In this document: positions 1-64,000 of the stretch, one piece after another
How positions within the stretch are numbered: the first letter of the stretch is position 1
Layout: each line of letters begins with the position of its first letter
Source: Nitrospirota bacterium
GTDB taxonomy: Bacteria; JACPQY01
Reading direction: 5' to 3'
Length of the DNA: 64,000 nt
NCBI GenBank assembly: GCA_016180645.1
Contig: JACPAV010000005.1
Span: forward strand, 62,001 to 126,000
Translations under genes and position numbers: made by a program
The notes under the pieces: model-generated
What the model was told of the DNA's origin: nothing
The model's input: the letters and a program-made list of their open reading frames with translations, nothing else
The model's database searches: none

Positions 1-585
1 GAGGTCCATCAATTCATCCGATCCGTTTCCCAGCACGACCTCCTCGGCTTGGACTCGGAGCACTCGGGCGATGGCTCGCCGTGGGTCGGTCGCCCACTTG
101 TCGGGGTAAAGATGGAGCGATCGTAAGGCGCCGGCCGCCGCCCTGTGCACGGCCGGTGACGCCCCGTAGTTGTTCTCGTTACCCGAGAGCCGCACGAGGT
201 CCCCTCGCGGTTTGCCGCGCCGCTGGCCCGGCTGGTACTCCGGCAGCCCCCGTATCGCGTCGGCGACCCCGGACAGCCCACCGTTGTTTTCCATCGTCCT
301 GCCGGTGCCCACGCTCCGCTTCTGAAGATTCAGACAGGCCGTGATAATTTCGTGAAACACGTTTTGAAGACCCTCCGCCGGAAAACTTCCATCGCCCGCG
401 GAAAGCAGCCGCCGGAAGATTTCCTCCTCTCTCGATCCGGAATAGAGAGGACGCCCCTTGTGTTTCTTGACCTTGGCGACGGCCGCCGCCCAACGCGCCC
501 GCTCCTCCAGGAGGCGCAGGATTCGAAGGTCCACCTCGTCGATCCTGGATCGGAGGGCCTTCAGCGATCGGACCGTTCCGGGCAT
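1..585 (-). CDS. Chorismate mutase (AroQ/CM_2) fused to a histidinol-phosphate/aromatic aminotransferase (HisC family); 3' end lies outside the window
   Basis: Not in the ORF track. Manual translation from ATG 585: MPGTVRSLKALRSRIDEVDLRILRLLEERARWAAAVAKVK..REEEIFRRL..VFHEII (CM_2), continuing without a stop into YQPG..VRLSGNENNYGASP..YPD..VVLGNGSDELMDL (HisC motifs). Confidence 0.85.
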   Translation of the reverse strand, partial: MPGTVRSLKALRSRIDEVDLRILRLLEERARWAAAVAKVKKHKGRPLYSGSREEEIFRRLLSAGDGSFPAEGLQNVFHEIITACLNLQKRSVGTGRTMENNGGLSGVADAIRGLPEYQPGQRRGKPRGDLVRLSGNENNYGASPAVHRAAAGALRSLHLYPDKWATDPRRAIARVLRVQAEEVVLGNGSDELMDL

Positions 586-596
586 GACAGCCCCGC

Positions 597-1706
597 TCAC
601 GAGCCGGAAGCCCGCCGTTCGGCGCCAGGCACCGTCGACGACTCCCCCGCTCGTCTGCAACGAACGACGATCTCCCCTGCCAGGCGCTCGACCGGAGCCT
701 GCGCGTCGATGGCTCCGCTCTGGATCGCCTCCCTGGGCATTCCGAAGATGACGGCCGTTTCCTCGGACTCCGCAAGCGTCTGCCCGCCCAGCCGTCGAAT
801 TTCCATCACCCCATGTCGACCGTCATCCCCCATCCCCGTGAGAACCACCCCCACGGCTTCGGCTCCAAAGACCTCGGCCGCGGATTGGAAGAGGCGATCC
901 ACGGAGGGCACGTAGCGGTCCCCCGGCCCCGTCCGCTCCAGTTTCACGAAGGGCCGCTCTCTCGTTCCCGATACCCGCGCGTGGAAACCGCCGGGCGTGA
1001 TCAGCACCTGCCCCGCGCGGGGCAATACCAAATTCTCGGTCTCTCTCACTTCCAAGGTGCAGACCTTGTTCACGCGCTCCGCGAACGCCTTCGTGAACCC
1101 GGCCGGCATGTGCTGCGCCACGAGGACGGGTGCCGGAAGATCCCCCGGCAATCGGGACAGCACCGTTTGGAGGGCGGTGGGTCCGCCCGTGGAGGCGCCT
1201 ACCACCACGATTCGCCCTTCGCGGCGCGCGCCGGTGGACAACGGCGCGACCGCCTCGGCCGACCGCGGAACTTCCCTCCGAGTCAGTCGGCACACCTTGT
1301 CCATCGAGACCATCCTCGCACCGAGAATTTTCTTCACCAATTCGCTGTGTATGCCGTACAGATCGGGCGAAATCTGGTTCTGCGGCTTGGCTACGAAATC
1401 GATCGCGCCGAGTTCCATCGCCAGGAAGGTCGTCTGGCTGTCCGCCTTTCCGCTGACGACGATGACCGGCGTCGGTCGTCGATTCATGAGAATCCGCAGG
1501 AAGGTGAATCCATCCATCTTCGGCATCTCCAGATCCAGCGTTACCACGTCCGGCGATAAGTCGAGGGCCTTCTTGAGCCCCTCCTCCCCATCCCGCGCCG
1601 ACTCCACGACTTCGATCGACGGCTCGGATTCCAGCATTCTTCGCAGCACCCGGCGGTTGTAGGCGGAATCATCGATGATCAGGACTTTGACGCGAGCGCC
1701 GTCCAT
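597..1706 (-). CDS. cheB: Chemotaxis response regulator protein-glutamate methylesterase
   Basis: REC domain (VLIIDDS, DLEMPKMDG) plus GASTGGP, QHMP and LTGMGDDG motifs; start placed at MDGARVKV. Confidence 0.95.
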   Translation of the reverse strand: MDGARVKVLIIDDSAYNRRVLRRMLESEPSIEVVESARDGEEGLKKALDLSPDVVTLDLEMPKMDGFTFLRILMNRRPTPVIVVSGKADSQTTFLAMELGAIDFVAKPQNQISPDLYGIHSELVKKILGARMVSMDKVCRLTRREVPRSAEAVAPLSTGARREGRIVVVGASTGGPTALQTVLSRLPGDLPAPVLVAQHMPAGFTKAFAERVNKVCTLEVRETENLVLPRAGQVLITPGGFHARVSGTRERPFVKLERTGPGDRYVPSVDRLFQSAAEVFGAEAVGVVLTGMGDDGRHGVMEIRRLGGQTLAESEETAVIFGMPREAIQSGAIDAQAPVERLAGEIVVRCRRAGESSTVPGAERRASGS

Positions 1707-1786
1707 CAACCCAGTGCCCGTGGTCGGCCCGGAGGGTCGCCGGTCCAGCGGATCCTCCGATGGGTGTGGGGCCTCGGGGGACGGCA

Positions 1787-2638
1787 TCACAGCGGCTTCC
1801 GGTAGACCAGATCGTTCGTCAGCTGCACGAATTCGAATCCCGTGGACAGGTTCATCAAGGACTCCGCATGGCCCAACAAGAGGTAGCCTCCGGGAACGAG
1901 CTTGTCGAAGAACGTGTTGACGACTTTGCGCCGGGGCTCCAGATGAAAATACATGATCACATTCCGGCAGAAGATGACGTCCATTTGAGGAAGGAGCGAG
2001 ATGCGGTCGCAATCCAGAAGATTCACGTGGGCAAACTGTACGGATCCCCGCGCGCGGTCGATCAGCCGGTACCGCGCTTCCTTTCGCTCAAAGTATTTTT
2101 CTTTCAGGCTCGGCGCGATGGCGCGCATGGAGGACTCTCCGTACAATCCCGCGCGGCACACTTGGAGGGCGCGCTTGCTGATGTCGTTCGCCGTGATTTC
2201 CTTCTTCCACGTCTCAAGGCGGGTGTCCTCGCACAACAGGATCGCCACCGAATACGGCTCCTCCCCCGTGGCGCAGCCCGCGCTCCAGATGCGCATGGCG
2301 CGCTCGCGCCCCCTCTTCCGCTGGATGAGGTCCGGCACGATTTCCTCGGAAAACGCGCGGAGCTGGCTGGGTTCGCGGAAGAAATAGGTTTCCTTCGTCG
2401 TCACCGTTTCCACCAATTCCTGGAGCTCCTGTTCGCGCCGCTCGTCGTATTTCAGGAGGTAGTAGTAGTCGAGGAAGCTCTTGACTTTGAGGTGCTCCGC
2501 ATTCCGGCTGAGGCGCATCTCGACGATGGTCTTCGCGCCGTTCTCGAAGAAAATACCGCAATAGTCCCGGATGAAATCCCGGATGAGACCGAACTCCTGG
2601 TCGGTCATCCGGAGGGTGGGCAGCCCCGGGAAACTCAT
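1787..2638 (-). CDS. cheR: Chemotaxis protein methyltransferase
   Basis: TKETYFFRE, IWSAGCATGEEPYS, DVIFCRNV and GGYLLLGHAES motifs. Confidence 0.95.
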   Translation of the reverse strand: MSFPGLPTLRMTDQEFGLIRDFIRDYCGIFFENGAKTIVEMRLSRNAEHLKVKSFLDYYYLLKYDERREQELQELVETVTTKETYFFREPSQLRAFSEEIVPDLIQRKRGRERAMRIWSAGCATGEEPYSVAILLCEDTRLETWKKEITANDISKRALQVCRAGLYGESSMRAIAPSLKEKYFERKEARYRLIDRARGSVQFAHVNLLDCDRISLLPQMDVIFCRNVIMYFHLEPRRKVVNTFFDKLVPGGYLLLGHAESLMNLSTGFEFVQLTNDLVYRKPL

Positions 2639-4641
2639 GCCGATGCGCCGCGCCCGATCTGGGCGGCCACCCGCTGGATTTCGTAGCTCTTCTCATGGCG
2701 GGCCATTTCCTTCAGGAAATCCTTCCGCAAGACCCGGCCCGACCGGCCCACCCATCTCAACCAATCCAGTTTGGCTTCGTCCCGCAGTCCGCCCACACGA
2801 CTTCGAACATCCACGCACGTCGGATCGATCCCGTATCGCTCCAGGATGCGAACCGCTTCCAACTGAACGCGGGGTTCCGAGTGGGCCAGGACCGGGCCCA
2901 GGCAGCGCAGGGCGTTCTTTCGATTCTGCCTCGCGAGTACTTCAAAGGCGAAAATGACCACGGGCCCCATCGGATCGAGCAGGGCTTTCTCCATGAGGGC
3001 CGATCCCGGAGCCTTTACCGCAGCCCCCACCGTGACCAAGCCGCGCAATGCTTCCAGCCGGACCCAGCCGCTCTTGTCGTTCAGCATCCTGACCAGGGCC
3101 TCGGTGGCTCCCCGTCCGCCGGTTTCCGACAGGATCCTGCAAGCGAGCGAGCGATTTTCGACGTCATCATCGTTGAGGAAGGCCATCGCCTGTTCCCTGG
3201 CCTTCGGAGGAGAGAGGCGGGCCAGCGCCGCCAAGGCCTCCCGGCGAATGCCAGGCGACTCGTCCTTCAGCAGCATGACCAGCTTCGCCAGGTGCTTGCG
3301 AGTTCCGCAGTGGCCGAGGAGGCGCACCACATAGACGAGCGACGCCCGATCATCCCCGGAGAATCCCTTTTCCACGCCCTCCAGGACCTCTGCCTTGTGC
3401 GAACCGCAGAGCCGGACCAGGCCGTCCAAGATGCTTTCTTTGACCGACTCCTCCGATTCCGAGCACAGTTTCTCAAACAATCGCGCCACATCGTCTCGCC
3501 CAGCCAGGGCCCCGAGGGCCCTCGCTGATGCCGAACGGATCAAGGGATCCGGATCGTCCAGCCCCTTTTCCGCCAGCGGCCGGCTCTCCGCGACGCCGAA
3601 GGCGGCGAACAGGCGCAAACAGAAGGCCTGTTTCTCCGGCGAGACGGCGTGAAACGCCAGAACGAGGCTCCGGACGGCATCCGGGCCAAGCCCCCGGTAA
3701 ACTTCCTCCGCGACAACAGACCCCTGCTCGCTGGATACCAGTTGGAGGATGTGTTTTGCGAATTCCTTGAGCCCGAGCACGGCGGCCAGCCGGGCCGCAC
3801 CGAATTGAAGTGGGGGTTCTTCGGATTCCAGCCATCGAGAAAGCGCGAGAAATGCCGCGCCGGGGAGAGACGCTTTGGCGGCCTTTCCCAGACTCGGCCG
3901 CGTTCGGAGCATGCGATCCAGGGCCAGCAGCGCGGTTTGGCGAAGGGTTTCGTTCGGCGCGTCGAGGAGGCGGCATACTTTCCGCATGGCGGCTTCGCTC
4001 GTGTGAAGCCCAAGCAGACGAACGGCGGGCTTGGCCAGAAGCGGATCCGCCAGGAAACCATCGAGCCTGTTCAGGGGAAGATTCGATTCCTGATCCGCAA
4101 GCGCTTCGAGGACGGCCAATCGCACGAGCGGCCGCAAGTCCGCCTTTCGGACTTCCTGCTTGAGGATCGCCTGGGCACTGCGGCTCCTGATCTTCCCCAA
4201 GGCCTCGGCGGAGGCAAAACTGACGTTCTCGTCCGCATCCTTGAGAAGGTTCGCCAGGCCTTTCTCCGCTTCCCCACCCCCGATGTCTCCCAGGATATCC
4301 GCTGCAAATTTCCTCACGTCTTCATCGCTCTTGGCCGACGCCTTTACCAAGGCGCGCACGCTCGGCCTCCCGACGCGAACCAAGGCCTCCACGCAGGCGT
4401 TTCGGCATCCCGCGTTTTCCTGGGCATGCAGACCCTCGATCAGCCCTTCAACGTAGACCTCGGGGTGAATCGCATTCGTGATTTTTTCGACGGCCGCCTT
4501 CCGGACGCGCCAACTGGGGTCGCCCAAGGCGGCCAGAAACATCGACTTGTGCTTCTCCTCCGGGGGGAGAGACGTTACGGCCTGCCAGCGCTCTTCTTCG
4601 CCCCGATCCGCGGGGAATACGGTTTCACGTTCCATCGACAA
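2635..4641 (-). CDS. HEAT/PBS-lyase repeat protein associated with cheR/cheB
   Basis: Repeated L..D....VR..A..ALG units; ATGA overlap with cheR. Confidence 0.85.
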   Translation of the reverse strand: MSMERETVFPADRGEEERWQAVTSLPPEEKHKSMFLAALGDPSWRVRKAAVEKITNAIHPEVYVEGLIEGLHAQENAGCRNACVEALVRVGRPSVRALVKASAKSDEDVRKFAADILGDIGGGEAEKGLANLLKDADENVSFASAEALGKIRSRSAQAILKQEVRKADLRPLVRLAVLEALADQESNLPLNRLDGFLADPLLAKPAVRLLGLHTSEAAMRKVCRLLDAPNETLRQTALLALDRMLRTRPSLGKAAKASLPGAAFLALSRWLESEEPPLQFGAARLAAVLGLKEFAKHILQLVSSEQGSVVAEEVYRGLGPDAVRSLVLAFHAVSPEKQAFCLRLFAAFGVAESRPLAEKGLDDPDPLIRSASARALGALAGRDDVARLFEKLCSESEESVKESILDGLVRLCGSHKAEVLEGVEKGFSGDDRASLVYVVRLLGHCGTRKHLAKLVMLLKDESPGIRREALAALARLSPPKAREQAMAFLNDDDVENRSLACRILSETGGRGATEALVRMLNDKSGWVRLEALRGLVTVGAAVKAPGSALMEKALLDPMGPVVIFAFEVLARQNRKNALRCLGPVLAHSEPRVQLEAVRILERYGIDPTCVDVRSRVGGLRDEAKLDWLRWVGRSGRVLRKDFLKEMARHEKSYEIQRVAAQIGRGASA

Positions 4642-4666
4642 CGCCCTCGAACTTCAACACTTTATA

Positions 4667-5782
4667 TCATCCGAGCCTGTACTTGACCAACACGACCCCC
4701 GCGAGGAGGAGGGTCCCCAGCCACGACCGGTATTCGCGGTTCTCGCCCAGCGCCCGTTTCATCGAGAAACGTTCGTGACACGCCGGAGCGCGCCGCAGCG
4801 GCAGGAATCCGTACACGGCCTTCCGGTAATGCCGATACGCCTGGCCGAATGCGGAAGCCATCTGTCTTTCTTCCTCCGCCGCCGCAAGCCCGTATAGCAT
4901 CGCGAACATTACCGAGAAACACGGAATCACCCAAGTTCTCCCCGAGGCGATCGAGAGCCCCAGCCCCAGGAGGAAACTCCCGACATACAGCGGGTGCCGC
5001 ACCCAGCGGTAGGGGCCCGACGTGGTGAGCGCCGTCCGTTTGCGCAAGTATCCTCCGGCCCAGATCCGAATGGCGTGGCCCAAAAGCACCAAGACAACTG
5101 CCGCCGTCAAGTGCACTTTCTCGGGTTTCGCCGTGACGGCCACAAGCATGAGGAAAACATTTCCGATAGCCACCCGTTTCCGCACAAGAAACGAACTGAA
5201 GGACGCACCCGTAAAGGGTGCGGCTACCTTCCCAAGCGCGGACGACGCCAGCGGGTAGGCGCAGGCTTCAGCCTGCGTCCGAGGCGCGGCACCCATCTTC
5301 TCCTCCCCGGAGCCGAGGGTTTTCAGCAACGCGCTGCTGGAGTGATCTTTTGGATCGCCCACGATCGCCACGCGCGCGCCGATGGCCCGATCCGTTTCCC
5401 TCTCGGGCACGTTCTCCGCCGTGTAGTCCGTTCCCTTGGCATGCACCTGGGGTCTCAAACGCCGGAGAACCCCCTCCACGTTCGCGCCTGAAAACGGCAC
5501 GACGTGGTCCACGCACGCCAAAGCGGCTATCACTTCCATCCGCTCCGCCAACGGTTGCGCCGGTCTCCCCTCGCCTTTCATCGCGCGCACGGATGGATCG
5601 TCGTTGATCGCCACAACCAGGAGATCCCCTTCGCGCTTCGCGCCCTCGAGGTACCGGACGTGTCCGACGTGGATCAGATCGAAGACGCCGTTCGCAAGAA
5701 CGACGGTCTTGCCCTCTTGCCGAGTTTGCTCGCCCACACCTCCCAAATCCTCGATCCGAAGGATCTTCTCCGAGGTCATCAC
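4667..5782 (-). CDS. RfaE2/HldE-type cytidyltransferase-like domain fused to an isoprenylcysteine/phospholipid methyltransferase-like membrane domain; REP-derived linker
   Basis: NGVFDLIHVGHVRYL and KGTDY (RfaE domain II); GPYRWVRHPLYVG and EERQM (ICMT/PEMT); the linker at 5202-5280 is REP sequence. Confidence 0.8.
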   Translation of the reverse strand: MMTSEKILRIEDLGGVGEQTRQEGKTVVLANGVFDLIHVGHVRYLEGAKREGDLLVVAINDDPSVRAMKGEGRPAQPLAERMEVIAALACVDHVVPFSGANVEGVLRRLRPQVHAKGTDYTAENVPERETDRAIGARVAIVGDPKDHSSSALLKTLGSGEEKMGAAPRTQAEACAYPLASSALGKVAAPFTGASFSSFLVRKRVAIGNVFLMLVAVTAKPEKVHLTAAVVLVLLGHAIRIWAGGYLRKRTALTTSGPYRWVRHPLYVGSFLLGLGLSIASGRTWVIPCFSVMFAMLYGLAAAEEERQMASAFGQAYRHYRKAVYGFLPLRRAPACHERFSMKRALGENREYRSWLGTLLLAGVVLVKYRLG

Positions 5783-5787
5783 TGCTG

Positions 5788-5844
5788 GTAGGCGCGGGCT
5801 TTATGCCCGCGTTCGAAGAGCGCACCCGTAAAGGGTGCGGCTAC
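5788..5844. repeat. REP family A doublet
   Basis: gtaggcgcgggctttatgcccgcg ... cgcacccgtaaagggtgcggctac. Confidence 0.88.
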
Positions 5845-5924
5845 CCACGCGGAATATGCCATCTCCGACAGCCCATGGGCCGACCGCCCGCCGACGCGTC
5901 CACGCCGTCGACGAACGATCGTTC

Positions 5925-7010
5925 TCAGGCGTTCAGCGCCAGCTCGGGGCCGGACAAGTCGAATCGCGGGTGGCGCCTGCGACGGACTTTGGAGTCCACC
6001 AAACCGCTGATGAGGATCGGAAGGGCGATGGTTGAATCACAATACACCTGGATCTTGCGCGCTCCGCGGGTGATTTTTCCCCACGACTGCGCCTCTTCAA
6101 ACGTCGCGCCCGACAGTCCTCCCCATACCGGCGAATCCTGCGTGATCTGCACGGCGTATTCGTGCGCCGTGTCGCCAAAGCCGATCCACTGCGAGGTCAC
6201 TTGGGCCTGCTGGACGAAATTCTTCGCCACGCCCCCGCCCAGGATGAATATGCCCGTCCCGTGACTCTTGCCGCAGATGACGGCGGTCTCCACCACATCC
6301 GCTATGGTATCCACGCACAGTTTCAGGCCCAGTTTGGCCTGTCCGAAGCCCAGCGCGATTCCCAGCGACGAATCGGCGATCGCCGGACAGAAGACGGGCA
6401 CCTTGGCGCGATAAGCCGTCGACAAGATGCTCGGGCGTTTCTCCAACTTGGCCAGTCGCTCCCCCAGCAGGTAGAGGAACCGACGCGTCGAATAGCGCTG
6501 CGTGGGATCCAGCGATGACGCGAAATCGGCCACGATCTCATCCACGAAATGATACTCCCGCTCGTTCCCGAAGGTGTCATACACGCGGTCGACAAAATGG
6601 TCGCGCAGCACCATGTCGTCCACCTTGTCCGTTCCCTTCCAGTGCGTGCCGCCGAGGCTGTTGACGATATCGTGAAACAGGTTGGCCCCGGTGGAAACCA
6701 GACAGTCGATGTACCGGTTGCGGATCATGTGCATGATGATCTCGCCCATGCCCGCGGGCGTCATCGCGCCGGAAAGGGCCATCATGATCGTCACACGGTC
6801 CTGCACCATTTCCCGAAGGATGGCGAACGCGCGGGCCAGATTGCGCGCTTGGAACGAGACGTCCTCCATCCGCTCCAACACGTCGGCCACACCATCCGCC
6901 TTCGGCTCGAACGGGACGATGGGAGATCTGAACCACCGCTTGGGCCGTTTCGCCTTGTGGGAAAGGTCGTTATAAACCGTGTGGATCTCTTTGGCTTTTT
7001 TGACCGGCAT
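5925..7010 (-). CDS. Deoxyhypusine synthase-like protein (possible homospermidine synthase)
   Basis: LSGAMTPAG, STGANLFHD, PAIADSSLG, GGGVAKNF and GGLSGATFEEAQSWGK (catalytic Lys); TGATG overlap with pdaD. Confidence 0.9.
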   Translation of the reverse strand: MPVKKAKEIHTVYNDLSHKAKRPKRWFRSPIVPFEPKADGVADVLERMEDVSFQARNLARAFAILREMVQDRVTIMMALSGAMTPAGMGEIIMHMIRNRYIDCLVSTGANLFHDIVNSLGGTHWKGTDKVDDMVLRDHFVDRVYDTFGNEREYHFVDEIVADFASSLDPTQRYSTRRFLYLLGERLAKLEKRPSILSTAYRAKVPVFCPAIADSSLGIALGFGQAKLGLKLCVDTIADVVETAVICGKSHGTGIFILGGGVAKNFVQQAQVTSQWIGFGDTAHEYAVQITQDSPVWGGLSGATFEEAQSWGKITRGARKIQVYCDSTIALPILISGLVDSKVRRRRHPRFDLSGPELALNA

Positions 7011-7564
7011 CAATCCTCCCAATCGGCAAACACGGCGGCCGACAGAACCGTGGTCCACTGACCTTCCCGGCTTCCCACCGCCGATTGCGTGATGTTGTGT
7101 GTCCGGTAGACCTTGCCGCTGATCCGCCAGATTTCCTTGTTCTCATCCCAGCTTTTTTCCGGGTCGAAGCTCGCCCCGACGATCGTCGCCAGCATTCCCG
7201 CCGCCAGGTCTTCCGCGTAGTCTCCGGCCTTTTTCTCCGTCTCGCCGTAACTGTGATGCTCCGACAGGTATCCGTATTGGCGACGGTCCTTCGGCAGCGC
7301 GAGCCCGATCGAGGCCGCGATGAGCCGGTTCGGCTCGTTGCTGTAGGATTCCGCCAGCACCACGTGGACGATCTCCCCGGGTTCGAGCAACTTGACGCCC
7401 TCGTGCCGAGGAATCAGTTTGCATCCCGGCGGGTAGATGCTCGTCACGCGGACGAGATTGTACCGGGCAATATCCGCATCGCGGAGCGCCATCTCGAAGC
7501 TGGTCAATTTTTCCTTGTGACGACCAACGCCTTTGGTCAAAAACATTCGTGTGGGTATTGGCAT
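7010..7564 (-). CDS. pdaD: Pyruvoyl-dependent arginine decarboxylase
   Basis: SFEMALRDADIARYNLVRVTSIYPP (T-S cleavage site) and GYLSEHH. Confidence 0.9.
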   Translation of the reverse strand: MPIPTRMFLTKGVGRHKEKLTSFEMALRDADIARYNLVRVTSIYPPGCKLIPRHEGVKLLEPGEIVHVVLAESYSNEPNRLIAASIGLALPKDRRQYGYLSEHHSYGETEKKAGDYAEDLAAGMLATIVGASFDPEKSWDENKEIWRISGKVYRTHNITQSAVGSREGQWTTVLSAAVFADWED

Positions 7565-7577
7565 TCCATTCTCCCTT

Positions 7578-8624
7578 TTAGATTAGAGCGGGCACGCGTT
7601 CTTCGTGCGCCACCAGATGTTTTCTTCGCACCGCCCGTTCCACGAGCGGCAGGGTCCTGTCGAGCTTCGCCACGTGACACACCGGCGCGCCGGGATTCAC
7701 CAGCGGAAGCGTCGTCGCTCCGATGACCAGACCGGTCAGCGGGCTCCGGATCGTGCCGAATTCTCGGCCGAAAGGATTTGTGTTCAGCGCCATCTCTTCC
7801 CCTTCATATACCAGATCGCCCGGTTTCTTGTAGAGAATCAGTATCCCGCCCTTTTCCGCCCGGATCCATTCCGACTTCTTCACAATGATCCGAAAAGCCG
7901 GCGTCACCTTGGTGCCCGTGATCATGCCGAGTTCGATCATGACGTTTCGGATGCCCTCCACCCCCTGGCGTATGAGTCCGTCTTGAAATTTCTGGCTCTC
8001 CCCGGCCTCGTAGAGGAGGGTGGGAACACCCGCCGCCACCGCCGCCCGACGGATGGATCCTTCCGAGCCGCCCGCGTCGATGATGATTTCCTCTCCGAAC
8101 GCCTTGGCCAGACGCCGCACCCACGGGGCGTGCAGGTCGCCGCGCACATGCGGCAGGTTCGTACGGTCCGTGGCCGCCGTGTGCAGATCGATCCCGCAAT
8201 CGCAGTGACGGATGATGTCGTTAAAGATTCGGTGCGCGATCCGGTCCGCCATGTGACCCGACGGATTCCCCGGGAAGTATCGGTTCAAATCCCGACGGTC
8301 CGGCAGATATCGCGTTTGATTGAGAAATCCGAAGCGGTTCACCACCGGAATCAACACCAGGGTTCCCCGCAGGTCCGCGGGACGGGTCCGGCAAATCATC
8401 TGCCGCACCATTTCCACGCCGTTCAGTTCGTCCCCGTGGACCGCCGCCGTGACAAACAGTGTGGGGCCGGACGACTCTCCCGCGATCACCGTGACCGGGA
8501 TCGTCGCCGCCGTCGCCGTGTAGAATTCACTGACCTTGAGATTGATCTCGTAGGTTTCTCCCGGCTGAATCGTCGTGCCGGCGATCCTAAGCGGCTTTTT
8601 TTCTTTCCTTAGCCTTCTCAGCAT
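7578..8624 (-). CDS. Succinylglutamate desuccinylase/aspartoacylase family protein
   Basis: AAVHGDELNG, RDLNRYFPG, IDLHT and LYEAG motifs. Confidence 0.9.
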   Translation of the reverse strand: MLRRLRKEKKPLRIAGTTIQPGETYEINLKVSEFYTATAATIPVTVIAGESSGPTLFVTAAVHGDELNGVEMVRQMICRTRPADLRGTLVLIPVVNRFGFLNQTRYLPDRRDLNRYFPGNPSGHMADRIAHRIFNDIIRHCDCGIDLHTAATDRTNLPHVRGDLHAPWVRRLAKAFGEEIIIDAGGSEGSIRRAAVAAGVPTLLYEAGESQKFQDGLIRQGVEGIRNVMIELGMITGTKVTPAFRIIVKKSEWIRAEKGGILILYKKPGDLVYEGEEMALNTNPFGREFGTIRSPLTGLVIGATTLPLVNPGAPVCHVAKLDRTLPLVERAVRRKHLVAHEERVPALI

Positions 8625-9489
8625 ATTGCACCGTGTACTCGATGATTTTTCTGGCGACGTCCTGCCCCGTGGCCCGCTCCAGCCCCTCGAAGCCCGGTGA
8701 CGAATTCACCTCCATCACCTTGGGCCCCGACTTCGATTCAATGATATCGACGCCGGCAATGTTCAACGCCAGCGCCCGGGCCGCGGCCACGGCCAGATCC
8801 CGATAGCTTTGCGGAACATCCACCGCCTTCGCCTCACCGCCCTTGTGAATATTCGAGCGGAATTCGCCCGCCCGCGCAATCCGCCGGATGACTCCGATGA
8901 CTTCTCCGCCCACGACCAGCACGCGAAGATCCTCGCCCTTCGATTCCGGCACGTATTCCTGGATCAAAACCTCCCGACCCAGGTTCCATACGGTGTCCAG
9001 GAGGCCTTCGAGCGAGCCCCTTGAATCGGCCATCATCACGCCCACACCCTGGGCGCCCTGGATCAATTTCACGATCACCGGCGTCCCGCCCACGAGTCCG
9101 AGGATCTGATCCAGGTTCCGCGCGTCCCGGCACATGATCGTGCGAGGCACGGCCACACCGTTCATGGCCAGGATCTGGAGGCAGCGCAGTTTGTCACGCG
9201 ACGCGATGATCGATTGCGAGGAGTTCACCACCGGCAGGCCGATCAGTTCCAGTTGTGAAACCGTCGCCAATCCGTAATCCGTGATGGACGCGCCGATGCG
9301 CGGCAAAACCACGTCCGGCGTTTCCAGAGGCTTGTCCTTCACGTAGATCGCGCCCGCGTCCTTCGCCACGACCACCACGCACCGCAACGGATCCAGCACC
9401 ATGACATGGTGTCCCAGTTGAAGCGAGGCCTTGGTGAAGCGGCGCGTCGAGTACAGCGTTCCGCGGCGCGACAGGATCAGGATCTTCAT
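8587..9489 (-). CDS. rimK: RimK-family ATP-grasp alpha-L-glutamate ligase
   Basis: LYSTRR, PRIGASIT, RDKLRCLQ, GAQGVGV, EFRSNIHKGG and EVNSSPG. Confidence 0.92.
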   Translation of the reverse strand: MKILILSRRGTLYSTRRFTKASLQLGHHVMVLDPLRCVVVVAKDAGAIYVKDKPLETPDVVLPRIGASITDYGLATVSQLELIGLPVVNSSQSIIASRDKLRCLQILAMNGVAVPRTIMCRDARNLDQILGLVGGTPVIVKLIQGAQGVGVMMADSRGSLEGLLDTVWNLGREVLIQEYVPESKGEDLRVLVVGGEVIGVIRRIARAGEFRSNIHKGGEAKAVDVPQSYRDLAVAAARALALNIAGVDIIESKSGPKVMEVNSSPGFEGLERATGQDVARKIIEYTVQYAEKAKERKKAA

Positions 9490-9678
9490 CGGTCGGATGC
9501 CCGGGCCTCCCGAACAACCTTCCGATGCGATGGGGCTTCAACAAAACGACGGGTAGAGCAGTCGAGGTATTTCACGATTCCGACAAGCGCAAGAGAATTC
9601 ACATCGATTGAATATCGTCTGCCCATCTCTTTGTCAAGACTCAGTGAAATAAAACACGTTTTTTCATACAATGCGCGC

Positions 9679-10710
9679 ATGAAGAGATTGACGGCACTCG
9701 CCCGCTGCGCAGGCTGAGCGGGCAAGATCGGTCCAGGGGACCTGGACACACTGTTATCTTCGCTCCGTTTCTATCGGGCGCCGGGAGTTTTGTTCGGCGT
9801 CGAGACACGGGGGGACGCGGGAATCGTCCGTCTCCGACCCGACCTCGCGCTGCTCTTCACCGCCGATTTCTTCGCGCCGGTTGTGGACGACCCCCGGGCC
9901 TATGGCCGCATTTCGGCGGCCAATTCCCTCTCGGACATCTGGGCGATGGGCGGAACGCCGATCGCCGCGCTGAATCTCGTGGGGTTTCCCGATTCGCTTC
10001 CGAAGACCGTCCTGCGCGATATCCTGAGGGGCGCTTCCGAAATCTGCGCCGAGGCCGGCGTTTCCATCGTGGGCGGCCACTCCGTGCGCGACGAGGAGCC
10101 CAAGTTTGGACTCGCTGCGGTGGGAACGGTTCACCCGAAGCGCGTGATCCTCAATTCCACGGCCCGGCCGGGCGACTCGCTGATTCTGACCAAAGCCATC
10201 GGCACGGGAGTGGTGACCACTGGCATCAAGCGAGGTCTTGCGCCCGCCTCTGCGATCCGTGCGGCGGTGGCTTCGATGGAATCACTCAACCAGACCGCCG
10301 CCGATGTCATGAGCCGGTTTCGTGTGCATGCCTGCACGGACGTGACGGGATTCGGTCTTCTGGGCCATCTCCACCGCATGGCGCATGCAAGCCGGTGCGG
10401 CGCACGAATTCATTTCTCAACGATGCCCATCCTCTCCGGGGTGATGGAGCTTCTCCAACGCAAGTGCTATCCGGGAGGAACGCTGGCCAATCTGGGTTTC
10501 CTTGAAGGAAAGGTGTCATGGGATCTCGATGGGCCGGTCTATCGCCGGCTCCTCGCGGATCCCCAGACCTCGGGTGGACTCCTCATGGCTGTTCATCCGC
10601 GGGATGCCTCGAAACTCCTGGCCGGCTTGAGAAGGAAGGGAATCGTGCAATCACGCATCATCGGTGAGGTAACGTCCGATCCTCGCCACCGCATACAAGT
10701 TCTTGCCTGA
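9679..10710 (+). CDS. selD: Selenide, water dikinase; selenoprotein with in-frame UGA at 9715-9717
   Basis: MKRLTALARCAG-UGA-AGKIGP is in frame with the 9790 ORF; DFFAPVVDDP, ANSLSDIWAMGG, DVTGFGLLGH and DPQTSGGLL. Confidence 0.95.
9731..9747 (+). promoter_or_regulatory. Candidate bacterial SECIS hairpin for selD
   Basis: GTCCAGG-GGA-CCTGGAC perfect stem with G-containing loop, 13 nt after the UGA. Confidence 0.7.
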
Positions 10711-10711
10711 G

Positions 10712-11425
10712 ATGAGGGTCGCCTTCATAACCAATCCCGACGGGTGGGAGGTTCCTGTCTACGCTGAGGCGCTAAGAAAGGCCCACCACTCCATGGTCGG
10801 CGTGCTCGCCCCCCTCTCGCCAAGGCCGCTTTTCGCTCGAATCAGACGGAACCGTGCCGCGGGACGCCGTCTCCTCCGACGCTCCGAGAGGGCGATCTTG
10901 TGGGCCGCCTGGTCGGCCCGATCCAGGCGCTTCCTTCGCGACCATTCCGCGCTACGAGCCTACTGCAAGAAGCACAAGTTCCCCCTGATCCTCGTGTGGT
11001 CTCTGTCTTCCGCGCGCGCTGCGAAGTTCCTTCGCAGACTGAAACCGGACCTCCTTTTCTCCGCCTCGCTCAGCCATCTCGTTCCACAGTCGCTCCTCTC
11101 CGTCCCACGGATCGCCGCCGTCAACATTCATGGTGGACTGCTTCCGGAATACGGTGGGCTGGACTCCGCCTACTGGGCACTTCAAGATCGGCAGAGCAAC
11201 GCCGGGGTGACCTTCCACACCTTGACCGAGCGATTTGATTCGGGCCGGATTATCCTTCGCCGTTCGCTCACAGTCCGTGGCACTCCCACGCCCGATGCCC
11301 TCGCCGAAAAGTTGATCCGACTCGCCGCCAAATCCCTTCCTGAATGCGTCGATCGGATCAAGTCCGGCCGCTTTGAAACTCAGACGCCCGTTCGATCCCG
11401 CCTTCGACCCAGGCCGGCCCGCTAG
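10712..11425 (+). CDS. Formyl transferase N-terminal domain protein
   Basis: VNIHGGLLPEYGG..YWAL..AGVTFH....DSGRII. Confidence 0.8.
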   Translation: MRVAFITNPDGWEVPVYAEALRKAHHSMVGVLAPLSPRPLFARIRRNRAAGRRLLRRSERAILWAAWSARSRRFLRDHSALRAYCKKHKFPLILVWSLSSARAAKFLRRLKPDLLFSASLSHLVPQSLLSVPRIAAVNIHGGLLPEYGGLDSAYWALQDRQSNAGVTFHTLTERFDSGRIILRRSLTVRGTPTPDALAEKLIRLAAKSLPECVDRIKSGRFETQTPVRSRLRPRPAR

Positions 11426-11477
11426 GCGACCGCTCTTCCTCTAAAGACCCTCCCCCACAAATACACCAACACTCCTC

Positions 11478-11621
11478 GTAGGGGAGCGCCTTCAGGTGCT
11501 CCCAGTTCGGGAGGGTCTAAAGACCCTCCCCTACCCGTAGGGGAGCGCCTTCGGGTGCTCCCAGTTCGGGAGGGTCTAAAGACCCTCCCCTACCCGTAGG
11601 GGAGCATCTTTAGATGCTCCC
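11478..11621. repeat. REP family B tandem doublets (59-bp period)
   Basis: GTAGGGGAG starts at 11478, 11537 and 11596, with inverted partners ending CTCCCCTAC. Confidence 0.9.
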
Positions 11622-11679
11622 TCTTGGATGCTCCCTCTTTCGGGAGGATCAAAACGGAATTTCTGCTATCATGACCCTG

Positions 11680-11910
11680 ATGGCCGACAAGAAAACAATC
11701 ACGATTTACGGCAAGGCCGGCTGACCTTACACCGCGTCGGCCCGTGAGGATTACGGGCGCAAGGGGTACTCGGTAATCTATTTGGACGTGAAGCAGGACA
11801 AGGCCGCCTTCTCGACATTTCTTGAACTCTCCAAAGGTCGCCGCGACGTCCCGCTGATTCTTGAAAACGATCAGGTCACCATCGGCTACGGAGGCACCTG
11901 AGGGGTTTGA
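11680..11910 (+). CDS. Glutaredoxin-like Uxx-star selenoprotein with two predicted Sec (UGA 11722-11724 and 11899-11901)
   Basis: Not in the ORF track. MADKKTITIYGKAG-U-PYTASAREDYGRKGYSVIYLDVKQDKAAFSTFLELSKGRRDVPLILENDQVTIGYGGT-U-GV-stop; Grx-like IY....UPY and VP motifs; a hairpin follows each UGA. Confidence 0.85.
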
Positions 11911-12002
11911 TTCCCCGCGGCGCGGGGATTTAATAGCTCTTCCAATCGCCGTCCTTGGAGCGCAGCGGAAAGGGCGGTGCGGGGACCACGCGGGCTGAAG
12001 CC

Positions 12003-12069
12003 CCATGCCACGGAGGGTATGGGACCATGATATGTCGCCGCACCACGGATGGTGCGGCATGGAACATGG
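12003..12069. mobile_element. 67-bp MITE-like element, copy 1 (CCATG...CATGG ends, CC duplication)
   Basis: Highly similar to 12111-12177; lies inside a REP. Confidence 0.7.
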
Positions 12070-12110
12070 CCCGCGCCTACCAAGGAGCCATTCCTCCGGT
12101 AGCCGCACCC

Positions 12111-12177
12111 CCATGCCAAGGACGGCATGGGGCCATGAAATGTCGCCGCGCCACGGATGGCACGGCATGTAACATGG
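12111..12177. mobile_element. 67-bp MITE-like element, copy 2
   Basis: Same length, ends and CC flanks as copy 1; lies inside a different REP variant. Confidence 0.7.
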
Positions 12178-12204
12178 CCTTTAGGGTGCGTCTTCGGACT
12201 GCGA

Positions 12205-12750
12205 CTAGGCCGGCATTTTCAGGATCGCCCAGCCCTTTCGCCAGTACTGGACGCACGAGACGATCGTACACGCGGCCACGGCCCAAGCCGAGACCCGGAC
12301 AGCCCACACGAATTCCCGGAAGGGCCATATCTGGGCGAGCAGGATGAAGCCGATCAGGCAGATTTGGAGAAACGTGTTCGTCTTGCCCACGAACGTTGGC
12401 ACGATTTCGAACACTTTGTGCCGGATGTACTTCAGGAAGGCCGCGCCTCCAATGAGCAGCAGATCCCGCCCGAACACGAGAATCACCAGAGACCACCAGA
12501 GAAATCCCTTCCAGGCAAAGGTGAAGAACAGCGCATTGACCATGAGTTTGTCCGCCAGCGGATCGAGCAGGCTCCCGAGCCGCGTCCGCCGCTTGAAGTT
12601 CCGGGCGATGTATCCGTCCAGGTAGTCCGTCACTCCGCCCAGGACCATGAGGAGAAGCGCATTGTCATAGCGGTCGCGTTCAATAAACACGATCACCACC
12701 GGGATCAGAAGGATCCGGAAGAGCGTGAGGAGGTTGGGGATGTTAAACAA
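12205..12750 (-). CDS. CDP-alcohol phosphatidyltransferase family protein
   Basis: NIPNLLTLFRI and TDYLDGYIAR....TRLGSLLDPLADK. Confidence 0.92.
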   Translation of the reverse strand: MFNIPNLLTLFRILLIPVVIVFIERDRYDNALLLMVLGGVTDYLDGYIARNFKRRTRLGSLLDPLADKLMVNALFFTFAWKGFLWWSLVILVFGRDLLLIGGAAFLKYIRHKVFEIVPTFVGKTNTFLQICLIGFILLAQIWPFREFVWAVRVSAWAVAACTIVSCVQYWRKGWAILKMPA

Positions 12751-14008
12751 GGAACTCGACGGCCCGGTTATGCCGAAGGATCTCCACGTGTTTGCGGTGC
12801 AGGCGGGCCTCCACCTCGACTCCGCCTGCCGAGTAGCGGGTGTTCAGGACGTGCCCGGATCCGTACAACATGGAAAGCAGATTCTTCCCCTCGCCGCGGA
12901 CTCTTATGGTCACATGCACTGTTTCTCGATCCAACCACGCCTCAAGGGCGAGCACCAGGTCGTCCAGCCCTTCCCCGGTGGAGGCGGATACGCCGATTTC
13001 CGCACCCCGCTCCGACGGCCGGTTTTCGCCCAGCAGATCGATCTTGTTCAGGGCCATGATCGAAGGTTTGTCGGCCGACCCAATTTCTTCGAGTACTGAA
13101 CGGACCGCCTCCCCGTGTTCATCCCGCATCGGGCTGGAAGCATCGACGACGTGAAGCAGGAGGTCCGCCGCGCCGAGCTCTTCGAACGTCGCCCGGAACG
13201 CCTCGACGAGCTGATGCGGCAGCTTGCGGATGAATCCCACCGTGTCCGAAAGAAGCACGACCCGCCCCGAGGGCAGCTTGATCGCGCGGGTCATGGGGTC
13301 CAACGTCGCGAAAAGCTGGTCCGCCACGAATGCCTTGCCCACCGTCCCGTGTCCATGTTTCTTGATGAGCGCGTTGAACAGGGACGATTTCCCCGCGTTC
13401 GTGTATCCGATCAGCGTGATCCCCGGCAGCGGGACGTCTTTGCGGTGTCCGCGTTGGATTTGCCGGCGGTCCCGGACACTCTCCAGCTCCCGCTTCAGCC
13501 AGGCGATCCGGTCGCGGATGACTCGGCGCCTCATCTCCAATTTTCGTTCGCCGGGACCGCGCGTGCCGATGCCGCCGCCCAATCGTGAAAGTGCGCGATC
13601 GCGTCCCACCAGACGAGGAAGCAGATAGGTGAGTTGGGCCAATTCCACTTGAAGTTTGCCCTCCTGCGTGCGGGCCCGCTGCGCAAAGATATCAAGGATC
13701 AGCCCCGTCCGGTCCACCACCTTCGCCTCCCACGCGTCCTCCAGGTTTCGCTGCTGCATGGGAGTGAGATCCTGATCCACAATCACCAGGTCCGCCTGAC
13801 GCATTTCCACTTCGCCCCGGATGGCGTCCACTTTTCCCGAACGAATGAAGCTGCCGGCGGCGACCGTCGATACTCTCTCGATTTCCTTCCAGATGACTTC
13901 AGCGCCGGCACTCGCCGCCAGATCCTCCAATTCGGACATGGAATCCTCCGCGCGGAAGACCGTTTCGCGTCCCCGGCGGACTCCGAGCAGGATCGCCCTC
14001 TCCCTAAT
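12743..14008 (-). CDS. hflX: GTPase HflX; start uncertain (first ATG 13939, conserved N-terminus extends to about 14008)
   Basis: DRTGLILDIFAQRA, GGGIGTRGPGE, GYTNAGKSS, FATLDP, DTVGF and NKID. Confidence 0.93.
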   Translation of the reverse strand: MRERAILLGVRRGRETVFRAEDSMSELEDLAASAGAEVIWKEIERVSTVAAGSFIRSGKVDAIRGEVEMRQADLVIVDQDLTPMQQRNLEDAWEAKVVDRTGLILDIFAQRARTQEGKLQVELAQLTYLLPRLVGRDRALSRLGGGIGTRGPGERKLEMRRRVIRDRIAWLKRELESVRDRRQIQRGHRKDVPLPGITLIGYTNAGKSSLFNALIKKHGHGTVGKAFVADQLFATLDPMTRAIKLPSGRVVLLSDTVGFIRKLPHQLVEAFRATFEELGAADLLLHVVDASSPMRDEHGEAVRSVLEEIGSADKPSIMALNKIDLLGENRPSERGAEIGVSASTGEGLDDLVLALEAWLDRETVHVTIRVRGEGKNLLSMLYGSGHVLNTRYSAGGVEVEARLHRKHVEILRHNRAVEFLV

Positions 14009-17000
14009 GGCTGGTGGCGGATGCGTCAGGAAGGCTCACGCTGGCGTCCAGGGCGTAGGTTCGAAGTATTTTCTCCAAGTCGGCATCCGGATCGATGGCA
14101 AAGAATTCCGGGAGCGCCACGGCGCGTTCCTTCCCACCGAGGGTCAGAAGCACCCGAACGCGGCACGACCCCGGATGGGATCGAAACAGCGTGGCCAAAC
14201 GTTTCATACGCTCACCGTCCATCGTGCCAAGATCGATGCGGATTGTAAACTCGCCCCGACGCGATTGTCCCTTCTGCCTTAACTTGAGCATCATCTTGTC
14301 CAGCGTGTCGACGTCCCTCGCCACCAGGCGGACGCGCTCGCTTCTCCCCCCCGCCGGCTCATCCGCATCGGGCCGACCCGCCCCGTTGGACTCCTTCCCT
14401 CGCCGGCCGCCCGCCTCTTCAAATTCAAGCGTTCCCACCACCACCACGGGTTCGTTCTTCTGGAACAGCAGGGCGGACGCCTGGAGATACACCTTCGGCC
14501 AGACGATCACTTCCATCGCCCCGGTCATGTCTTCCAGAGTCACAAAGGCGTAGAGATCGCCGCCCTTGGTCGGCCGTTCCTTGATTTCGGATACCATCCC
14601 TGCGATCCACACTTCCCGTCCTTCGGTCATCGTCTCCAAGGAGCCGATGACGGTTACGTTCAATGCACGCAACTTTTCCAGGTACTTTTCCAACGGATGG
14701 CGCGTCAGGTAGAAACCGAGCATCTCTTTTTCGAAGTTCAAAAACTCCTCTTCGGGCCACTCCGCCGCGGCAGCCGACGCGCCATGGGCTTTGCCGTTCC
14801 CTCCGAAACCGGCCGCCCCGCCGACCACGGGCTCCGTCGTCGCGAACAGGGCCACCTGCGCTTTGGACGATTTCGCGCGCCGATGAATGTCCTCGAGCAG
14901 AACGTCCAGCGATGAGTGGAGGGGGCGCCGACCCTGTCCCATCGAATCGAATGCGCCCGACTTGATCAAGCTCTCTACCGCCTTCTTGTTCACTTTCGAC
15001 AGATTCACCCTCTCCAGGAAGTCCTGAAAGGTTTTGAACGGGCCGCTCTCGCTCCGCGATTGCAGGATCGATTCGATCACGGCGGAACCGACGTTCTTGA
15101 TGGCCGTGAGACCAAAGCGGATGCCCCCTACTTTCCCCCGCGGCACGTCTTTCGGCGCGACGACCGTGAAATCCGCCTCGCTATGGTTCACATCCGGCGC
15201 GAGGATGACGATTTCCATCCGCCGGCACTCCTCGAAGTGACGGAGGATCTTGTCCTTCTTCCCGATCTCGGCGCTCAAAAGTGCCGCCATGTATTCCGTC
15301 GGGAAATGCGCTTTGAAGTAGGCGGTTTGATAGGCCACGGCGGCGTAGGCCGCGGCATGCGACTTGTTGAACGCGTAGCCCGCGAACCGCTCGATGTTAT
15401 CGAAGAGCCGTTCCGCGTCCGCGGCTGCAAGTCCACTTTTCCCCGAGCCGTCGATGAAAGGCTTCTTGAGCGCTTCCATCACGGCGCTATCCTTTTTCGC
15501 CACGGCCTTTCTCATTTTGTCGACTTGAAGCGATGTGAATCCCGCCAGCTCCTTGGCGATGCGCATCACCTGCTCCTGGTACACCATGATGCCGTAGGTG
15601 CTCTTGAGGATCGGCTCCAGTTTCTTGTGGTCGTACGTCACCCTCACGCGACCATTCTTGCGGTCGATGAAGTCCGGGATGAGTCCCATCGGACCCGGCC
15701 GATAGAGCGCGACGATGGCGATGATATCGTCGATCTTCTCCGGCTTGAGACGGCGGATCACGTCACGCATCCCCTCGGATTCGAGTTGGAACACCCCGAA
15801 GGTCCGACCCTCGGCAAGCAATTTGTACGTCTCGGGGTCGTCCGGTGGAATGGCGTCGATCCTCACCTTGATCCCCCGATTCTGCTCGATCATCCGGCAC
15901 GCCGTGGAGATGACGTTGAGCGTGGTCAGCCCGAGAAGGTCCATCTTGAGCAGTCCGATCTTCTCGATCGGCTTCATCGAATACTGCGTCGAAATCTCTT
16001 CCGCGTTCGATTTGTAGAGCGGCACCTGATCCGTCAGCGGCGGACCCGAAATCACGATCCCGGCGGCATGGACGGATGCGTGCCGGAAGAGCCCCGTCAG
16101 GTTCCGCGAAATCTCGCACACTTCCTGGAACTCTCGCCGGCCTTTGACTTCGTCTTGGAGCACCGGGTTGGCCTTGAGCGCATCGTCCACCGTCTTGATG
16201 TCGGGGGCGCGAGGGAAAAGCTTCGCGAATCGGTCCACCTCGCCATAGGCCAGGCCCATCACGCGACCCACATCGCGGACGACCTGCCGGACGCCCAGCG
16301 AGCCGAACGTGATGATCCGGGCGACATGGTCGTCACCATATTTCTGAATGACATAGCGGATGACCTCGTCGCGCCGGTCGTCCTGAAAATCGATGTCCAT
16401 ATCCGGCATGCTGATGCGCTCGGGATTCAGGAATCGCTCGAAAAGAAGTTCGAACCGCATGGGATCGATGTCGGTGATCCGGATGCAGTAGGCCACGAGC
16501 GATCCGGCCGCCGAGCCGCGTCCCGGTCCGACCATGATCCCCCGTTCCCGAGCGAACCGGATGATGTCCCACACAATGAGATAGTAGTCGCTGAACTGCA
16601 TCTTCTTGATGACGCCCAGTTCCATTTCGAGGCGGTCCTTCAATTCCGGGGTACGCTTCTCGTACCGTTCGTCCAACCCTTTTTCCGCGAGTTTCCGGAG
16701 GTAGTCGTCGGCCGTCAGCCCTTCCGGAACGTCGAAATTGGGAATCTGGATGCGGCCCAGTTCCAGCTTGAGATTGCACCGCTCCGCCACGGCCATTGTG
16801 TTGGTGAGGAACGCGGTGTCCTGCGAGAAGACCTTCTCCATTTCGAGAGGATGCTTCATGTAGAACTGGTCCGACTGGAACTTCCAGTGGTTCGGATCGC
16901 GGATGGTCTTGCCCGTCTGGATGCAGAGGAGCACTTCGTGCGCGAGGGAGTCCGGCGCATTCAGGTAGTGCACGTCATTGGTTCCCACCAGTTTGGCGTT

Positions 17001-17606
17001 CAATCGCCGCGCGATGGAGATCAGGCCGTTGTTCACCTTCCGCTGCTCCGGCAGTCCGTGGTCCTGGATTTCGATGAAGAAGTTTTCGGCGCCGTACAGG
17101 TCGCGGTACCACGCCGCCGCCACGTAGGCCTCCTCCTCCTTCCCCTCCTGAAGGAAGCGGCAGACTTCGCTGTTCAGGCATCCGGAGAGACATACCAACC
17201 CTTTCGCATGCCTTTGGATGAGTTCCTTGTCCACGCGCGGCTTATGGTAGAAACCTTCGGTAAAGCTGCGGGTCGATAGCTCCATGAGATTCCGGTAGCC
17301 CTCGTCGTTGCCCACCAGGAGCGTCAAGTGGTTCGCCCCTTCGTAGTGGCGCGTTTCCTCGGGCAGCCGCTCCGTGCGCGAGCGCGGGGCCACGTAGACC
17401 TCGCAGCCGATGAGGGGCTTGACGCCCTGGTCCAGGGCGCGGGCATAGAAATCGACCGCGCCGAAGAGATTTCCGTGATCGGTGATGGCGAGGTGCTTCA
17501 TCCCCTGCGCCTTGACGGTCTTGAGGAGACCGTCCACAGAGCACGCGCCGTCGAGCAAACTGTACTGGGTATGGACGTGGAGGTGGACGAATTCTTTCTG
17601 ACTCAT
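14004..17606 (-). CDS. dnaE: DNA polymerase III alpha subunit
   Basis: FVHLHVHTQYSLLDG, GPGRGSAAGS, SMPDMDIDF and YAFNKSH. Confidence 0.98.
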   Translation of the reverse strand: MSQKEFVHLHVHTQYSLLDGACSVDGLLKTVKAQGMKHLAITDHGNLFGAVDFYARALDQGVKPLIGCEVYVAPRSRTERLPEETRHYEGANHLTLLVGNDEGYRNLMELSTRSFTEGFYHKPRVDKELIQRHAKGLVCLSGCLNSEVCRFLQEGKEEEAYVAAAWYRDLYGAENFFIEIQDHGLPEQRKVNNGLISIARRLNAKLVGTNDVHYLNAPDSLAHEVLLCIQTGKTIRDPNHWKFQSDQFYMKHPLEMEKVFSQDTAFLTNTMAVAERCNLKLELGRIQIPNFDVPEGLTADDYLRKLAEKGLDERYEKRTPELKDRLEMELGVIKKMQFSDYYLIVWDIIRFARERGIMVGPGRGSAAGSLVAYCIRITDIDPMRFELLFERFLNPERISMPDMDIDFQDDRRDEVIRYVIQKYGDDHVARIITFGSLGVRQVVRDVGRVMGLAYGEVDRFAKLFPRAPDIKTVDDALKANPVLQDEVKGRREFQEVCEISRNLTGLFRHASVHAAGIVISGPPLTDQVPLYKSNAEEISTQYSMKPIEKIGLLKMDLLGLTTLNVISTACRMIEQNRGIKVRIDAIPPDDPETYKLLAEGRTFGVFQLESEGMRDVIRRLKPEKIDDIIAIVALYRPGPMGLIPDFIDRKNGRVRVTYDHKKLEPILKSTYGIMVYQEQVMRIAKELAGFTSLQVDKMRKAVAKKDSAVMEALKKPFIDGSGKSGLAAADAERLFDNIERFAGYAFNKSHAAAYAAVAYQTAYFKAHFPTEYMAALLSAEIGKKDKILRHFEECRRMEIVILAPDVNHSEADFTVVAPKDVPRGKVGGIRFGLTAIKNVGSAVIESILQSRSESGPFKTFQDFLERVNLSKVNKKAVESLIKSGAFDSMGQGRRPLHSSLDVLLEDIHRRAKSSKAQVALFATTEPVVGGAAGFGGNGKAHGASAAAAEWPEEEFLNFEKEMLGFYLTRHPLEKYLEKLRALNVTVIGSLETMTEGREVWIAGMVSEIKERPTKGGDLYAFVTLEDMTGAMEVIVWPKVYLQASALLFQKNEPVVVVGTLEFEEAGGRRGKESNGAGRPDADEPAGGRSERVRLVARDVDTLDKMMLKLRQKGQSRRGEFTIRIDLGTMDGERMKRLATLFRSHPGSCRVRVLLTLGGKERAVALPEFFAIDPDADLEKILRTYALDASVSLPDASATSH

Positions 17607-17688
17607 GAAAACCTGCGTCCCTGCATCGGCAACCCGCTTGCAGTCGTATCAGAACCCCGCCCGCCGGGTCAAGCGGGATCGCGGCTGC

Positions 17689-18927
17689 CTACTCCTCTTT
17701 CGGTTTCTCGTGCAGGTTGAAGGCGCGGTGGAGGGTACGGACGGCCGGCTGGCCGAACTTCTCGTCCACCACGACGGAGATCTTGATTTCGGAGGTGCTG
17801 ATCATCAGGATGTTGATGCTCTCCTTGGCGAGGGCGTCGAACATGCGCGAGGCCACGCCCGAATGGCTCCGCATTCCGAGGCCGACCATGGATACTTTGG
17901 CGATCGAGGTGTTTCCCTCCACTTCACCCGCGCCCACGTCCTTGGCCACCTTCTTCACCACGTCCATCGCCTGCTTATACTCGTTCTTCATGACCGTGAA
18001 CGTCAGGTCCGTGTAGCCGTCGGCGCTCACGTTCTGCACGATCATGTCCACCACCACGTTCGCCTCGGCGACGGGCCCGAAGATTCTGGCCGCGATGCCC
18101 GGACGGTCCGGCACCCTCCGGATGGCGATTTTCGCCTCGTTCTTGTTGTAGGTAATGCCGGTGACGGCCTGTTTCTCCATGCGGCTATCCTCCTTCACGA
18201 TGAGCGTGCCCGGCTCATCGGAGAAACTCGTTCGAATGTGCAACGGGACCATGAATCGCTTGGCGTACTCCATGCTCACGGTCTGCATGACCTTCGCGCC
18301 CAGACTGGCCATCTCGAGCATCTCGTCGTACGACACACGGTCGAGCTTCCTCGCCTCGGGGCAGAGGTTCGGATCGGTGGTATACACACCGTCCACATCG
18401 GTATAGATCTCGCAGACCTTGGCCTTCAGGGCGGCTGCCACGGCCACGGCGGTGGTGTCCGATCCTCCGCGCCCCAGCGTGGTGATTTCCTCCCCGCTCT
18501 CCGTGACGCCCTGGAAACCGGCGATCACGGGGACGGCGCCCTTTCGGAGATCCGCCACGAGTTTGCGCGGGTCCACTTTCACAATCCGCGCTTTGGAATG
18601 GATGGTGTCCGTGACGATCGGCACCTGGTGACCCAGGTAGGAGCGGGCTTTCAGGCCCGCTTGGTGAAGCGCCAGCGCGAGGAGGCTGATCGAGACTTGT
18701 TCCCCCGTGGAGACGATCTGGTCATATTCGCGGGGGTCCGGGCTCTCGGTAATCTGGCCGACGAGCTTGACGAGTTTGTCCGTTTCGCCGGACATGGCGG
18801 AGGCGACGACGACGACGCGGTTGCCGCTTTTCGCCGTCCGGGCGACGCGGTCCGCCACGGCCTTAATCCGCTCGATGCTTCCGACGGATGTGCCGCCGAA
18901 TTTTTGGACGATGATGTTTTTTCCCAT
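17689..18927 (-). CDS. lysC: Aspartate kinase
   Basis: VQKFGGTSV, TLGRGGSDTTA, two ACT domains and ISTSEIKIS. Confidence 0.96.
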   Translation of the reverse strand: MGKNIIVQKFGGTSVGSIERIKAVADRVARTAKSGNRVVVVASAMSGETDKLVKLVGQITESPDPREYDQIVSTGEQVSISLLALALHQAGLKARSYLGHQVPIVTDTIHSKARIVKVDPRKLVADLRKGAVPVIAGFQGVTESGEEITTLGRGGSDTTAVAVAAALKAKVCEIYTDVDGVYTTDPNLCPEARKLDRVSYDEMLEMASLGAKVMQTVSMEYAKRFMVPLHIRTSFSDEPGTLIVKEDSRMEKQAVTGITYNKNEAKIAIRRVPDRPGIAARIFGPVAEANVVVDMIVQNVSADGYTDLTFTVMKNEYKQAMDVVKKVAKDVGAGEVEGNTSIAKVSMVGLGMRSHSGVASRMFDALAKESINILMISTSEIKISVVVDEKFGQPAVRTLHRAFNLHEKPKEE

Positions 18928-18946
18928 GGGCTGCGAGGCGGATGCT

Positions 18947-18975
18947 ATTCTAGGCACGCGGGAATTCCCTGACAA
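18947..18975 (-). promoter_or_regulatory. Sigma70-type promoter for lysC
   Basis: TTGTCA-17 nt-TAGAAT on the minus strand. Confidence 0.6.
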
Positions 18976-18978
18976 GTG

Positions 18979-19446
18979 TCAAATTATTGACGGATGTGGA
19001 TTCTCGATGCGGATTCGTCGACCTTCGGCGGCGTAGTCGATCCGGACGCGCATGCAGTCCGCGGGAAGATGGGCCTCGGCCCGCTCCGCCCATTCGACGA
19101 CCACGATCGCACCCGCGTTCAGGATTTCATCCAGACCGATCGACGCCAGTTCGCGTGGGGTTTCCGCGCGGAACAGATCCACGTGAATCAGTGGTCCCCG
19201 CTCCCCGGTTTCATGCCGGTGGACGAATGTGAAAGTGGGGCTCGTAATCGTGGCTGGATCCAGTCCGAACGCGCGGGAGATCCCCTTCACGAAGACCGTT
19301 TTCCCTGCCCCGAGCGGGCCAGTCAGCGCCACGACCTGCCCCGGCCGGAGGGCACGACCCACCTCCTCGCCGAGAGCCATGGTTTCCTCGTCGGTCTGGC
19401 ACGACCGGTCAGCGCCGGGCGGCGCAAGAGCTTCATGGCCTTTCAT
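18979..19446 (-). CDS. tsaE: tRNA threonylcarbamoyladenosine biosynthesis ATPase
   Basis: LTGPLGAGKT, TSPTF, HVDLFR and VEWAE. Confidence 0.93.
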   Translation of the reverse strand: MKGHEALAPPGADRSCQTDEETMALGEEVGRALRPGQVVALTGPLGAGKTVFVKGISRAFGLDPATITSPTFTFVHRHETGERGPLIHVDLFRAETPRELASIGLDEILNAGAIVVVEWAERAEAHLPADCMRVRIDYAAEGRRIRIENPHPSII

Positions 19447-21010
19447 TTCGCCGTCCTCGGAGCGGAGCGTAGGGGGCACGGCTTGTTTCGATTTCCTTGA
19501 ACACCGTGGGGAGAAATTCCACAAGATCCATCGCCACGAGTGCGATCTGCCCTTTCGATTCCGCGGCTACGTCGCCGGCCCATCCGTGGAGATAGGCCCC
19601 CGCGCGAGCCGAATCAAGAGCCGAGAATCCCTGAGCTAGAAGTGAACCGATCACGCCGGTCAAGACATCACCCGTTCCGCCCGTCGCCATACCCGGATTC
19701 CCCGTTGGGTTGATGTGGGCCACTCCTTCGGGCGTCGCCACAACCGTGCGGGCGCCCTTCAGCAGTACGACCACGCTGTGTTTCCTCGCGAACCCTACCG
19801 CACTTTCGATCCGGTTGGCCTGCACCTCCTGCGTGGTCGAATGCGAAAGCCTCGCCATTTCACCGGGGTGCGGCGTGAGCACCGTCGACGCCTTCCGCCG
19901 CTCGAGAATATCGGGCCGGTCCGAGAGCGCGTTCAGTCCATCTGCATCGACCACGAGCGGAGACTGCAGCGAGGCGACAAATTCGCGGCTGAACGCGGTG
20001 GTCTCCTCGCTCCACCCCAATCCGGGTCCCAAAGCCACCGCATCTTTCCCTCTCGAAGCCTCCAAGGCGGCAACGGCGGACTCACGGCAAAGCTCCCCGC
20101 CCATCTCCGGAAGGGCCACGGACATCGCTTCGAGCACCAGCGTGTGAAACCCCAGTTCGGCGCTCTCCGGAACACCGGCCGTGACGAGGCCGACGCCCGA
20201 CCGGATCGCGGCGCGCGCCGCCATGGCGATCGCCCCCACCTTTGATCGCGAACCTCCAACGAGGAGGAGATGCCCGTAGTCCCCCTTGTGGCTCCCCTCA
20301 GGCCGTTTCTTAAAGAGTTTGCGCATCTCCGCTCCGGTGGTCATTTCGATCGACGACGGTTCGGAGGCCAAGGCTTCCGCCGGAAGACCGATGTCGACCA
20401 CCTCCACGCTTCCTGTCTGCTCGGCCCCCGGGAAAAGAACGTGTCCGCATTTCGGCAGGCCCAAGGCCACGGTCAGATCGGCGCGGACGGCACATCCCAT
20501 GATCTCGCCGGTGGTGCCGTTGACGCCGGAAGGGATGTCGATGCTGACCACCGGCCGGTCCGAAACGTTGATCGCGTCCACAGCGGACGCGAATCGATCC
20601 GCCAAGGGTTGTGAGAGGCCGGTTCCGAAAATCGCGTCCACGATGAAATCAGCGTCAGCGAGGTCCGCGTCCGTCAAGGGGGCCCGTTCCACCGCTCCTC
20701 CGGCTTTTTTCCAACGCTTCAAATTGACGAGCGCGTCTCCGCGGATCTCCGGGGCATCCGCCAGGAGCCGCACACGCACCCGCGCTCCACGGGATTTCGC
20801 CAGCCGGGCCACCACGAAACCATCTCCGCCATTGTTTCCCTTGCCGCAGATGACGACGATTTTCCTCCCCCTGACCGTTCCCCACCTACGCTCAACAGCC
20901 GAGATCACCCCGGCTCCGGCGTTCTCCATCAGCTTCAAGCCCGGAATCCCGAGTTTCCGGATCGCCATATCATCGATCCGGCGCATTTGTTCGGAGGTGA
21001 CGACTTTCAT
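19433..21010 (-). CDS. nnr: Bifunctional NAD(P)H-hydrate epimerase/dehydratase
   Basis: LMENAG, CGKGNNGGDG, DIPSG, HKGDYG, TPHPGEMARL and MATGGTGDVL. Confidence 0.95.
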   Translation of the reverse strand: MKVVTSEQMRRIDDMAIRKLGIPGLKLMENAGAGVISAVERRWGTVRGRKIVVICGKGNNGGDGFVVARLAKSRGARVRVRLLADAPEIRGDALVNLKRWKKAGGAVERAPLTDADLADADFIVDAIFGTGLSQPLADRFASAVDAINVSDRPVVSIDIPSGVNGTTGEIMGCAVRADLTVALGLPKCGHVLFPGAEQTGSVEVVDIGLPAEALASEPSSIEMTTGAEMRKLFKKRPEGSHKGDYGHLLLVGGSRSKVGAIAMAARAAIRSGVGLVTAGVPESAELGFHTLVLEAMSVALPEMGGELCRESAVAALEASRGKDAVALGPGLGWSEETTAFSREFVASLQSPLVVDADGLNALSDRPDILERRKASTVLTPHPGEMARLSHSTTQEVQANRIESAVGFARKHSVVVLLKGARTVVATPEGVAHINPTGNPGMATGGTGDVLTGVIGSLLAQGFSALDSARAGAYLHGWAGDVAAESKGQIALVAMDLVEFLPTVFKEIETSRAPYAPLRGRRNERP

Positions 21011-21062
21011 GGGGTGAGAGGCGAGAGGTGAGAGGCGGGAGACGTCGGGAGAATGAGGAGCG

Positions 21063-21446
21063 TCATGACACTTCCAAAATGATCTCGGCGAAGGCCATTT
21101 TGTCCGTGTGTGACAGGGAGAGATGCGCCCCGCTGACTCCCGCCGCGGCGGCCTTCTCTTTTGCGCGACCGTGCAGGACCAGGCAAGGCCGACCGCCCTT
21201 CTCACGTCCGACCTCGATTTCATTCCACGCAATCCCACCCCGGAATCCGGTCCCCAGTGCTTTCACGAACGCTTCCTTGGCCGCGACCCGGGCGGCCAGG
21301 TGCTGCCCCACGTGCGCCTTCCGCTGGCAATATTGCTGCTCCCCTGGCGTGAACAAGCGGTCAAGAAATCGCTTCTTGAATTTCTTCAGCAGGCGGTCGA
21401 CGCGCTCCACTTCCACCGCGTCGATGCCCACTCCGAAGATGGCCAT
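21063..21446 (-). CDS. acpS: Holo-ACP synthase
   Basis: GVGID, AAKEAFVKALGTG and LSLSH. Confidence 0.95.
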   Translation of the reverse strand: MAIFGVGIDAVEVERVDRLLKKFKKRFLDRLFTPGEQQYCQRKAHVGQHLAARVAAKEAFVKALGTGFRGGIAWNEIEVGREKGGRPCLVLHGRAKEKAAAAGVSGAHLSLSHTDKMAFAEIILEVS

Positions 21447-21477
21447 TATGGCACTACAACATTTCTTCTGGGCCGCG

Positions 21478-21534
21478 GTAAGGGAGCAGCTTTAGCTGCT
21501 CCCAAGCAGGGAGGACCTGAAGGTCCTCCCCTAC
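21478..21534. repeat. REP family B doublet
   Basis: gggagcagctttagctgctccc ... gggaggacctgaaggtcctcccctac. Confidence 0.85.
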
Positions 21535-21558
21535 GGCATGCAGTTTTCGCACGCATTC

Positions 21559-22284
21559 CTAGCCTCCCTGTAGGATGTTTACCATTTCACGAACGGCCCG
21601 TTCGAAACCGACGAGCACCGCCCTCGCCACGATGCTGAAACCGATGTTGAATTCGCGAATTTCCGGGATCTCCAGTACCCGCTGGGTATTCTGATAGTCC
21701 AGTCCGTGGCCGGCGGCAACCACGAGTCCGGAATCCGCGGCCAACCGCGCCGCATCGCGCAGCCTCGCCCATTCCTTCGCCCGCTTTGCCTCCCCCCCAG
21801 CGTTGCAGTATTCGCCCGTGTGCAGCTCCACCATGACGGCGCCGGCCGCCTTGGAGGCTTCCACTTGCGATTTTTCCGGATCGATGAAGAGGCTCACTTT
21901 TCGTCCACCCTTGTTCAGCTTACGAACGGCACCTGAAATCGTTTTGTGGCGACCGACCACGTCCAGTCCGCCCTCCGTAGTCAGCTCTTCCCGCCGCTCG
22001 GGCACCAGCACGCAGAACTCCGGTTTGGCCGCCAACGCAATGCGGACCATTTCATTCACAGCGGCCATTTCCATGTGGAGCTCCGTCTGCACGGTCTGGC
22101 GGAGCAAAGTAAGATCCCGGTCTTGGATATGCCGCCGGTCTTCTCGGAGATGTACGATGATGCCATCCGCCCCGGCCAGTTCGGCCAGCGTGGCGGCGGC
22201 AACGGGGTCGGGGTATTTCGCCCGCCGCGCCTGGCGGACGGTGGCGACATGGTCGACGTTGACGAAAAGTTTTCTGCGCGTCAC
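21559..22284 (-). CDS. pdxJ: Pyridoxine 5'-phosphate synthase
   Basis: [29 protein letters not shown] and AGHGL. Confidence 0.96.
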
Positions 22285-22302
22285 GTTTTCCCCCTACGGG
22301 GA

Positions 22303-23664
22303 TCACGACGAACGGACACCTATTTCCCGCTCAAGCTCGATCGCGATTTGGTGGGCGAAGGCGCGAGTGAGTCGCTCGTCCTCCCCTTCCACCAGAACGC
22401 GCGCGAGCGGTTCGGTCCCGGAGTAGCGGACGTACACTCGCCCCTTTCCGTTCAACTTCGACTCCACGTCCTTAATGGCACGACCCACGGTTGTCATCGA
22501 ATCGAGAGGACGCTTCTCGCGGACCTCCACGTTTACAAGAGTCTGCGCAAACTTCCGCATGAACTCCTTGAGACGCCCCAGGCTTTTCCCCGAACGGATG
22601 GAGATGGCCAGGACTTCCAGGGCCGTTAGAATGCCGTCGCCCGTGGTGTGCCGATCCAGAAAGACAATGTGGCCCGATTGTTCCCCACCGAGGATGATCC
22701 CGTCTTTCCGCATCTCCTCGATGACGTATCGGTCGCCCACCGGCGCCGGCACCACCCGGATGCCCTGCGCCCGCATCGCCGCTTCGAGGCCGAAGTTGCT
22801 CATGACCGTCGCGACAAACGCATTTCCATGAAGCCGGCCGCTTTGTTTGTAATCCATGGCGCAGATACCGAGCATCTCATCGCCGTTGACCACTTCGCCC
22901 TGTTCGTCCACCAGGATCACGCGGTCTCCATCCCCGTCGAGGGCGATCCCGAGGGCCGCGCCGGATTCGCGCACTTTCGCCGAGAGGGCAGCCGGATCGG
23001 TGGCGCCGCAGTGGTCGTTGATGTTCATGCCGTTGGGGGAGGCATGGATGGCCGTGACGTCCGCGCCGAGTTCGCTGAAGACCTGCGGGGCCACGCGATA
23101 CGCCGCGCCGTTGGCGCAATCGATGACGATCTTAACGCCGTTCAGCGAAAGATCCTTTGGAAAGTAATTCTTCAGAAATACGATGTAACGGCCGTTGGCG
23201 TCGACAATTCTCCGTGCCTTGCCAATTTGGGAAGGCCGAACGCGATGTTTCTCCAGCTCGTTGCTCAGAACGAGGCTCTCGATCTCGTTCTCAATCTGGT
23301 CCCTCAGCTTGAATCCGTCCGGCCCCACAAATTTGATCCCGTTGTCGTGGTACGGATTGTGGGAGGCCGAGATGATGACTCCGGCATCCACGCGCATGCT
23401 GGCCGTGAGGTAGGCCACGGCGGGCGTCGGCATTGGCCCGCACAGGAGGACGTCGGCCCCCATGGCGCAGATTCCGGAAGCCAGCGCGTTTTCGAACATA
23501 TAGCAGGAGAGCCGGGTATCTTTGCCGATCAGGATTTTCGGGTGGCGGCTGTCCCGCCCGAAGTAGTAGGAGGCAGCCATGCCGAGCTTGAGCGCCATTT
23601 CCGGCGTCATCGGGTGCTCGTTGGCCACACCCCGAATGCCGTCCGTCCCGAAAAGTTCTCCCAC
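22303..23664 (-). CDS. glmM: Phosphoglucosamine mutase
   Basis: FGTDGIRG, ISASHNP, DGDGDR, GGEQSGH and RYSGTEP. Confidence 0.96.
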   Translation of the reverse strand: MGELFGTDGIRGVANEHPMTPEMALKLGMAASYYFGRDSRHPKILIGKDTRLSCYMFENALASGICAMGADVLLCGPMPTPAVAYLTASMRVDAGVIISASHNPYHDNGIKFVGPDGFKLRDQIENEIESLVLSNELEKHRVRPSQIGKARRIVDANGRYIVFLKNYFPKDLSLNGVKIVIDCANGAAYRVAPQVFSELGADVTAIHASPNGMNINDHCGATDPAALSAKVRESGAALGIALDGDGDRVILVDEQGEVVNGDEMLGICAMDYKQSGRLHGNAFVATVMSNFGLEAAMRAQGIRVVPAPVGDRYVIEEMRKDGIILGGEQSGHIVFLDRHTTGDGILTALEVLAISIRSGKSLGRLKEFMRKFAQTLVNVEVREKRPLDSMTTVGRAIKDVESKLNGKGRVYVRYSGTEPLARVLVEGEDERLTRAFAHQIAIELEREIGVRSS

Positions 23665-23666
23665 GA

Positions 23667-24275
23667 TCAAACCAGCTTCTTGAGATACTTCCGGATGCCT
23701 TCGATCGCGCGGGCGCGGTGGCTGAGCCGGTTTTTCTCGGCCAGGCTCATTTGCGCGAACGTCTTCTTGAATTCCGGAAGAAAGAATAGCGGATCGTAGC
23801 CGAACCCGCTCCTGCCCCTGGCACGCGACAGGATCACGCCCTTCACGGTCCCGCTGGACGAGAAGACGCGGCCATCCGGCATGGCCAGTCCGACGGCGCA
23901 CACAAAATGGGCAACCCGCTTTTCCAACAAGACTTTCTTCTTGGTGAGTTCTCTTAACAATTTGCGATTGTTATCTTTTTCTGACGCGTCGTCGCCTGCA
24001 TATCTGGCCGAATGAAGCCCCGGCATTTTCCCAAGCGCCTCCACTTCCAATCCCGAGTCCTCACCGAGACAAACCATCTGAAACTTTTGACTCCCAGCCT
24101 TGGCCTTCATGACGGCGTTCGCTTCGTACGAAGAACCGTTTTCCTGCATGTCCAGGGTGCCTTCCAGCCCATTCAAACTGACGAAATTTAACGGCAAATC
24201 AGACAGTAACGCATTGATTTCACTGAATTTTCCCTCGTTACGGGTGGCAATGAGGATCGTGACGTCGTTGGACAT
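23667..24275 (-). CDS. rdgB: Non-canonical purine NTP pyrophosphatase (Ham1 family)
   Basis: ATRNEGK, DSGLEV, SARYAG, GFGYDPLF and KNRLSHR. Confidence 0.95.
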   Translation of the reverse strand: MSNDVTILIATRNEGKFSEINALLSDLPLNFVSLNGLEGTLDMQENGSSYEANAVMKAKAGSQKFQMVCLGEDSGLEVEALGKMPGLHSARYAGDDASEKDNNRKLLRELTKKKVLLEKRVAHFVCAVGLAMPDGRVFSSSGTVKGVILSRARGRSGFGYDPLFFLPEFKKTFAQMSLAEKNRLSHRARAIEGIRKYLKKLV

Positions 24276-24378
24276 ACGGACACCATTATTCAAATTTCGG
24301 GTCAAAAATCAATCGGCCAATTATCACGGCGTCAGCGCTGCGTTTCCTTGCTCGCATAATGTCGGATATGATGGCGAC

Positions 24379-25221
24379 GTGCGAAAAAGAGAAATCGTTG
24401 TTGCATCGACTCTTCTTGTGCTCACCGTTCTTTCAACTCTGTACGCGGAAGCGCGGCGGACAGGGGATACCGAGTGGTCACACCTCCTCAACCACTGGCC
24501 CTTTTCCGCCACGCTGCTCCTGATTCTCCTGACCCACGAACTGGGCCACTTCTTCACCGCCCGATATCACCACGTGGATGCCTCGCTCCCTTATTTCATT
24601 CCGATTCCCAACATCATCGGCACGTTCGGCGCATTCATCCGGATGAGATCGCCCATCTTCAGTAAGCGCGCGCTGGTCCACATCGGCGCGTCCGGACCGA
24701 TTGCCGGCATGGTCGTGGCCGTGCCCGTGCTCATCTGGGGGCTCCAACTCTCGGAAATACGTCCGCTCCCCCAGGAAACAGGGCAATACGCCATTTTCCT
24801 CGGCGACAATCTCCTTTTCGGGTGGCTTTCCGGCATGCTCGTAGGTCCCATCCCCGAAGGTTACGACCTCTACCTGCATCCCGTGGCGTACGCGGGCTGG
24901 ATCGGGCTGTTCGTCACTTCGCTCAATCTGATTCCCGTCGGGCAGCTCGACGGAGGCCACATCGCCTACTCCCTCCTGGGACGACGCTTTCGCCTCGTGG
25001 GTCTGGTCACGGTCGCCATCCTCTTCGCACTGACGTTCAAGTGGTTCGGATGGTTTGTGTGGGCTTCCATGCTTCTGCTCGTGATTGGTCTTCGTCACCC
25101 CCCGCCGCTCGACTCCATCTCGCCATTGGACGGGAAGACGAAGGCGATGGGCCTGCTGAGCTTTATCCTTTTCATCCTGACGTTTACCCCGAATCCAATT
25201 CAGCTCGTGAGGGTGGAGTAG
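24379..25221 (+). CDS. Site-2 protease (M50) family metalloprotease
   Basis: HELGH, PYFIP and NLIPVGQLDGGH; start chosen at GTG 24379, after TATGAT. Confidence 0.9.
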   Translation: MRKREIVVASTLLVLTVLSTLYAEARRTGDTEWSHLLNHWPFSATLLLILLTHELGHFFTARYHHVDASLPYFIPIPNIIGTFGAFIRMRSPIFSKRALVHIGASGPIAGMVVAVPVLIWGLQLSEIRPLPQETGQYAIFLGDNLLFGWLSGMLVGPIPEGYDLYLHPVAYAGWIGLFVTSLNLIPVGQLDGGHIAYSLLGRRFRLVGLVTVAILFALTFKWFGWFVWASMLLLVIGLRHPPPLDSISPLDGKTKAMGLLSFILFILTFTPNPIQLVRVE

Positions 25222-25242
25222 CGCCGGAGGGCCGGCTTCTGG

Positions 25243-25395
25243 CGCAGGCTAAAGCCTGTGGCCACCCGGTCGATCTGCGTGGGTTCTTGGTAGGCGCACC
25301 CTTTATGGGTGCGTCTTCGGACGCGGGCTAAAGCCCGCGGCTACCAGTATAGGAGAGCCGGCCACCCGCCGTAAGCGCACCCTTCAGGGTGCGTC
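25243..25395. repeat. REP family A cluster between convergent genes
   Basis: cgcaggctaaagcctgtg; gtaggcgcaccctttatgggtgcg; cgcgggctaaagcccgcggctac; cgcacccttcagggtgcg. Confidence 0.85.
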
Positions 25396-26215
25396 AGATC
25401 CTTGCGCGTTTGACCTCGCGGAGCGGTCGGCCGAGGAATTTCTCGGCGACGCGCCGGAAAGCTCCCCCCACATCCGTCGCAAAAATCTCCAAAGAGCCCT
25501 TCCCCGAGCCCTCCGCCAGGAGCTGCTTGTCTCCCAGAACGCTTTCCACTTCTTCCGCTACCGCCTCCGCCGAATCCACCAGCAAGACTCCGGGACCCAT
25601 CACTTTCCTGATGGTCGATTTCAAGAGCGGGTAGTGCGTGCAACCGAGAACCAGCGTATCGAGTCGGCGCTTCCGAAGTGGGAGCAGATAGCGACGGGCC
25701 GTCTCCTCTGCAATCCTGCCGGTGCTCCATCCCTCCTCGGCCAGGGCCACGAACAGCGGACAGGCCTGCGCCGTGACGCGGGCGTCCGGTCGCCTTGCGC
25801 GCAACTCCCGCTGGTACGCTCCGCTGGCCACGGTTCCGGCGGTTCCGATGACTCCGATCCTGTTCCTCACGGTCTTCAGCAGGGCCTGCTTGACTCCCGG
25901 CTCGATGACCCCAATCACGGGGAGATTGAACGTCTTCTTCATCCGATCCAGCGCGTACGCCGTTGAGGTGTTGCAGGCGATGACCAGAGCCTTGATATTC
26001 CGGGAGGTCAGGAAAATGGTGCTTTCGACGGCGTAGCGGATGACCGTTTCGCGGGATTTCGTGCCGTAGGGAACGCGCGCCGTGTCCCCCAAATAGATTA
26101 GGCGCTCCTTCGGCAGGCGTTCGTGAATGGCCCGGAGTACGGTGAGGCCGCCCACGCCGGAATCGAACACCCCGATGGGCCGCGAATCACCGGAGATTGG
26201 GGACGTTCTTGACAT
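25394..26215 (-). CDS. murI: Glutamate racemase
   Basis: FDSGVGG, PYG, IACNT and LGCTHYP. Confidence 0.96.
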   Translation of the reverse strand: MSRTSPISGDSRPIGVFDSGVGGLTVLRAIHERLPKERLIYLGDTARVPYGTKSRETVIRYAVESTIFLTSRNIKALVIACNTSTAYALDRMKKTFNLPVIGVIEPGVKQALLKTVRNRIGVIGTAGTVASGAYQRELRARRPDARVTAQACPLFVALAEEGWSTGRIAEETARRYLLPLRKRRLDTLVLGCTHYPLLKSTIRKVMGPGVLLVDSAEAVAEEVESVLGDKQLLAEGSGKGSLEIFATDVGGAFRRVAEKFLGRPLREVKRARI

Positions 26216-26234
26216 TAGACTTTACCTCGGCCGT

Positions 26235-27026
26235 TCACGTTCGGGGGTACTCCACTTCTACGAGCGCGAGCCCCCGCGCCGGAGCTGTTCGGCCCGCTTT
26301 CGACCTCTGTTTCTTCTGCACAATTTCCCGGATCCGCTCAGGCTCCATTCGCCCAAGGCCGACCTCCATCAGCGTGCCTACGATCACGCGCATCATCTGC
26401 TTCAGGAACCCGTTCGCGGTCGCTCGGACTCGAACGACGCTCCCTTCCCGATCAATCTCAATACGGCTCAGGTCCCGCACCGTCGTCTTGACCGAGCTCC
26501 CCACGTTTCGGAACGCGGCGAAATCTTTTCGACCCACGAGCGCGGAGGCGGCCCGCCGCATGGCCTCCACGTCCAACGGCATGGGCACGTGCCAAACGTA
26601 GCGTCGATCCCTCAGCGGACGCTTCGGAGCATTCCAGATCGCGTATTCGTAGGTCTTGGCCACGGCCGACTTGCGCGAGTGAAAATCGGGACTGGCCTCC
26701 GCCACATCGTGAACGACGATATCATCCGGGAGTACCGCGTTCAGTGCCCGCCGAAGGTCATCGGGTTTCATCCTCGAATGCGCATCGAAGTGACTGACGT
26801 GGCAGTTGGCGTGGGCGCCGGCGTCGATTCGGCCGCACCCGGAAACCCGCACGGGCTCGCCCAGCAGCTTTTGCAGGCTTTCTTCAAGCACGCCTTGCAC
26901 GGTACGTCTCGCTTTCTGGATCTGCCACCCGGAAAATTCGGTTCCGTCGAAGGCCAACGTCACCCGGATCCTGCGCTCCGCTTCTCTTATCCGAGAAGCC
27001 TCGCCGTCCCCTTCGCTCCGCTTCAC
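26235..27026 (-). CDS. truA: tRNA pseudouridine(38-40) synthase
   Basis: FDGTEFSGWQ, GRIDAGAHA, GFLKQMMR and TAPARGL; GTGA overlap with hemB. Confidence 0.93.
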   Translation of the reverse strand: MKRSEGDGEASRIREAERRIRVTLAFDGTEFSGWQIQKARRTVQGVLEESLQKLLGEPVRVSGCGRIDAGAHANCHVSHFDAHSRMKPDDLRRALNAVLPDDIVVHDVAEASPDFHSRKSAVAKTYEYAIWNAPKRPLRDRRYVWHVPMPLDVEAMRRAASALVGRKDFAAFRNVGSSVKTTVRDLSRIEIDREGSVVRVRATANGFLKQMMRVIVGTLMEVGLGRMEPERIREIVQKKQRSKAGRTAPARGLALVEVEYPRT

Positions 27027-28027
27027 GGACGGCGAGACGAGCCGGCGTGAAGACTTTTCGCCGCTTCCGGGGCGAAATACGTCAGGATCATGTCCGCCCC
27101 CGCACGACGAATCGCCGTCAACATCTCCAACATCACGCGTTCCTTCTCGATCCATCCCTTCGCCGCAGCGGCTTCCAGCATGGCGTACTCTCCGCTCACG
27201 CTGAAGGCAGCCAGAGGCAGGTCGAATTTCTCCCGAGCCCTCCGGATAATGTCCAAATAGGCCAGAGCTGGTTTGACCATCAGAATATCCGCGCCCTCCT
27301 CAACGTCCAACTCCATTTCCCGCATCGCCTCGCGGGCATTGGCCGGGTCCATCTGGTACGCCCGCCGGTCTCCGAATTGGGGAGTCGATTCCGCCGCCTG
27401 GCGAAACGGGCCGTAGAAGGCCGACGAAAACTTTGCGGCGTAGCTCATGATGGCCACTCGTTCAAAGCCGCATCCGTCCAGCGCCTTTCGTATGGCTCCG
27501 ACGCGTCCGTCCATCATGTCCGACGGGGCCACGATGTCCGCCCCGGCCTCCGCGTGCGAAACGGCGACGCGGGCTAGGATCTCCAGCGAGGGATCGTTGA
27601 GAATCTGAAATTCCCTGCCCTTCCTCGCCACAATGCCACAGTGCCCGTGGGAGGTGTACTGGCAGAGGCAGACGTCCGTGATAACGCAGAGCCCCGGAGC
27701 CTTCGACTTAATGTCCGCCACCGCCCTCTGGACCGATCCGCTTTTCGCGTAGGCTTCGGTCGCCCGTTCGTCCTTCCGGCTGGGAACACCGAACAAGAGC
27801 ACGCCGGGAATGCCGAGCTTTTCGGCTTCCTTCGCCACGCTTCCGATCTTGTCCACCGAGTAGCGAAACTGGCCGGGCATGCTGGGAATGGGCCGCTTGA
27901 TGCTTCGACCCGGCTCAACGAAAAGGGGGTAGATCAGATCCGAGGGTGAAAGGCGCGTCTCGCGGACGAGCGTCCGGATGGACTCGCTCGACCGGAGCCG
28001 TCTCAGACGGGTGGTGGGGAAGGCCAT
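27023..28027 (-). CDS. hemB: Porphobilinogen synthase
   Basis: DVCLCQYTSHGHCG, SDMMDG, FYGPFR and MVKP. Confidence 0.97.
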   Translation of the reverse strand: MAFPTTRLRRLRSSESIRTLVRETRLSPSDLIYPLFVEPGRSIKRPIPSMPGQFRYSVDKIGSVAKEAEKLGIPGVLLFGVPSRKDERATEAYAKSGSVQRAVADIKSKAPGLCVITDVCLCQYTSHGHCGIVARKGREFQILNDPSLEILARVAVSHAEAGADIVAPSDMMDGRVGAIRKALDGCGFERVAIMSYAAKFSSAFYGPFRQAAESTPQFGDRRAYQMDPANAREAMREMELDVEEGADILMVKPALAYLDIIRRAREKFDLPLAAFSVSGEYAMLEAAAAKGWIEKERVMLEMLTAIRRAGADMILTYFAPEAAKSLHAGSSRRP

Positions 28028-28029
28028 TT

Positions 28030-28113
28030 TCAGCTATCAGCCTTCAGCCATCAGCTCTCAGCCTTTCAAGCACTTCTTTTCTTGCTGACGGCTGATCGCT
28101 GACTGCTGACCGC
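28030..28113. repeat. Heptamer tandem repeats in inverted arrangement
   Basis: (TCAGCnn)x5 then (GCTGAnn)x4, separated by a spacer. Confidence 0.8.
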
Positions 28114-28116
28114 TTG

Positions 28117-29265
28117 CTAATTGATCTCCTGAATCAAGCTCCGCGCGATGACCATTCGTTGGACCTGCGACGTGCCCTCGTAGATCTGCGTCACCTTCGC
28201 ATCCCGCATGAGCTTCTCGACGGGGTATTCCTTTGAGTAGCCCAAACCGCCGTAGATCTGAACCGCATCGATAGCCGCCTTCATGGCCACGTCGGACGCG
28301 AAGGCCTTGGCCATCGAGGCCAGCTTCGAATTCCGTTGGTCATGGTCGATCAGCCAGGCCGCCTTCAGCGTCATCAGGCGGGCGCCTTCGATCTGCATCC
28401 CCATGTCCGCCAACATGAACTGGATGGCCTGAAACTCGGCGATCGGCTGTCCGAACGCCTTGCGCTCTTTGGCATAGCGCGTGGAATACTCCAGCGCCGC
28501 GCGCGCGATGCCCACCGCGCCGGCGGCCACGCCGGGACGCGTCCGATCAAATGCCTTCATCGCGATCTTGAACGCCTCGCCCTCGGCACCCAGGCGGTTT
28601 TCCGCTGGAACCTGGACATCCTCGAAACTGATCTCCCGTGTGTCGGATGCTCTTTGGCCCATCATGTTTTCCTTCTTGCCGACCGTGATCCCCTTCAGCT
28701 CCTTCGGAACGATGAACGCCGTCATCCCCTTGTGCTTCTGGGATTTGTCCGTGTACGCGAACACGACGTAGTAGCTCGCGAGACTCGCCCCCGTGATGAA
28801 TCGTTTAGTCCCGTTCAACACGTACACGTTTCCTTTCTTGACCGCTGTGCTCTGGATACCCGCCACATCCGAGCCGGCCGCCGGCTCGGTAACGCAGTAG
28901 GCGGCCAGCATAAGTTTTTCGGTCAGCGGCCTGAGCCATTGTTTCTTCTGCTCATCCGTTCCCGCCACAAGGATCGGCTCCATGGCCAGGTTGGTGATGT
29001 TGAGCGTCGCATGAATGCCCATGCAGGCGGCGCAAATTTCTTCGGCCACGATGCAGTCCTCGATGGAACCGAGTCCCAGCCCTCCGTATTCTTTCGGAAT
29101 GCGATAGCTGACCAAGCCCAGTTCCCAGGCCTTCTTTGCAACGTCCATGGGGAACACGCCTGTTTCATCGGCCTGGGGAGCGCGCGGGAGAACTTCCTTC
29201 TGCGCAAATTCGCGCGCCAGGCCCCTCAATGCTTCTTGTTCCGGGGTAAATTCAAAGTCGATCAT
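28117..29265 (-). CDS. Acyl-CoA dehydrogenase
   Basis: TEPAAGSD, NGTKRFIT, GQRASDT and RDAKVTQIYEGTSQ. Confidence 0.96.
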   Translation of the reverse strand: MIDFEFTPEQEALRGLAREFAQKEVLPRAPQADETGVFPMDVAKKAWELGLVSYRIPKEYGGLGLGSIEDCIVAEEICAACMGIHATLNITNLAMEPILVAGTDEQKKQWLRPLTEKLMLAAYCVTEPAAGSDVAGIQSTAVKKGNVYVLNGTKRFITGASLASYYVVFAYTDKSQKHKGMTAFIVPKELKGITVGKKENMMGQRASDTREISFEDVQVPAENRLGAEGEAFKIAMKAFDRTRPGVAAGAVGIARAALEYSTRYAKERKAFGQPIAEFQAIQFMLADMGMQIEGARLMTLKAAWLIDHDQRNSKLASMAKAFASDVAMKAAIDAVQIYGGLGYSKEYPVEKLMRDAKVTQIYEGTSQVQRMVIARSLIQEIN

Positions 29266-29273
29266 AGGGGCGG

Positions 29274-29301
29274 AGTTTATCCGCTCACCTCATTCTGTCA
29301 A
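29274..29301 (-). promoter_or_regulatory. Sigma70-type promoter, near-leaderless
   Basis: TTGACA-16 nt-TAAACT, 8 nt before the ATG. Confidence 0.65.
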
Positions 29302-29309
29302 GGGCGATC

Positions 29310-29654
29310 CTACCATGTGAAACGAAACGTCATGGGGGGAACCTTGATTTGTTTCGCCAGAAAGGGAGTGCCGGCGAAGACGAGCAGGGCCTTGTCCGCG
29401 GAGCTGTAGCTTTCGAACGGCCCTGCTTCGGTCACATTCGGCATATGCCCGGCGCCGACATTCCCCAAATAGAATTGGCCTCCCCCCGGCAAGAGGGACC
29501 ACAGCACGGCCGGCGTCACGCGATTCCGACTTGCGTCCAGATCGTCCCACTCCACGTGCAAGCCGGGATCATCCTGCGCCTCCCCGTCATCCGCCCTCTG
29601 CGCCGGCGGTACGAATTGCAGCGTAGCCCACAAAACGATCCATGCAGCCCCCAT
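29310..29654 (-). CDS. Hypothetical protein with a TM2-like SLLPGGGQFYLG motif, possibly a remnant
   Basis: Strong SD (AGGAGG) before the ATG; signal-like N-terminus. Confidence 0.45.
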   Translation of the reverse strand: MGAAWIVLWATLQFVPPAQRADDGEAQDDPGLHVEWDDLDASRNRVTPAVLWSLLPGGGQFYLGNVGAGHMPNVTEAGPFESYSSADKALLVFAGTPFLAKQIKVPPMTFRFTW

Positions 29655-29701
29655 GCCTCCTTCCTACCGTGACCCCATCATCAGGTCAATCCCGGAATGA
29701 A

Positions 29702-29730
29702 TTGACGGTTGCGACCGGACGCAGTACGCT
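29702..29730 (+). promoter_or_regulatory. Sigma70-type promoter, near-leaderless
   Basis: TTGACG-17 nt-TACGCT, 8 nt before ATG 29739. Confidence 0.6.
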
Positions 29731-29738
29731 CGATTCAC

Positions 29739-30200
29739 ATGGTCGACAAAAGCCTCATCGGGATCGAGGGGACGCCCGTGGATTTTGAGGTCGAAAAAGG
29801 CGCCATCCGGCGGTTTGCAGAGGCCCTCGGAGACTTGAATCCAATCTACCTCGATGAGGCGGCGGCACGGAAGGCCGGATTCGCAAGCGTGGTGGCTCCC
29901 CCCACGTTTGCAACCACGATGAACGAGGCGGCCAAGCCACTCCGCGAAAAACTCCCCCTCGATTTCAGAAGAATCCTCCACGGAGGAATGGAGTTCGAAT
30001 ACTTCGCCCCGCTGACGGCCGGCATGACCGTCTCCTGCACTGCGCGCTTGGCCGACGTGTACGAGAAATCCGGCGGAAGCGGAAAAATGGAATTCTACGT
30101 GATCGAAATCATCGGCAAGGATTCCGCGACGGAGAAGCCGGTATTTGCCTCACGTTCCACCGTCATCATGAAGGAAGCCCCGAAAGACGAGGCTGCCTAG
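29739..30200 (+). CDS. MaoC-like dehydratase N-terminal (HadA-like) hot-dog protein
   Basis: VEKGAIRRFAEALGD.NPIY, APPTF and LHGGMEFEY. Confidence 0.88.
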   Translation: MVDKSLIGIEGTPVDFEVEKGAIRRFAEALGDLNPIYLDEAAARKAGFASVVAPPTFATTMNEAAKPLREKLPLDFRRILHGGMEFEYFAPLTAGMTVSCTARLADVYEKSGGSGKMEFYVIEIIGKDSATEKPVFASRSTVIMKEAPKDEAA

Positions 30201-30203
30201 CAC

Positions 30204-30587
30204 ATGCAAGCCGGTGACGTCATCCCCGCCGTCAAAAAGCCGCCGATCGAGCGGATCCAACTCGTTCGATACGCCGGCGCCTCGGGGGATTTCAATCCGA
30301 TCCACGTCGACGAGACCTTTGCCAAGGCCGCCGGCTATCCCTCAGTGTTCGCCCATGGGATGCTCACCATGGGGACGCTCGGCCAATTCCTCAACCAATG
30401 GCTGGGCGATCCGCGCCGCCTCCGCAAGTTCAGCGTACGTTTCTCCACCATCGTCTGGCCCGGAGACGTGATCACTTGTCAAGGCACCGTGCGGAAAGTC
30501 GACGGCGGAGTCGCCACCTGCGACTTCCAGGCGGTGAATCAGAAGGGCGAAGCGGTCGTCAAAGGCTCCGCGGAAGTCACGATCTGA
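30204..30587 (+). CDS. MaoC-family dehydratase (HadB-like)
   Basis: YAGASGDFNPIH..FAHGM. Confidence 0.92.
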   Translation: MQAGDVIPAVKKPPIERIQLVRYAGASGDFNPIHVDETFAKAAGYPSVFAHGMLTMGTLGQFLNQWLGDPRRLRKFSVRFSTIVWPGDVITCQGTVRKVDGGVATCDFQAVNQKGEAVVKGSAEVTI

Positions 30588-30611
30588 TGATCGAAGCTCT
30601 ACCGAAGCTAA

Positions 30612-30737
30612 GAGCGTCTAACAGAATGCGTAGGGGAGGGTCTTCAGACCCTCCCGACAAGAGGGTCTTCAGACCCTCCCGACAAGAGGGAGCATCTGAA
30701 GATGCTCCCCTACGAATCGGCATTCTGTCAGAGGCTC
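30612..30737. mobile_element. MITE-like element with 18-bp terminal inverted repeats enclosing family-B REPs
   Basis: GAGCGTCTAACAGAATGC ... GCATTCTGTCAGAGGCTC; a similar copy lies at 38592-38692. Confidence 0.65.
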
Positions 30738-30762
30738 CAGACCTCGGTAGCCGACTCCGGGG

Positions 30763-31554
30763 CTACTTCTGCCTTCTCAGAATGTACGGCTGGTGGATGA
30801 GGTCCTTCTTGTAATCCAGTGTCAGAGCGTAAAGCACCACGTTGATCCCCATCCGAAACCCCATCTCCCGCTGATAGTCACCTCCGGGAAAGCATGGGTA
30901 GATAAAGTTTCCCAAGTCGTCCCGCGCCCATGACCCCGCCAGATCGTTGAAACTGTAAAGGATCAGACTCCGCCCCTCGCCCTGCACGCCGTACAGGTTC
31001 GTTTTCACAAGTCGCCGCCCCCCTTCCACGCGCCTGAGCAGATGGAAGGCCACGTAGACCGCGTGATCCTCATCCATCAGTTCGAGCTTGCGCCCCGGAT
31101 AGAGCTGCTGCACGAGCCGGGTGAAGGAGGCATGGAAACCGTCGTTCTCCACACCGAAGCCGTCATCGACGAACAGAATCCCACCGGCGTCGAGATACTG
31201 GCGAAGCGCCCGCACTTCGGCGTCACCGAACGGAGGGAAACTCTGGTCCCCCATCATGAAGAGAAGGGGGTAGCGGAAGAGCGCCGGATCTCGAAGTGAG
31301 ATCTCCGCCCGTTCGAGCGAGGCGTCCACGCTGGTCCGGCTGACCAAAGCCGTCATGAGGCTCGTGAGCGCGGAGGGATAGGGATCCCAGTTCCCTCCCG
31401 GATAGATAAGCTGGGCCGCAATGAACTTGCCGGAGGGGCCGATGGCCGCCGCGGGCCGCGGCGTGAAGAGTGAACAGTGAAGAGTGATCAGCAGAGAGCT
31501 GAGGCGCAAGAGGCAACCTGCCTGCTGGCAGCGGGTTTTCACATCACGCATCAC
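30763..31554 (-). CDS. DUF4159-like protein
   Basis: LFRYPLLFMMG, LRQYLDAGGILFVDD, NDLAGSW and RMGINVVLYALT. Confidence 0.85.
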   Translation of the reverse strand: MMRDVKTRCQQAGCLLRLSSLLITLHCSLFTPRPAAAIGPSGKFIAAQLIYPGGNWDPYPSALTSLMTALVSRTSVDASLERAEISLRDPALFRYPLLFMMGDQSFPPFGDAEVRALRQYLDAGGILFVDDGFGVENDGFHASFTRLVQQLYPGRKLELMDEDHAVYVAFHLLRRVEGGRRLVKTNLYGVQGEGRSLILYSFNDLAGSWARDDLGNFIYPCFPGGDYQREMGFRMGINVVLYALTLDYKKDLIHQPYILRRQK

Positions 31555-31571
31555 TCATCACCCTTCACGTC

Positions 31572-33656
31572 TCATCCCCGCGGGTTCCCCAGGAACAGCT
31601 CTCCCGCGACGAGCAGGACGAGGAACGCGAGTGCCAGGTTCGTCGCATCCCATCGGTCCTCCAGCACCGAGACCACCGTCCCCTTGTGCGGGGCCGATTG
31701 AATCTGCACATTCCCCTTCACGATTCCGGCCATCTCATCCGGCGTGATCCGGGCCAGATCCGTCTCTGCCATCGCGGTGTTTGCCGCCACGGTCACTCTG
31801 AGGCCCCCCGGTTCATCGGGATCCTCAATCGTGTATAGGCCGGGGGGGCCGGGAGTCATGAATTCGATTTCCTCCTGCCCTTGTGAGGCCGAGACCTGAA
31901 GCGTCCATTCGCGACCGTCGGGCGCGCCGGCGCGAAGGGACCGCGTGGGCGATCCGGGCCAGTTCAGCCGCACCGATTTTCCTGCCTCCGCAATCATCGT
32001 GCCGGCCGACTCGGCCCGCGCAGCCACGAAGGAGCAGGCTTGTTGAACAATAGGCACGAATACGGGGTGGACGGGAAAGTCGTTCCAATCCCGGTCTGCC
32101 GTGGAAGTGAAGAACACCACCCGCCCCGCTCCAGCCCGGCCCACCACAACATACGGATCACCGTTTTCAAGGCTCGCCACCACCGTTCCCGCGCCGGGCG
32201 CAAGCCTGAATCGGGTGTACTGTCGAACACGAATGGTATCCGGGTCCCCCTGCGCCCCGCCCGCGAACGGCTGCATGATCGGGTGATCCCACTCCACAGA
32301 ACCGATCCGCAAGTCATCGCGGCCGGGAACCGGGTCCACCGAGCGCACGTCCGCCACGTGCCCCGGGAGGATATCCCCCATGAGCTCGTTGTAGTCCTTT
32401 TCGATCACGTTTTTTCCGGAGAAGATAATCAACCCCGCGCCCTTCTTCACGCTTCGCACCAATCCGTGGACCCATTCCGAGGGCAAATCCGAGGCCTTCA
32501 CGTTGACGAGCAGGGTGACATCCGGATCCGTGGAGGGGGCGTCCCGAAGGAGGCCCGGACGGAGAACCAGCGCCTCCATCGGTTCCACTCCGGAGGGAAA
32601 CTTCAAGAAGGCTTTCGACAGGTAAAACGTTTCATTTTCCAGAGGGACACTCCCGAATTCGCCTTCGATGACCGTCACGCGCAGCGGCCGGCTCACAGGA
32701 AAAACAAAGTACCGTGCGTCATCCGCGGGAAATGCGTCGGCTTCCAGTCGGGCTTCACCGGTCAGAAACCGGGCGCCCGCCGCGGGCGCCACCGGAACCG
32801 GCACCGTTATCATGCCCCCTCCGGCCGCCTCCAATCGTACTCGTCGCGCATCTCCCGACGATTCCTTCAAGGTCACTTCGTGCTCGTTCCCATCGGCCGC
32901 CACCTCCGCGGTCACAGCCAGCTCCCACTCCCCCGGACCCGATCGGGCCTGACGCGCCACTCCCCTCACCCCGCTGTTGGCCACCTCCCTGCCGACGCTC
33001 AGATCCCTCACCTCCACTCGAATGCCCGGCGGAAGTTCGATGGGCCGGGGTCGCTCCGCATCCCACGACGAGCGGCGCAAATCCGACAACACGACAATCG
33101 TTCCCCCTTCCGGAAGCGCGGCCATGGCCCTCTGAATGCCCTCGACGGCATTCACCGCGCCGTAGAAGGGCCGCAACCGGTCCACAAATCGTTCCAGTTC
33201 CATCCCGTCCACGGTACGAACGCCCAGCCCCCCTCCCGCGTCGCCCAGCACCCCCACGTACGCCACTTTCGACCCTGATCGCACCAGGCTCTTCACCCAT
33301 TTCCGCGCGCTGTCGAGGAGTGAAGCCCGATTGATTTCCATGAGCATGCTCGCCGAATTGTCGATGATGACCGCTACCGGCCGGTCGGTCGGATTCGCCC
33401 CCCCCCCGGCACTCGCCCGCTTCAGGTAAGGACCCGCGAGCGTGCCCACCAAGCCCGCGATCACAAGGCAACGTACGGCCAACAGGAGCGCCTCTTTCAG
33501 GCGCTGGATGCGTGCCGTGCTCTTCTGGAGCCGGAGGACAAGGGCAATCGGTGGGAAGGGCTGTCGCCGGGCACGGAGGCGCGTCAGCAGGTGAATGATC
33601 GGCGGCACCGCCATCAATCCCAGAAAGGGGAGGAGGCCCGGTTGGAGAAGATCCAT
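31572..33656 (-). CDS. BatA N-terminal/VWA domain membrane protein with a glutamine-amidotransferase-like domain
   Basis: PPIIHLL, LLLAVR, IIDNSASM and WNDFPVHPVFVP. Confidence 0.85.
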   Translation of the reverse strand: MDLLQPGLLPFLGLMAVPPIIHLLTRLRARRQPFPPIALVLRLQKSTARIQRLKEALLLAVRCLVIAGLVGTLAGPYLKRASAGGGANPTDRPVAVIIDNSASMLMEINRASLLDSARKWVKSLVRSGSKVAYVGVLGDAGGGLGVRTVDGMELERFVDRLRPFYGAVNAVEGIQRAMAALPEGGTIVVLSDLRRSSWDAERPRPIELPPGIRVEVRDLSVGREVANSGVRGVARQARSGPGEWELAVTAEVAADGNEHEVTLKESSGDARRVRLEAAGGGMITVPVPVAPAAGARFLTGEARLEADAFPADDARYFVFPVSRPLRVTVIEGEFGSVPLENETFYLSKAFLKFPSGVEPMEALVLRPGLLRDAPSTDPDVTLLVNVKASDLPSEWVHGLVRSVKKGAGLIIFSGKNVIEKDYNELMGDILPGHVADVRSVDPVPGRDDLRIGSVEWDHPIMQPFAGGAQGDPDTIRVRQYTRFRLAPGAGTVVASLENGDPYVVVGRAGAGRVVFFTSTADRDWNDFPVHPVFVPIVQQACSFVAARAESAGTMIAEAGKSVRLNWPGSPTRSLRAGAPDGREWTLQVSASQGQEEIEFMTPGPPGLYTIEDPDEPGGLRVTVAANTAMAETDLARITPDEMAGIVKGNVQIQSAPHKGTVVSVLEDRWDATNLALAFLVLLVAGELFLGNPRG

Positions 33657-33668
33657 CGCGACGGGGTG

Positions 33669-34577
33669 CTAAACCGCGGCGGCCGCCGGCCGCCGTGCCC
33701 GCTGCTCGAGGAATCCCAGAAGAAAGCTCTCCACCCGGTCCGAGGTCCGCAGCCGCGTGTACTCCACACCATTGGAGTAACAGATCTTCCGGAGATGCTC
33801 GCAGAACTCCAGAAACGCCGCCTGATACTGCCGCCGGATGGCCTGGGGGTAGCTGAGCACCCTCAAGGGTCCCTCCAAGCCGACGAATTCCGTCCGTTCG
33901 TGGAAAGGGAAGGATTCCTCGCTCGGGTCCAGCACGTGAAACAGGACCACATCTCCCCTGACCTGCCGAACCAGGGCCACGGCCTTTTCAAGATCCGCCG
34001 GCTCCATGTCCAGAAAATCCGAAATGAGAATCATCAGACTGTGCCGTCGCGCAACAGGCAGGAGGTCATTCAGAGTCTCAATCAAAGTCGTTTTGCCCTC
34101 AGGCATGGCCTCATCCAGCAGCGTGTACAGTATCTTGAGGTGCCCCGACCGCGCCTTGGGCGGCACAAACGACTTCCCCTCCGAATTGAACACGTGCACG
34201 CCCACGGCATCCCCCTGGCTGAGCAGGAGAAACGCCAGCGATGACGCGAGCGTGGCGGCGTGCTGGAACTTCGTTCGGCCCGTGGTGCCATAGTCCATCG
34301 AGCCGCTGGCATCCACAAGAAGGTACGCTTGGAGATTGGTCTCCTTTTCAAAACGCTTCACATAGTACTTGTCCGTCCTGCCGAAAATCTTCCAATCGAG
34401 ATATTTCAGATCATCCCCCGGCGTGTATTCCTTGTGCTCCCGGAACTCGACAGAGGCGCCGAAATGCGGACTCTGGTGCACGCCCGCCAGGGTGCCGATG
34501 ACCCTCGTGCGGCTGCGCAAAACGACCGCGCGCAATCTTTCCAACTTCGCCGGCTCGATCAGGACGTTCGGCATCAA
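33669..34577 (-). CDS. DUF58 protein
   Basis: G.HQSPHFGASVEF.EH..Y.PGDD...LDWK and DASGSM. Confidence 0.92.
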   Translation of the reverse strand: MMPNVLIEPAKLERLRAVVLRSRTRVIGTLAGVHQSPHFGASVEFREHKEYTPGDDLKYLDWKIFGRTDKYYVKRFEKETNLQAYLLVDASGSMDYGTTGRTKFQHAATLASSLAFLLLSQGDAVGVHVFNSEGKSFVPPKARSGHLKILYTLLDEAMPEGKTTLIETLNDLLPVARRHSLMILISDFLDMEPADLEKAVALVRQVRGDVVLFHVLDPSEESFPFHERTEFVGLEGPLRVLSYPQAIRRQYQAAFLEFCEHLRKICYSNGVEYTRLRTSDRVESFLLGFLEQRARRPAAAAV

Positions 34578-34596
34578 TGGTCCCCCATGCTCTTGG

Positions 34597-34707
34597 GACG
34601 CAGGCTGGTAGGCGCGGGCTTCAGCCCGCGTCTTGGACGCAGGCTAAAGCCTGCGGCTACCGGGAGAGGAAGGGATCTCCTGGTAGGCGCACCCTTTAGG
34701 GTGCGTC
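34597..34707. repeat. REP family A cluster
   Basis: gtaggcgcgggcttcagcccgcg / cgcaggctaaagcctgcggctac / gtaggcgcaccctttagggtgcg. Confidence 0.88.
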
Positions 34708-34730
34708 CTTTGCCCAATCGATTCATGCCC

Positions 34731-36188
34731 TTACCCCCAGAAGTAGAAGGCCGTCATGACGAGCGGCGCGTAGACGAAGAAATAGATCAGGCAGTAGCCC
34801 ATGATCTCGCGGAACTCGATCCGCGAAAAGCCGAGGAGCGGGATTGCCCAGAACGGCTGGATGATGTCCGTCAGCGTGTCCCCCCAGGCATAGGCCAGAA
34901 CGGTCCTGGGATACTCCACCCCAAGCTTGTGGGCCGCATCCATGATGTACGGCGCCTCGATGGCGAATTTGGCGCCTCCGGACGGTACTATATAATTTAG
35001 TACTCCGGAGTAGACCAAGGTGAAGAACGGAAACCGCTCGGGCGAGGAGAATGCCGTGAACGCGTGGGCCAACACCTCCTGCAAGCCGGACGCCTTGATC
35101 ACGCCGAAGATGCCTGAATAGAGCGGGAACTGGATCAGCACCCCCCAGATGGCTTTCGATCCCTCTTCCGCTTCCGCCAGGAAGCTCCGCGTATCGCGGT
35201 GCAGGGCGAGGGACACGGTGAGAAGCGCCATGATCACCGTGTTGAGGTCGATGGCATTCAGTCCCCTCGCATGGAAGAGGACTCCCAGATAGACGACGCC
35301 GAGCGCGGCCAACGTGCGAATGACGAGGCCCGAACGATCCAGCCTCTCCGCCGGCGTGCGGGGAGCCGTTTCAGATTTGAGATGTGAGATTTGAGATCCG
35401 TCGGGGACGACGCCATCGGCGGGGGCGGCGCCAGGAGGGTTTGGCCGTCCCGCGACCGGCTGGATGCCAGCCATGGATGGTGCGGTACCCCGCCCTACGG
35501 GCCGACCAGGATGGGAGGCCGCTGAAGGCGAGGTGCCACCAAGCGGGGCGGGCACGGGTGATTTCGGATGGACCAGAACACCCACGATGGGAAGGACACC
35601 CACGACGGCCACAGCCAGAAGAATGTTGAACGGGCTCAGCGTCGTTTGCGTAATGGGAATCACTCCGATTTGTTTGACGAGAAAGTGGTCCGCCGTGGCT
35701 ACAAGAAGCGGCGCCGAGCCCGACAAGCCGGCGTGCCACACCGCCCCCAAACCCAGGTACGCCGAGGCCACCATCAGGCGGTAGTCCGTGTCTTTCCTGT
35801 GCTTGGATACCTCGCGCACCAGCAGGGCGCTGCCGATCAAACTGAGACCCCAGTTGGCCAGCGCCAGCAGCATGGAGGTCAGGCTGATCAAGAGAATGGC
35901 CGATTTCGGGCCTCGCGGCATCGCGGCGAGTGTTTTTAGAGCCCGATTGAAGAGAGGCGTGGACGCCAGGAGATGCCCGCTGATCATGATGAGGCACATT
36001 TGGGTGGAGAACGAGAGGAGCGCCCACAGGCCATCTCCCCACCCTCGAACAAGATCGAGCCACGGTGTTGGCGTTAGACCCTTCGCCAGGCCAAAGACCA
36101 CGAGCGTCAAGGCGAACACAATGACAAAAGAATCCGGCACCCAGCGGGTGCTCCAGCGGGTCAGCGCATCAGCGAGCTTGGGAAGCAT
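34731..36188 (-). CDS. atoE: Short-chain fatty acid transporter with a repeat-derived loop insertion
   Basis: RWVPDSFV, DYRLMVASAY, GLSGSAPL, QFPLYSGI, PSGG and QPFWAIP. Confidence 0.9.
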   Translation of the reverse strand: MLPKLADALTRWSTRWVPDSFVIVFALTLVVFGLAKGLTPTPWLDLVRGWGDGLWALLSFSTQMCLIMISGHLLASTPLFNRALKTLAAMPRGPKSAILLISLTSMLLALANWGLSLIGSALLVREVSKHRKDTDYRLMVASAYLGLGAVWHAGLSGSAPLLVATADHFLVKQIGVIPITQTTLSPFNILLAVAVVGVLPIVGVLVHPKSPVPAPLGGTSPSAASHPGRPVGRGTAPSMAGIQPVAGRPNPPGAAPADGVVPDGSQISHLKSETAPRTPAERLDRSGLVIRTLAALGVVYLGVLFHARGLNAIDLNTVIMALLTVSLALHRDTRSFLAEAEEGSKAIWGVLIQFPLYSGIFGVIKASGLQEVLAHAFTAFSSPERFPFFTLVYSGVLNYIVPSGGAKFAIEAPYIMDAAHKLGVEYPRTVLAYAWGDTLTDIIQPFWAIPLLGFSRIEFREIMGYCLIYFFVYAPLVMTAFYFWG

Positions 36189-36240
36189 CGTGGCGCGATT
36201 CTAGCCTCAACCCCCGCCGTTTTCCACGCACGGGCCCCGC

Positions 36241-36268
36241 TTGACCTCGGGAGGGCGGACGATACAAT
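36241..36268 (+). promoter_or_regulatory. Sigma70-type promoter, leaderless
   Basis: TTGACC-16 nt-TACAAT, 6 nt before GTG 36275. Confidence 0.65.
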
Positions 36269-36274
36269 GGATTC

Positions 36275-37414
36275 GTGGATTGGAACCTATCGCCGGAGCA
36301 ACAAGCGCTCGTCGAAACCGCCCGCCGTTTCTCCCGACAGGAGATCGCCCCCAAGGCCGCCGCGTTCGACCGCAACTCCGAGTTCCCGCGGGATCTGATC
36401 AAGAAGGCTTGGGAACTGGGTCTCATGAATGAACTGATCCCCCAAGAGTGCGGCGGCACCGGATTCGGCATGTTCGACTCCTGCCTCATCACCGAGGAGC
36501 TGAGTTGGGGATGTTCCGGCGTCACGACCTCTATCATGGTCAACAACCTCGGCCTCCTGCCCATCATGGTGGCGGGCACACCCGAGCAGAAGAAGAAGTG
36601 GCTCGAACCCTTCACCCGCGAATTCCGCATCTCCGCTTTTTGCCTGACCGAGCCCAACTCCGGCTCCGACGTCGGCGGCATGCAGCTGCAAGTGCGGCGC
36701 TCGAACGGCGACTACGTTTTGAACGGCACCAAGCGTTTCATCACCAACGGCGGCGTGGCGGATCTGTACACCACCTTCGGCACGCTGGACAAAAGCCAAC
36801 ATCACCGCGGCATCGCCGCCTTCGTGGTGGACGCACACTCCCCCGGCATTCGCGTTGGGAAGAAAGAAGACAAAATGGGCCAGCGGGCCTCGAACACCAC
36901 CGAGGTGATCTTTGAGGATTGCGTGGTGCCCGCCTCCCAGCGGCTCGGGGCCGAGGGCGAAGGATTCAAGGTGGCCATGCGGACCTTGGACCGCAGCCGG
37001 CCCTGCATCGCCGCGCTCGCCGTCGGTCTCGCCCAACGCGCACTGGATGAATCCCTGGCTTACGCCAAGGAACGCAAACAATTCAACACCGCTATCGCCG
37101 AGTTTCAGGGCATCCAATTCATGCTTGCGGACATGGCGAAGGACCTCCATGCCGGGCGACTCCTCACCTGGCAGGCGGCCATGCTCATCGATCAGGGGCA
37201 GGACGCGGCCCTGTACTCCGCCTACGCCAAGTGCTTCGCCACCGACATGGCGATGAAGACCACCACGGACGCCGTCCAGATTTTCGGCGGCTACGGTTAC
37301 ATGAAGGACTACCCCGTGGAGAAGCTCATGCGGGATGCCAAGCTCATGCAAATTTACGAGGGAACCAACCAAGTCCAGCGGATGGTCATCGCGAGGCAGC
37401 TCCTCCGACAATAG
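36275..37414 (+). CDS. Acyl-CoA dehydrogenase
   Basis: LTEPNSGSD, NGTKRFITNG and RDAKLMQIYEGTNQ. Confidence 0.96.
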   Translation: MDWNLSPEQQALVETARRFSRQEIAPKAAAFDRNSEFPRDLIKKAWELGLMNELIPQECGGTGFGMFDSCLITEELSWGCSGVTTSIMVNNLGLLPIMVAGTPEQKKKWLEPFTREFRISAFCLTEPNSGSDVGGMQLQVRRSNGDYVLNGTKRFITNGGVADLYTTFGTLDKSQHHRGIAAFVVDAHSPGIRVGKKEDKMGQRASNTTEVIFEDCVVPASQRLGAEGEGFKVAMRTLDRSRPCIAALAVGLAQRALDESLAYAKERKQFNTAIAEFQGIQFMLADMAKDLHAGRLLTWQAAMLIDQGQDAALYSAYAKCFATDMAMKTTTDAVQIFGGYGYMKDYPVEKLMRDAKLMQIYEGTNQVQRMVIARQLLRQ

Positions 37415-37421
37415 AGCGCCG

Positions 37422-38564
37422 ATGGCCAATCGAAGGCTCGACGCGTACTATCAGAAAGACGACTTCACCGACTTCATCGAGCGCATCCCCCTCTACTCTC
37501 CGGCCGAGATGTTCGATCTCCTCGGTAAGAAAGGGTACAAAGGGCAGGACGGCGCGCGCAAGACCGTTACTCTCTTCGCCTATCGCCACATCCGCCGGAT
37601 CAAGCAACTCTACATCGAAGGCCTGAAGCGCAACCAGCTCCCACCCAAGTCCAACACGCTCCTCGTTGGGCCGACGGGATGCGGAAAAACCTATCTCATT
37701 GAACTTCTTTTTCGGGAGATCCTGAAAATCCCCACCGTGATTATCGACATCACGGGATTCTCGGAGACCGGTTACGTCGGCCGCGACCCGATCACGGTGC
37801 TCACCTCGCTCATCTACTCTTCCGGCGGCGATCAGAAAAAGGCGGCCATCGGGATTGTTGCCCTCGATGAATTCGACAAGCTCGCCACGACGCAAAATTC
37901 CGCCATGTTCGACGGACAGGGGACGACGAAGGATGTTGCCGGCTACGGCGTCCAGAAGGAACTCCTGAAACTGCTCAGCCCCACGATCGTGGACGTGCCG
38001 CTCGAATACAACAATACGACCTACAGCCCACACATCCGGATGTCCACCCAGGACATCGCGTTTATCGCGTGCGGGGCATTCTCGGGACTCAAGGGCATCG
38101 CATCGCGAAACGGGCTCCGCTCCAAAATGGGATTCGGCGGTCTACCGGAGAAGAAGGACGGATCGAGAAAGATCTCCTACCGGATGAATGAGAGCGAGGT
38201 CAACGAGATCCAGAATTTTCTGAACTACGGGTTCCTGCCGGAGCTCGTGGCCCGATTTTCACGGATCGTCACTCTTGACCCCTTGGAGGAAGAGGTCCTT
38301 CGCGAGATTCTTTGCGACAACGTGATCCGGCGTTTCGCCACGGAGTTCAAGGCGGAGGGAATTTCACTTCGGGTGCAGGAAGACGTCCTCGATCTGATTG
38401 TCGAGCGCGCCGTCAAGCGTGAAACAGGCGCCCGCGGACTGGAGGCGGAGTTCACGCGCATCATCGAGGATGTAGCGTTCGAACACTTCGGAAACTCCCA
38501 CGGGGAAGTGGTGGTGCAAACGAAGGGCGGTGAAGTCGTGGCGAATCTGAAGCCATCCGCCTAA
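37422..38564 (+). CDS. ClpX-like AAA+ ATPase lacking the zinc-finger domain
   Basis: KSNTLLVGPTGCGKT, SETGYVG, LDEFDK, GVQKELLK, MGF loop, GFLPELVAR and TGARGL. Confidence 0.85.
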   Translation: MANRRLDAYYQKDDFTDFIERIPLYSPAEMFDLLGKKGYKGQDGARKTVTLFAYRHIRRIKQLYIEGLKRNQLPPKSNTLLVGPTGCGKTYLIELLFREILKIPTVIIDITGFSETGYVGRDPITVLTSLIYSSGGDQKKAAIGIVALDEFDKLATTQNSAMFDGQGTTKDVAGYGVQKELLKLLSPTIVDVPLEYNNTTYSPHIRMSTQDIAFIACGAFSGLKGIASRNGLRSKMGFGGLPEKKDGSRKISYRMNESEVNEIQNFLNYGFLPELVARFSRIVTLDPLEEEVLREILCDNVIRRFATEFKAEGISLRVQEDVLDLIVERAVKRETGARGLEAEFTRIIEDVAFEHFGNSHGEVVVQTKGGEVVANLKPSA

Positions 38565-38591
38565 TTCGGTAGCAGTAGAGTTTATTAGTTG

Positions 38592-38692
38592 GTGCGTCTG
38601 ACAGAATGCGTAGGGGAGGGTCTTCAGACCCTCCCGACAAGAGGGAGCATCTGAAGATGCTCCCCTACGGATCAGCATTCTGTTAGAGGCTC
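38592..38692. mobile_element. MITE-like element, second copy, enclosing a family-B REP doublet
   Basis: GTGCGTCTGACAGAATGC ... GCATTCTGTTAGAGGCTC. Confidence 0.65.
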
Positions 38693-38715
38693 TTGATCCG
38701 GGATACGGTCACCGA

Positions 38716-40281
38716 TTATAGATCCCAGCTCAGAACCGGGTAGCGATTCGCAAGAACCTCGTTCACCCGGCCGCACGGCGTCGTGTGAGGCGCCGCCCGA
38801 ACCCGGTCGGGGTCTTCCTGGATTTCATTCGCAATCAGGTTCATCGAGTGCGCGAACCGGTCGAGCGTGGCTTTGCTCTCGCTCTCCGTCGGCTCGATCA
38901 TCATCGCGCCGGGAACGACGAGTGGGAAATAGATCGTGGGCGGATGGAACCCGAAGTCGATGATCCGTTTGGCGATATCCAGCGTCGAAACCTGCGCCTG
39001 TTTCTGAAACCGGTCCGAGGCGATGAACTCGTGCATGCAGGTATCCTCGTAGGGCACGTGGTACCGATCCTTCATCCTTTGCTTTAGATAGTTTGCATTA
39101 AGGACGGCTCTTTCCGATATTTCCTTCAGACCCTCAGACCCATTGCTGAGGATATAAACGTAGGCCCGGACGAGGATCATGAAATTGCCGTAGAACGACC
39201 GGACCCGTCCCACCGAATCGGGCAGGCCGAAATTGAGCGAGTACCGCCCCTCTTTGAGCTGGATCCTGGGGACGGGCAGGTACGGGGAGAGCTTGTTTTT
39301 CACTCCCACCGGTCCCGCGCCCGGTCCACCCCCGCCGTGGGGCGTGGAGAAAGTCTTGTGGAGGTTGAACTGAATGACGTCGAAGCCGAGATCGCCTGGC
39401 CGCGCTTTCCCCAGAATCGCGTTCAGGTTCGCGCCGTCACCGTACACGAACCCGCCCTTCTCATGCACGATTTCGGCCACTTTCAGGATCTCCTTCTCGA
39501 ACAGGCCCAGGGTGTTCGGGTTGGTGATCATGATCGCAGCCACTTTGTCGTCCACCACCTTGCGCAGGACCTTGGGATCGATCATTCCCCCGTTGGATTT
39601 GAACTCCTGGGCCTCGAATCCGGACATGCTCGCGCTCGCCGGGTTCGTGCCGTGGGCCGTGTCCGGCAGCAGGACTTTCGTCCGCTTCTCCCCCTTCTTT
39701 TCAAAATATCGCGCAATCAGTTTCAGGCCCAGAAACTCTCCATGCGCGCCGGCGCTGGGCTGGAGCGTCACCTGATCCATCCCGCTCACTTCCTGAAGAT
39801 ACTTTTCCAAGTCGAACATCAATCGGAGTGCGCCCTGCACGCGCGATTCGGGCCAGTAGGGATGCAGTCCGGCCAACCCGCGGCGGGACGCGATGGATTC
39901 GCAGATTTTCGGGTTGTACTTCATTGTGCACGAGCCGAGCGGGTACATGCCCGTGTCCACCGAGAAGTTCAGCTTGGAGAGGCGGGTAAAATGGCGCACG
40001 ACCTCCGACTCCGCCAATTCCGGAAGACACGCCGGCTCTTTGCGCAGAAGATCGTCCGGAATCGGATCGACTTTTCCGGAAACGGCGGTCTTCGGAAGAA
40101 GCGTGCCGCGGTGACCTGCACGGGACATCTCGAACAGCGTCGGCTCGATGCCCGGCTGGGACAGCGAATCATTCTTTCGCGGCTCTTCCGCTCCCGGCTT
40201 CGGCGTAAGGACGCTCACCCCACCACCTGTCTGAGATTTGAGATCTGAGATTTGAGATTTCAGAGGCGGTGGCGGGGTCAT
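38716..40281 (-). CDS. gcvPB: Glycine dehydrogenase subunit 2
   Basis: YPLGSCTMKYNP, AHGTNPASA and NLHKTFSTPHGGGGPG. Confidence 0.96.
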   Translation of the reverse strand: MTPPPPLKSQISDLKSQTGGGVSVLTPKPGAEEPRKNDSLSQPGIEPTLFEMSRAGHRGTLLPKTAVSGKVDPIPDDLLRKEPACLPELAESEVVRHFTRLSKLNFSVDTGMYPLGSCTMKYNPKICESIASRRGLAGLHPYWPESRVQGALRLMFDLEKYLQEVSGMDQVTLQPSAGAHGEFLGLKLIARYFEKKGEKRTKVLLPDTAHGTNPASASMSGFEAQEFKSNGGMIDPKVLRKVVDDKVAAIMITNPNTLGLFEKEILKVAEIVHEKGGFVYGDGANLNAILGKARPGDLGFDVIQFNLHKTFSTPHGGGGPGAGPVGVKNKLSPYLPVPRIQLKEGRYSLNFGLPDSVGRVRSFYGNFMILVRAYVYILSNGSEGLKEISERAVLNANYLKQRMKDRYHVPYEDTCMHEFIASDRFQKQAQVSTLDIAKRIIDFGFHPPTIYFPLVVPGAMMIEPTESESKATLDRFAHSMNLIANEIQEDPDRVRAAPHTTPCGRVNEVLANRYPVLSWDL

Positions 40282-41609
40282 CGCGCTCCCCCCAGGAGAT
40301 TCGCCGCCGCTTCGATTCCCTCCGCCGATGATTTTTCAGTGGCGCACATCAGCAGGGCATCCTGCAATTCGGGATAGTATTTCCCCAGTGGGAGGCCGGG
40401 GACGATCCCGGCCGCTTCCGCATCCTCCATCACATCGCGAACAGGTCGACGCGGTTTCACCACAAACTCATTGAAGTACGGCCCGTTGAACACGGCCGCC
40501 GCCCCGCCTTTCCGGGTCACTGCAGCTCGAAGAGCCGAGGCCATGCGGTGGTTCAGCTCCGCCAGCTCACGGAGCCCATGGGGTCCCAGCAGCGCGAGAT
40601 GGACCGTCGCCGCGATGGCGCACAGCGTTTGGTTCGTGCAGATGTTGGACGTGGCACGCGCCCGGCGGATGTGCTGTTCCCTCGTGGCCAGCGTGATCAC
40701 AAAAGCTCTCTTCCCTGTCTTGTCGATCGACGCGCCGATGAGGCGGCCGGGCATGTCGCGCACAAACTCCTTGCGTGTTCCGAGGAAACCCACGTAGGGG
40801 CCTCCGAAAGAGAGGGGAAGCCCCAGCCCCGCGGCCTCTCCGGCCACCGCGTCCGCTCCGCATTCGCCCGGGGACCGGAGCATGCCCAGACTGACCGGCT
40901 CGTTCACCACGGTAACGAGCAGTGCCTTCCGGTTTCCGATCAAGGCCTTGATCTTTTCGAGACGTTCGACAACTCCGAAGAAATTGGGGGATTGGACGAC
41001 CACGCAGGCCGTGTCGTCCGACAAGGCCTTGGTGATCGCCTCGAGATCCACGGAGCCGCTTTCTGTCCACCCCACCTCCGTCAAGCCGCCGCCGAGATAG
41101 GTCCGTATGACCTCGCGGTATTCAGGATGCACGGACCTCGCCACGATCACTTTTTCCTTTCTCGAGGCCCGCCGCGCCAGGAGTACCGCCTCCGCCGCCG
41201 CAGAGGCACCCTCATATAATGAAGCATTCGCGAGGTCGGTCCCCAGAAGCCTTCTCATCATCGTTTGAAACTCGAAAAGCGCCTCCAACGTGCCTTGGCT
41301 CACCTCGGGCTGATACGGGGTGTAGGCGGTGTAGAACTCGGATCGCCCAATGATGGCATTCACAACGGAGGGAATGAAATGATCGTAGGCGCCGGCGCCG
41401 AGGAAATGATGCGCGGGTGGCCGATTCTGCGCCTCGATCGCGTCGAAATGGGCCTCCATCTCTTGTTCGGACAGCGGGCCGGGCACGAGCAGGGGCTTGG
41501 ACAGCCGCGCCTCCTTCGGGATGACCGTAAAGAGTTCGTCAATGGACTTGACGCCGATGGCGGCCAGCATCTCCTCCGTCTCGGAGGGACTGGAAGGGAT
41601 GAATCTCAT
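40278..41609 (-). CDS. gcvPA: Glycine dehydrogenase subunit 1
   Basis: FYTAYTPYQPEVSQG, NASLYEG and TREQHIRRARATSNICTNQ. Confidence 0.96.
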   Translation of the reverse strand: MRFIPSSPSETEEMLAAIGVKSIDELFTVIPKEARLSKPLLVPGPLSEQEMEAHFDAIEAQNRPPAHHFLGAGAYDHFIPSVVNAIIGRSEFYTAYTPYQPEVSQGTLEALFEFQTMMRRLLGTDLANASLYEGASAAAEAVLLARRASRKEKVIVARSVHPEYREVIRTYLGGGLTEVGWTESGSVDLEAITKALSDDTACVVVQSPNFFGVVERLEKIKALIGNRKALLVTVVNEPVSLGMLRSPGECGADAVAGEAAGLGLPLSFGGPYVGFLGTRKEFVRDMPGRLIGASIDKTGKRAFVITLATREQHIRRARATSNICTNQTLCAIAATVHLALLGPHGLRELAELNHRMASALRAAVTRKGGAAAVFNGPYFNEFVVKPRRPVRDVMEDAEAAGIVPGLPLGKYYPELQDALLMCATEKSSAEGIEAAANLLGGAR

Positions 41610-41617
41610 TCGAACAT

Positions 41618-41687
41618 GACGCACCCTAAAGGGTGCGCCTACCAGGAATTCCTTTGTTCCCGGGTAGCCGCAGGCTTCAGCCTGCGT
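41618..41687. repeat. REP family A pair between gcvH and gcvPA
   Basis: cgcaccctaaagggtgcgcctac ... gtagccgcaggcttcagcctgcg. Confidence 0.88.
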
Positions 41688-41733
41688 GCCCCGCATTGGC
41701 CACGGATGACTGACCCCCGACCCCTTCCGCGGA

Positions 41734-42171
41734 TCACTCCTCCTCCCCTTCGCCTTTCTCGATCTCCTCCTCAACAAATGCGGCGTACTCCACCGAATTC
41801 ATCAGCTCATCCAGTTCCGCGGCATCGCCCAGCGAAATCTTGATGAGCCAGCCGTCGCCATACGGGTCCTGATTGAGCAGGTCGGGCGTCTCTTTCACAT
41901 CCAGATTGACTTCCACCACCTTGCCGCTCACGGGAGCGTAGAGATCGGACACCGACTTCACCGATTCCACGAACCCAAACGACTCGCCCTTCAGGACTTC
42001 CTCGCCCTCTTCCGGAAGCTCCACGTAAACGATATCGCCCAGGGCATCCTGCGCGTAGTCGCTGATCCCGACGGTCACGATGCCGTCGTCCTCCTTGCGG
42101 CCCCATTCGTGCTCCCTCGTGTACTTCAAGTCCTCGGGGAATTCGAAGCCGGTTCCTTTTTTCTTCTTCAT
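41734..42171 (-). CDS. gcvH: Glycine cleavage system H protein
   Basis: YTREHEW, GISDYAQDALGD, ESVKSVSD (lipoyl Lys) and DPYGDGW. Confidence 0.96.
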   Translation of the reverse strand: MKKKKGTGFEFPEDLKYTREHEWGRKEDDGIVTVGISDYAQDALGDIVYVELPEEGEEVLKGESFGFVESVKSVSDLYAPVSGKVVEVNLDVKETPDLLNQDPYGDGWLIKISLGDAAELDELMNSVEYAAFVEEEIEKGEGEEE

Positions 42172-42186
42172 CGGGGCCTCCTTAAC

Positions 42187-43569
42187 CTACGCTTTCTTCG
42201 TTCCGGGCGTCACGAAGGGTACTTTCGCGATTTCGGCTTCGACCTCTTTGGCCCGGATGCGGATGCGAATGTGTGCGCCCTCCCAACCGGATCGGGTAGC
42301 CGCAGGCTTCATGCCTGCGTCCTGCCCCATCCCGGGAGCCGCGGGCTTTACGCCCGCGTCCGAAGACGCACCCGTAAAGGGTGCGCCTACCGGCGAGCTC
42401 GTCAGGAGGGCCAGTCCGATCGATCGCTTGAGGACCGGCGAGAAGCATCCGCTGGTGATCAGGCCGATCGCCGTCGAGGGCGATCCCGTCGCTACCTCAT
42501 AGTGATCGCGAATCATACCGTCCTTTTTGAGGGCGACACCGCACAGCTTCGCCGGCGGCTTCTCCGCCCTCTTTTGAATGGCCTGCTTACCCACAAACGA
42601 TTCCTTTTTCAAGTCAACAAATCGAAGCAGTCCCGCCTCGACCGGACCGATCTCCTTTGAAATCTCATGACCGTAGAGCGGATAGCCCATTTCGATGCGG
42701 AGGCTGTCGCGCGCGCCGAGACCGATGGGCGCGAGTCCCTGCGGCTTGCCGGCCTTGAGTAGCGCATCCCACAGCGGCTCCGCCACTCCATCCGGCAGAT
42801 AGAGTTCGTAGCCATCCTCGCCGGTGTAGCCGGTCCGGGTGACCAGAATGCTCTCGCCTTTCCAATCCACTGTGGCGCAACCGAAATACTTCAGGCCGGT
42901 GGCGATCGGGCCCAGCACGCTGCCGACAATCGCAGCCGCATGGGGCCCCTGCACGGCGAGCTGAGCCGTCACATCGCTGAGATCTTTCAGCGCCACAGCT
43001 CCATTCAGGCTCCCGGTAGCCGCAGGCTTAATGCCTGCGTCCGGTTCAATCCCGGTAGCCGCAGGCTTTAGCCTGCGCTCAAGACGCGGGCTGAAGCCCG
43101 CGCCTACCAGCCCTGCGTCCGAAGACGCACCCATCAACCCGCCGTGGCGGGTAAAGGGTGCGCCTACCGGCCCGCGTCCATAGCTGGCCGCGTGTTCCTT
43201 GAGCCATTTCCAGTCCGCCTCGCGGTTCACGGCGTTCACGCAGATGTAGTATTCCGCGTCTCCCAACTGGTAAATGATCAGGTCGTCAATCACCCCGCCC
43301 TTTTCATCGCAGAAAAGGCCGTAGAGGGCGCGGCCGGGCGTCAGCTTCTCAAGATTATTGGTGAAGAGGGATTGGAGAAGAGTGTGAGCGCCGGGGCCTT
43401 TCGCCTCGAAGCGGCCCATATGGCTGATATCGAACAGGCCCGCCTTCTGACGAACGGCGAGGTGTTCTTCGAGGATGCCCGAGTAATACACGGGCATGTC
43501 CCAGCCTGCGAAGTCGATCATTCGCGCCCCGGCCTTCCTGTGCCACGCATACAGCGGCGTTTTTCGCAT
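42187..43569 (-). CDS. gcvT: Glycine cleavage system aminomethyltransferase with two in-frame REP-derived insertions
   Basis: FAGWDMP, GLFDISHMG, AVQGP, RTGYTGEDG.E and GLGARDSLRIE. Confidence 0.96.
   Translation of the reverse strand: MRKTPLYAWHRKAGARMIDFAGWDMPVYYSGILEEHLAVRQKAGLFDISHMGRFEAKGPGAHTLLQSLFTNNLEKLTPGRALYGLFCDEKGGVIDDLIIYQLGDAEYYICVNAVNREADWKWLKEHAASYGRGPVGAPFTRHGGLMGASSDAGLVGAGFSPRLERRLKPAATGIEPDAGIKPAATGSLNGAVALKDLSDVTAQLAVQGPHAAAIVGSVLGPIATGLKYFGCATVDWKGESILVTRTGYTGEDGYELYLPDGVAEPLWDALLKAGKPQGLAPIGLGARDSLRIEMGYPLYGHEISKEIGPVEAGLLRFVDLKKESFVGKQAIQKRAEKPPAKLCGVALKKDGMIRDHYEVATGSPSTAIGLITSGCFSPVLKRSIGLALLTSSPVGAPFTGASSDAGVKPAAPGMGQDAGMKPAATRSGWEGAHIRIRIRAKEVEAEIAKVPFVTPGTKKA
42296..42390. 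repeat. Family-A REP block inside gcvT, in frame
   Basis: Three hairpins encoding [32 protein letters not shown]. Confidence 0.92.
43016..43167. repeat. Family-A REP block inside gcvT, in frame
   Basis: Four hairpins encoding [51 protein letters not shown]. Confidence 0.92.
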
Positions 43570-43644
43570 GGGTCCCCATTAGTATCCCGCCCCCGCCCGA
43601 TGTCAAGCGTTCCGCAGAAGACGCGCCCGTTCTGCCCAAATCCG

Positions 43645-44254
43645 GTAGCCGCAGGCTTTAGCCTGCGTCCGAAGACACACCCATAAAGGGTGCGCCTACC
43701 AAAAAAACGCGCGAATGTTACAATCGCCCGGTGCGGAGGATACGGGAGCGGAAACATCGCCTACCTCCGGATTCCTACCGCGGACAGGCGGCAGCCAGCT
43801 TCACCCTCTGTATCCAAGATCGCCGATCTATTTTCAACAATCCATTCCCCGTTCCGCGATTCGTGGACATCCTCATGAATTCGCTGCAGAGGCATCTGTG
43901 CGATTCACCAGTGTACCTTTTCATGCCGGACCACATGCATCTGGTGCTCCAGGGAACCTCCGCGCAGTCTGACCTCCGGCAGTGCGTGGTCAGTTTCAAA
44001 CAAGCAAGCGGATTCTGGTTCAGACGAGAGATGGCTGGGATCCGGTGGCAAAAAGACTTCTACGACCACATCCTTCGAAAAGATGAAGATTTGGTGAAAC
44101 ACCTGCGTTATGTCCTCGACAATCCAGTGCGCAAGGGGCTCGTGACGGATTGGAGGGCCTATCCGTTCAAGGGTTCAACGGTTTTCGATCTTGACTCTTG
44201 GTAGTCGCAGGCTTTATGCCTGCGTCCAAGACGCGGGCTGAAGCCCGCGCCTAC
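43645..44254 (+). mobile_element. REPtron: RAYT gene flanked by inverted REP doublets
   Basis: REP doublets at 43645-43699 and 44201-44254 bracket a Y1 HUH transposase gene. Confidence 0.88.
43731..44204 (+). CDS. REP-associated tyrosine transposase (RAYT/TnpA-REP, Y1 HUH family)
   Basis: FTLC, FMPDHMH (HUH), WQKDFYDHILR and YVLDNPVRKGLV. Confidence 0.92.
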   Translation: MRRIRERKHRLPPDSYRGQAAASFTLCIQDRRSIFNNPFPVPRFVDILMNSLQRHLCDSPVYLFMPDHMHLVLQGTSAQSDLRQCVVSFKQASGFWFRREMAGIRWQKDFYDHILRKDEDLVKHLRYVLDNPVRKGLVTDWRAYPFKGSTVFDLDSW

Positions 44255-44276
44255 CAAGAACGTGCCAAGAACAGAA

Positions 44277-47200
44277 TCAGGGTAAATTTATGACGGGGAC
44301 GGGGGTGGATTTGTTCGCGGTGGTTCCGTCCCCAAGCTGACCGAAGACATTGTACCCCCAGCATTTGACGGTGCCGTCCGACTCGAGGGCGCAGGTGTGG
44401 GAGTTGCCGTTGGTCACGGCCACGGCCCCCGTGAGGGTGGATACCGATACCGGCGTCAGCCTGTTTGCCGTCGCACCATCACCAATTGCGCCGGACCCGC
44501 CGCTCCCCCAACACTTGACCGTGCCGTCCGACAGCAGCGCACAGGTGTGGTAGCCGCGTCCTGTGATGGAGACCGCATTCGTGAGACTGGTTACCGCGAC
44601 GGGTACCGACGAGTCTGTTCCGGTCCCATCGCCCAGCTTGCCGCCGGAATTCGCACCCCAGCAACGAGCTGTGCCGTCGTTGAGGAGGGCGCAACTGTGC
44701 ATGCCGCCGCCGGAGATCGAGACGGCGCCCGTCAGCGTGGAAACGGCCACGGGTGTGCTCTTGTTTGTGCTCGTTCCATCCCCCAGAACGCCATATCCGC
44801 CCCACCCCCAGCACCAAGCCGAGCCATCGGAGAGGACTGCGCAGGTGTGGCTGTCGCCGAGGGCGGTGGCGATGACGCCGGTCAGCGTGGAAACGGCCAC
44901 GGGCGCGCCGCGATTTGTTGTGGTTCCATCTCCCACCTGCCCCTGGCCATTTTCGCCCCAGCAGGCGACGGTGCCGTCGGTCACCATGGCGCAGGTGTGC
45001 GTGTGGAGGGCGGCCACGGTCACGGCGTTAGAAAGGACGGAAACGGTTGTAGGAGTCGGTCTGGGCGTGAACGATCCATCGCCGAGTTGGCCGTAGGAGT
45101 TGCTCCCCCAACATTTGATCGTCCCATTCGAGAGAAGGGCACACGTATGGTACGTCCCTTCGGCGAGGGCGGTGGCGTTCGTCAGGCCGGAGACGGGTAC
45201 CGGAGCGGTCCGATCCGTCGTGGTGCCGTCGCCGAGTTGGGAGGAATCGTTCTTGCCCCAGCACTTCGCGGTCCCATCCGAGAGCAGCGCACAGACGTGA
45301 TCGCGCCCAGCGGAGAGGCCTTCGCGGAAGGGGCGGGCGGGGGCGCCGGAGGCGGTGGATTCGTGGAGGCGGGGGAGTTTCACGCCCATCGGACCGGCGG
45401 GCATGGAGACGGCCACGGGCGTCGTCTTATCCACCGTCGTCCCGTCCCCAAGCTGACCGTAGTTAGAGCGCCCCCAGCATTTCACCGTGCCGTCGGAGAG
45501 GAGGGAACAGGTGTGAGCCCAGCCCCCCGACACGGCCACACCATACGAGAGGCCGCTTACGGTCACAGGGGTCGATTTGTCCGCCGTCGTCCCGTCCCCA
45601 AGCTGACCGTAGCCATTGTACCCCCAGCATTTGACCGTGCCGTCGGAGAGGAGGGAACAAGTGTGAGAGGCGCCCCCCGTGACGGCGACGGCGCCCGTGA
45701 GGGTGGAGATGGCCACGGGGGTCGATTTGTCCGCCGTCGTCCCGTCCCCAAGCTGACCGTTGCTATTGGACCCCCAGCATTTCATCGTGCCGTCGGAAAG
45801 AAGGGAACAGGTGTGACCGTCGCCCCCCGCCACGGCTACAGCCGTGCTCAGCACGGACACAGCGACCGGTATCGATTTGTTCGCCGTCGTACCATCCCCA
45901 AGCTGACCGACGTTATTCCACCCCCAGCATTTCACCGTGCCGTCGGAAAGAAGGGAACAGGTGTGAGAGGTGCCCCCCGCTACAGCCACACCCCCTGAAA
46001 GTGAAGACACGGGGATGGGCGTCAGGCGATTGGCGGTCGTCCCGTCCCCAAGCTGACCGTAAAGATTGTTCCCCCAGCATTTTACCGTGCCGTCCGAAAG
46101 CAGGGAACAGGTGTGAGAGAAGCCCCCCGCGATCCCGCTGGCGCCGGAAAGGGACGCCACCGGGACAGGCGTCCACTTATCGGCGGTCGTCCCGTCCCCA
46201 AGCTGACCGTAGAGATTGTACCCCCAGCATTTCACCATCCCGTCAGAACGAAGGGAACAGATGTGAATGCCGCCCCCCGCCACGGCGACAGCACCGCTGA
46301 GCGTCGAGACGGTCACGGGAGTCGATTTATTGGCCGTCGTACCATCCCCAAGCTGACCGTTGCCGTTGTTCCCCCAGCATTTGACCGTGCCGTCGGAAAT
46401 AAGCGAACAGGTGTGGTTGCCGAGGTGGGTCGTGATCGCCTGGGCGACGCCTATGGTGGACCACGTGAGGGCGGATTTTTCGACGGTGTTGGATTCGACG
46501 TTGAGGGCTTCGTCTCGCGCGCGGACGCGATAGTAGACTTTGCTGCCGGGCGAGAGCGAGCCGTCGTTGTACGTTGTGGCGCCGGGGGAGGTCGTGAACG
46601 TCACGCTCCACGTGGTGGTGCAGTAGTTGGGCGTTGTGGCCCGGCAGATTTGGTAGACGATGTTGGCCGGCGCGCTCACGTTGTCCGACGCGGCGCTCCA
46701 CGCGAGATCCACGTTTGTTGCCGACGTGGAGGTGGCGGAGACAAGGCCGCCGAACGTGGGAGCGGACCAATCGTTCGTCCACGAGACATCCAGATTCCCG
46801 CTGACACCCTGCGTGTTGCCGGCGGAATCGGTGCAGTCTATGAAGCGGTTATAGGCCGAACCGTCCGTCGCCGCCCCCGTGATGGTGCAGAGCGAGGTGG
46901 ACGCGCAGGTATTGGCCATCGAGCCGTACACCACATCGGCCGTATCCCACCTGCAGGCGACCGCATCTCCCGCCGAGATCGAGATGTCCGTGTTCGAATC
47001 GTTGACCGTGTCGTAGAAAGGACTTCCGGAGTCGCCCTCGATGTTGGCCACCGTAAGCAGAGGAGGCGTGCTGTCCTCGGTGAACGTCACGCTGCTCGCC
47101 GAACAAGGAGAGGCGTTGCCCGCGGCATCCGTCGCCGTTGCGTAGAAAGTCGTGCTTGAATTGTCGCTGACGGTAGCCGAAAGGCCAGGCGTGTTGAACG

Positions 47201-49646
47201 CGGACGCCGTGCCGGTGGCGGCCACGGCGGAGGTACAGGAGCCGTTGGTGTAGACTTTCACCGTCGAAGACGCCTCGGCCGTACCCTTGATGGCAGGGCT
47301 GTTGTTGTTGGCCGGTGACGGGGGAGTGACGCCCAATCCGGTCGGACCCGATGGGGCGGCGATGTCGTTCGTTTTGCTTGTCGCACCGCTCTGATTGCCC
47401 GCGGCGTCGGTAGCGGTGACATAGACCGTCGCGTACAGGTTGCCTCCAATGGACAGGGCCGCGAAACTCCCGTCGGCTCCGGCGGTGCCCGATACGATCA
47501 GCGTGGTGAGAAGACCATCGGCCCAGATCTTGACGGTGGACGCAGCCTCACAGGCTGCGGCTACCCCGGAGACGGTGTCGCTTGAACCGGGGGCATTCTG
47601 AGTAACCGTCAGCTTCGCAGGGTCCGGCGCGGCGGGGGCGGTGGTATCCGCGGGGGTGCACACGTTCCCCTCGTCGGTCGAGCCATCGCAATCGTTGTCC
47701 TTCTTATCGCAGATCTCGGTGGTGGCTGCTCCCGCCACGGCATCGCACAGCGTGCCCGTGCCATCCGTCTTGCAAACGAAAGTTCCGGCCTTGGCGCACT
47801 CGCCCACGCCGGCTGAACATGCCTGCCCCTTGTTCGTGAAGTCTTCGTCGGTGTTCCCGTCGCAGTCGTTGTCGGCGCCGTCGCAGGATTCGGCGCCGGA
47901 CGCATGACGCTGGACGCAAGCAAGAACTCCATTCGAGCAAGCTTGGGTGCCTTCGGCGCACACACCCGGGCTGCCGGTGCTGCAAGAAGCAGAGGGGAGA
48001 TCCTCGTCCGTCTTCCCGTCGCAGTCGTTGTCCTTTCCGTCGCAGATCTCGGCGCTGGGGGCGGAGGGGACGGCGGAACAGCGTGTGCCCAAGCCATCCG
48101 CCTTGCAGATAACCGTTCCGCCGGCCTGGCAGGCGCCGATGCCGACCGTGCAGGGTTGGCCGAGGGAGGCACTGGTAGCCGCGGGCTTTATGCCCGCGTC
48201 CGAGGACGCACCCATAAAGGGTGCGCCTACCAAGCCTGCGTCTGAAGACGCACCCGTAAAGGGTGCGGCTACCCAGTCCTCATCCACAAGCGTGTCGCAG
48301 TCGTTGTCCTTGCCATCACAGATTTCAGCGGAAGGATTGCACGCGGACAGGACGGTGAAGGTGACGGTGGCGGGCGTCTGGTCCCGATTGCCCATGGCGT
48401 CGGAGGCGAACACCTTGAGGGAGTGTTCGCCCGACGCGGGACGCAGGACGTAGGACGCGGGGCAGGAAGTGAATTCGAAAGCATCCAGCGAGCAGCGGAA
48501 GGCACAGAAGGACTCGTTGCACGATAGAGCGAATGCGATGTCTTGTCCTGCTTGCGCCTCGCGCCTTGCGCCCAGCGCCTCCGCCGATACGAAAGTTTCC
48601 GGCGGCGTAAGATCAATCTCCTTGAGCTCGATCTTCACCGCGGCGGGAGGCGCAACGCCCGCGGCTTTGAAGTCATCAATGACTTTCGTTTCCAGCTTGG
48701 CGGCCAGGGATTCGAAAGCCTGTTGCACCTGCTCCTGCGTGGGCTTTTTGTCAGAAGCCGCATCCGAGGCGATGGCGATGGCGTCGGCCAAAGACGCAGG
48801 CGTAAAGCCTGCGCCTACCGCCTCGCTCCCAATGATCGCCGCCACCTCGGTGAGGGTGGAGACGCCGTTGCCGTCCAGATCGGGCAGCTCCACCTCGTTG
48901 AGGTCGATGGAGGTTTCTTCAATTTCAATTTGGAACAGCGGTAACCCCTCACCCCCACCCTCTCCCTCAAGGGGAGGGGGAGTGGATGGGTCACCCGTCG
49001 CAGGCGGGGGCAGCTTCATCTTGATGGTTGTCTTGACTTCGACGAGGGGAACATCCTGATGCCGGCCGGGACGCACGCGCGTGTGGATGTCGTTGGCGCC
49101 GTCGCGGGCGGATTTCTTGGGCAAAAGGAACGTTACCTCAAAAGCAAATGCAAGCTCCCCCTCACCCACGCCCTCTCCCCCAATCTGGGGGCGAGGGGAG
49201 GATTTGGTAGGCGCGGGCTTCATGCCCGCGTCCGGGGACGCACCCTGAAGGGTGCGCCTACCAGGATCTTGACGCATCGAGACACCGCGCACACCGCCAC
49301 GCACGCCTGATGCTTCCGCCCCGCGAACGCCACCGCGAACTCCGCCGACCACATCGCCGCGCACCCCGCCCCGAACGCCTCCGCGGACTCCCTCCGCTAC
49401 GATCTCTCCGTTCACTTCGATGTCCGCCACGAGGTCGTCCGCCGCGGCCACGCCGTTCAGCGCCGCCGCGATTTCGGGGGAGAGAGGAAGGGAGACGTCC
49501 AGCGGCACGCCGTCTTCGGCCGCCGCGGGCGCGGTCAGTTTCAACGCATCGCGCTGGCAGGAGGCCAGGAGGCCCGTGAGGAGTGAGGCGTGAAGAGTGA
49601 GGTGAGAGACGGAACGGAAACGAGAACCGGAACGCCTCCAAGACAT
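44277..49646 (-). CDS. Large predicted lipoprotein: Cys/Asp-rich CDGKDNDCD repeats, Ig-like/FN3 domains and many RCC1 repeats; carries in-frame REP insertions
   Basis: Lipobox-like [16 protein letters not shown]-type repeats; ATDAAGN motifs; [23 protein letters not shown] repeats. Confidence 0.88.
48175..48272. repeat. Family-A REP block inside the RCC1-protein gene, in frame
   Basis: Encodes [33 protein letters not shown]. Confidence 0.9.
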
Positions 49647-49732
49647 GGGCAGATTGTCAACCTCGCGTCAATCAATGTCAAGGTCAACAACCGCCCGTGC
49701 CGTCGCGTTGTGTGATCTAGGTCATAATACAA

Positions 49733-49910
49733 GACGCGGGCTGAAGCCCGCGCCTACCAAGAGCAGGACGACTGCCTCCCCGGTAGCCGCAGGCTTCAGC
49801 CTGCGTCCGAAGCGTGTAGGGGAGCAGCTTGAGCTGCTCCCTCTTATCGGGAGAGTCTGAAAACCCTCCCCTACGCATTCTGTTAGACGCACTAAAGGTC
49901 CTCCCCTACG
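49733..49910. repeat. Mixed REP family A and B cluster with one MITE-like end (49875-49892)
   Basis: cgcgggctgaagcccgcgcctac; gtagccgcaggc..; gtaggggagcagc..; gcattctgttagacgcac. Confidence 0.85.
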
Positions 49911-49974
49911 GGAGGATCAAGGAATGAACATTGGTCTCGATACGGAGCGAACGCAATGTTACAATTCCGCGACG

Positions 49975-51654
49975 ATGAACCGGATTCGTTTCGCCCTCAT
50001 CCTCCTTCCCCTCTTCGCACTGACCAACCCGCCACTCGCAATTTCCCAATCCGTATCTCCCGAGGGCACTCGCGGGGTGTGGCACGTGCAGAGCGCCGAC
50101 CGCCTCGATCTCGGCCGGTGGGTTCCATCCCTGACGGGCGGCTATTTCTCACAAAAAGACCTCGTTCTCGCCGCGCAGGATCACTCGGCCATCCTCGGCA
50201 CCGCGGGATTCACGTTCCGTCCCGGCGACGAATCGGCCTTCCGACGCACCGAGGCATCCGTCGTCTGGGAGGGACGCTCCTACCGCGTGAACGACCGTGA
50301 AGTAGGCAGCAAGGATTCCGTCGCCGCATTCGGCGATCCTCGCCTGCGACTCAAATGGGAATGGCTTCGCGCCTCACCCTTCCACATGGGCCTCGGCCTC
50401 GAAGCTCGCGCATATTCAAAGGAGGAATCGGGTGGCATGGCCTTCTCCACGATCTCACCCGCCGCTTCGATATTGAACACACTCCGATGGTCGCCGTTCG
50501 CTTTCCATCTCACGGCAGGATATCGGCTCGATCAGTCTGAAAAGGCATTCCAGAGTCTCTCACCCTATCCCAGCAGGACCAATCGCACCGCGCAAGGCAT
50601 CCGCGGCGATAACGTTTGGCTCGGGGGCGTGGCGCTGGAACTCACCGCAAGCCGGTGGATCCAACCTTTCGTCGAATGCACCGCCGAAATCGACACGGAC
50701 GGCAAGGCCTTCGACAGCAACGGCGATCGCGTCAAGGTCACCACCTCCCAGAATCCGATCCGCCTTACGCCCGGCGCGCGCCTGCAAATCGCGAGCGCCC
50801 GCGTCGTGCTGGCGGGCGACCTTGGAATCCTCACCGCGCGATTCCCGCGGGAGGAGACGGATGTGCCACAATGGACCGCCGGCTTGAGTTTCCAATACGT
50901 CCGCACACCGCGCCATCGAGAGTTCGCCGTCGTGACCGGCCGCGTGCTCGATCAACAATCGCTCGAACCGCTCACCGCCTCCTCCGTGCTCATCGAAGAT
51001 GAATCCGACGAGCGAATCACCTTGGACGTGGATCCCCGCACGGGCGAGTTCCGGAACGATCAAGTCCCACCGGGTCCGCATCGGATCACCGCCTTCCGGC
51101 CCGCGTACAAGTCGAAGAGCTACGACCTCGCCCTCGAGGCCAAACGCCAAGAGCGCGTGGAAATCGTCCTCGAACCGGAGGAAATCGTCATTCCCGAGGA
51201 AGCGCCGGCCGCCAAGGAGGAGGAGGCTCCCCCTCCCCCGCTGAAGGTCGTGCTGACCAAGGAGAAAATCGTCATCAACCAGCGGATCCAGTTCTATTTC
51301 AATTCCGTCGACATCAAGCCTGTGTCCATGCCGATCGTTCACGAGGTCGCCCGGATCATGTCGGAGCATCCGGAGGTGCGGCTCGAAGTGCAAGGGCACA
51401 CGGATCCCACGGGCGCGGAGGACATCAACGAACTTGTTTCCTGGGCGCGCGCGGAAGTCGTCTATCATCACATGGTGCTTCTCGGCGTCGATCCCGCAAG
51501 GCTCACGTACAAAGGCTACGGCACACAGCGACCGATTGCGCCGAACGAATCTCAGGAGGGACGCAAGCTGAACCGTCGCGTCGAGTTTGTGGTGCCGACG
51601 GAGGGGGAGTCGGCCCTCCCGGCCCCTCCGCCCTCCGCACCTCCGACGCCCTAG
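49975..51654 (+). CDS. OmpA-family outer membrane protein (beta-barrel, carboxypeptidase-regulatory-like domain, OmpA C-terminal domain)
   Basis: Signal peptide; VQGHTD, GYGTQRP and NRRVEF; TGnTACAAT 9 nt upstream. Confidence 0.88.
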   Translation: MNRIRFALILLPLFALTNPPLAISQSVSPEGTRGVWHVQSADRLDLGRWVPSLTGGYFSQKDLVLAAQDHSAILGTAGFTFRPGDESAFRRTEASVVWEGRSYRVNDREVGSKDSVAAFGDPRLRLKWEWLRASPFHMGLGLEARAYSKEESGGMAFSTISPAASILNTLRWSPFAFHLTAGYRLDQSEKAFQSLSPYPSRTNRTAQGIRGDNVWLGGVALELTASRWIQPFVECTAEIDTDGKAFDSNGDRVKVTTSQNPIRLTPGARLQIASARVVLAGDLGILTARFPREETDVPQWTAGLSFQYVRTPRHREFAVVTGRVLDQQSLEPLTASSVLIEDESDERITLDVDPRTGEFRNDQVPPGPHRITAFRPAYKSKSYDLALEAKRQERVEIVLEPEEIVIPEEAPAAKEEEAPPPPLKVVLTKEKIVINQRIQFYFNSVDIKPVSMPIVHEVARIMSEHPEVRLEVQGHTDPTGAEDINELVSWARAEVVYHHMVLLGVDPARLTYKGYGTQRPIAPNESQEGRKLNRRVEFVVPTEGESALPAPPPSAPPTP

Positions 51655-51661
51655 CCCATTT

Positions 51662-51805
51662 GTCATTCCCGCGAAAGCGGGAATCCAGCGTGTAGGGGAG
51701 CAGCTTTAGCTGCTCCCTTTTCTTGGAGCACTGGTCCCAAGAAGGGAGGACCTCAAGGTCCTCCCCTACGGCTCCCAGGAAGGCTAGGCTGAAGCCCGGG
51801 CCTAC
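51662..51805. repeat. Cluster of three palindrome types: ATTCCCGCGAAAGCGGGAAT, a family-B doublet and a degenerate family-A REP
   Basis: Directly visible hairpins. Confidence 0.8.
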
Positions 51806-51906
51806 CAAGCAGTGCTCTTCGATCCCGGAAACCGCATCCCCGCCCGACAACCGCCATCTACTCGGCCCCGATGTCCCGGCAATTGTGACGTGCATCACAA
51901 TATTCC

Positions 51907-51934
51907 TTGACAATCCGCCCTCGGCGGATAGAAT
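51907..51934 (+). promoter_or_regulatory. Sigma70 promoter with a palindromic spacer
   Basis: TTGACA-16 nt-TAGAAT; ATCCGCC-ctc-GGCGGAT inverted repeat at 51913-51929. Confidence 0.7.
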
Positions 51935-51944
51935 TGCGCCCAAC

Positions 51945-52841
51945 ATGAAACACATCACCTTGCTGCTGCTGTTCCTTTCCGCCGCGATCACGACGAATTG
52001 CGGCGGAATCATCGTCAAGAATTTGAGGAAAGCGGGGCTCGTCGCCCAGCGCAATCCGGACCCCATGCTCATCAAGTACGGAGCACCGAGCAACCTCCTC
52101 CTGTTCGAAGGGTTGGCGGACACCTTCTCGGACAACGCCGACCTCATGAGCATCATCGCGCAGACGTACTGTAGCTACGCGATGGGATTTGTGCAGGACG
52201 ACGAGCCGGAGCGCGCGATGGTCCTCTTCATGCGAGGCCGCGATTTCGGTCTCCGCTCCCTGCTGCTGACGAGTCCCTTCAAGAAAGCCGTTCGAGCCGC
52301 AGCCGGGAAAAAGCCTGCAAATCAGGCGGAAGCCATCGAACAGGCCGTGGAGCATCTCGAAAAGGGCGTGGACGCCATCAAGGACAAGAAGCTCGTCGAG
52401 CGCCTTTTCTGGACGGGGAACTGCTGGGCCGGCTGGCTCAATCTTGCGAAGAAAGATCCGCTCGCACTCTTCGACATTCCAAAAGTGCTCTCCCTCATGA
52501 ACCGTTCGAAGGATTTGGACGATCAATATTTCTACGGCGGCGTACACGCCTTCTTCGGCGCATACTACGCGGGGCTGCCCTCCATCGCCGGCGGCGGCGT
52601 GGAAAAGAGCCAGAAGGAGTTCGACATCGCGTTCGGCCTGAGCAATAAGAAGCTCCTCCTGCCCTACGTCCTCTACGCCGAACAGTTCGCCACGCTCATC
52701 AAAGATGAAGCGCTGTTCGACAAGGTTTTGCAGGAGGTTCTGGATACTCCCTCGGACACGGTGCCGGAAATGACCGTAGCCAACGAAATCGCCAAGCTGA
52801 AGGCGAAACGCCTCATCTCCAAGAAAAATGAGCTGTTCTGA
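51945..52841 (+). CDS. TRAP transporter TatT (T-component) family lipoprotein
   Basis: Signal peptide ending in Cys; YAMGFV, LFW....WAGW and GG..EKS...F..A; lies upstream of dctPQM. Confidence 0.82.
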   Translation: MKHITLLLLFLSAAITTNCGGIIVKNLRKAGLVAQRNPDPMLIKYGAPSNLLLFEGLADTFSDNADLMSIIAQTYCSYAMGFVQDDEPERAMVLFMRGRDFGLRSLLLTSPFKKAVRAAAGKKPANQAEAIEQAVEHLEKGVDAIKDKKLVERLFWTGNCWAGWLNLAKKDPLALFDIPKVLSLMNRSKDLDDQYFYGGVHAFFGAYYAGLPSIAGGGVEKSQKEFDIAFGLSNKKLLLPYVLYAEQFATLIKDEALFDKVLQEVLDTPSDTVPEMTVANEIAKLKAKRLISKKNELF

Positions 52842-53877
52842 CGCTCGCCGGCTGATCCTTTCCATCGGGGGTCGCGCCGCGGCGGCGATCCTGCTTGCCC
52901 TTGCTCTCTCGGTCGGCACCCGTCCCGCCCGCGCGGAGGATCTCCGGATCAAGATGGCCATTCTTCCCCCCGAGGGCACCACGTGGGGTCAATTCGTCAA
53001 GGAAACCGCGGACCAGATCGGAAAAGATACGCAGGGCCGAATCAAGATTACTCTCTTCGCCGGCGGCACGATGGGCGACGAACCGGATGTCGTCCGAAAA
53101 CTTCGCCTCGGCCAAGTGCAGGCGGCGGGCCTCACGGGGATGGGCCTGGGCATGATCGCTTCCGAGATCCGCGTGATCGAGCTTCCTTTGCTTTTGAAGG
53201 AGTACAAGGAGGCGGTCTTCCTGTCGGACAAGATGTTCGGAACGTTCCGCGACCTGCTCGCCAAGAAGGGAATGGTCCTCCTGACCCTGGGTCCCTTTGG
53301 AGGCATTTACATCTTCACGCAGAAGCCGCTTCACAAGCTCAGCGACATTGCCGGCGAAAAAGCGTGGGTATGGGCGGGTGATCCCCTCGCGGAGGCGATC
53401 TACAAGGAGCTTGCCGTCGTAACCCCCGTTCCCCTCCCCGTGATCGAGGTTCTCACCGCCCTCCAGACCGGGCTCGTCAATTCCTTCTACATCAATCCTC
53501 TCGGCGCCATCGCGTTCCAGTGGTACCCCTACGCCAAGTACATCGTTGACACTCCGCTCACCATGGCCACCAGCGGGTTCGTGGTCGATCAGAAGACCTG
53601 GGACAAGGTGAAGCCCGAGGATCGAGCTTTCATCAATCAGAGGGCCCAGGAGCTCATGGTCCGACTGGGCGAGCAGGTGGAGCGCGAGAACGAGAAGGCG
53701 CTCCTCGGTCTGAAGAAGAAGGGGGTCCAGTTCACCAAGATGGATCCGCAGGGCCAGGAGGAAATGATGGCCAAGATGGAAACCGTGCATCAGAAACTGG
53801 TCGGCGTGCTCTACCCCAAGCCCCTCCTCGAACAGGTTCAAGCCAGTCTCAAGGGCTACCGGTCCGGTAAGCCTTGA
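52828..53877 (+). CDS. dctP: TRAP transporter substrate-binding protein
   Basis: MAILPPEGTTW, GGTMGDEPDVVRKLRLGQ and TALQTGLV. Confidence 0.9.
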   Translation: MSCSDARRLILSIGGRAAAAILLALALSVGTRPARAEDLRIKMAILPPEGTTWGQFVKETADQIGKDTQGRIKITLFAGGTMGDEPDVVRKLRLGQVQAAGLTGMGLGMIASEIRVIELPLLLKEYKEAVFLSDKMFGTFRDLLAKKGMVLLTLGPFGGIYIFTQKPLHKLSDIAGEKAWVWAGDPLAEAIYKELAVVTPVPLPVIEVLTALQTGLVNSFYINPLGAIAFQWYPYAKYIVDTPLTMATSGFVVDQKTWDKVKPEDRAFINQRAQELMVRLGEQVERENEKALLGLKKKGVQFTKMDPQGQEEMMAKMETVHQKLVGVLYPKPLLEQVQASLKGYRSGKP

Positions 53878-53984
53878 CCCCGCCCCCAAATCCGTGGACG
53901 AGTGGACAAGTGGGCAGGTGATCGAGAGACCATGACCCTCCCACTTGGGCACTTGACCCCTGGATCGCTCGACCACGCCTCCCG

Positions 53985-54476
53985 ATGAAAACGCTAAACC
54001 GCTTGACGGCCGGCATCTGCAAGGTGGAAAGCTTTCTCGTTTTCGCCCTCCTCCTCATCATGGTGTGCCTTTCCTTCTGGCAGGTCACGGCGCGCAACCT
54101 GTTTTCCAAGGGATTCCACTGGGCGGACGATTTTCTTCGTCACAGCGTGTTGTGGACCGGCCTCCTCGCCGCCTCGCTCGCCACCACCGAGGGAAAACAC
54201 ATCAAGATCGACATCTTGAACCTGCGCATGTCCGAAGCCGTTAAGATCAAGATCGAGGCGGTGATCAGCTTCATCGCCGCCGGCATGTGCGCGCTCATTT
54301 TCAAGACCGCGTGGGTGTTCGTCGCCACGGAGAAGCAGTACGCCGAGATGAACTATTCGCTCCACGTGGCCACGTGGGTCCTGGAGAGCATCTTTCCGAT
54401 CGCCTTCGGCCTCGCGGCCTTCAAGTTTGTCATACGGGGGTTGAACGGGCTGCTCGCCAAACCGCACAGGACGTGA
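53985..54476 (+). CDS. dctQ: TRAP transporter small permease
   Basis: Four TM segments; QVTARN and HIKIDIL. Confidence 0.9.
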   Translation: MKTLNRLTAGICKVESFLVFALLLIMVCLSFWQVTARNLFSKGFHWADDFLRHSVLWTGLLAASLATTEGKHIKIDILNLRMSEAVKIKIEAVISFIAAGMCALIFKTAWVFVATEKQYAEMNYSLHVATWVLESIFPIAFGLAAFKFVIRGLNGLLAKPHRT

Positions 54477-54493
54477 TCGCCCGCGTCTGACCC

Positions 54494-55771
54494 ATGATTC
54501 TGCTCCTCATCGTTCTTCTCCTACTCTACTCCTCCTTCGGCGGTCCCCTCTTTACCGTCATGGGCGGCGCCGCGCTGATCGGGTATTACTTCGTGGCGGA
54601 TGTTCCCACAGCCTCCCTCATCGCGGAGGCGTACCGTATCGCCAGCGCGCCTTCCCTCATCGCCATCCCGCTCTTCACTTTCGCAGGCTACATCCTCGCT
54701 GAAAGCAAGGCTCCCGAGCGGCTCGTCAATCTTGCGAACGCGGCGTTCGGCTGGCTTCCCGGCGGGCTTTCCATCGTCACGCTCTCCGCCTGCACCATCT
54801 TTACGGCGCTCACCGGCGCGTCCGGCGTCACGATCATCGCGCTGGGCGGACTCTTGATGCCCTCGCTGATCAAGCAGAAGTATCCTGAGAATTTTTCGCT
54901 CGGATTGGTCACCTGCTGCGGCAGCGTGGGTCTCCTCTTCCCGCCCAGCCTACCCATCATCATCTACGGGATCGTGGCCGAGGTGGACGTCAGCAAGCTC
55001 TTCCTCGCGGGCATCGTGCCAGGCGTCGTCATCATGGTCTTCCTGTCCATTTACGCCATGTTCCGGGCGAAACGCGCGAAGGTCCCCCCGACCAAGATGA
55101 CCGTCCGGGGCATCGGCAAAGGAATCAAGGACGCCGCATGGGAGATCCCCATCCCGTTCGTCATCCTCGGCGGGATTTACGGCGGCTATTACACCGCGGG
55201 CGAGGCATCGGCCATCATGGCTTTCTACGTCTTCATCGTGGAGGTCTTCATCAGGCGTGAAGTCCGGTTCCGCGATCTCCCCAAGATCATGAAAGAAAGC
55301 ATGCTGCTCGTCGGCGGCATCTTGATCATCCTTGGCATGGCGCTCGGTTTCACCAACTTCCTCATCATCCAGCAGGTGCCGGACAAGATTTTCGAATGGA
55401 TCAACACCTACATTCACAGCCAGATCACCTTCCTGGTGGCGCTCAACATCTTCCTCCTCATCGTCGGGTGCCTGATGGATATCTTCTCCGCGATCGTAGT
55501 GGTTGTCCCGCTCATCGTTCCGATCGCCCGGAATTTCGGCGTGGACCCCATCCATCTGGGCATCATCTTCCTCACGAATCTTGAAATCGGGTATCTGACG
55601 CCGCCCGTCGGCATGAATCTTTTCATTTCCAGTTTCCGGTTTCAGAAACCGATCGTCCAGCTCTACCGCGCCGCCATCCCCTACATCGCCGTCCTCGTCG
55701 CCGCCCTTCTCGTAATCACCTACTGGCCGGAACTCTCCCTCTGGCTCGTGCATCGCCTCAGCGCCCCCTGA
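54494..55771 (+). CDS. dctM: TRAP transporter large permease
   Basis: AIPLFTFAG, PPSLP and LTPPVGMNLF. Confidence 0.93.
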   Translation: MILLLIVLLLLYSSFGGPLFTVMGGAALIGYYFVADVPTASLIAEAYRIASAPSLIAIPLFTFAGYILAESKAPERLVNLANAAFGWLPGGLSIVTLSACTIFTALTGASGVTIIALGGLLMPSLIKQKYPENFSLGLVTCCGSVGLLFPPSLPIIIYGIVAEVDVSKLFLAGIVPGVVIMVFLSIYAMFRAKRAKVPPTKMTVRGIGKGIKDAAWEIPIPFVILGGIYGGYYTAGEASAIMAFYVFIVEVFIRREVRFRDLPKIMKESMLLVGGILIILGMALGFTNFLIIQQVPDKIFEWINTYIHSQITFLVALNIFLLIVGCLMDIFSAIVVVVPLIVPIARNFGVDPIHLGIIFLTNLEIGYLTPPVGMNLFISSFRFQKPIVQLYRAAIPYIAVLVAALLVITYWPELSLWLVHRLSAP

Positions 55772-55786
55772 CGGGTACGCGCTCAA

Positions 55787-56093
55787 GACGCGGGCTAAAG
55801 CCCGCGCCTACCAAGAACTCTCGCGTCCCGGTAGCCGCAGGCTTTAGCCTGCGTCCGAAGACGCACCCATAAAGGGTGCGCCTACCAGAAAATGGTTCAA
55901 TCCCTCTTGGTAGCCGCAGGCTTCAGCCTGCGTCCGAAGACGCACCCATAAAGGGTGCGCCTACCAGAAAATGGTTCAATCCCTCTTGGTAGCCGCAGGC
56001 TTTAGCCTGCGTCCGAAGACGCACCCATAAAGGGTGCGCCTACCCAATAAGGGTTCATCCCTCCTTGGTAGCCGCAGGCTTTAGCCTGCGTCC
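55787..56093. repeat. BIME-like tandem array of family-A REP doublets (79-bp period)
   Basis: GTAGCCGCAGGC starts at 55831, 55910, 55989 and 56068. Confidence 0.92.
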
Positions 56094-56163
56094 GTCGCCC
56101 CACGGATTGTTTGACGTTCGGGCTTGGTGTATAACACCCCGCCTGATACCAAAGGAGATCATC

Positions 56164-57318
56164 ATGTCTGATTTGTTCACCTCCGAGTCGGTCACTGAAG
56201 GCCACCCGGACAAGATTGCCGATCAGATCTCGGACGGCGTGTTGGATGCCGCCCTCGCAGGCGATCCGACGAGTCGCGTCGCGTGCGAGTCCATGCTGAA
56301 GGACAACCACGTCATCGTGGCCGGCGAGATCACCACGCGCGCGCGCATCGATTTCGTCAAAGTCGCCCGCGATACGATCCGGGATATCGGCTACGACGAC
56401 GTCAAGAAAGGGCTGGATTGGAAGACATGCGAGGTTCAAAACCTCGTCGGCCAGCAATCGCCGGACATCGCCATGGGCGTGACCCGCGCGAAGGAGGAGG
56501 AACAGGGCGCCGGCGACCAGGGCATCATGTTCGGATTCGCCTGCAACGAAACGAAGGAGCTCATGCCCCTCCCCATCCTTCTCTCTCATCGCCTCTCCTC
56601 ACGCCTCTCCGAAACCCGCAAGAAGAACATCGTCGACTATCTCCGCCCGGATGGAAAATCCCAAGTGACCGTGGAATACGCCAACGGACTTCCCACGCGC
56701 GTGACCACCGTGGTGATCGCCGCGCAACACAATGAAGAGGTCTCCGATGACGCTCTCCGCGCCGGCATCACCGAACACGTCATCAAGCCCGTCATTCCCC
56801 AGGAGTTTTGGGCGAAGGACATGCGCATCTTCATCAATCCCACCGGGCGGTTCGTCATCGGCGGGCCGGCGGGCGACTGCGGCCTCACGGGCCGGAAGAT
56901 CATCGTGGACACGTACGGCGGCTACGCCCGCCACGGCGGCGGCGCCTTTTCGGGAAAAGATCCCTCCAAGGTGGACAGAAGCGCCGCCTACATGGCGCGT
57001 CACGTGGCCAAGAACGTCGTGGCCGCCGGGCTCGCCAAGAAATGCGAGATCCAGCTCGGCTACGTCATCGGCGTGGCCGATCCCGTCTCCGTCCGCGTGG
57101 ACACGTTCGGAACGGAAGCCGCCGATCCGCAAAAGATTTCAAGCGCCATCCGCGAGGTCTTCCCGCTCCGGCCGGCTCGAATCATCAAGTACCTCGACCT
57201 TCTCCGCCCCATCTATCGCAAGACGGCCGCGTATGGGCACTTCGGACGCGAGAACGAGGGATTTACCTGGGAGAGCACGGACAAGGCCGCTGAATTGAAG
57301 AGGTTGCTCCATGCATAG
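56164..57318 (+). CDS. metK: S-adenosylmethionine synthetase
   Basis: [19 protein letters not shown] and [17 protein letters not shown]. Confidence 0.98.
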
Positions 57319-58576
57319 TTTCAAAGCCTATCACGTCAAAGACGCCTCGCTCGCCGCCCGTGGGCGCGACCGCACGGAATGGGCGAAGAAAAGCATGCCC
57401 GTTCTCAGCCAGATCGAATCGGATTTCCACCGTCAGAAGCCTCTCAAGGGCCGCCGGGTATCGGCCTGCCTGCACGTCACCACCGAAACCGCGGTCCTCA
57501 TGCAGACTCTGAAGGCCGGTGGAGCGGACGTGGCGCTCTGCGCCTCCAATCCCCTTTCCACACAAGACGACACCGCGGCATACCTGGCCAAGGGGCTCGG
57601 CATCCGCGTTTATGCCATCAAGGGTGAGAATCGGAAGACGTACTACGACCATCTTCGAAGGGCCGTGGATCACAAGCCCGAAATGACCATGGACGACGGC
57701 GCCGACCTTGTTTCGATGATCCATTCCAAGAACGGCGAAAACGAGGAAGTGATCGGCGGCACGGAAGAGACCACCACCGGCGTGATCCGCCTCCGCAGCA
57801 TGGCGCAGAGCGGCGTTCTCCGCTATCCCATCATCGCCGTGAATGACGCGAATACGAAACACCTTTTTGACAACCGTTACGGGACCGGCCAAAGCACGCT
57901 GGACGGCATCATTCGCGCCACGAACCGTCTCCTCGCCGGAGCCACGTTCGTCGTTGCCGGTTACGGCCTCTGCGGCCGAGGCGTGGCGATGCGCGCGCGC
58001 GGCCTCGGCGCGAATGTGGTGGTCACCGAAGTAAGCCCCCTCATGGCCCTTGAGGCTGTGATGGACGGCTTCCGCGTGATGTCGATGGGCCGGGCGGCCA
58101 AGGAAGGCGATTTCTTCTGCACCGTCACCGGAAACACTCACGTGCTTCGGCAGGAGCATTTCCAAGCCATGAAGGACGGCGCGATTCTTGCCAACTCCGG
58201 GCACTTCAATGTCGAGATCGACATCCCCGCCCTTGAAAAGCTGTCGAAGTCCACCCGGACGATCCGTGACTACGTCGTGGAATACACGCTGCGCAACGGC
58301 CGGAGGCTCTACCTGCTCGCCGAAGGCCGGCTCGTCAACCTGGCGGCAGCCGAAGGTCACCCCTCCAGCGTGATGGACATGAGTTTCGCCAACCAGGCGC
58401 TGAGCGCGCGCTATATGGCTGAACACGCAGAGGAACTGGCGCCCGAGGTGATCCGTGTTCCGGAAGAAATCGACTCCGAGATCGCCCGGCTGAAGCTGAA
58501 ATCGCTCGGGGTGAACATCGATGGACTGACTCCGGAACAGAAGAAATACCTCTCCAGCTGGGAAGAAGGAACGTAA
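57311..58576 (+). CDS. ahcY: Adenosylhomocysteinase
   Basis: [24 protein letters not shown] and GRLVNL..AEGHP. Confidence 0.97.
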
Positions 58577-58619
58577 CCTCTCTCTTGCGGATTCGCAACG
58601 TTCGGGGCATCCTCAACCG

Positions 58620-59654
58620 ATGATCCGGATCGGCCTGATCGGGTACGGCGAGTGGGGCCCCAATCACTTCCGCCACTTTTCCACGCTCCCCGGCTCGCGC
58701 GTCGTCTGTGTGTGTGATCTGAACGCCACCCGCCTCGAATCCCTGCGCCCCACGCATCCGGACCTTGAACTTGTGAGCGACGCGGACGCCGTCCTGGGCC
58801 GGAAGGACATCGACGCCGTTGTCATCGCCACCCCAGCCACCACCCACTTCCAGCTCGTGAAGGCGGCGCTAGAAAGCGGGAAGGACGTCCTCTGCGAAAA
58901 ACCCCTCACGCTGAAGTCCTCCGAATCCGACCTGCTCCATGAGATGGCCCAGCGCACGAAACGGATCCTCATGGTCGGACATGTGTTTCTCTTCAATGCC
59001 GGAATTCGCAGGTTGAAGGAGTATCTGGACCGCCACGCGCTCGGCACTCTCCATTACATCTACTCGTCCCGCCTCAATCTGGGCCCTGTCCGGCAGGATG
59101 TGGATGTGATCTGGGATCTCGCTTCCCACGACGTTTCGATCATGAACTACCTTCTCCAAGCGGAGCCCGAGGAGGTGTCGGCGAATAGTGGATTTTTCCT
59201 CCAGCGCCCGATCAGCGACGTGGCGTTCATCTCTCTCCGATATCCCAAAAACGTGCTGGTCAACCTCCACGTCAGTTGGATTGATCCCGTCAAACTACGT
59301 CAGATCACCGTCGTCGGCAGCAGCAAGATGATCGTATGGAACGACCTGAGCCCGATCGAGCCGATCCGCATTTACGACAAAGGGATCGTCCACGAGCCCC
59401 GATACAGCAACTTCGGCGAGTTTCATTACCTCACCCGCGAGGGAGACATCCAAATCCCGCGAATCGACCTCGTGGAACCCCTCCGGGCGCAGGACACCGC
59501 CTTCCTCGAATGCGTGAAACAGCAGAAACAACCGCTCTCTGACGGAGCATTCTCCGTTCGGGTCGTCCGCACGCTCGAACGCATTTCGGAAGCGCTGTCG
59601 ACCCCCCACACTTTCGCACCCGCTCCGCCGGCCCGCCTCCAATCCGCCGGCTGA
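58620..59654 (+). CDS. Gfo/Idh/MocA family oxidoreductase
   Basis: IGYGEWG, CEKP and WDLASHD. Confidence 0.92.
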   Translation: MIRIGLIGYGEWGPNHFRHFSTLPGSRVVCVCDLNATRLESLRPTHPDLELVSDADAVLGRKDIDAVVIATPATTHFQLVKAALESGKDVLCEKPLTLKSSESDLLHEMAQRTKRILMVGHVFLFNAGIRRLKEYLDRHALGTLHYIYSSRLNLGPVRQDVDVIWDLASHDVSIMNYLLQAEPEEVSANSGFFLQRPISDVAFISLRYPKNVLVNLHVSWIDPVKLRQITVVGSSKMIVWNDLSPIEPIRIYDKGIVHEPRYSNFGEFHYLTREGDIQIPRIDLVEPLRAQDTAFLECVKQQKQPLSDGAFSVRVVRTLERISEALSTPHTFAPAPPARLQSAG

Positions 59655-59673
59655 CCGGTCCAGACCCGAGCCG

Positions 59674-60381
59674 GTGGAAATCCTGGTCCTCGTTCCCGCC
59701 TACAACGAAGAAGGCAAGGTGGGCTCGGTCGTCTCCGACGTGAAGAAGCACACCCCATACAACGTGGTTGTAGTGGACGACGGTTCAACCGACCGAACCG
59801 CCGCGGAAGCCCGCTCGGCCGGCGCGGAAATCGTCCAACACGGCGTCAACCGGGGCGTGGGGGCCGCCCTCCGAACGGGGTTCGGGTTTGCCCTCAAGAA
59901 CGGATACGAGGCGGTTGTCGTCATGGGTGCCGATGCGCAGGACCACGCCGAAGAGATTCCCCGCTTGCTGCTTCCGATGGAATCGGACGGCTGCGATTTC
60001 GTTCAGGGTTCTCGCCGCCTCGGCGGACTCCGCGCTGTCAACATCACCCTCTTCAGGCGCGTGACCACGTGGGTGTATTCCGCGTTGTTCGGCCTGATCA
60101 CCGGATTCCGGCTCACGGACGGAACGAACGGATTCCGGGCCTTCCGAACCCGCATCCTGAAGGATCCACGGTTGGACCTTTCCCAGCCCTGGCTGGATCG
60201 GTATGAACTCGAGCCCTATCTCATGTACCGCGCAATCAAACTTGGATACAAGCTCACGGAAGCCCCGGTCACGAAGTACTATCACATGGGAGAGCTGAGC
60301 TACACGAAAATGACTCCGTTCCGGGACTGGTGGAGCATCCTGCGCCCGCTCATCTTCCTCCGTCTCGGCCTCCGCAAATAA
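59674..60381 (+). CDS. Glycosyltransferase family 2 (DPM1-like)
   Basis: PAYNEE, VDDGSTD, NRGVGAA, GSR and NGFRAF. Confidence 0.92.
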   Translation: MEILVLVPAYNEEGKVGSVVSDVKKHTPYNVVVVDDGSTDRTAAEARSAGAEIVQHGVNRGVGAALRTGFGFALKNGYEAVVVMGADAQDHAEEIPRLLLPMESDGCDFVQGSRRLGGLRAVNITLFRRVTTWVYSALFGLITGFRLTDGTNGFRAFRTRILKDPRLDLSQPWLDRYELEPYLMYRAIKLGYKLTEAPVTKYYHMGELSYTKMTPFRDWWSILRPLIFLRLGLRK

Positions 60382-60406
60382 GTGTGCGTCCGGAAACTCA
60401 CCTCCC

Positions 60407-60463
60407 GTAGGGGAGGACCTTCAGGTCCTCCCTTCTTGGGAGCAGCTAAAGCTGCTCCCCTAC
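60407..60463. repeat. REP family B doublet
   Basis: gtaggggaggaccttcaggtcctccc ... gggagcagctaaagctgctcccctac. Confidence 0.88.
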
Positions 60464-60491
60464 ACGCTCCGAAAGTAGCTTTCTCCTTCGG

Positions 60492-61757
60492 ATGATCCGC
60501 GGCCACCTCATCGTTCATCCGGTCTTGCGCCAGCGCCTCCCCGAATGGGTGCCCGCCGAGATGCCTCTCGTCGTTCCGTCAACTCTTCAACCGCCCGCCG
60601 CAGGCGCGAGCCCCGCCCTCACCTTCCGGCCTCTGGGCGCGTCTGATCCGTGGACCCTCGTGACGGAAACACCCCACGGCCCCTTCGAGGCTCGCGCGGA
60701 CTTGGGCGCCCTCATGGACTTCGTCCGATACGAACGGTACCGCCCCCCGTACCGACCCCTCTACACGCGGATTCCGCTTCCCATTCATCGCATTCCACGT
60801 CGGCTGCGCGCCACGGCGTACCGGTGGCTTTCCTCACGGTCGAAGCGCCACCCGCGCGCATCGGGCTTCACGTTCCCCGCCTGGCCCAAGGACGTGACCG
60901 TCGACACCCTGTCCCTCCTGGGGTCAATGCTGAATGTTGACAAACTCACCGGTCCAGACAAGTCAATCTTCAAGATTGACCCCGTGTGGCCGGAGGGCAA
61001 GAGCTATGCCGTGGTGCTCACGCATGACGTAGACTCCGGGTGGGCCTTCGAGCACACGGAGAATGTTGCCCCGCTTCTGAAAATCGAGTCCTCAGCCGGA
61101 GTACGGTCGGCCTGGTATTTTGTGGTCAAAACGATCCCAAGGCGTGAGATCCTGACACGGGGCTTGGAACGCGATGGCCATGAGATCGGATTTCACTGCT
61201 ACAACCACGATCATCGCTTCCCTTTTCTTTCCGAAGCCGCGATGCGCGCGCGGCTGGATCGTTGCCGTCCGTTTCTCGACCGGTTTGGCGTAAAGGGAAT
61301 GCGATCCGCAAACTACCTCAAGAGTTCCCGATTCCTCTCCATCATGGGTGAGCGATTCGAGTACGACCTATCCTTCCGCGATTCCTACCATGGCGCAGGG
61401 GGCGCTCATGGCTGCTCCACGGTGCACCCGTTTCGGATTGGGGGAGGCTCCCTCCTGGAAATCCCGACAACCATGCCGGATGACTACGACCTTTTTTCCC
61501 GCGGGCTGTCCCCCGAGGAAGCCCTGAAGATGCAAATCGAATCGATGGAGAACATCAAGATACGCGGAGGCGTGGTCAATCTGGTCACACATACGGAGCC
61601 TCATCTTTCGGTGAACAAGAAGGGGCTATGCCTGTACCAGGAAATCGTTCGATACGTTTCATCGGACCCCGCCGCCTGGATCACCCTCCCCCGCGATCTC
61701 GCCGCGTGGCGGAAAAGAGCCTCCCTGCTGGCCCCGCGTGAAACTCTGCCCACTTGA
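60492..61757 (+). CDS. Polysaccharide deacetylase-family protein
   Basis: WPEGKSYAVVLTHDVD, HEIGFHCYNH and LLEIPTT. Confidence 0.8.
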   Translation: MIRGHLIVHPVLRQRLPEWVPAEMPLVVPSTLQPPAAGASPALTFRPLGASDPWTLVTETPHGPFEARADLGALMDFVRYERYRPPYRPLYTRIPLPIHRIPRRLRATAYRWLSSRSKRHPRASGFTFPAWPKDVTVDTLSLLGSMLNVDKLTGPDKSIFKIDPVWPEGKSYAVVLTHDVDSGWAFEHTENVAPLLKIESSAGVRSAWYFVVKTIPRREILTRGLERDGHEIGFHCYNHDHRFPFLSEAAMRARLDRCRPFLDRFGVKGMRSANYLKSSRFLSIMGERFEYDLSFRDSYHGAGGAHGCSTVHPFRIGGGSLLEIPTTMPDDYDLFSRGLSPEEALKMQIESMENIKIRGGVVNLVTHTEPHLSVNKKGLCLYQEIVRYVSSDPAAWITLPRDLAAWRKRASLLAPRETLPT

Positions 61758-61810
61758 CGATTCACGATTCTCGATCCACGATCCGTATGTTGCAAGTTTC
61801 GGACCTCGAC

Positions 61811-61876
61811 GCGCGGGCTGAAGCCCGCGGCTACGAAGAGTGGGACCAGAGGTAGGCGCAGGCTTTATGCCTGCGT
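61811..61876. repeat. REP family A pair
   Basis: cgcgggctgaagcccgcggctac ... gtaggcgcaggctttatgcctgcg. Confidence 0.85.
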
Positions 61877-61986
61877 ACATTCCGCGCTGTCAGGTGAACA
61901 GTTTAGAGAAGTGCGTGACCAGCCAGGAGGGCGCGGTCGCGCACCATGGAGGACACGATGTCCTCGCGCCGTCAGGCGCACATTTT

Positions 61987-62073
61987 GGAGAGGTGCGTGA
62001 GCGGTTGAAACGGCACGCCTGGAGAGCGTGTAGGGATTAACGTCTCTCGTGGGTTCAAATCCCACCCTCTCCG
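61987..62073 (+). tRNA. tRNA-Ser(GGA), CCA not encoded
   Basis: Acceptor GGAGAGG/CCTCTCC plus G; anticodon arm CACGC-CT-GGA-GA-GCGTG; long variable arm; T arm GTGGG-TTCAAAT-CCCAC. Confidence 0.95.
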
Positions 62074-62131
62074 CATTCCATCAGTACTTACACCGGTTGA
62101 AATCCCGGCCCGAACGCGTTAAGAAGTGCGC

Positions 62132-62314
62132 ATGGAAGACGTCATCCCGACCGAACTGAAGTGCCCGTTTTGCCAAGGCATGTTTGTCATCTCCGGTCTC
62201 GCCCTCGACGAGGATCAGAGCATCTACTGCAAGTGCGGCCACTGCGGCAAGAAAGTTCAGTTCGCCAAAGTCGAACACCACGAATTGAAGTCCACTCCTA
62301 CCAAGAAGAAGTAG
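62132..62314 (+). CDS. Small zinc-ribbon-like protein
   Basis: CPFC ... CKCGHC; TTGAAA-17 nt-TAAGAA upstream. Confidence 0.6.
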   Translation: MEDVIPTELKCPFCQGMFVISGLALDEDQSIYCKCGHCGKKVQFAKVEHHELKSTPTKKK

Positions 62315-62387
62315 GTGGTGAAATTCCGATTGGATTCCGAGGCTGATTTCTTGTTGGCAATGGTGACTCAGATGATCCCCCTCCATA

Positions 62388-64000
62388 ATGGGTAGCATTC
62401 ACGGCGGACTCATCGTCGCCAAGGCCCTGAAATCTATCGGCACGGAGTGCCTGTTCACCCTCTGCGGCGGGCATATTCAGAATATCTACGACGGATGCCT
62501 CACCCTCGGAATCCGGGTCGTCGATTTTCGCCACGAACAGGCCGCGGCCCACGCCGCCGATGGATGGTCCCGCGCCACCGGGAAGCCGGGCGTGGTCGCC
62601 GTGACAGCCGGTCCGGGTGTAACCGATGCCGTTACCGGGGTGGCCAACGCCTGGCGGGCCCAAAGCCCCATGATCGTCATCGGCGGCCAGGGGCCGAAAT
62701 CCATGCAGGACAAGGGATCTCTCCAGGAGATGGACCACGTTGAACTCATGCGGTCCATTACGAAGTGGTCGGTGTCCGTTCCAGAAACACGCCGCCTCGG
62801 TGAATATGTGCTTCATGCCTACCGGGTGGCCCTCTCCGGAGTACCCGGGCCCGTCTTCCTCGAAATGCCCATCGACATCCTGATGAACTACGCCGAGGAA
62901 GCCGAGACCGGAATCCCCGATCGCCCCCCCGAAGTCCCTCCCATGGGACCCGATCCCGCTCAGGTGGAACGCGCCGCCGAGCTGATTCGGACGGCCCAGA
63001 ATCCCGTCGCCCTCATCGGAAGTCAGTTGGCCTGGTCGCGTCGCCGTGACATCGCCCCCGAATTCTGCGAGACGCTCCACATCCCCGCGTTTCTGAATGG
63101 GATGGCCCGCGGGGCCCTGCGCCCGGACCATCCCTGGTTCTTCCATCTCTGCCGCCGCCAGGCCCTGGAAAAGGCGGACGTCGTTCTGGTCTTCGGAACC
63201 CCGCTCGATTTTCGGCTGGATTATGGTCGAGTTCTCGGTGAGAAAGCAAAGATTGTTCAAGTAGACCTTGAAGGTAAGGAACTCGGTCGAAACCGTCCGC
63301 TCGACCTCGCCATACTCGGTGACACGGGGCTTGTCATGGATGGACTACTGCGCACCCTGGGCTCCCGCAAAGACGGCGCCCCGAATCACGGCTGGATCGA
63401 GTATCTCCGGCAAGCCGAGACCAAGGCCTGGGAGAAAATGAAGCCCGAGATGGAGTCGAATGACGTACCGGTGAATCCCCTCCGCTTTTCGAATGAACTG
63501 AGGAAATTTGTCGATGAAAACACCGTGCTGATCGGCGATGGAGGCGACATCGTGGGTACCGCAGCAAAGATGAATTTCCCGTACAAGATGGGGCAATGGA
63601 TGGATCCCGGCCCGCTCGGAACGCTGGGCGTCGGCCCCTCTTTCGCGATGGCCGCCAAGCTCGCGAATCCCGAAGCACGGGTCATGATCGTATACGGAGA
63701 CGGCTCATTCGGACTCAATGGATTCGAATATGAGGCTGCCATCCGCCAGAAGATTCCTTTTGTGGGCGTGATGGGCAACGATGCCGCATGGATGCAGATC
63801 CACCGCGGCCAGGAAATGATCTTCGGCGCCGATCGAACCGTGGCCACCAAGCTCGATTTCACCCGGTATGATCGGATCGTGGAGGCCATGGGAGGTCACG
63901 GAGAGTACGTCGAAAAACCGGCCGGGATCGGTCCCGCCATCGAACGATCTCTCGCCTCGGGAAAACCCGCGCTCGTGAACGTGAAAATCGGCCGCAGCGA
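62388..64000 (+). CDS. Thiamine diphosphate-dependent enzyme (acetolactate synthase/2-hydroxyacyl-CoA lyase-like); 3' end lies outside the window
   Basis: Not in the ORF track. MGSIHGG..LFTLCGGHI, RHEQAAAHAADG, TAGPG, DPGPLGTLGVG and GDGSFG...ND. Confidence 0.92.
   Translation, partial: MGSIHGGLIVAKALKSIGTECLFTLCGGHIQNIYDGCLTLGIRVVDFRHEQAAAHAADGWSRATGKPGVVAVTAGPGVTDAVTGVANAWRAQSPMIVIGGQGPKSMQDKGSLQEMDHVELMRSITKWSVSVPETRRLGEYVLHAYRVALSGVPGPVFLEMPIDILMNYAEEAETGIPDRPPEVPPMGPDPAQVERAAELIRTAQNPVALIGSQLAWSRRRDIAPEFCETLHIPAFLNGMARGALRPDHPWFFHLCRRQALEKADVVLVFGTPLDFRLDYGRVLGEKAKIVQVDLEGKELGRNRPLDLAILGDTGLVMDGLLRTLGSRKDGAPNHGWIEYLRQAETKAWEKMKPEMESNDVPVNPLRFSNELRKFVDENTVLIGDGGDIVGTAAKMNFPYKMGQWMDPGPLGTLGVGPSFAMAAKLANPEARVMIVYGDGSFGLNGFEYEAAIRQKIPFVGVMGNDAAWMQIHRGQEMIFGADRTVATKLDFTRYDRIVEAMGGHGEYVEKPAGIGPAIERSLASGKPALVNVKIGRS

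Follow-up and report, generated by a model that had tools for sequence, protein, structure and literature searches.

A gene-less, two-hairpin element inserted in REP stems of a groundwater Nitrospirota genome

The window, i.e. the whole 64,000-nucleotide stretch of a Nitrospirota draft genome that was analysed, contains two copies of a 67-bp gene-less element that belongs to a family of hairpin-forming repeats and has inserted into REPs. The element is younger than the REPs that host it, and its target is CC, rarely TC, followed by a pyrimidine and located in a GC-rich stem. We consider it very probable that the element is mobile and depends on an enzyme acting in trans. The complete reading proposed here, in which the moving enzyme would be a single-copy, RAYT-like Y1/HUH protein, is put forward tentatively, with a probability of about 0.4.

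The two units in the window and their host REPs

Both units described in the first-pass annotation of this DNA, each starting with CCATG, ending with CATGG and flanked by CC, were found at the positions given in Table 1. They are identical at 58 of 67 bases and lie between two convergent genes. As that annotation had proposed, deletion of a unit together with one CC restores an intact REP. For unit 1, the product of the deletion is a reverse-strand REP, with a perfect 7-bp stem, a TGAA loop and CCTACC after it; for unit 2, the product is a forward REP, in which GGTAGCC precedes a 7-bp stem that has TTTA as its loop. The insertion point is located three bases into the 3' arm in the first host and at the junction between the 5' arm and the loop in the second. 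The sequence of copy 1 recurs identically on three further contigs (C13, C24 and C30), and the usual hosts of the subfamily of copy 2 are forward REPs. Both copies have invaded REPs of the type found in the doublets that flank the RAYT gene of the window.

The two hairpins predicted for each unit, with GGA in both loops, were borne out by folding, which gave energies far better than those of shuffled sequences (-34.1 kcal/mol, z = -4.1, for unit 1 and -33.0 kcal/mol, z = -3.1, for unit 2). The 20-base pattern of hairpin 1 was found twice in the window against an expectation of 0.11, and none of 100 shuffles gave two or more occurrences.

Table 1. Coordinates of the element copies, their flanks and hosts, and the RAYT locus within the window.
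Feature	Position	Strand	Description
Element copy 1, 67 bp	12003..12069	+	'u1' subfamily (young); P1, bases 1-20, loop ACGGAG; linker GA; P2, bases 23-67, with CCATG/CATGG base, inner 9-bp stem and loop CGGA
Element copy 2, 67 bp	12111..12177	+	Architecture as copy 1; linker GG; loops AAGGAC and CGGA
CC left of copy 1	12001..12002	+	
CC right of copy 1	12070..12071	+	
CC left of copy 2	12109..12110	+	
CC right of copy 2	12178..12179	+	
Host REP 1, left part	11987..12002	-	GTAG-type REP, reverse strand; 5' arm, loop TGAA, bases 1-3 of 3' arm
Host REP 1, right part	12072..12081	-	Remaining 3' arm and tail CCTACC (complement of GGTAGG)
Host REP 2, left part	12098..12110	+	GTAG-type REP, forward; GGTAGCC and 5' arm ending in CCC
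Host REP 2, right part	12180..12199	+	Loop TTTA, 3' arm and REP tail
RAYT gene, 157 aa	43731..44201	+	NF047646, 88.0 bits (cut-off 80); candidate trans-acting enzyme
Empty REP	44229..44255	-	Hairpin and tail as host REP 1; paralogous empty site beside the RAYT gene of the window

The family, its target and its structure

Iterated nhmmer searches of this genome, a 4.72-Mb draft, returned 80 matches, of which 66 are full length and represent 56 distinct sequences. A covariance model built from the distinct full-length copies recovered the family in both genomes of the phylum, with 79 matches here and 67 in the sister genome (84% complete, and the only other genome in the same GTDB phylum); 59 other genomes gave none. 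The additional copies carry the same ends and the same flanks as the two units, and a local duplication of the pair, which the first-pass annotation had named as the competing explanation, is ruled out by this family of copies with constant ends and flanks. Most copies measure 64-67 bp. Some variants in both genomes reach 135-150 bp, with extra hairpins located inside the outer CCATG/CATGG stem of P2 and TCC loops in some cases, and the sister genome contains mainly 64-base forms along with some of 76 bases.

Both genomes derive from groundwater metagenomes, the sister as a 'Nitrospirae' bin, and the searches of sequence collections indicate that the family is restricted to this groundwater lineage. 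A scan of all species genomes with a pattern from the middle of the element gave 50 stretches, ten of which were real. Nine of these belong to the sister genome record, and the tenth lies on a contig of a 'Planctomycetota' bin, which was probably mis-binned, because its flanks equal those of contig C17 of this genome. A scan of all species genomes with a left-end pattern gave 49 stretches, 47 of which were checked against the model, excluding L200, whose contig was already represented, and L220, which duplicates L219; the left-end matches in Deltaproteobacteria and Undibacterium did not match the covariance model. The left-end pattern gave no match in a scan of JGI metagenomes, the element had no match in plasmid and phage collections, and Rfam holds no family at either unit; a weak overlap with Ysr224 (E = 0.32) was taken as chance. 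The literature searches made for this analysis listed no described element of this kind. In public data, four groundwater DNA runs from a single study contain the stretch, and no RNA run is listed for it. The contigs of these runs break at the repeats and show neither an occupied/empty difference nor a circle joint, which bears on mobility in neither direction; several copies of the element are located at contig ends.

Flanks were tabulated genome-wide, which confirmed the CC core together with the constant ends. In this genome, the left and right flanks are CC/CC in 59/66 copies, TC/TC in 4/66 and mixed in 3/66, i.e. the two bases are identical on both sides in 63/66; among 41 copies fetched from the sister genome, 36 are CC/CC, one is TC/TC, three are mixed and one is cut by a contig end. 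A left TC is associated with a right TC (Fisher p = 3.4e-5), and in one divergent subfamily the three sites, unrelated to each other and spread over both genomes, all have TC/TC flanks; the dinucleotide is therefore matched and inherited by subfamily. The base at -1 is C in 66/66 copies, that at -2 is C in 61 copies and T in the other five, and that at +1 is T in 41, C in 25 and never a purine, while positions -12 to -3 and +2 to +12 are variable. The C at -1 and the pyrimidine at +1 also hold at all 19 sites outside REPs, and the orientation of the element relative to the asymmetric YC|Y site is fixed (66/66). The repeated YC admits two readings, namely a duplication or the final two bases of the element itself.

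The proposal that the element targets REPs was upheld for 47/66 copies, which lie in the two REP families that flank the two true RAYT genes of the genome, but the target is wider, with 19/66 copies elsewhere, mostly in hairpin contexts. The hosts comprise 30 reverse GTAG REPs, 13 forward GTAG REPs, four members of a second REP family and the 19 other contexts. A perfect hairpin (stem of at least 6, loop of 3-7) was present at 51/66 reconstructed sites against 301/4000 intergenic CC|Y sites, a contrast that is descriptive, as the copies are non-independent events. Two geometries prevailed: one of GG, hairpin top and CC| in 27 copies, which resembles the right end of the element itself, and one of CC|, loop and GG in 15 copies, which resembles its left end.

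About 15% of REPs are occupied, with 122 empty versus 23 occupied sites for one type and ~82 versus 14 for another, as counted from palindromic patterns tallied on both strands. Doubled-CC footprints in empty REPs amounted to a single doubtful case among 121 pattern matches for one pattern and to none among 166 and 46 for the others. The element has been found in at least a dozen unrelated insertion contexts, with at least 15 different left/right contexts in use; the second REP family was entered in both orientations, and in the sister genome one element is nested, on the opposite strand, inside the GGA loop of another, related element. Host REPs whose sequences diverge 5-7 bases away from the joint carry identical elements, and among 16 young copies the diversity is 0.026 inside the element versus 0.145 and 0.058 in the flanking REP. 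The description of a non-autonomous element that inserts in REPs with CC on both sides is thus supported by the many copies, their constant ends, the empty REPs and the unrelated contexts. Each subfamily, however, is faithful to one REP type, position and orientation (30/30 and 13/13), which fits either passive co-amplification or some further specificity. One copy in the sister genome matches unit 1 at all but one of 67 bases (98.5% identity), while the csrA loci of the two genomes are ~70% identical; either the active sequence has been under tight long-term constraint, which has been proposed for REPINs, or there has been transfer of the element between the two lineages.

A hairpin is located at each end of the element, P1 on the left and P2 on the right, with the hairpin feet abutting the joints without a spacer, and the terminal inverted repeat comprises five bases only (CCATG/CATGG). 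Over the 56 distinct copies, 94.5% of the cells of the P1-linker-P2 structure are paired, compared with 28-53% for slid controls. Compensating changes altered nine of the 24 pairs on both sides (62 cells), which was equalled by none of 500 shuffles. Three pairs are mostly G-T, and such pairs are tolerated on the + strand only; as the opposite strand would have C-A mismatches in their place, the + strand is under structural constraint. Loop 1 retains GGA in 65/66 copies and loop 2 in 62/66, while the stems vary freely. The top and bottom strands fold into near-identical hairpins that differ mainly in having GGA versus TCC loops, and we infer from this that the GGA loops indicate the active strand to the moving enzyme. 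On the bottom strand, the linker region of every copy has the sequence CATGG-YC-CCATGCC, which is the word expected of a joint between right and left ends; all pattern matches to such head-to-tail joints turned out to be the bottom strand of ordinary copies.

Candidate enzymes and routes of movement

A transposase-bearing element with the same ends, which the first-pass annotation had suggested looking for, was found in neither genome. The copies contain no gene, and every left end in both genomes has a right end at most 150 bases away, and the extra lone ends returned by a regular-expression search of this genome (five left and nine right) were divergent short variants or chance matches. No element-like ends were found beside Y1, IS110 or resolvase genes, and the covariance model, run with its filters off, gave no match adjoining any of the 15 Y1 genes of the two genomes; the exception in their vicinity is one full copy located 1.3 kb away, with another gene in between. 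Multi-copy transposase genes were not found in the assembly.

Y1/HUH genes number seven here and eight in the sister genome. Of the seven, two are RAYTs, which score above the cut-off of the RAYT model and are located in the window and at 35023-35490 of contig C25. The other five are longer proteins that contain a DnaA-C-like helix-turn-helix, and each of these lies between inverted repeats of its own. The IS110 family is represented by one gene per genome. The resolvase domain was matched twice here, by frames 498 and 2450 aa long, and not at all in the 84%-complete sister genome, and TnpB is absent from both genomes. An IS607 serine transposase, the family core of which is GG, was dropped as a candidate, there being no small serine recombinase (TnpA) in the genomes.

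Under the reading favoured here, the element inserts in one orientation at YC|Y, usually CC followed by T or C, at a site that is base-paired in a GC-rich stem near the loop, mainly in the REPs of the two RAYT genes, and YC is present on both sides after insertion. A joined or excised intermediate would keep one copy of YC, and the target would be chosen by the same dinucleotide; this step is suggested because the dinucleotide is matched on the left and right and inherited by subfamily. The enzyme would act in trans from a single-copy gene, as proposed for REPINs with RAYTs. The likeliest candidate would be one of the seven or eight Y1/HUH single-strand DNA transposases, cutting at C|Y beside a folded hairpin on the strand that the GGA loops would mark as active.

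A Y1/HUH enzyme is favoured on the basis of the structure-based recognition of one strand, the C|Y joints, the diverse targets and an arrangement in trans like that of REPINs. RAYTs are described as cutting single-stranded REPs at C|T, either 5' or 3' of the hairpin, and alteration of the guide to GTGG shifted their cutting to CC (PMC8266576). On the other side, the commonest host was entered on the strand opposite to the GTAG of the REP, a strand that the RAYTs of E. coli and S. maltophilia are reported neither to bind nor to cut (PMC8266576). No Y1 gene is flanked by the element, unlike RAYTs, which are flanked by REPs, and GTAG is present on neither strand of the consensus, which has GGGG or GGGA 5' of P2. 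IS200/IS605 elements are reported to be strongly biased relative to the replication strand, and the copies analysed here show no such bias, with the top strand being the G-rich one in 34 copies versus 23 (p = 0.18), as assigned from a contig-level GC skew that is uniform along contigs; by local skew, the corresponding counts are 40 versus 26. Finally, classic HUH transposons leave no duplication, so the matched base at -2 needs an extra rule under a Y1/HUH mechanism.

A candidate rule in which the linker serves as the guide, with G(G/A) pairing with the flanks, was not significant (p = 0.30), as the GA linker is present in three of the four TC-flanked copies and also in 23 of the 59 CC-flanked ones. 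In an extended version of this reading, the element would be a hyperparasite of the REP-RAYT system, acting as a minimal and self-contained single-stranded substrate: the hairpins would recruit a host Y1/HUH enzyme, the GGA loops would give the strand, and the flanking or linker dinucleotide would program the dinucleotide to be cut in a foreign hairpin stem. We regard this extended version as unlikely.

Next in probability after a Y1/HUH enzyme, though rather unlikely, is movement of a minimal end-to-end module by an IS110/IS1111-type (DEDD) recombinase, with CC as the core shared by the donor joint and the target and the REP stem-loop helping target recognition. This would explain the dinucleotide that is matched on both sides and inherited by subfamily, the orientation-specific insertion, the choice of REPs as targets, the absence of excision footprints and the lack of replication-strand bias, as double-stranded recombination would give. 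One gene of the family is present in each genome, and precedents exist in ISPpu9/ssr9 and ISPpu10: ISPpu9 is described with AG at both ends, REP insertion and circles of ssr9 alone (PMC12288879), and ISPpu10 with CT in duplicate and a target stem-loop that co-varies (bioRxiv 10.64898/2026.03.19.712850). Against these points, the sites have only YC|Y in common over at least 15 left/right contexts, which fits poorly with one bridge-RNA target; instead of a single conserved target of ~14 bases, three REP classes and 19 other contexts were found. The pyrimidine at +1 (66/66) is left unexplained, and internal hairpins that co-vary freely would be superfluous for bridge-RNA pairing. The IS110 genes are single-copy, lie outside REPs and lack the ends of the element, and their non-coding flanks contain no excess of joint or target words. 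A match to the word GGGGCCATGG downstream of an IS110 gene was within chance and forms part of an unrelated AT-rich palindrome. The link to IS110 elements drawn in the first-pass annotation amounts to an analogy, as neither IS110 gene carries these ends and the sites share only YC|Y.

A different kind of explanation, compatible with any mode of movement, is that the element is retained, or has a second role, as an RNA module whose two GGA loops would bind a CsrA dimer, so that copies in transcripts would be regulatory or sponge sites. GGA is retained in both loops of nearly all copies despite stem variation, the two triplets lie ~35 bases apart, and the loops resemble the CsrA site, the consensus of which has GGA in a hairpin loop; csrA, which was looked for at the suggestion of the first-pass annotation, is present in both genomes. 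Nevertheless, copies between co-directional genes show no sense bias (13 sense versus 16 antisense), with 13 further copies between convergent and four between divergent genes, all counts resting on crude gene calls. The long variants bear TCC loops on the same strand, Rfam contains no matching family, and the needs of transposition explain the conservation of the loops equally well. With orientation to genes random, the suggested CsrA-binding role was not supported, and we judge it improbable.

Very improbable is an ordinary cut-and-paste MITE, mobilised by a DDE transposase with a staggered cut of 2 bp and a preference for CC in hairpin-prone DNA, the transposase gene being missing from the drafts. 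A matched 2-bp flank is the outcome of such a cut, and insertion sequences are often lost from metagenome drafts, in which several copies of the element indeed lie at contig ends. However, the terminal inverted repeat has five bases only, and inverted repeats of ~10 bp or longer shared with a parent, as in a MITE, were found in neither genome, nor was an unpaired left end. Furthermore, the orientation is fixed relative to an asymmetric CC (66/66), a staggered cut would not predict a TC variant inherited by a subfamily, the stems co-vary rather than preserve a binding sequence, and the doubled-CC footprints are essentially absent from the empty REPs.

Least probable of all is passive spread, in which the element would rarely or never move by itself and old insertions would have been multiplied by REP copying through RAYTs or by gene conversion: the fidelity of each subfamily to one REP type, position and orientation and the 11 sister-genome copies with identical model scores in identical REP halves point that way, but 19 copies lie in other contexts with the dinucleotide alone in common, identical elements occupy REP variants that differ close to the joint and are less diverse than their flanks, one REP type was entered in both orientations, and one element is nested inside the loop of a related one.

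Significance and comparison with known systems

The spread of REPs and of tiny hairpin repeats is poorly understood and, to our knowledge, very few small gene-less elements land in REPs. The family provides a clean data set of ~140 copies in two genomes, with exact ends, a three-base YC|Y rule, strict orientation and young bursts. If it is moved by a Y1/HUH or an IS110-type enzyme, it would be among the smallest defined substrates for structure-guided DNA insertion and a natural case of one selfish repeat living on another; if the hyperparasite version holds, it would be a 67-base programmable, structure-guided transposon without a gene of its own. On the practical side, nested repeats of this type break metagenome assemblies and create spurious reading frames.

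The element resembles the REP/REPIN-RAYT system in being a small, high-copy, intergenic hairpin repeat with covariation, no linked gene, a putative single-copy enzyme in trans and persistence in related genomes. A single-copy Y1/HUH gene is likewise found in every genome with the repeats, and the C|N cut of RAYTs beside a hairpin resembles the C|Y joints of the element. It differs in having neither a GTAG tag nor a RAYT flanked by the element, in consisting of two unlike hairpins in tandem where a REPIN is an inverted doublet, and in carrying the same dinucleotide on both sides while living in the stems of other REPs, as a parasite of REPs.

PATEs are miniature IS200/IS605 derivatives with a hairpin at each end. 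They share with the element the end hairpins, the lack of long inverted repeats, a strand-specific structure and a Y1 gene in the genome; in contrast, the element has a matched flanking dinucleotide, no spacer between hairpin and joint, no replication-strand bias and no parent element. IS1397 and ISKpn1 likewise enter REP hairpins specifically near the loop, but, as complete insertion sequences, they encode a transposase and produce duplications of 3-4 bp, whereas the element is gene-less and has two-base flanks.

The ssr9 module of ISPpu9 and ISPpu10, both from Pseudomonas putida, are comparable as end-only non-coding modules moved in trans and inserted in one orientation in REPs, with a two-base core at both ends and target stem-loops that matter (PMC12288879; bioRxiv 10.64898/2026.03.19.712850). 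Unlike these, the element has no IS110 copy that bears its ends, occupies unrelated targets that share only YC|Y, and is far smaller and made of co-varying hairpins. The family is a new one of a known general kind, that of small non-autonomous hairpin repeats, and what is unusual is that it combines two co-varying GGA-loop hairpins with a dinucleotide that is both matched and inherited, a strict orientation and insertion in the stems of other repeats.

Unusual copies and long variants of the element

Several copies departed from the usual 64–67-base form (see table). In the sister genome, the only other genome of the same GTDB phylum, fetched stretches L139, L140 and L153 carried a related two-hairpin element with CCACG/CGTGG as its P2 base, and nested in its GGA loop, in reversed orientation, lay a copy of the element; the family is therefore able to land in its own relatives. 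Long variants were found in both genomes, with two additional hairpins within P2, some of which had TCC loops, equivalent to GGA on the opposite strand. These variants may represent an older form from which the 64–67-base forms derived. The lone P1 hairpin on contig C18, which was followed by the linker and five further bases, may be an internally deleted copy of the element, and its hairpin host elsewhere holds a full copy.

Contig JACPTZ010000178.1, assigned to a "Planctomycetota" bin and retrieved as L104 and L131, contained one copy with the same flanks as that at C17:209245 of the genome under study. This copy was the sole element match in that bin, and the contig is probably mis-binned. 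The GTDB phylum of the genome under study contains only two species genomes, the sister record being labelled Nitrospirae nonetheless. At the contig level, GC skew was strong, and it was uniform along the contigs.

Features outside the standard element (C, contigs of the genome under study; L, fetched DNA stretches)
Feature	Location	Remarks
RAYT gene, 157 aa	window 43731–44201	+ strand; NF047646, 88 bits vs cut-off 80
GTAG-type REP doublets	window 43644–43700 and 44200–44255	border the window RAYT on both sides
Second RAYT	C25:35023–35490	same contig, outside the window
Y1 transposase fused to DnaA-C-like helix-turn-helix	L008:900–1915 and L178:278–1293	
Y1 transposase fused to DnaA-C-like helix-turn-helix	L006:1427–2479 and L179:853–1904	
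Long element variants, own genome	C32:34905–35040, C5:34345–34480, C18:142488–142620	135–150 bases
Long element variants, sister genome	L185, L197, L203, L212	135–150 bases
Lone P1 hairpin	C18:158101–158127	own genome; CC on either side
IS110-family gene	L003:1378–2589	
AT-rich, CATG-rich palindrome, ~70 bases	L003:3020–3095	~430 bases downstream of the IS110-family gene

RAYT genes and their REPs

The REP family around the second RAYT differs from that of the window RAYT and starts GTAGGGGAG. It also forms a tandem cluster at window positions 11440–11660. The odd microRNA-type Rfam matches at 11498–11668 arise from this repeat rather than from an RNA gene, and the very high summed contig depth at the same cluster was likewise attributed to it.

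Surroundings of the IS110-family and Y1 transposase genes

The IS110-family gene starts 6 bases past the stop of a regulator gene, a gap too short to hold a bridge RNA upstream of it. The Y1/DnaA-C-like genes occupy discrete units of ~1.0 kb, the ends of which are 22–25-bp inverted repeats starting TGGGGTCAAG. These units share 88% identity between the two genomes at different locations, compared with only ~70% at the csrA locus, and they look like an insertion-sequence type of their own.

Follow-up and report, generated by a model that had tools for sequence, protein, structure and literature searches.

The window, that is, the whole 64,000-nt stretch of the source genome (G000) that was analyzed, holds an intact gcvT-H-PA-PB operon next to a divergent RAYT (TnpA_REP) gene (Table 1). 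gcvT is the first gene of the operon and is separated from the RAYT gene by 161 bp. No match to a sigma-70 promoter or a terminator was found between window positions 43450 and 44400. At the gcvPA/gcvPB junction (40230-40262), we also noted a short tandem repeat of the translated type SQISDLKSQ, from a family of 46 members, which may lengthen the N-terminus of GcvPB or be intergenic. The RAYT product scored 88 bits against NF047646 (cut-off 80) and matched PF01797. It carries the motifs DHMH, WQ and YVLDNP, which include the expected HUH and catalytic Tyr motifs, and its core is free of REPs. The gene is bordered by a REP dimer on each side, and over 57 nt the 3'-side dimer shares 93% identity with the central dimer in insert 1 of gcvT. 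A sequence-only reading of this DNA had claimed that gcvT carries two stop-free, in-frame blocks, built from the same GTAG-REP hairpins as are found on either side of the neighboring RAYT gene. Both the blocks and the identity of the neighboring gene were borne out.

Table 1. Coordinates of the features discussed (window positions unless a contig of G000 is given)
Feature	Position	Strand	Description
gcvT	42187..43569	-	460-aa open reading frame
Insert 1	43006..43188	-	61 codons net, residues 128-188
Small GC hairpin	43137..43152	.	nested in the first REP loop of insert 1
Insert 2	42286..42393	-	36 codons net, residues 393-428
gcvH, gcvPA, gcvPB	38716..42171	-	each exceeds its NCBIfam cut-off
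REP pair	41620..41686	.	between gcvH and gcvPA
RAYT (TnpA_REP)	43731..44204	+	157 aa from a putative GTG start
REP dimer, RAYT 5' side	43645..43700	+	layout as in the dimer of insert 2
REP dimer, RAYT 3' side	44200..44255	+	overlaps the RAYT stop codon
REP cloud	25290..61875	.	13 family-A clusters at most 20 kb from the RAYT gene
Intergenic REP cluster	34591..34705	+	matches insert 1 best genome-wide
Three in-frame REP inserts	48175-48272, 48795-48818, 49207-49261	-	all within the large gene with RCC1 repeats that adjoins the RAYT gene
Eight-unit REP array	55789-56090		holds the best-matching dimers for the RAYT 5' flank
Six paralog gene starts	G000:C13:52930, C28:66949, C28:96021, C44:847, C63:20540, C65:2		REP dimer in a loop

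Two REP stacks and the enzyme around them

In the AlphaFold model, insert 1 lies between helix 113-130 and strand 193-196, and insert 2 lies in the C-terminal barrel with strands 382-389 and 433-438 on either side. Viewed codon by codon, the REP core of insert 1 (43015-43167) encodes residues 135-185 and that of insert 2 (42295-42390) residues 394-425. The resulting lengths of 51 and 32 aa agree with the earlier estimate; the net inserts relative to the ortholog in genome G001 are larger (61 and 36). Both inserts are stop-free and in frame, and they bring 97 extra residues into an enzyme of roughly 365 aa. In insert 1, a REP that holds a nested mini-hairpin is joined by a truncated arm, a complete dimer of the type seen at the RAYT 3' flank and one additional unit. 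A second nested GC hairpin of the same type was found at G000:C28:28423, and about 50 related mini-palindromes occur across the genome. Insert 2 consists of a dimer and one extra unit in the layout of the RAYT 5' flank, with one GTAG foot mutated. The folding z-scores of the inserts ranged from -4.7 to -6.4.

Comparison with G001, which belongs to the same family and was the only other genome of the same phylum compared, revealed exactly two gaps in GcvT, of 61 aa (128-188) and 36 aa (393-428). gcvH, gcvPA and the aligned part of gcvPB had no gaps of 4 or more residues. Ortholog alignment and mapping on a structural model had been proposed as checks, and they placed both gaps in predicted low-confidence loops. 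Equally long, similar loops in relatives, named in advance as counter-evidence, were not found, both loops being short and free of the inserts in all 117 aligned homologs of alignment A2. The span W121-A205 covers 85 residues here and 19-34 in the 117 homologs, and the span I384-R439 covers 56 here and 18-29 there. Alignment A2 holds 117 of the best 150 hits; among the 33 omitted, 11 longer ones were compared pairwise, and the REP peptide was absent from all of these. At the site of insert 1, P0020 has about 21 residues of unrelated sequence. The nearest protein found, P0001, is 64% identical, has 375 aa and lacks the inserts. Scans of genome contigs (14 loci) and metagenome contigs (21 loci) gave no gcvT locus above ~50% identity, and no close insert-free gcvT allele was found among the homologs and contigs scanned.

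The GcvT product passed TIGR00528 with 328 bits (cut-off 236) and NF001567 with 392 bits (cut-off 300). In the profile search, the model matches formed two stretches divided at insert 1, and the HMM and PDB alignments were interrupted at residues ~130-189 and beyond 392. As had been stated from the sequence, the GcvT motifs around the inserts are intact. Residues M51, D96, Y248, E255 and R287 of the product appear to correspond to the folate-site residues M56/D101/Y197/E204/R233 of human GcvT (PMC9551070), as matched by motif and spacing rather than by direct alignment, and none of the 21 columns that are invariant in the 118-sequence alignment A2 is lost. The core shows no apparent acceleration of evolution, its mean identity to 37 outgroups being 0.434 compared with 0.431 and 0.432 in two insert-free relatives. 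In the AlphaFold model, 349 of the 460 residues had a pLDDT of at least 90, and values below 50 were confined to the coil segments 141-187 and 402-418. The inserts are predicted to be disordered surface loops, and their low pLDDT is to be expected in any case because the aligned sequences provide no cover there. The model superimposed on the T-protein 1WOO with a target-normalized TM-score of 0.95, and a fold search gave T-protein structures up to 0.96. The equivalog match, the putative folate-site residues, the predicted fold and the gcvTHP operon are those of an aminomethyltransferase, and the enzyme is likely still to work.

The load of 97 added residues might suggest that the inserts crippled GcvT and that the gene is a young pseudogene, since a very recent loss would leave no trace in the sequence yet. 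However, the frame is open across at least eight REP units or arms, the invariant columns are kept at an evolutionary rate that is not raised, and the operon is intact. A second close gcvT is also lacking: the 97%-complete genome contains one close GcvT match, and the next gcvT-like match is 27% identical. A pseudogene seemed very improbable in view of these features.

Misjoining of repeats within gcvT during assembly was examined with contigs assembled from four runs of groundwater DNA (X1-X4); the runs come from one study, and two of them may be the source of the assembly. In X1-X3, three or four overlapping contigs tile gcvT with 0 differences, and in X4 the tiling has gaps and one difference. 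As to whether the DNA spans the inserts, the gene is tiled and no insert is skipped, but no single contig covers a whole insert because the contigs break within the repeats. Unique gcvT sequence nevertheless passes straight into REP sequence at both inserts in independently assembled contigs, and the depth is even. The contigs of the four runs contained no joint that skips an insert, that is, no empty allele, and no length variants of the inserts, although contigs drop rare variants. The sole joint tabulated at 97% likeness connects two REP copies (42320 to 43084) in one run, with a side of 25 letters. An assembly artifact is therefore almost negligible as an explanation.

Distribution and reading phase of the REP family

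Each unit of this family (family A) consists of a GTAG foot, one nucleotide, a 7-bp stem and a 4-5-nt loop, 23-25 nt in all. The genome contains 293 units in 173 clusters, with 72 facing pairs, compared with 0 in a 1.5-Mb shuffled control. According to our own gene model (3,793 genes, 87% coding), 130 clusters are intergenic, 31 (18%) are internal to genes and 12 lie at gene ends. The counts are lower bounds because the strict scan misses known units, namely the first REP of insert 1 and one 3'-flank unit; two of the internal hits (C19 and C64) may be weak. The GTAG foot with its palindrome, the high copy number with dimers, the position beside a RAYT gene and the mostly extragenic location are features of GTAG-type REPs and REPINs.

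Cluster density was 21.2 per 100 kb in non-coding DNA and 0.76 in coding DNA, which is an approximately 28-fold depletion. About 13% of random coding insertions are expected to stay open in frame, and comparison of this expectation with the observed densities indicated that copies in coding DNA are about four times scarcer still than frame alone would predict. Forward units in genes occupied phases 0, 1 and 2 in 31, 2 and 0 cases, whereas 213, 167 and 3 of 216 intergenic units were stop-free in these phases. After paralogs were collapsed by hand, phase 0 was used at 16 of 18 sites (p=0.003). Dimers of 56 nt were found in 14/17 intragenic and 6/37 intergenic cases, paralogs included. The phase bias suggests that copies are filtered according to the peptide they encode. 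The phase 1 peptide contains about twice as much Arg and three times as much Cys as the phase 0 peptide. We also considered whether the favored phase is simply the most disorder-prone one. For this family this was not borne out, as phases 0 and 1 had similar scores on the scale used.

The ends of each stack fold close together, which would favor removal of the stacks at the RNA level or their bypass by the ribosome, with a protein of normal length as the outcome. However, the net inserts are stop-free and made of whole codons. Together with the bias of intragenic copies toward one phase, this suggests that filtering acts at the level of the translated product. An Rfam search across window positions 38000-50000 gave no match either, and we regard such removal as highly improbable.

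We annotated 20 REP-bearing genes, 18 with copies of this family and 2 with copies belonging to a second RAYT. Many encode large RCC1, Ig or NHL repeat proteins, and others encode CheA, CheW, 4-alpha-glucanotransferase, an oxidoreductase, an ABC exporter and a C25 peptidase. The proposal that a RAYT-linked REP family sits in frame at predicted surface loops held for gcvT and about 20 other genes. In three unrelated genes, for the oxidoreductase (G000:C13:69323), CheA (C33:16101) and 4-alpha-glucanotransferase (C44:77185), the REP dimer is nested in one and the same second repeat, which suggests that a composite element moved as a unit. A separate REP family of 375 units belongs to the second RAYT of the genome (G000:C25:35056-35460), and the intragenic copies of this family are mostly read in phase 1. 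Two further stretches, G000:C65:2-5839 and C47:1673-8458, hold many inserts each from several families. Within the window, a REP pair separates the RfaE-like adenylyltransferase from the isoprenylcysteine-methyltransferase-like domain that shares its open reading frame (4667-5779, -); the frame may be a true fusion or a read-through over an intergenic REP. A short-chain fatty acid transporter (34731-36188, -) has a low-complexity insert of ~60 residues past residue 210 that splits the family match. A CRISPR-repeat-like repeat of roughly 37 nt occurs in 31 copies on two contigs of the genome (e.g., C16:34311).

Six paralogous large repeat proteins carry a 57-nt REP dimer at an identical position, in a Cys-flanked loop. 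Their inserts are 89-98% identical (235/246 at third positions), compared with 43-68% in the flanks (167/286). Since the dimers are near-identical within diverged flanks, the intragenic copies would be renewed or conserved as DNA. Sixteen further copies of the Cys-flanked motif are empty or have shorter fills, some from other repeat families. From these patterns we infer either repeated insertion at tolerant sites or later homogenization. The likeness of the six dimers, together with the very stable predicted RNA hairpins in gcvT, could also mean that the hairpins are kept for a function, such as tuning the mRNA stability, processing or translation of gcvT-H-PA-PB, or serving as RAYT-cut recombination sites that vary the loops. 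This seems improbable, because the inserts are missing in all homologs examined, including the same-family genome, and because REPs are so strongly depleted in coding DNA. The mutated GTAG foot in insert 2 and the lack of length variants in the contigs of the four DNA runs, where rare ones would be dropped, also argue against it.

REP copies around the RAYT gene

The clusters nearest to the RAYT gene are far more numerous than expected, with 10 within 10 kb (0.73 expected) and 13 within 20 kb (1.47 expected). The gene lies in the densest 10-kb window of the genome, and at most 6 clusters were found in 3,498 other 20-kb windows, which were sampled from contigs of 20 kb or more. Three of the 10 nearby clusters sit in the adjoining RCC1 gene, whose paralogs carry inserts at the same sites. 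With these and the two RAYT flanks removed, 5 clusters remained, compared with 0.73 expected (p=0.001). The best match was inside the cloud for 7 of the 13 cloud clusters (0.91 expected) and for 20.5 of the 35 cloud units (3.8 expected after correction for cluster size, 0/20,000 permutations). In contrast, 0 of the 160 clusters elsewhere had their best match within 20 kb, and units outside the cloud matched into it about as often as expected by chance (32.2 of 258, 30.8 expected). For both RAYT flanks, the best match lies inside the cloud. These relations suggest that the members of the cloud are related by local copying, which would explain the two hits on gcvT.

The intergenic cluster that best matches insert 1 is 8 kb away and 95% identical over 76 nt to its central part. 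The gcvT copy carries one base more than this cluster, and the gcvT frame is open. The final units of inserts 1 and 2 are mutual best matches, whereas the dimer of insert 2 has its best match on a different contig. The claim that the REPs multiply inside gcvT was consequently supported for the last units of the blocks but not for the dimers of either insert, which match copies elsewhere best. These matches suggest that the inserts may have grown stepwise at a resident REP. The spacer within the blocks is not unique to the gcvT locus, as a similar spacer occurs at G000:C18:14724.

The cloud is solid at the gcvT/RAYT locus but is not general. The motif occurs at least 10 times in 13 of 400 other genomes, of which 5 were searched for the RAYT and three loci were examined. 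It lies beside RAYTs that are 47-52% identical in the distant genomes G383 and G286. Among the five other RAYT loci checked, a cloud was found solely at G286:C183, with 9 clusters in 25 kb. The second RAYT of the source genome has 3 clusters compared with 1.44 expected, the G001 RAYT has two flanking clusters only in about 27 kb, the G383 RAYT has flanking copies only in 21 kb, and G286:C129 has a weak cloud of 4 clusters in 34 kb. At both G286 loci (L099 and L101; C129:14621 and C183:22153), a REP abuts the 5' end of the RAYT homolog, in frame with its conserved ERKHRLP start.

These comparisons leave a serious possibility that the loops are tolerated as proposed, but that the cloud is independent of the position of the RAYT gene. 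Any active donor cluster might copy nearby, or the RAYT gene might have entered a REP-rich region. This would overlap with the explanation given below and would replace only its last step. In its favor, a clear cloud is lacking at four of the five other RAYT loci, and some contigs are dense in REPs without a match to this RAYT query (C103 with 11 hits and C135 with 10 in G286, and C43 with 12 and C66 with 10 in G383). The neighbors of the RAYT gene also differ in G001, implying that it moved in one lineage. On the other side stand the lack of local best matches beyond the cloud in the source genome, the coincidence of the densest 10-kb window with the RAYT gene itself, and the best matches of both RAYT flanks inside the cloud.

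G001 provides a natural comparison, as a sister genus with the same REP motif (62 hits) and an orthologous RAYT (58% identical). Its gcvT is insert-free and apart from the RAYT gene, which is not on the gcvT contig, and 0 REPs were found across the 20 kb holding it. About 10 kb away from the G001 gcvT there is a longer gene resembling a Y1 transposase, which scores below the RAYT cut-off.

Known systems and the proposed origin of the inserts

The sequence-only reading had taken REPs to be extragenic by definition, which is wrong, and the novelty that it implied is not supported. Intragenic GTAG REPs were cataloged in 2013 (PMC3733652) and in-frame REPs within RAYT genes in 2018 (PMC6006769). 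Di Nocera et al. listed intragenic GTAG REPs in many species, with about 70 rows for Opitutus terrae, where the enzymes UvrA and PurL have double REP insertions. They also reported REP clusters of 43-82 aa in Thauera and Rickettsia, and one CGTC REP in a 974-aa 'glycine cleavage T' family protein (PMC3733652). As in their cases, where the hairpins occur singly, in pairs or in groups, the gcvT inserts are GTAG-footed hairpins translated in frame within an enzyme. In-frame GTAG REPs in enzymes were already known, and gcvT is a further example. However, the peptides VGAGF and VAAG of the gcvT REP family are not in their table, and here the target directly adjoins the cognate RAYT gene. In the passages of PMC3733652 consulted, we saw neither reading-phase bias nor any cloud of related copies analyzed.

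Group 3 REPtrons, or REPIN-RAYT systems of subclass 2.5 (PMC8266576, PMC6006769, PMC3116915), likewise combine a short Y1-HUH transposase with short perfect hairpins, a GTAG foot one base off the stem and mostly intergenic inverted dimers. Subclass 2.5 is marked by DH[LF]H, WQ, YI[VI]ANP, a length of about 151 aa and short REPs (PMC6006769). The length, WQ motif and REP type of our RAYT fit this class, while DHMH and YVLDNP depart from the motifs tabulated there, and the source lineage lies outside the Xanthomonads and Pseudomonads named for this subclass. According to bioRxiv 2021.07.10.451892, REPINs are extragenic almost without exception, and co-localized REPINs in SBW25 are no more common than chance (PMC3337134). 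In contrast, 18% of the clusters here lie inside genes, and a 40-kb cloud is present. Within tnpA_REP genes of subclass 2.4, Quentin et al. described in-frame REPs with a predicted position on the protein surface (PMC6006769). The gcvT case resembles theirs in the in-frame insertion at or beside a REPtron and in the predicted surface location, but the target there is the transposase gene and here a neighboring housekeeping gene. Other repeats fused into open reading frames were reviewed in PMC3184786. Among these, the Rickettsia palindromic elements (RPE) include RPE-1, a single 105-146-nt element, and the CGTC-type RPE-4 and RPE-6 (as summarized in PMC3184786 and PMC3733652). The gcvT REPs work like RPE, as mobile palindromes that add peptides to a conserved protein. 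They are not RPE, however, as their units are of the GTAG type, 23-25 nt long, stacked and linked to a RAYT.

Taken together, we consider it probable, at about three chances in four, that gcvT contains two stop-free GTAG-REP stacks which are translated as tolerated loops of a working enzyme, and which were laid down by the adjoining RAYT through repeated, mostly short-range copying. A REP dimer would first have landed in each of the two loops, and further units would then have joined at the resident REP to give stacks of 3-5 units. Selection would have purged copies that broke the frame or gave stops, leaving inserts of whole codons that encode peptides rich in Gly, Ala, Pro and Ser. gcvT may have been hit twice because it is central in the local cloud of REP copying. 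The insert peptides are likely neutral passengers rather than new functional domains. That the RAYT was the agent of insertion into gcvT is what we infer from these relations. GTAG hairpins in single-stranded form are recognized by RAYTs, which cleave at CT or CA and carry out strand transfer (PMC8266576), and REP doublets are capable of excision (PMC3116915). The spread of REPs by RAYTs in vivo is still described as an open question (PMC8266576).

A compact core enzyme can apparently take up 97 residues of repeat-derived sequence. More tentatively, and as a reading that is less likely than not, the RAYT may act preferentially in cis and seed a cloud of related REPs of roughly 40 kb. The surface loops of whichever housekeeping gene adjoins a REPtron would then fill progressively, and intragenic REPs would stay live and be renewed or extended, as in the six paralogous loops. 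Neither a RAYT-centered cloud of related copies nor a cis preference of RAYTs was found in the published work searched, which included few subscription papers. What the gcvT case adds is the frame filter, the contrast with the sister genus and the local cloud, the last of which makes a cis preference of a RAYT testable. Such a preference, if true, would provide direct genomic evidence on REP spread and would make REPtrons local makers of new protein loops.
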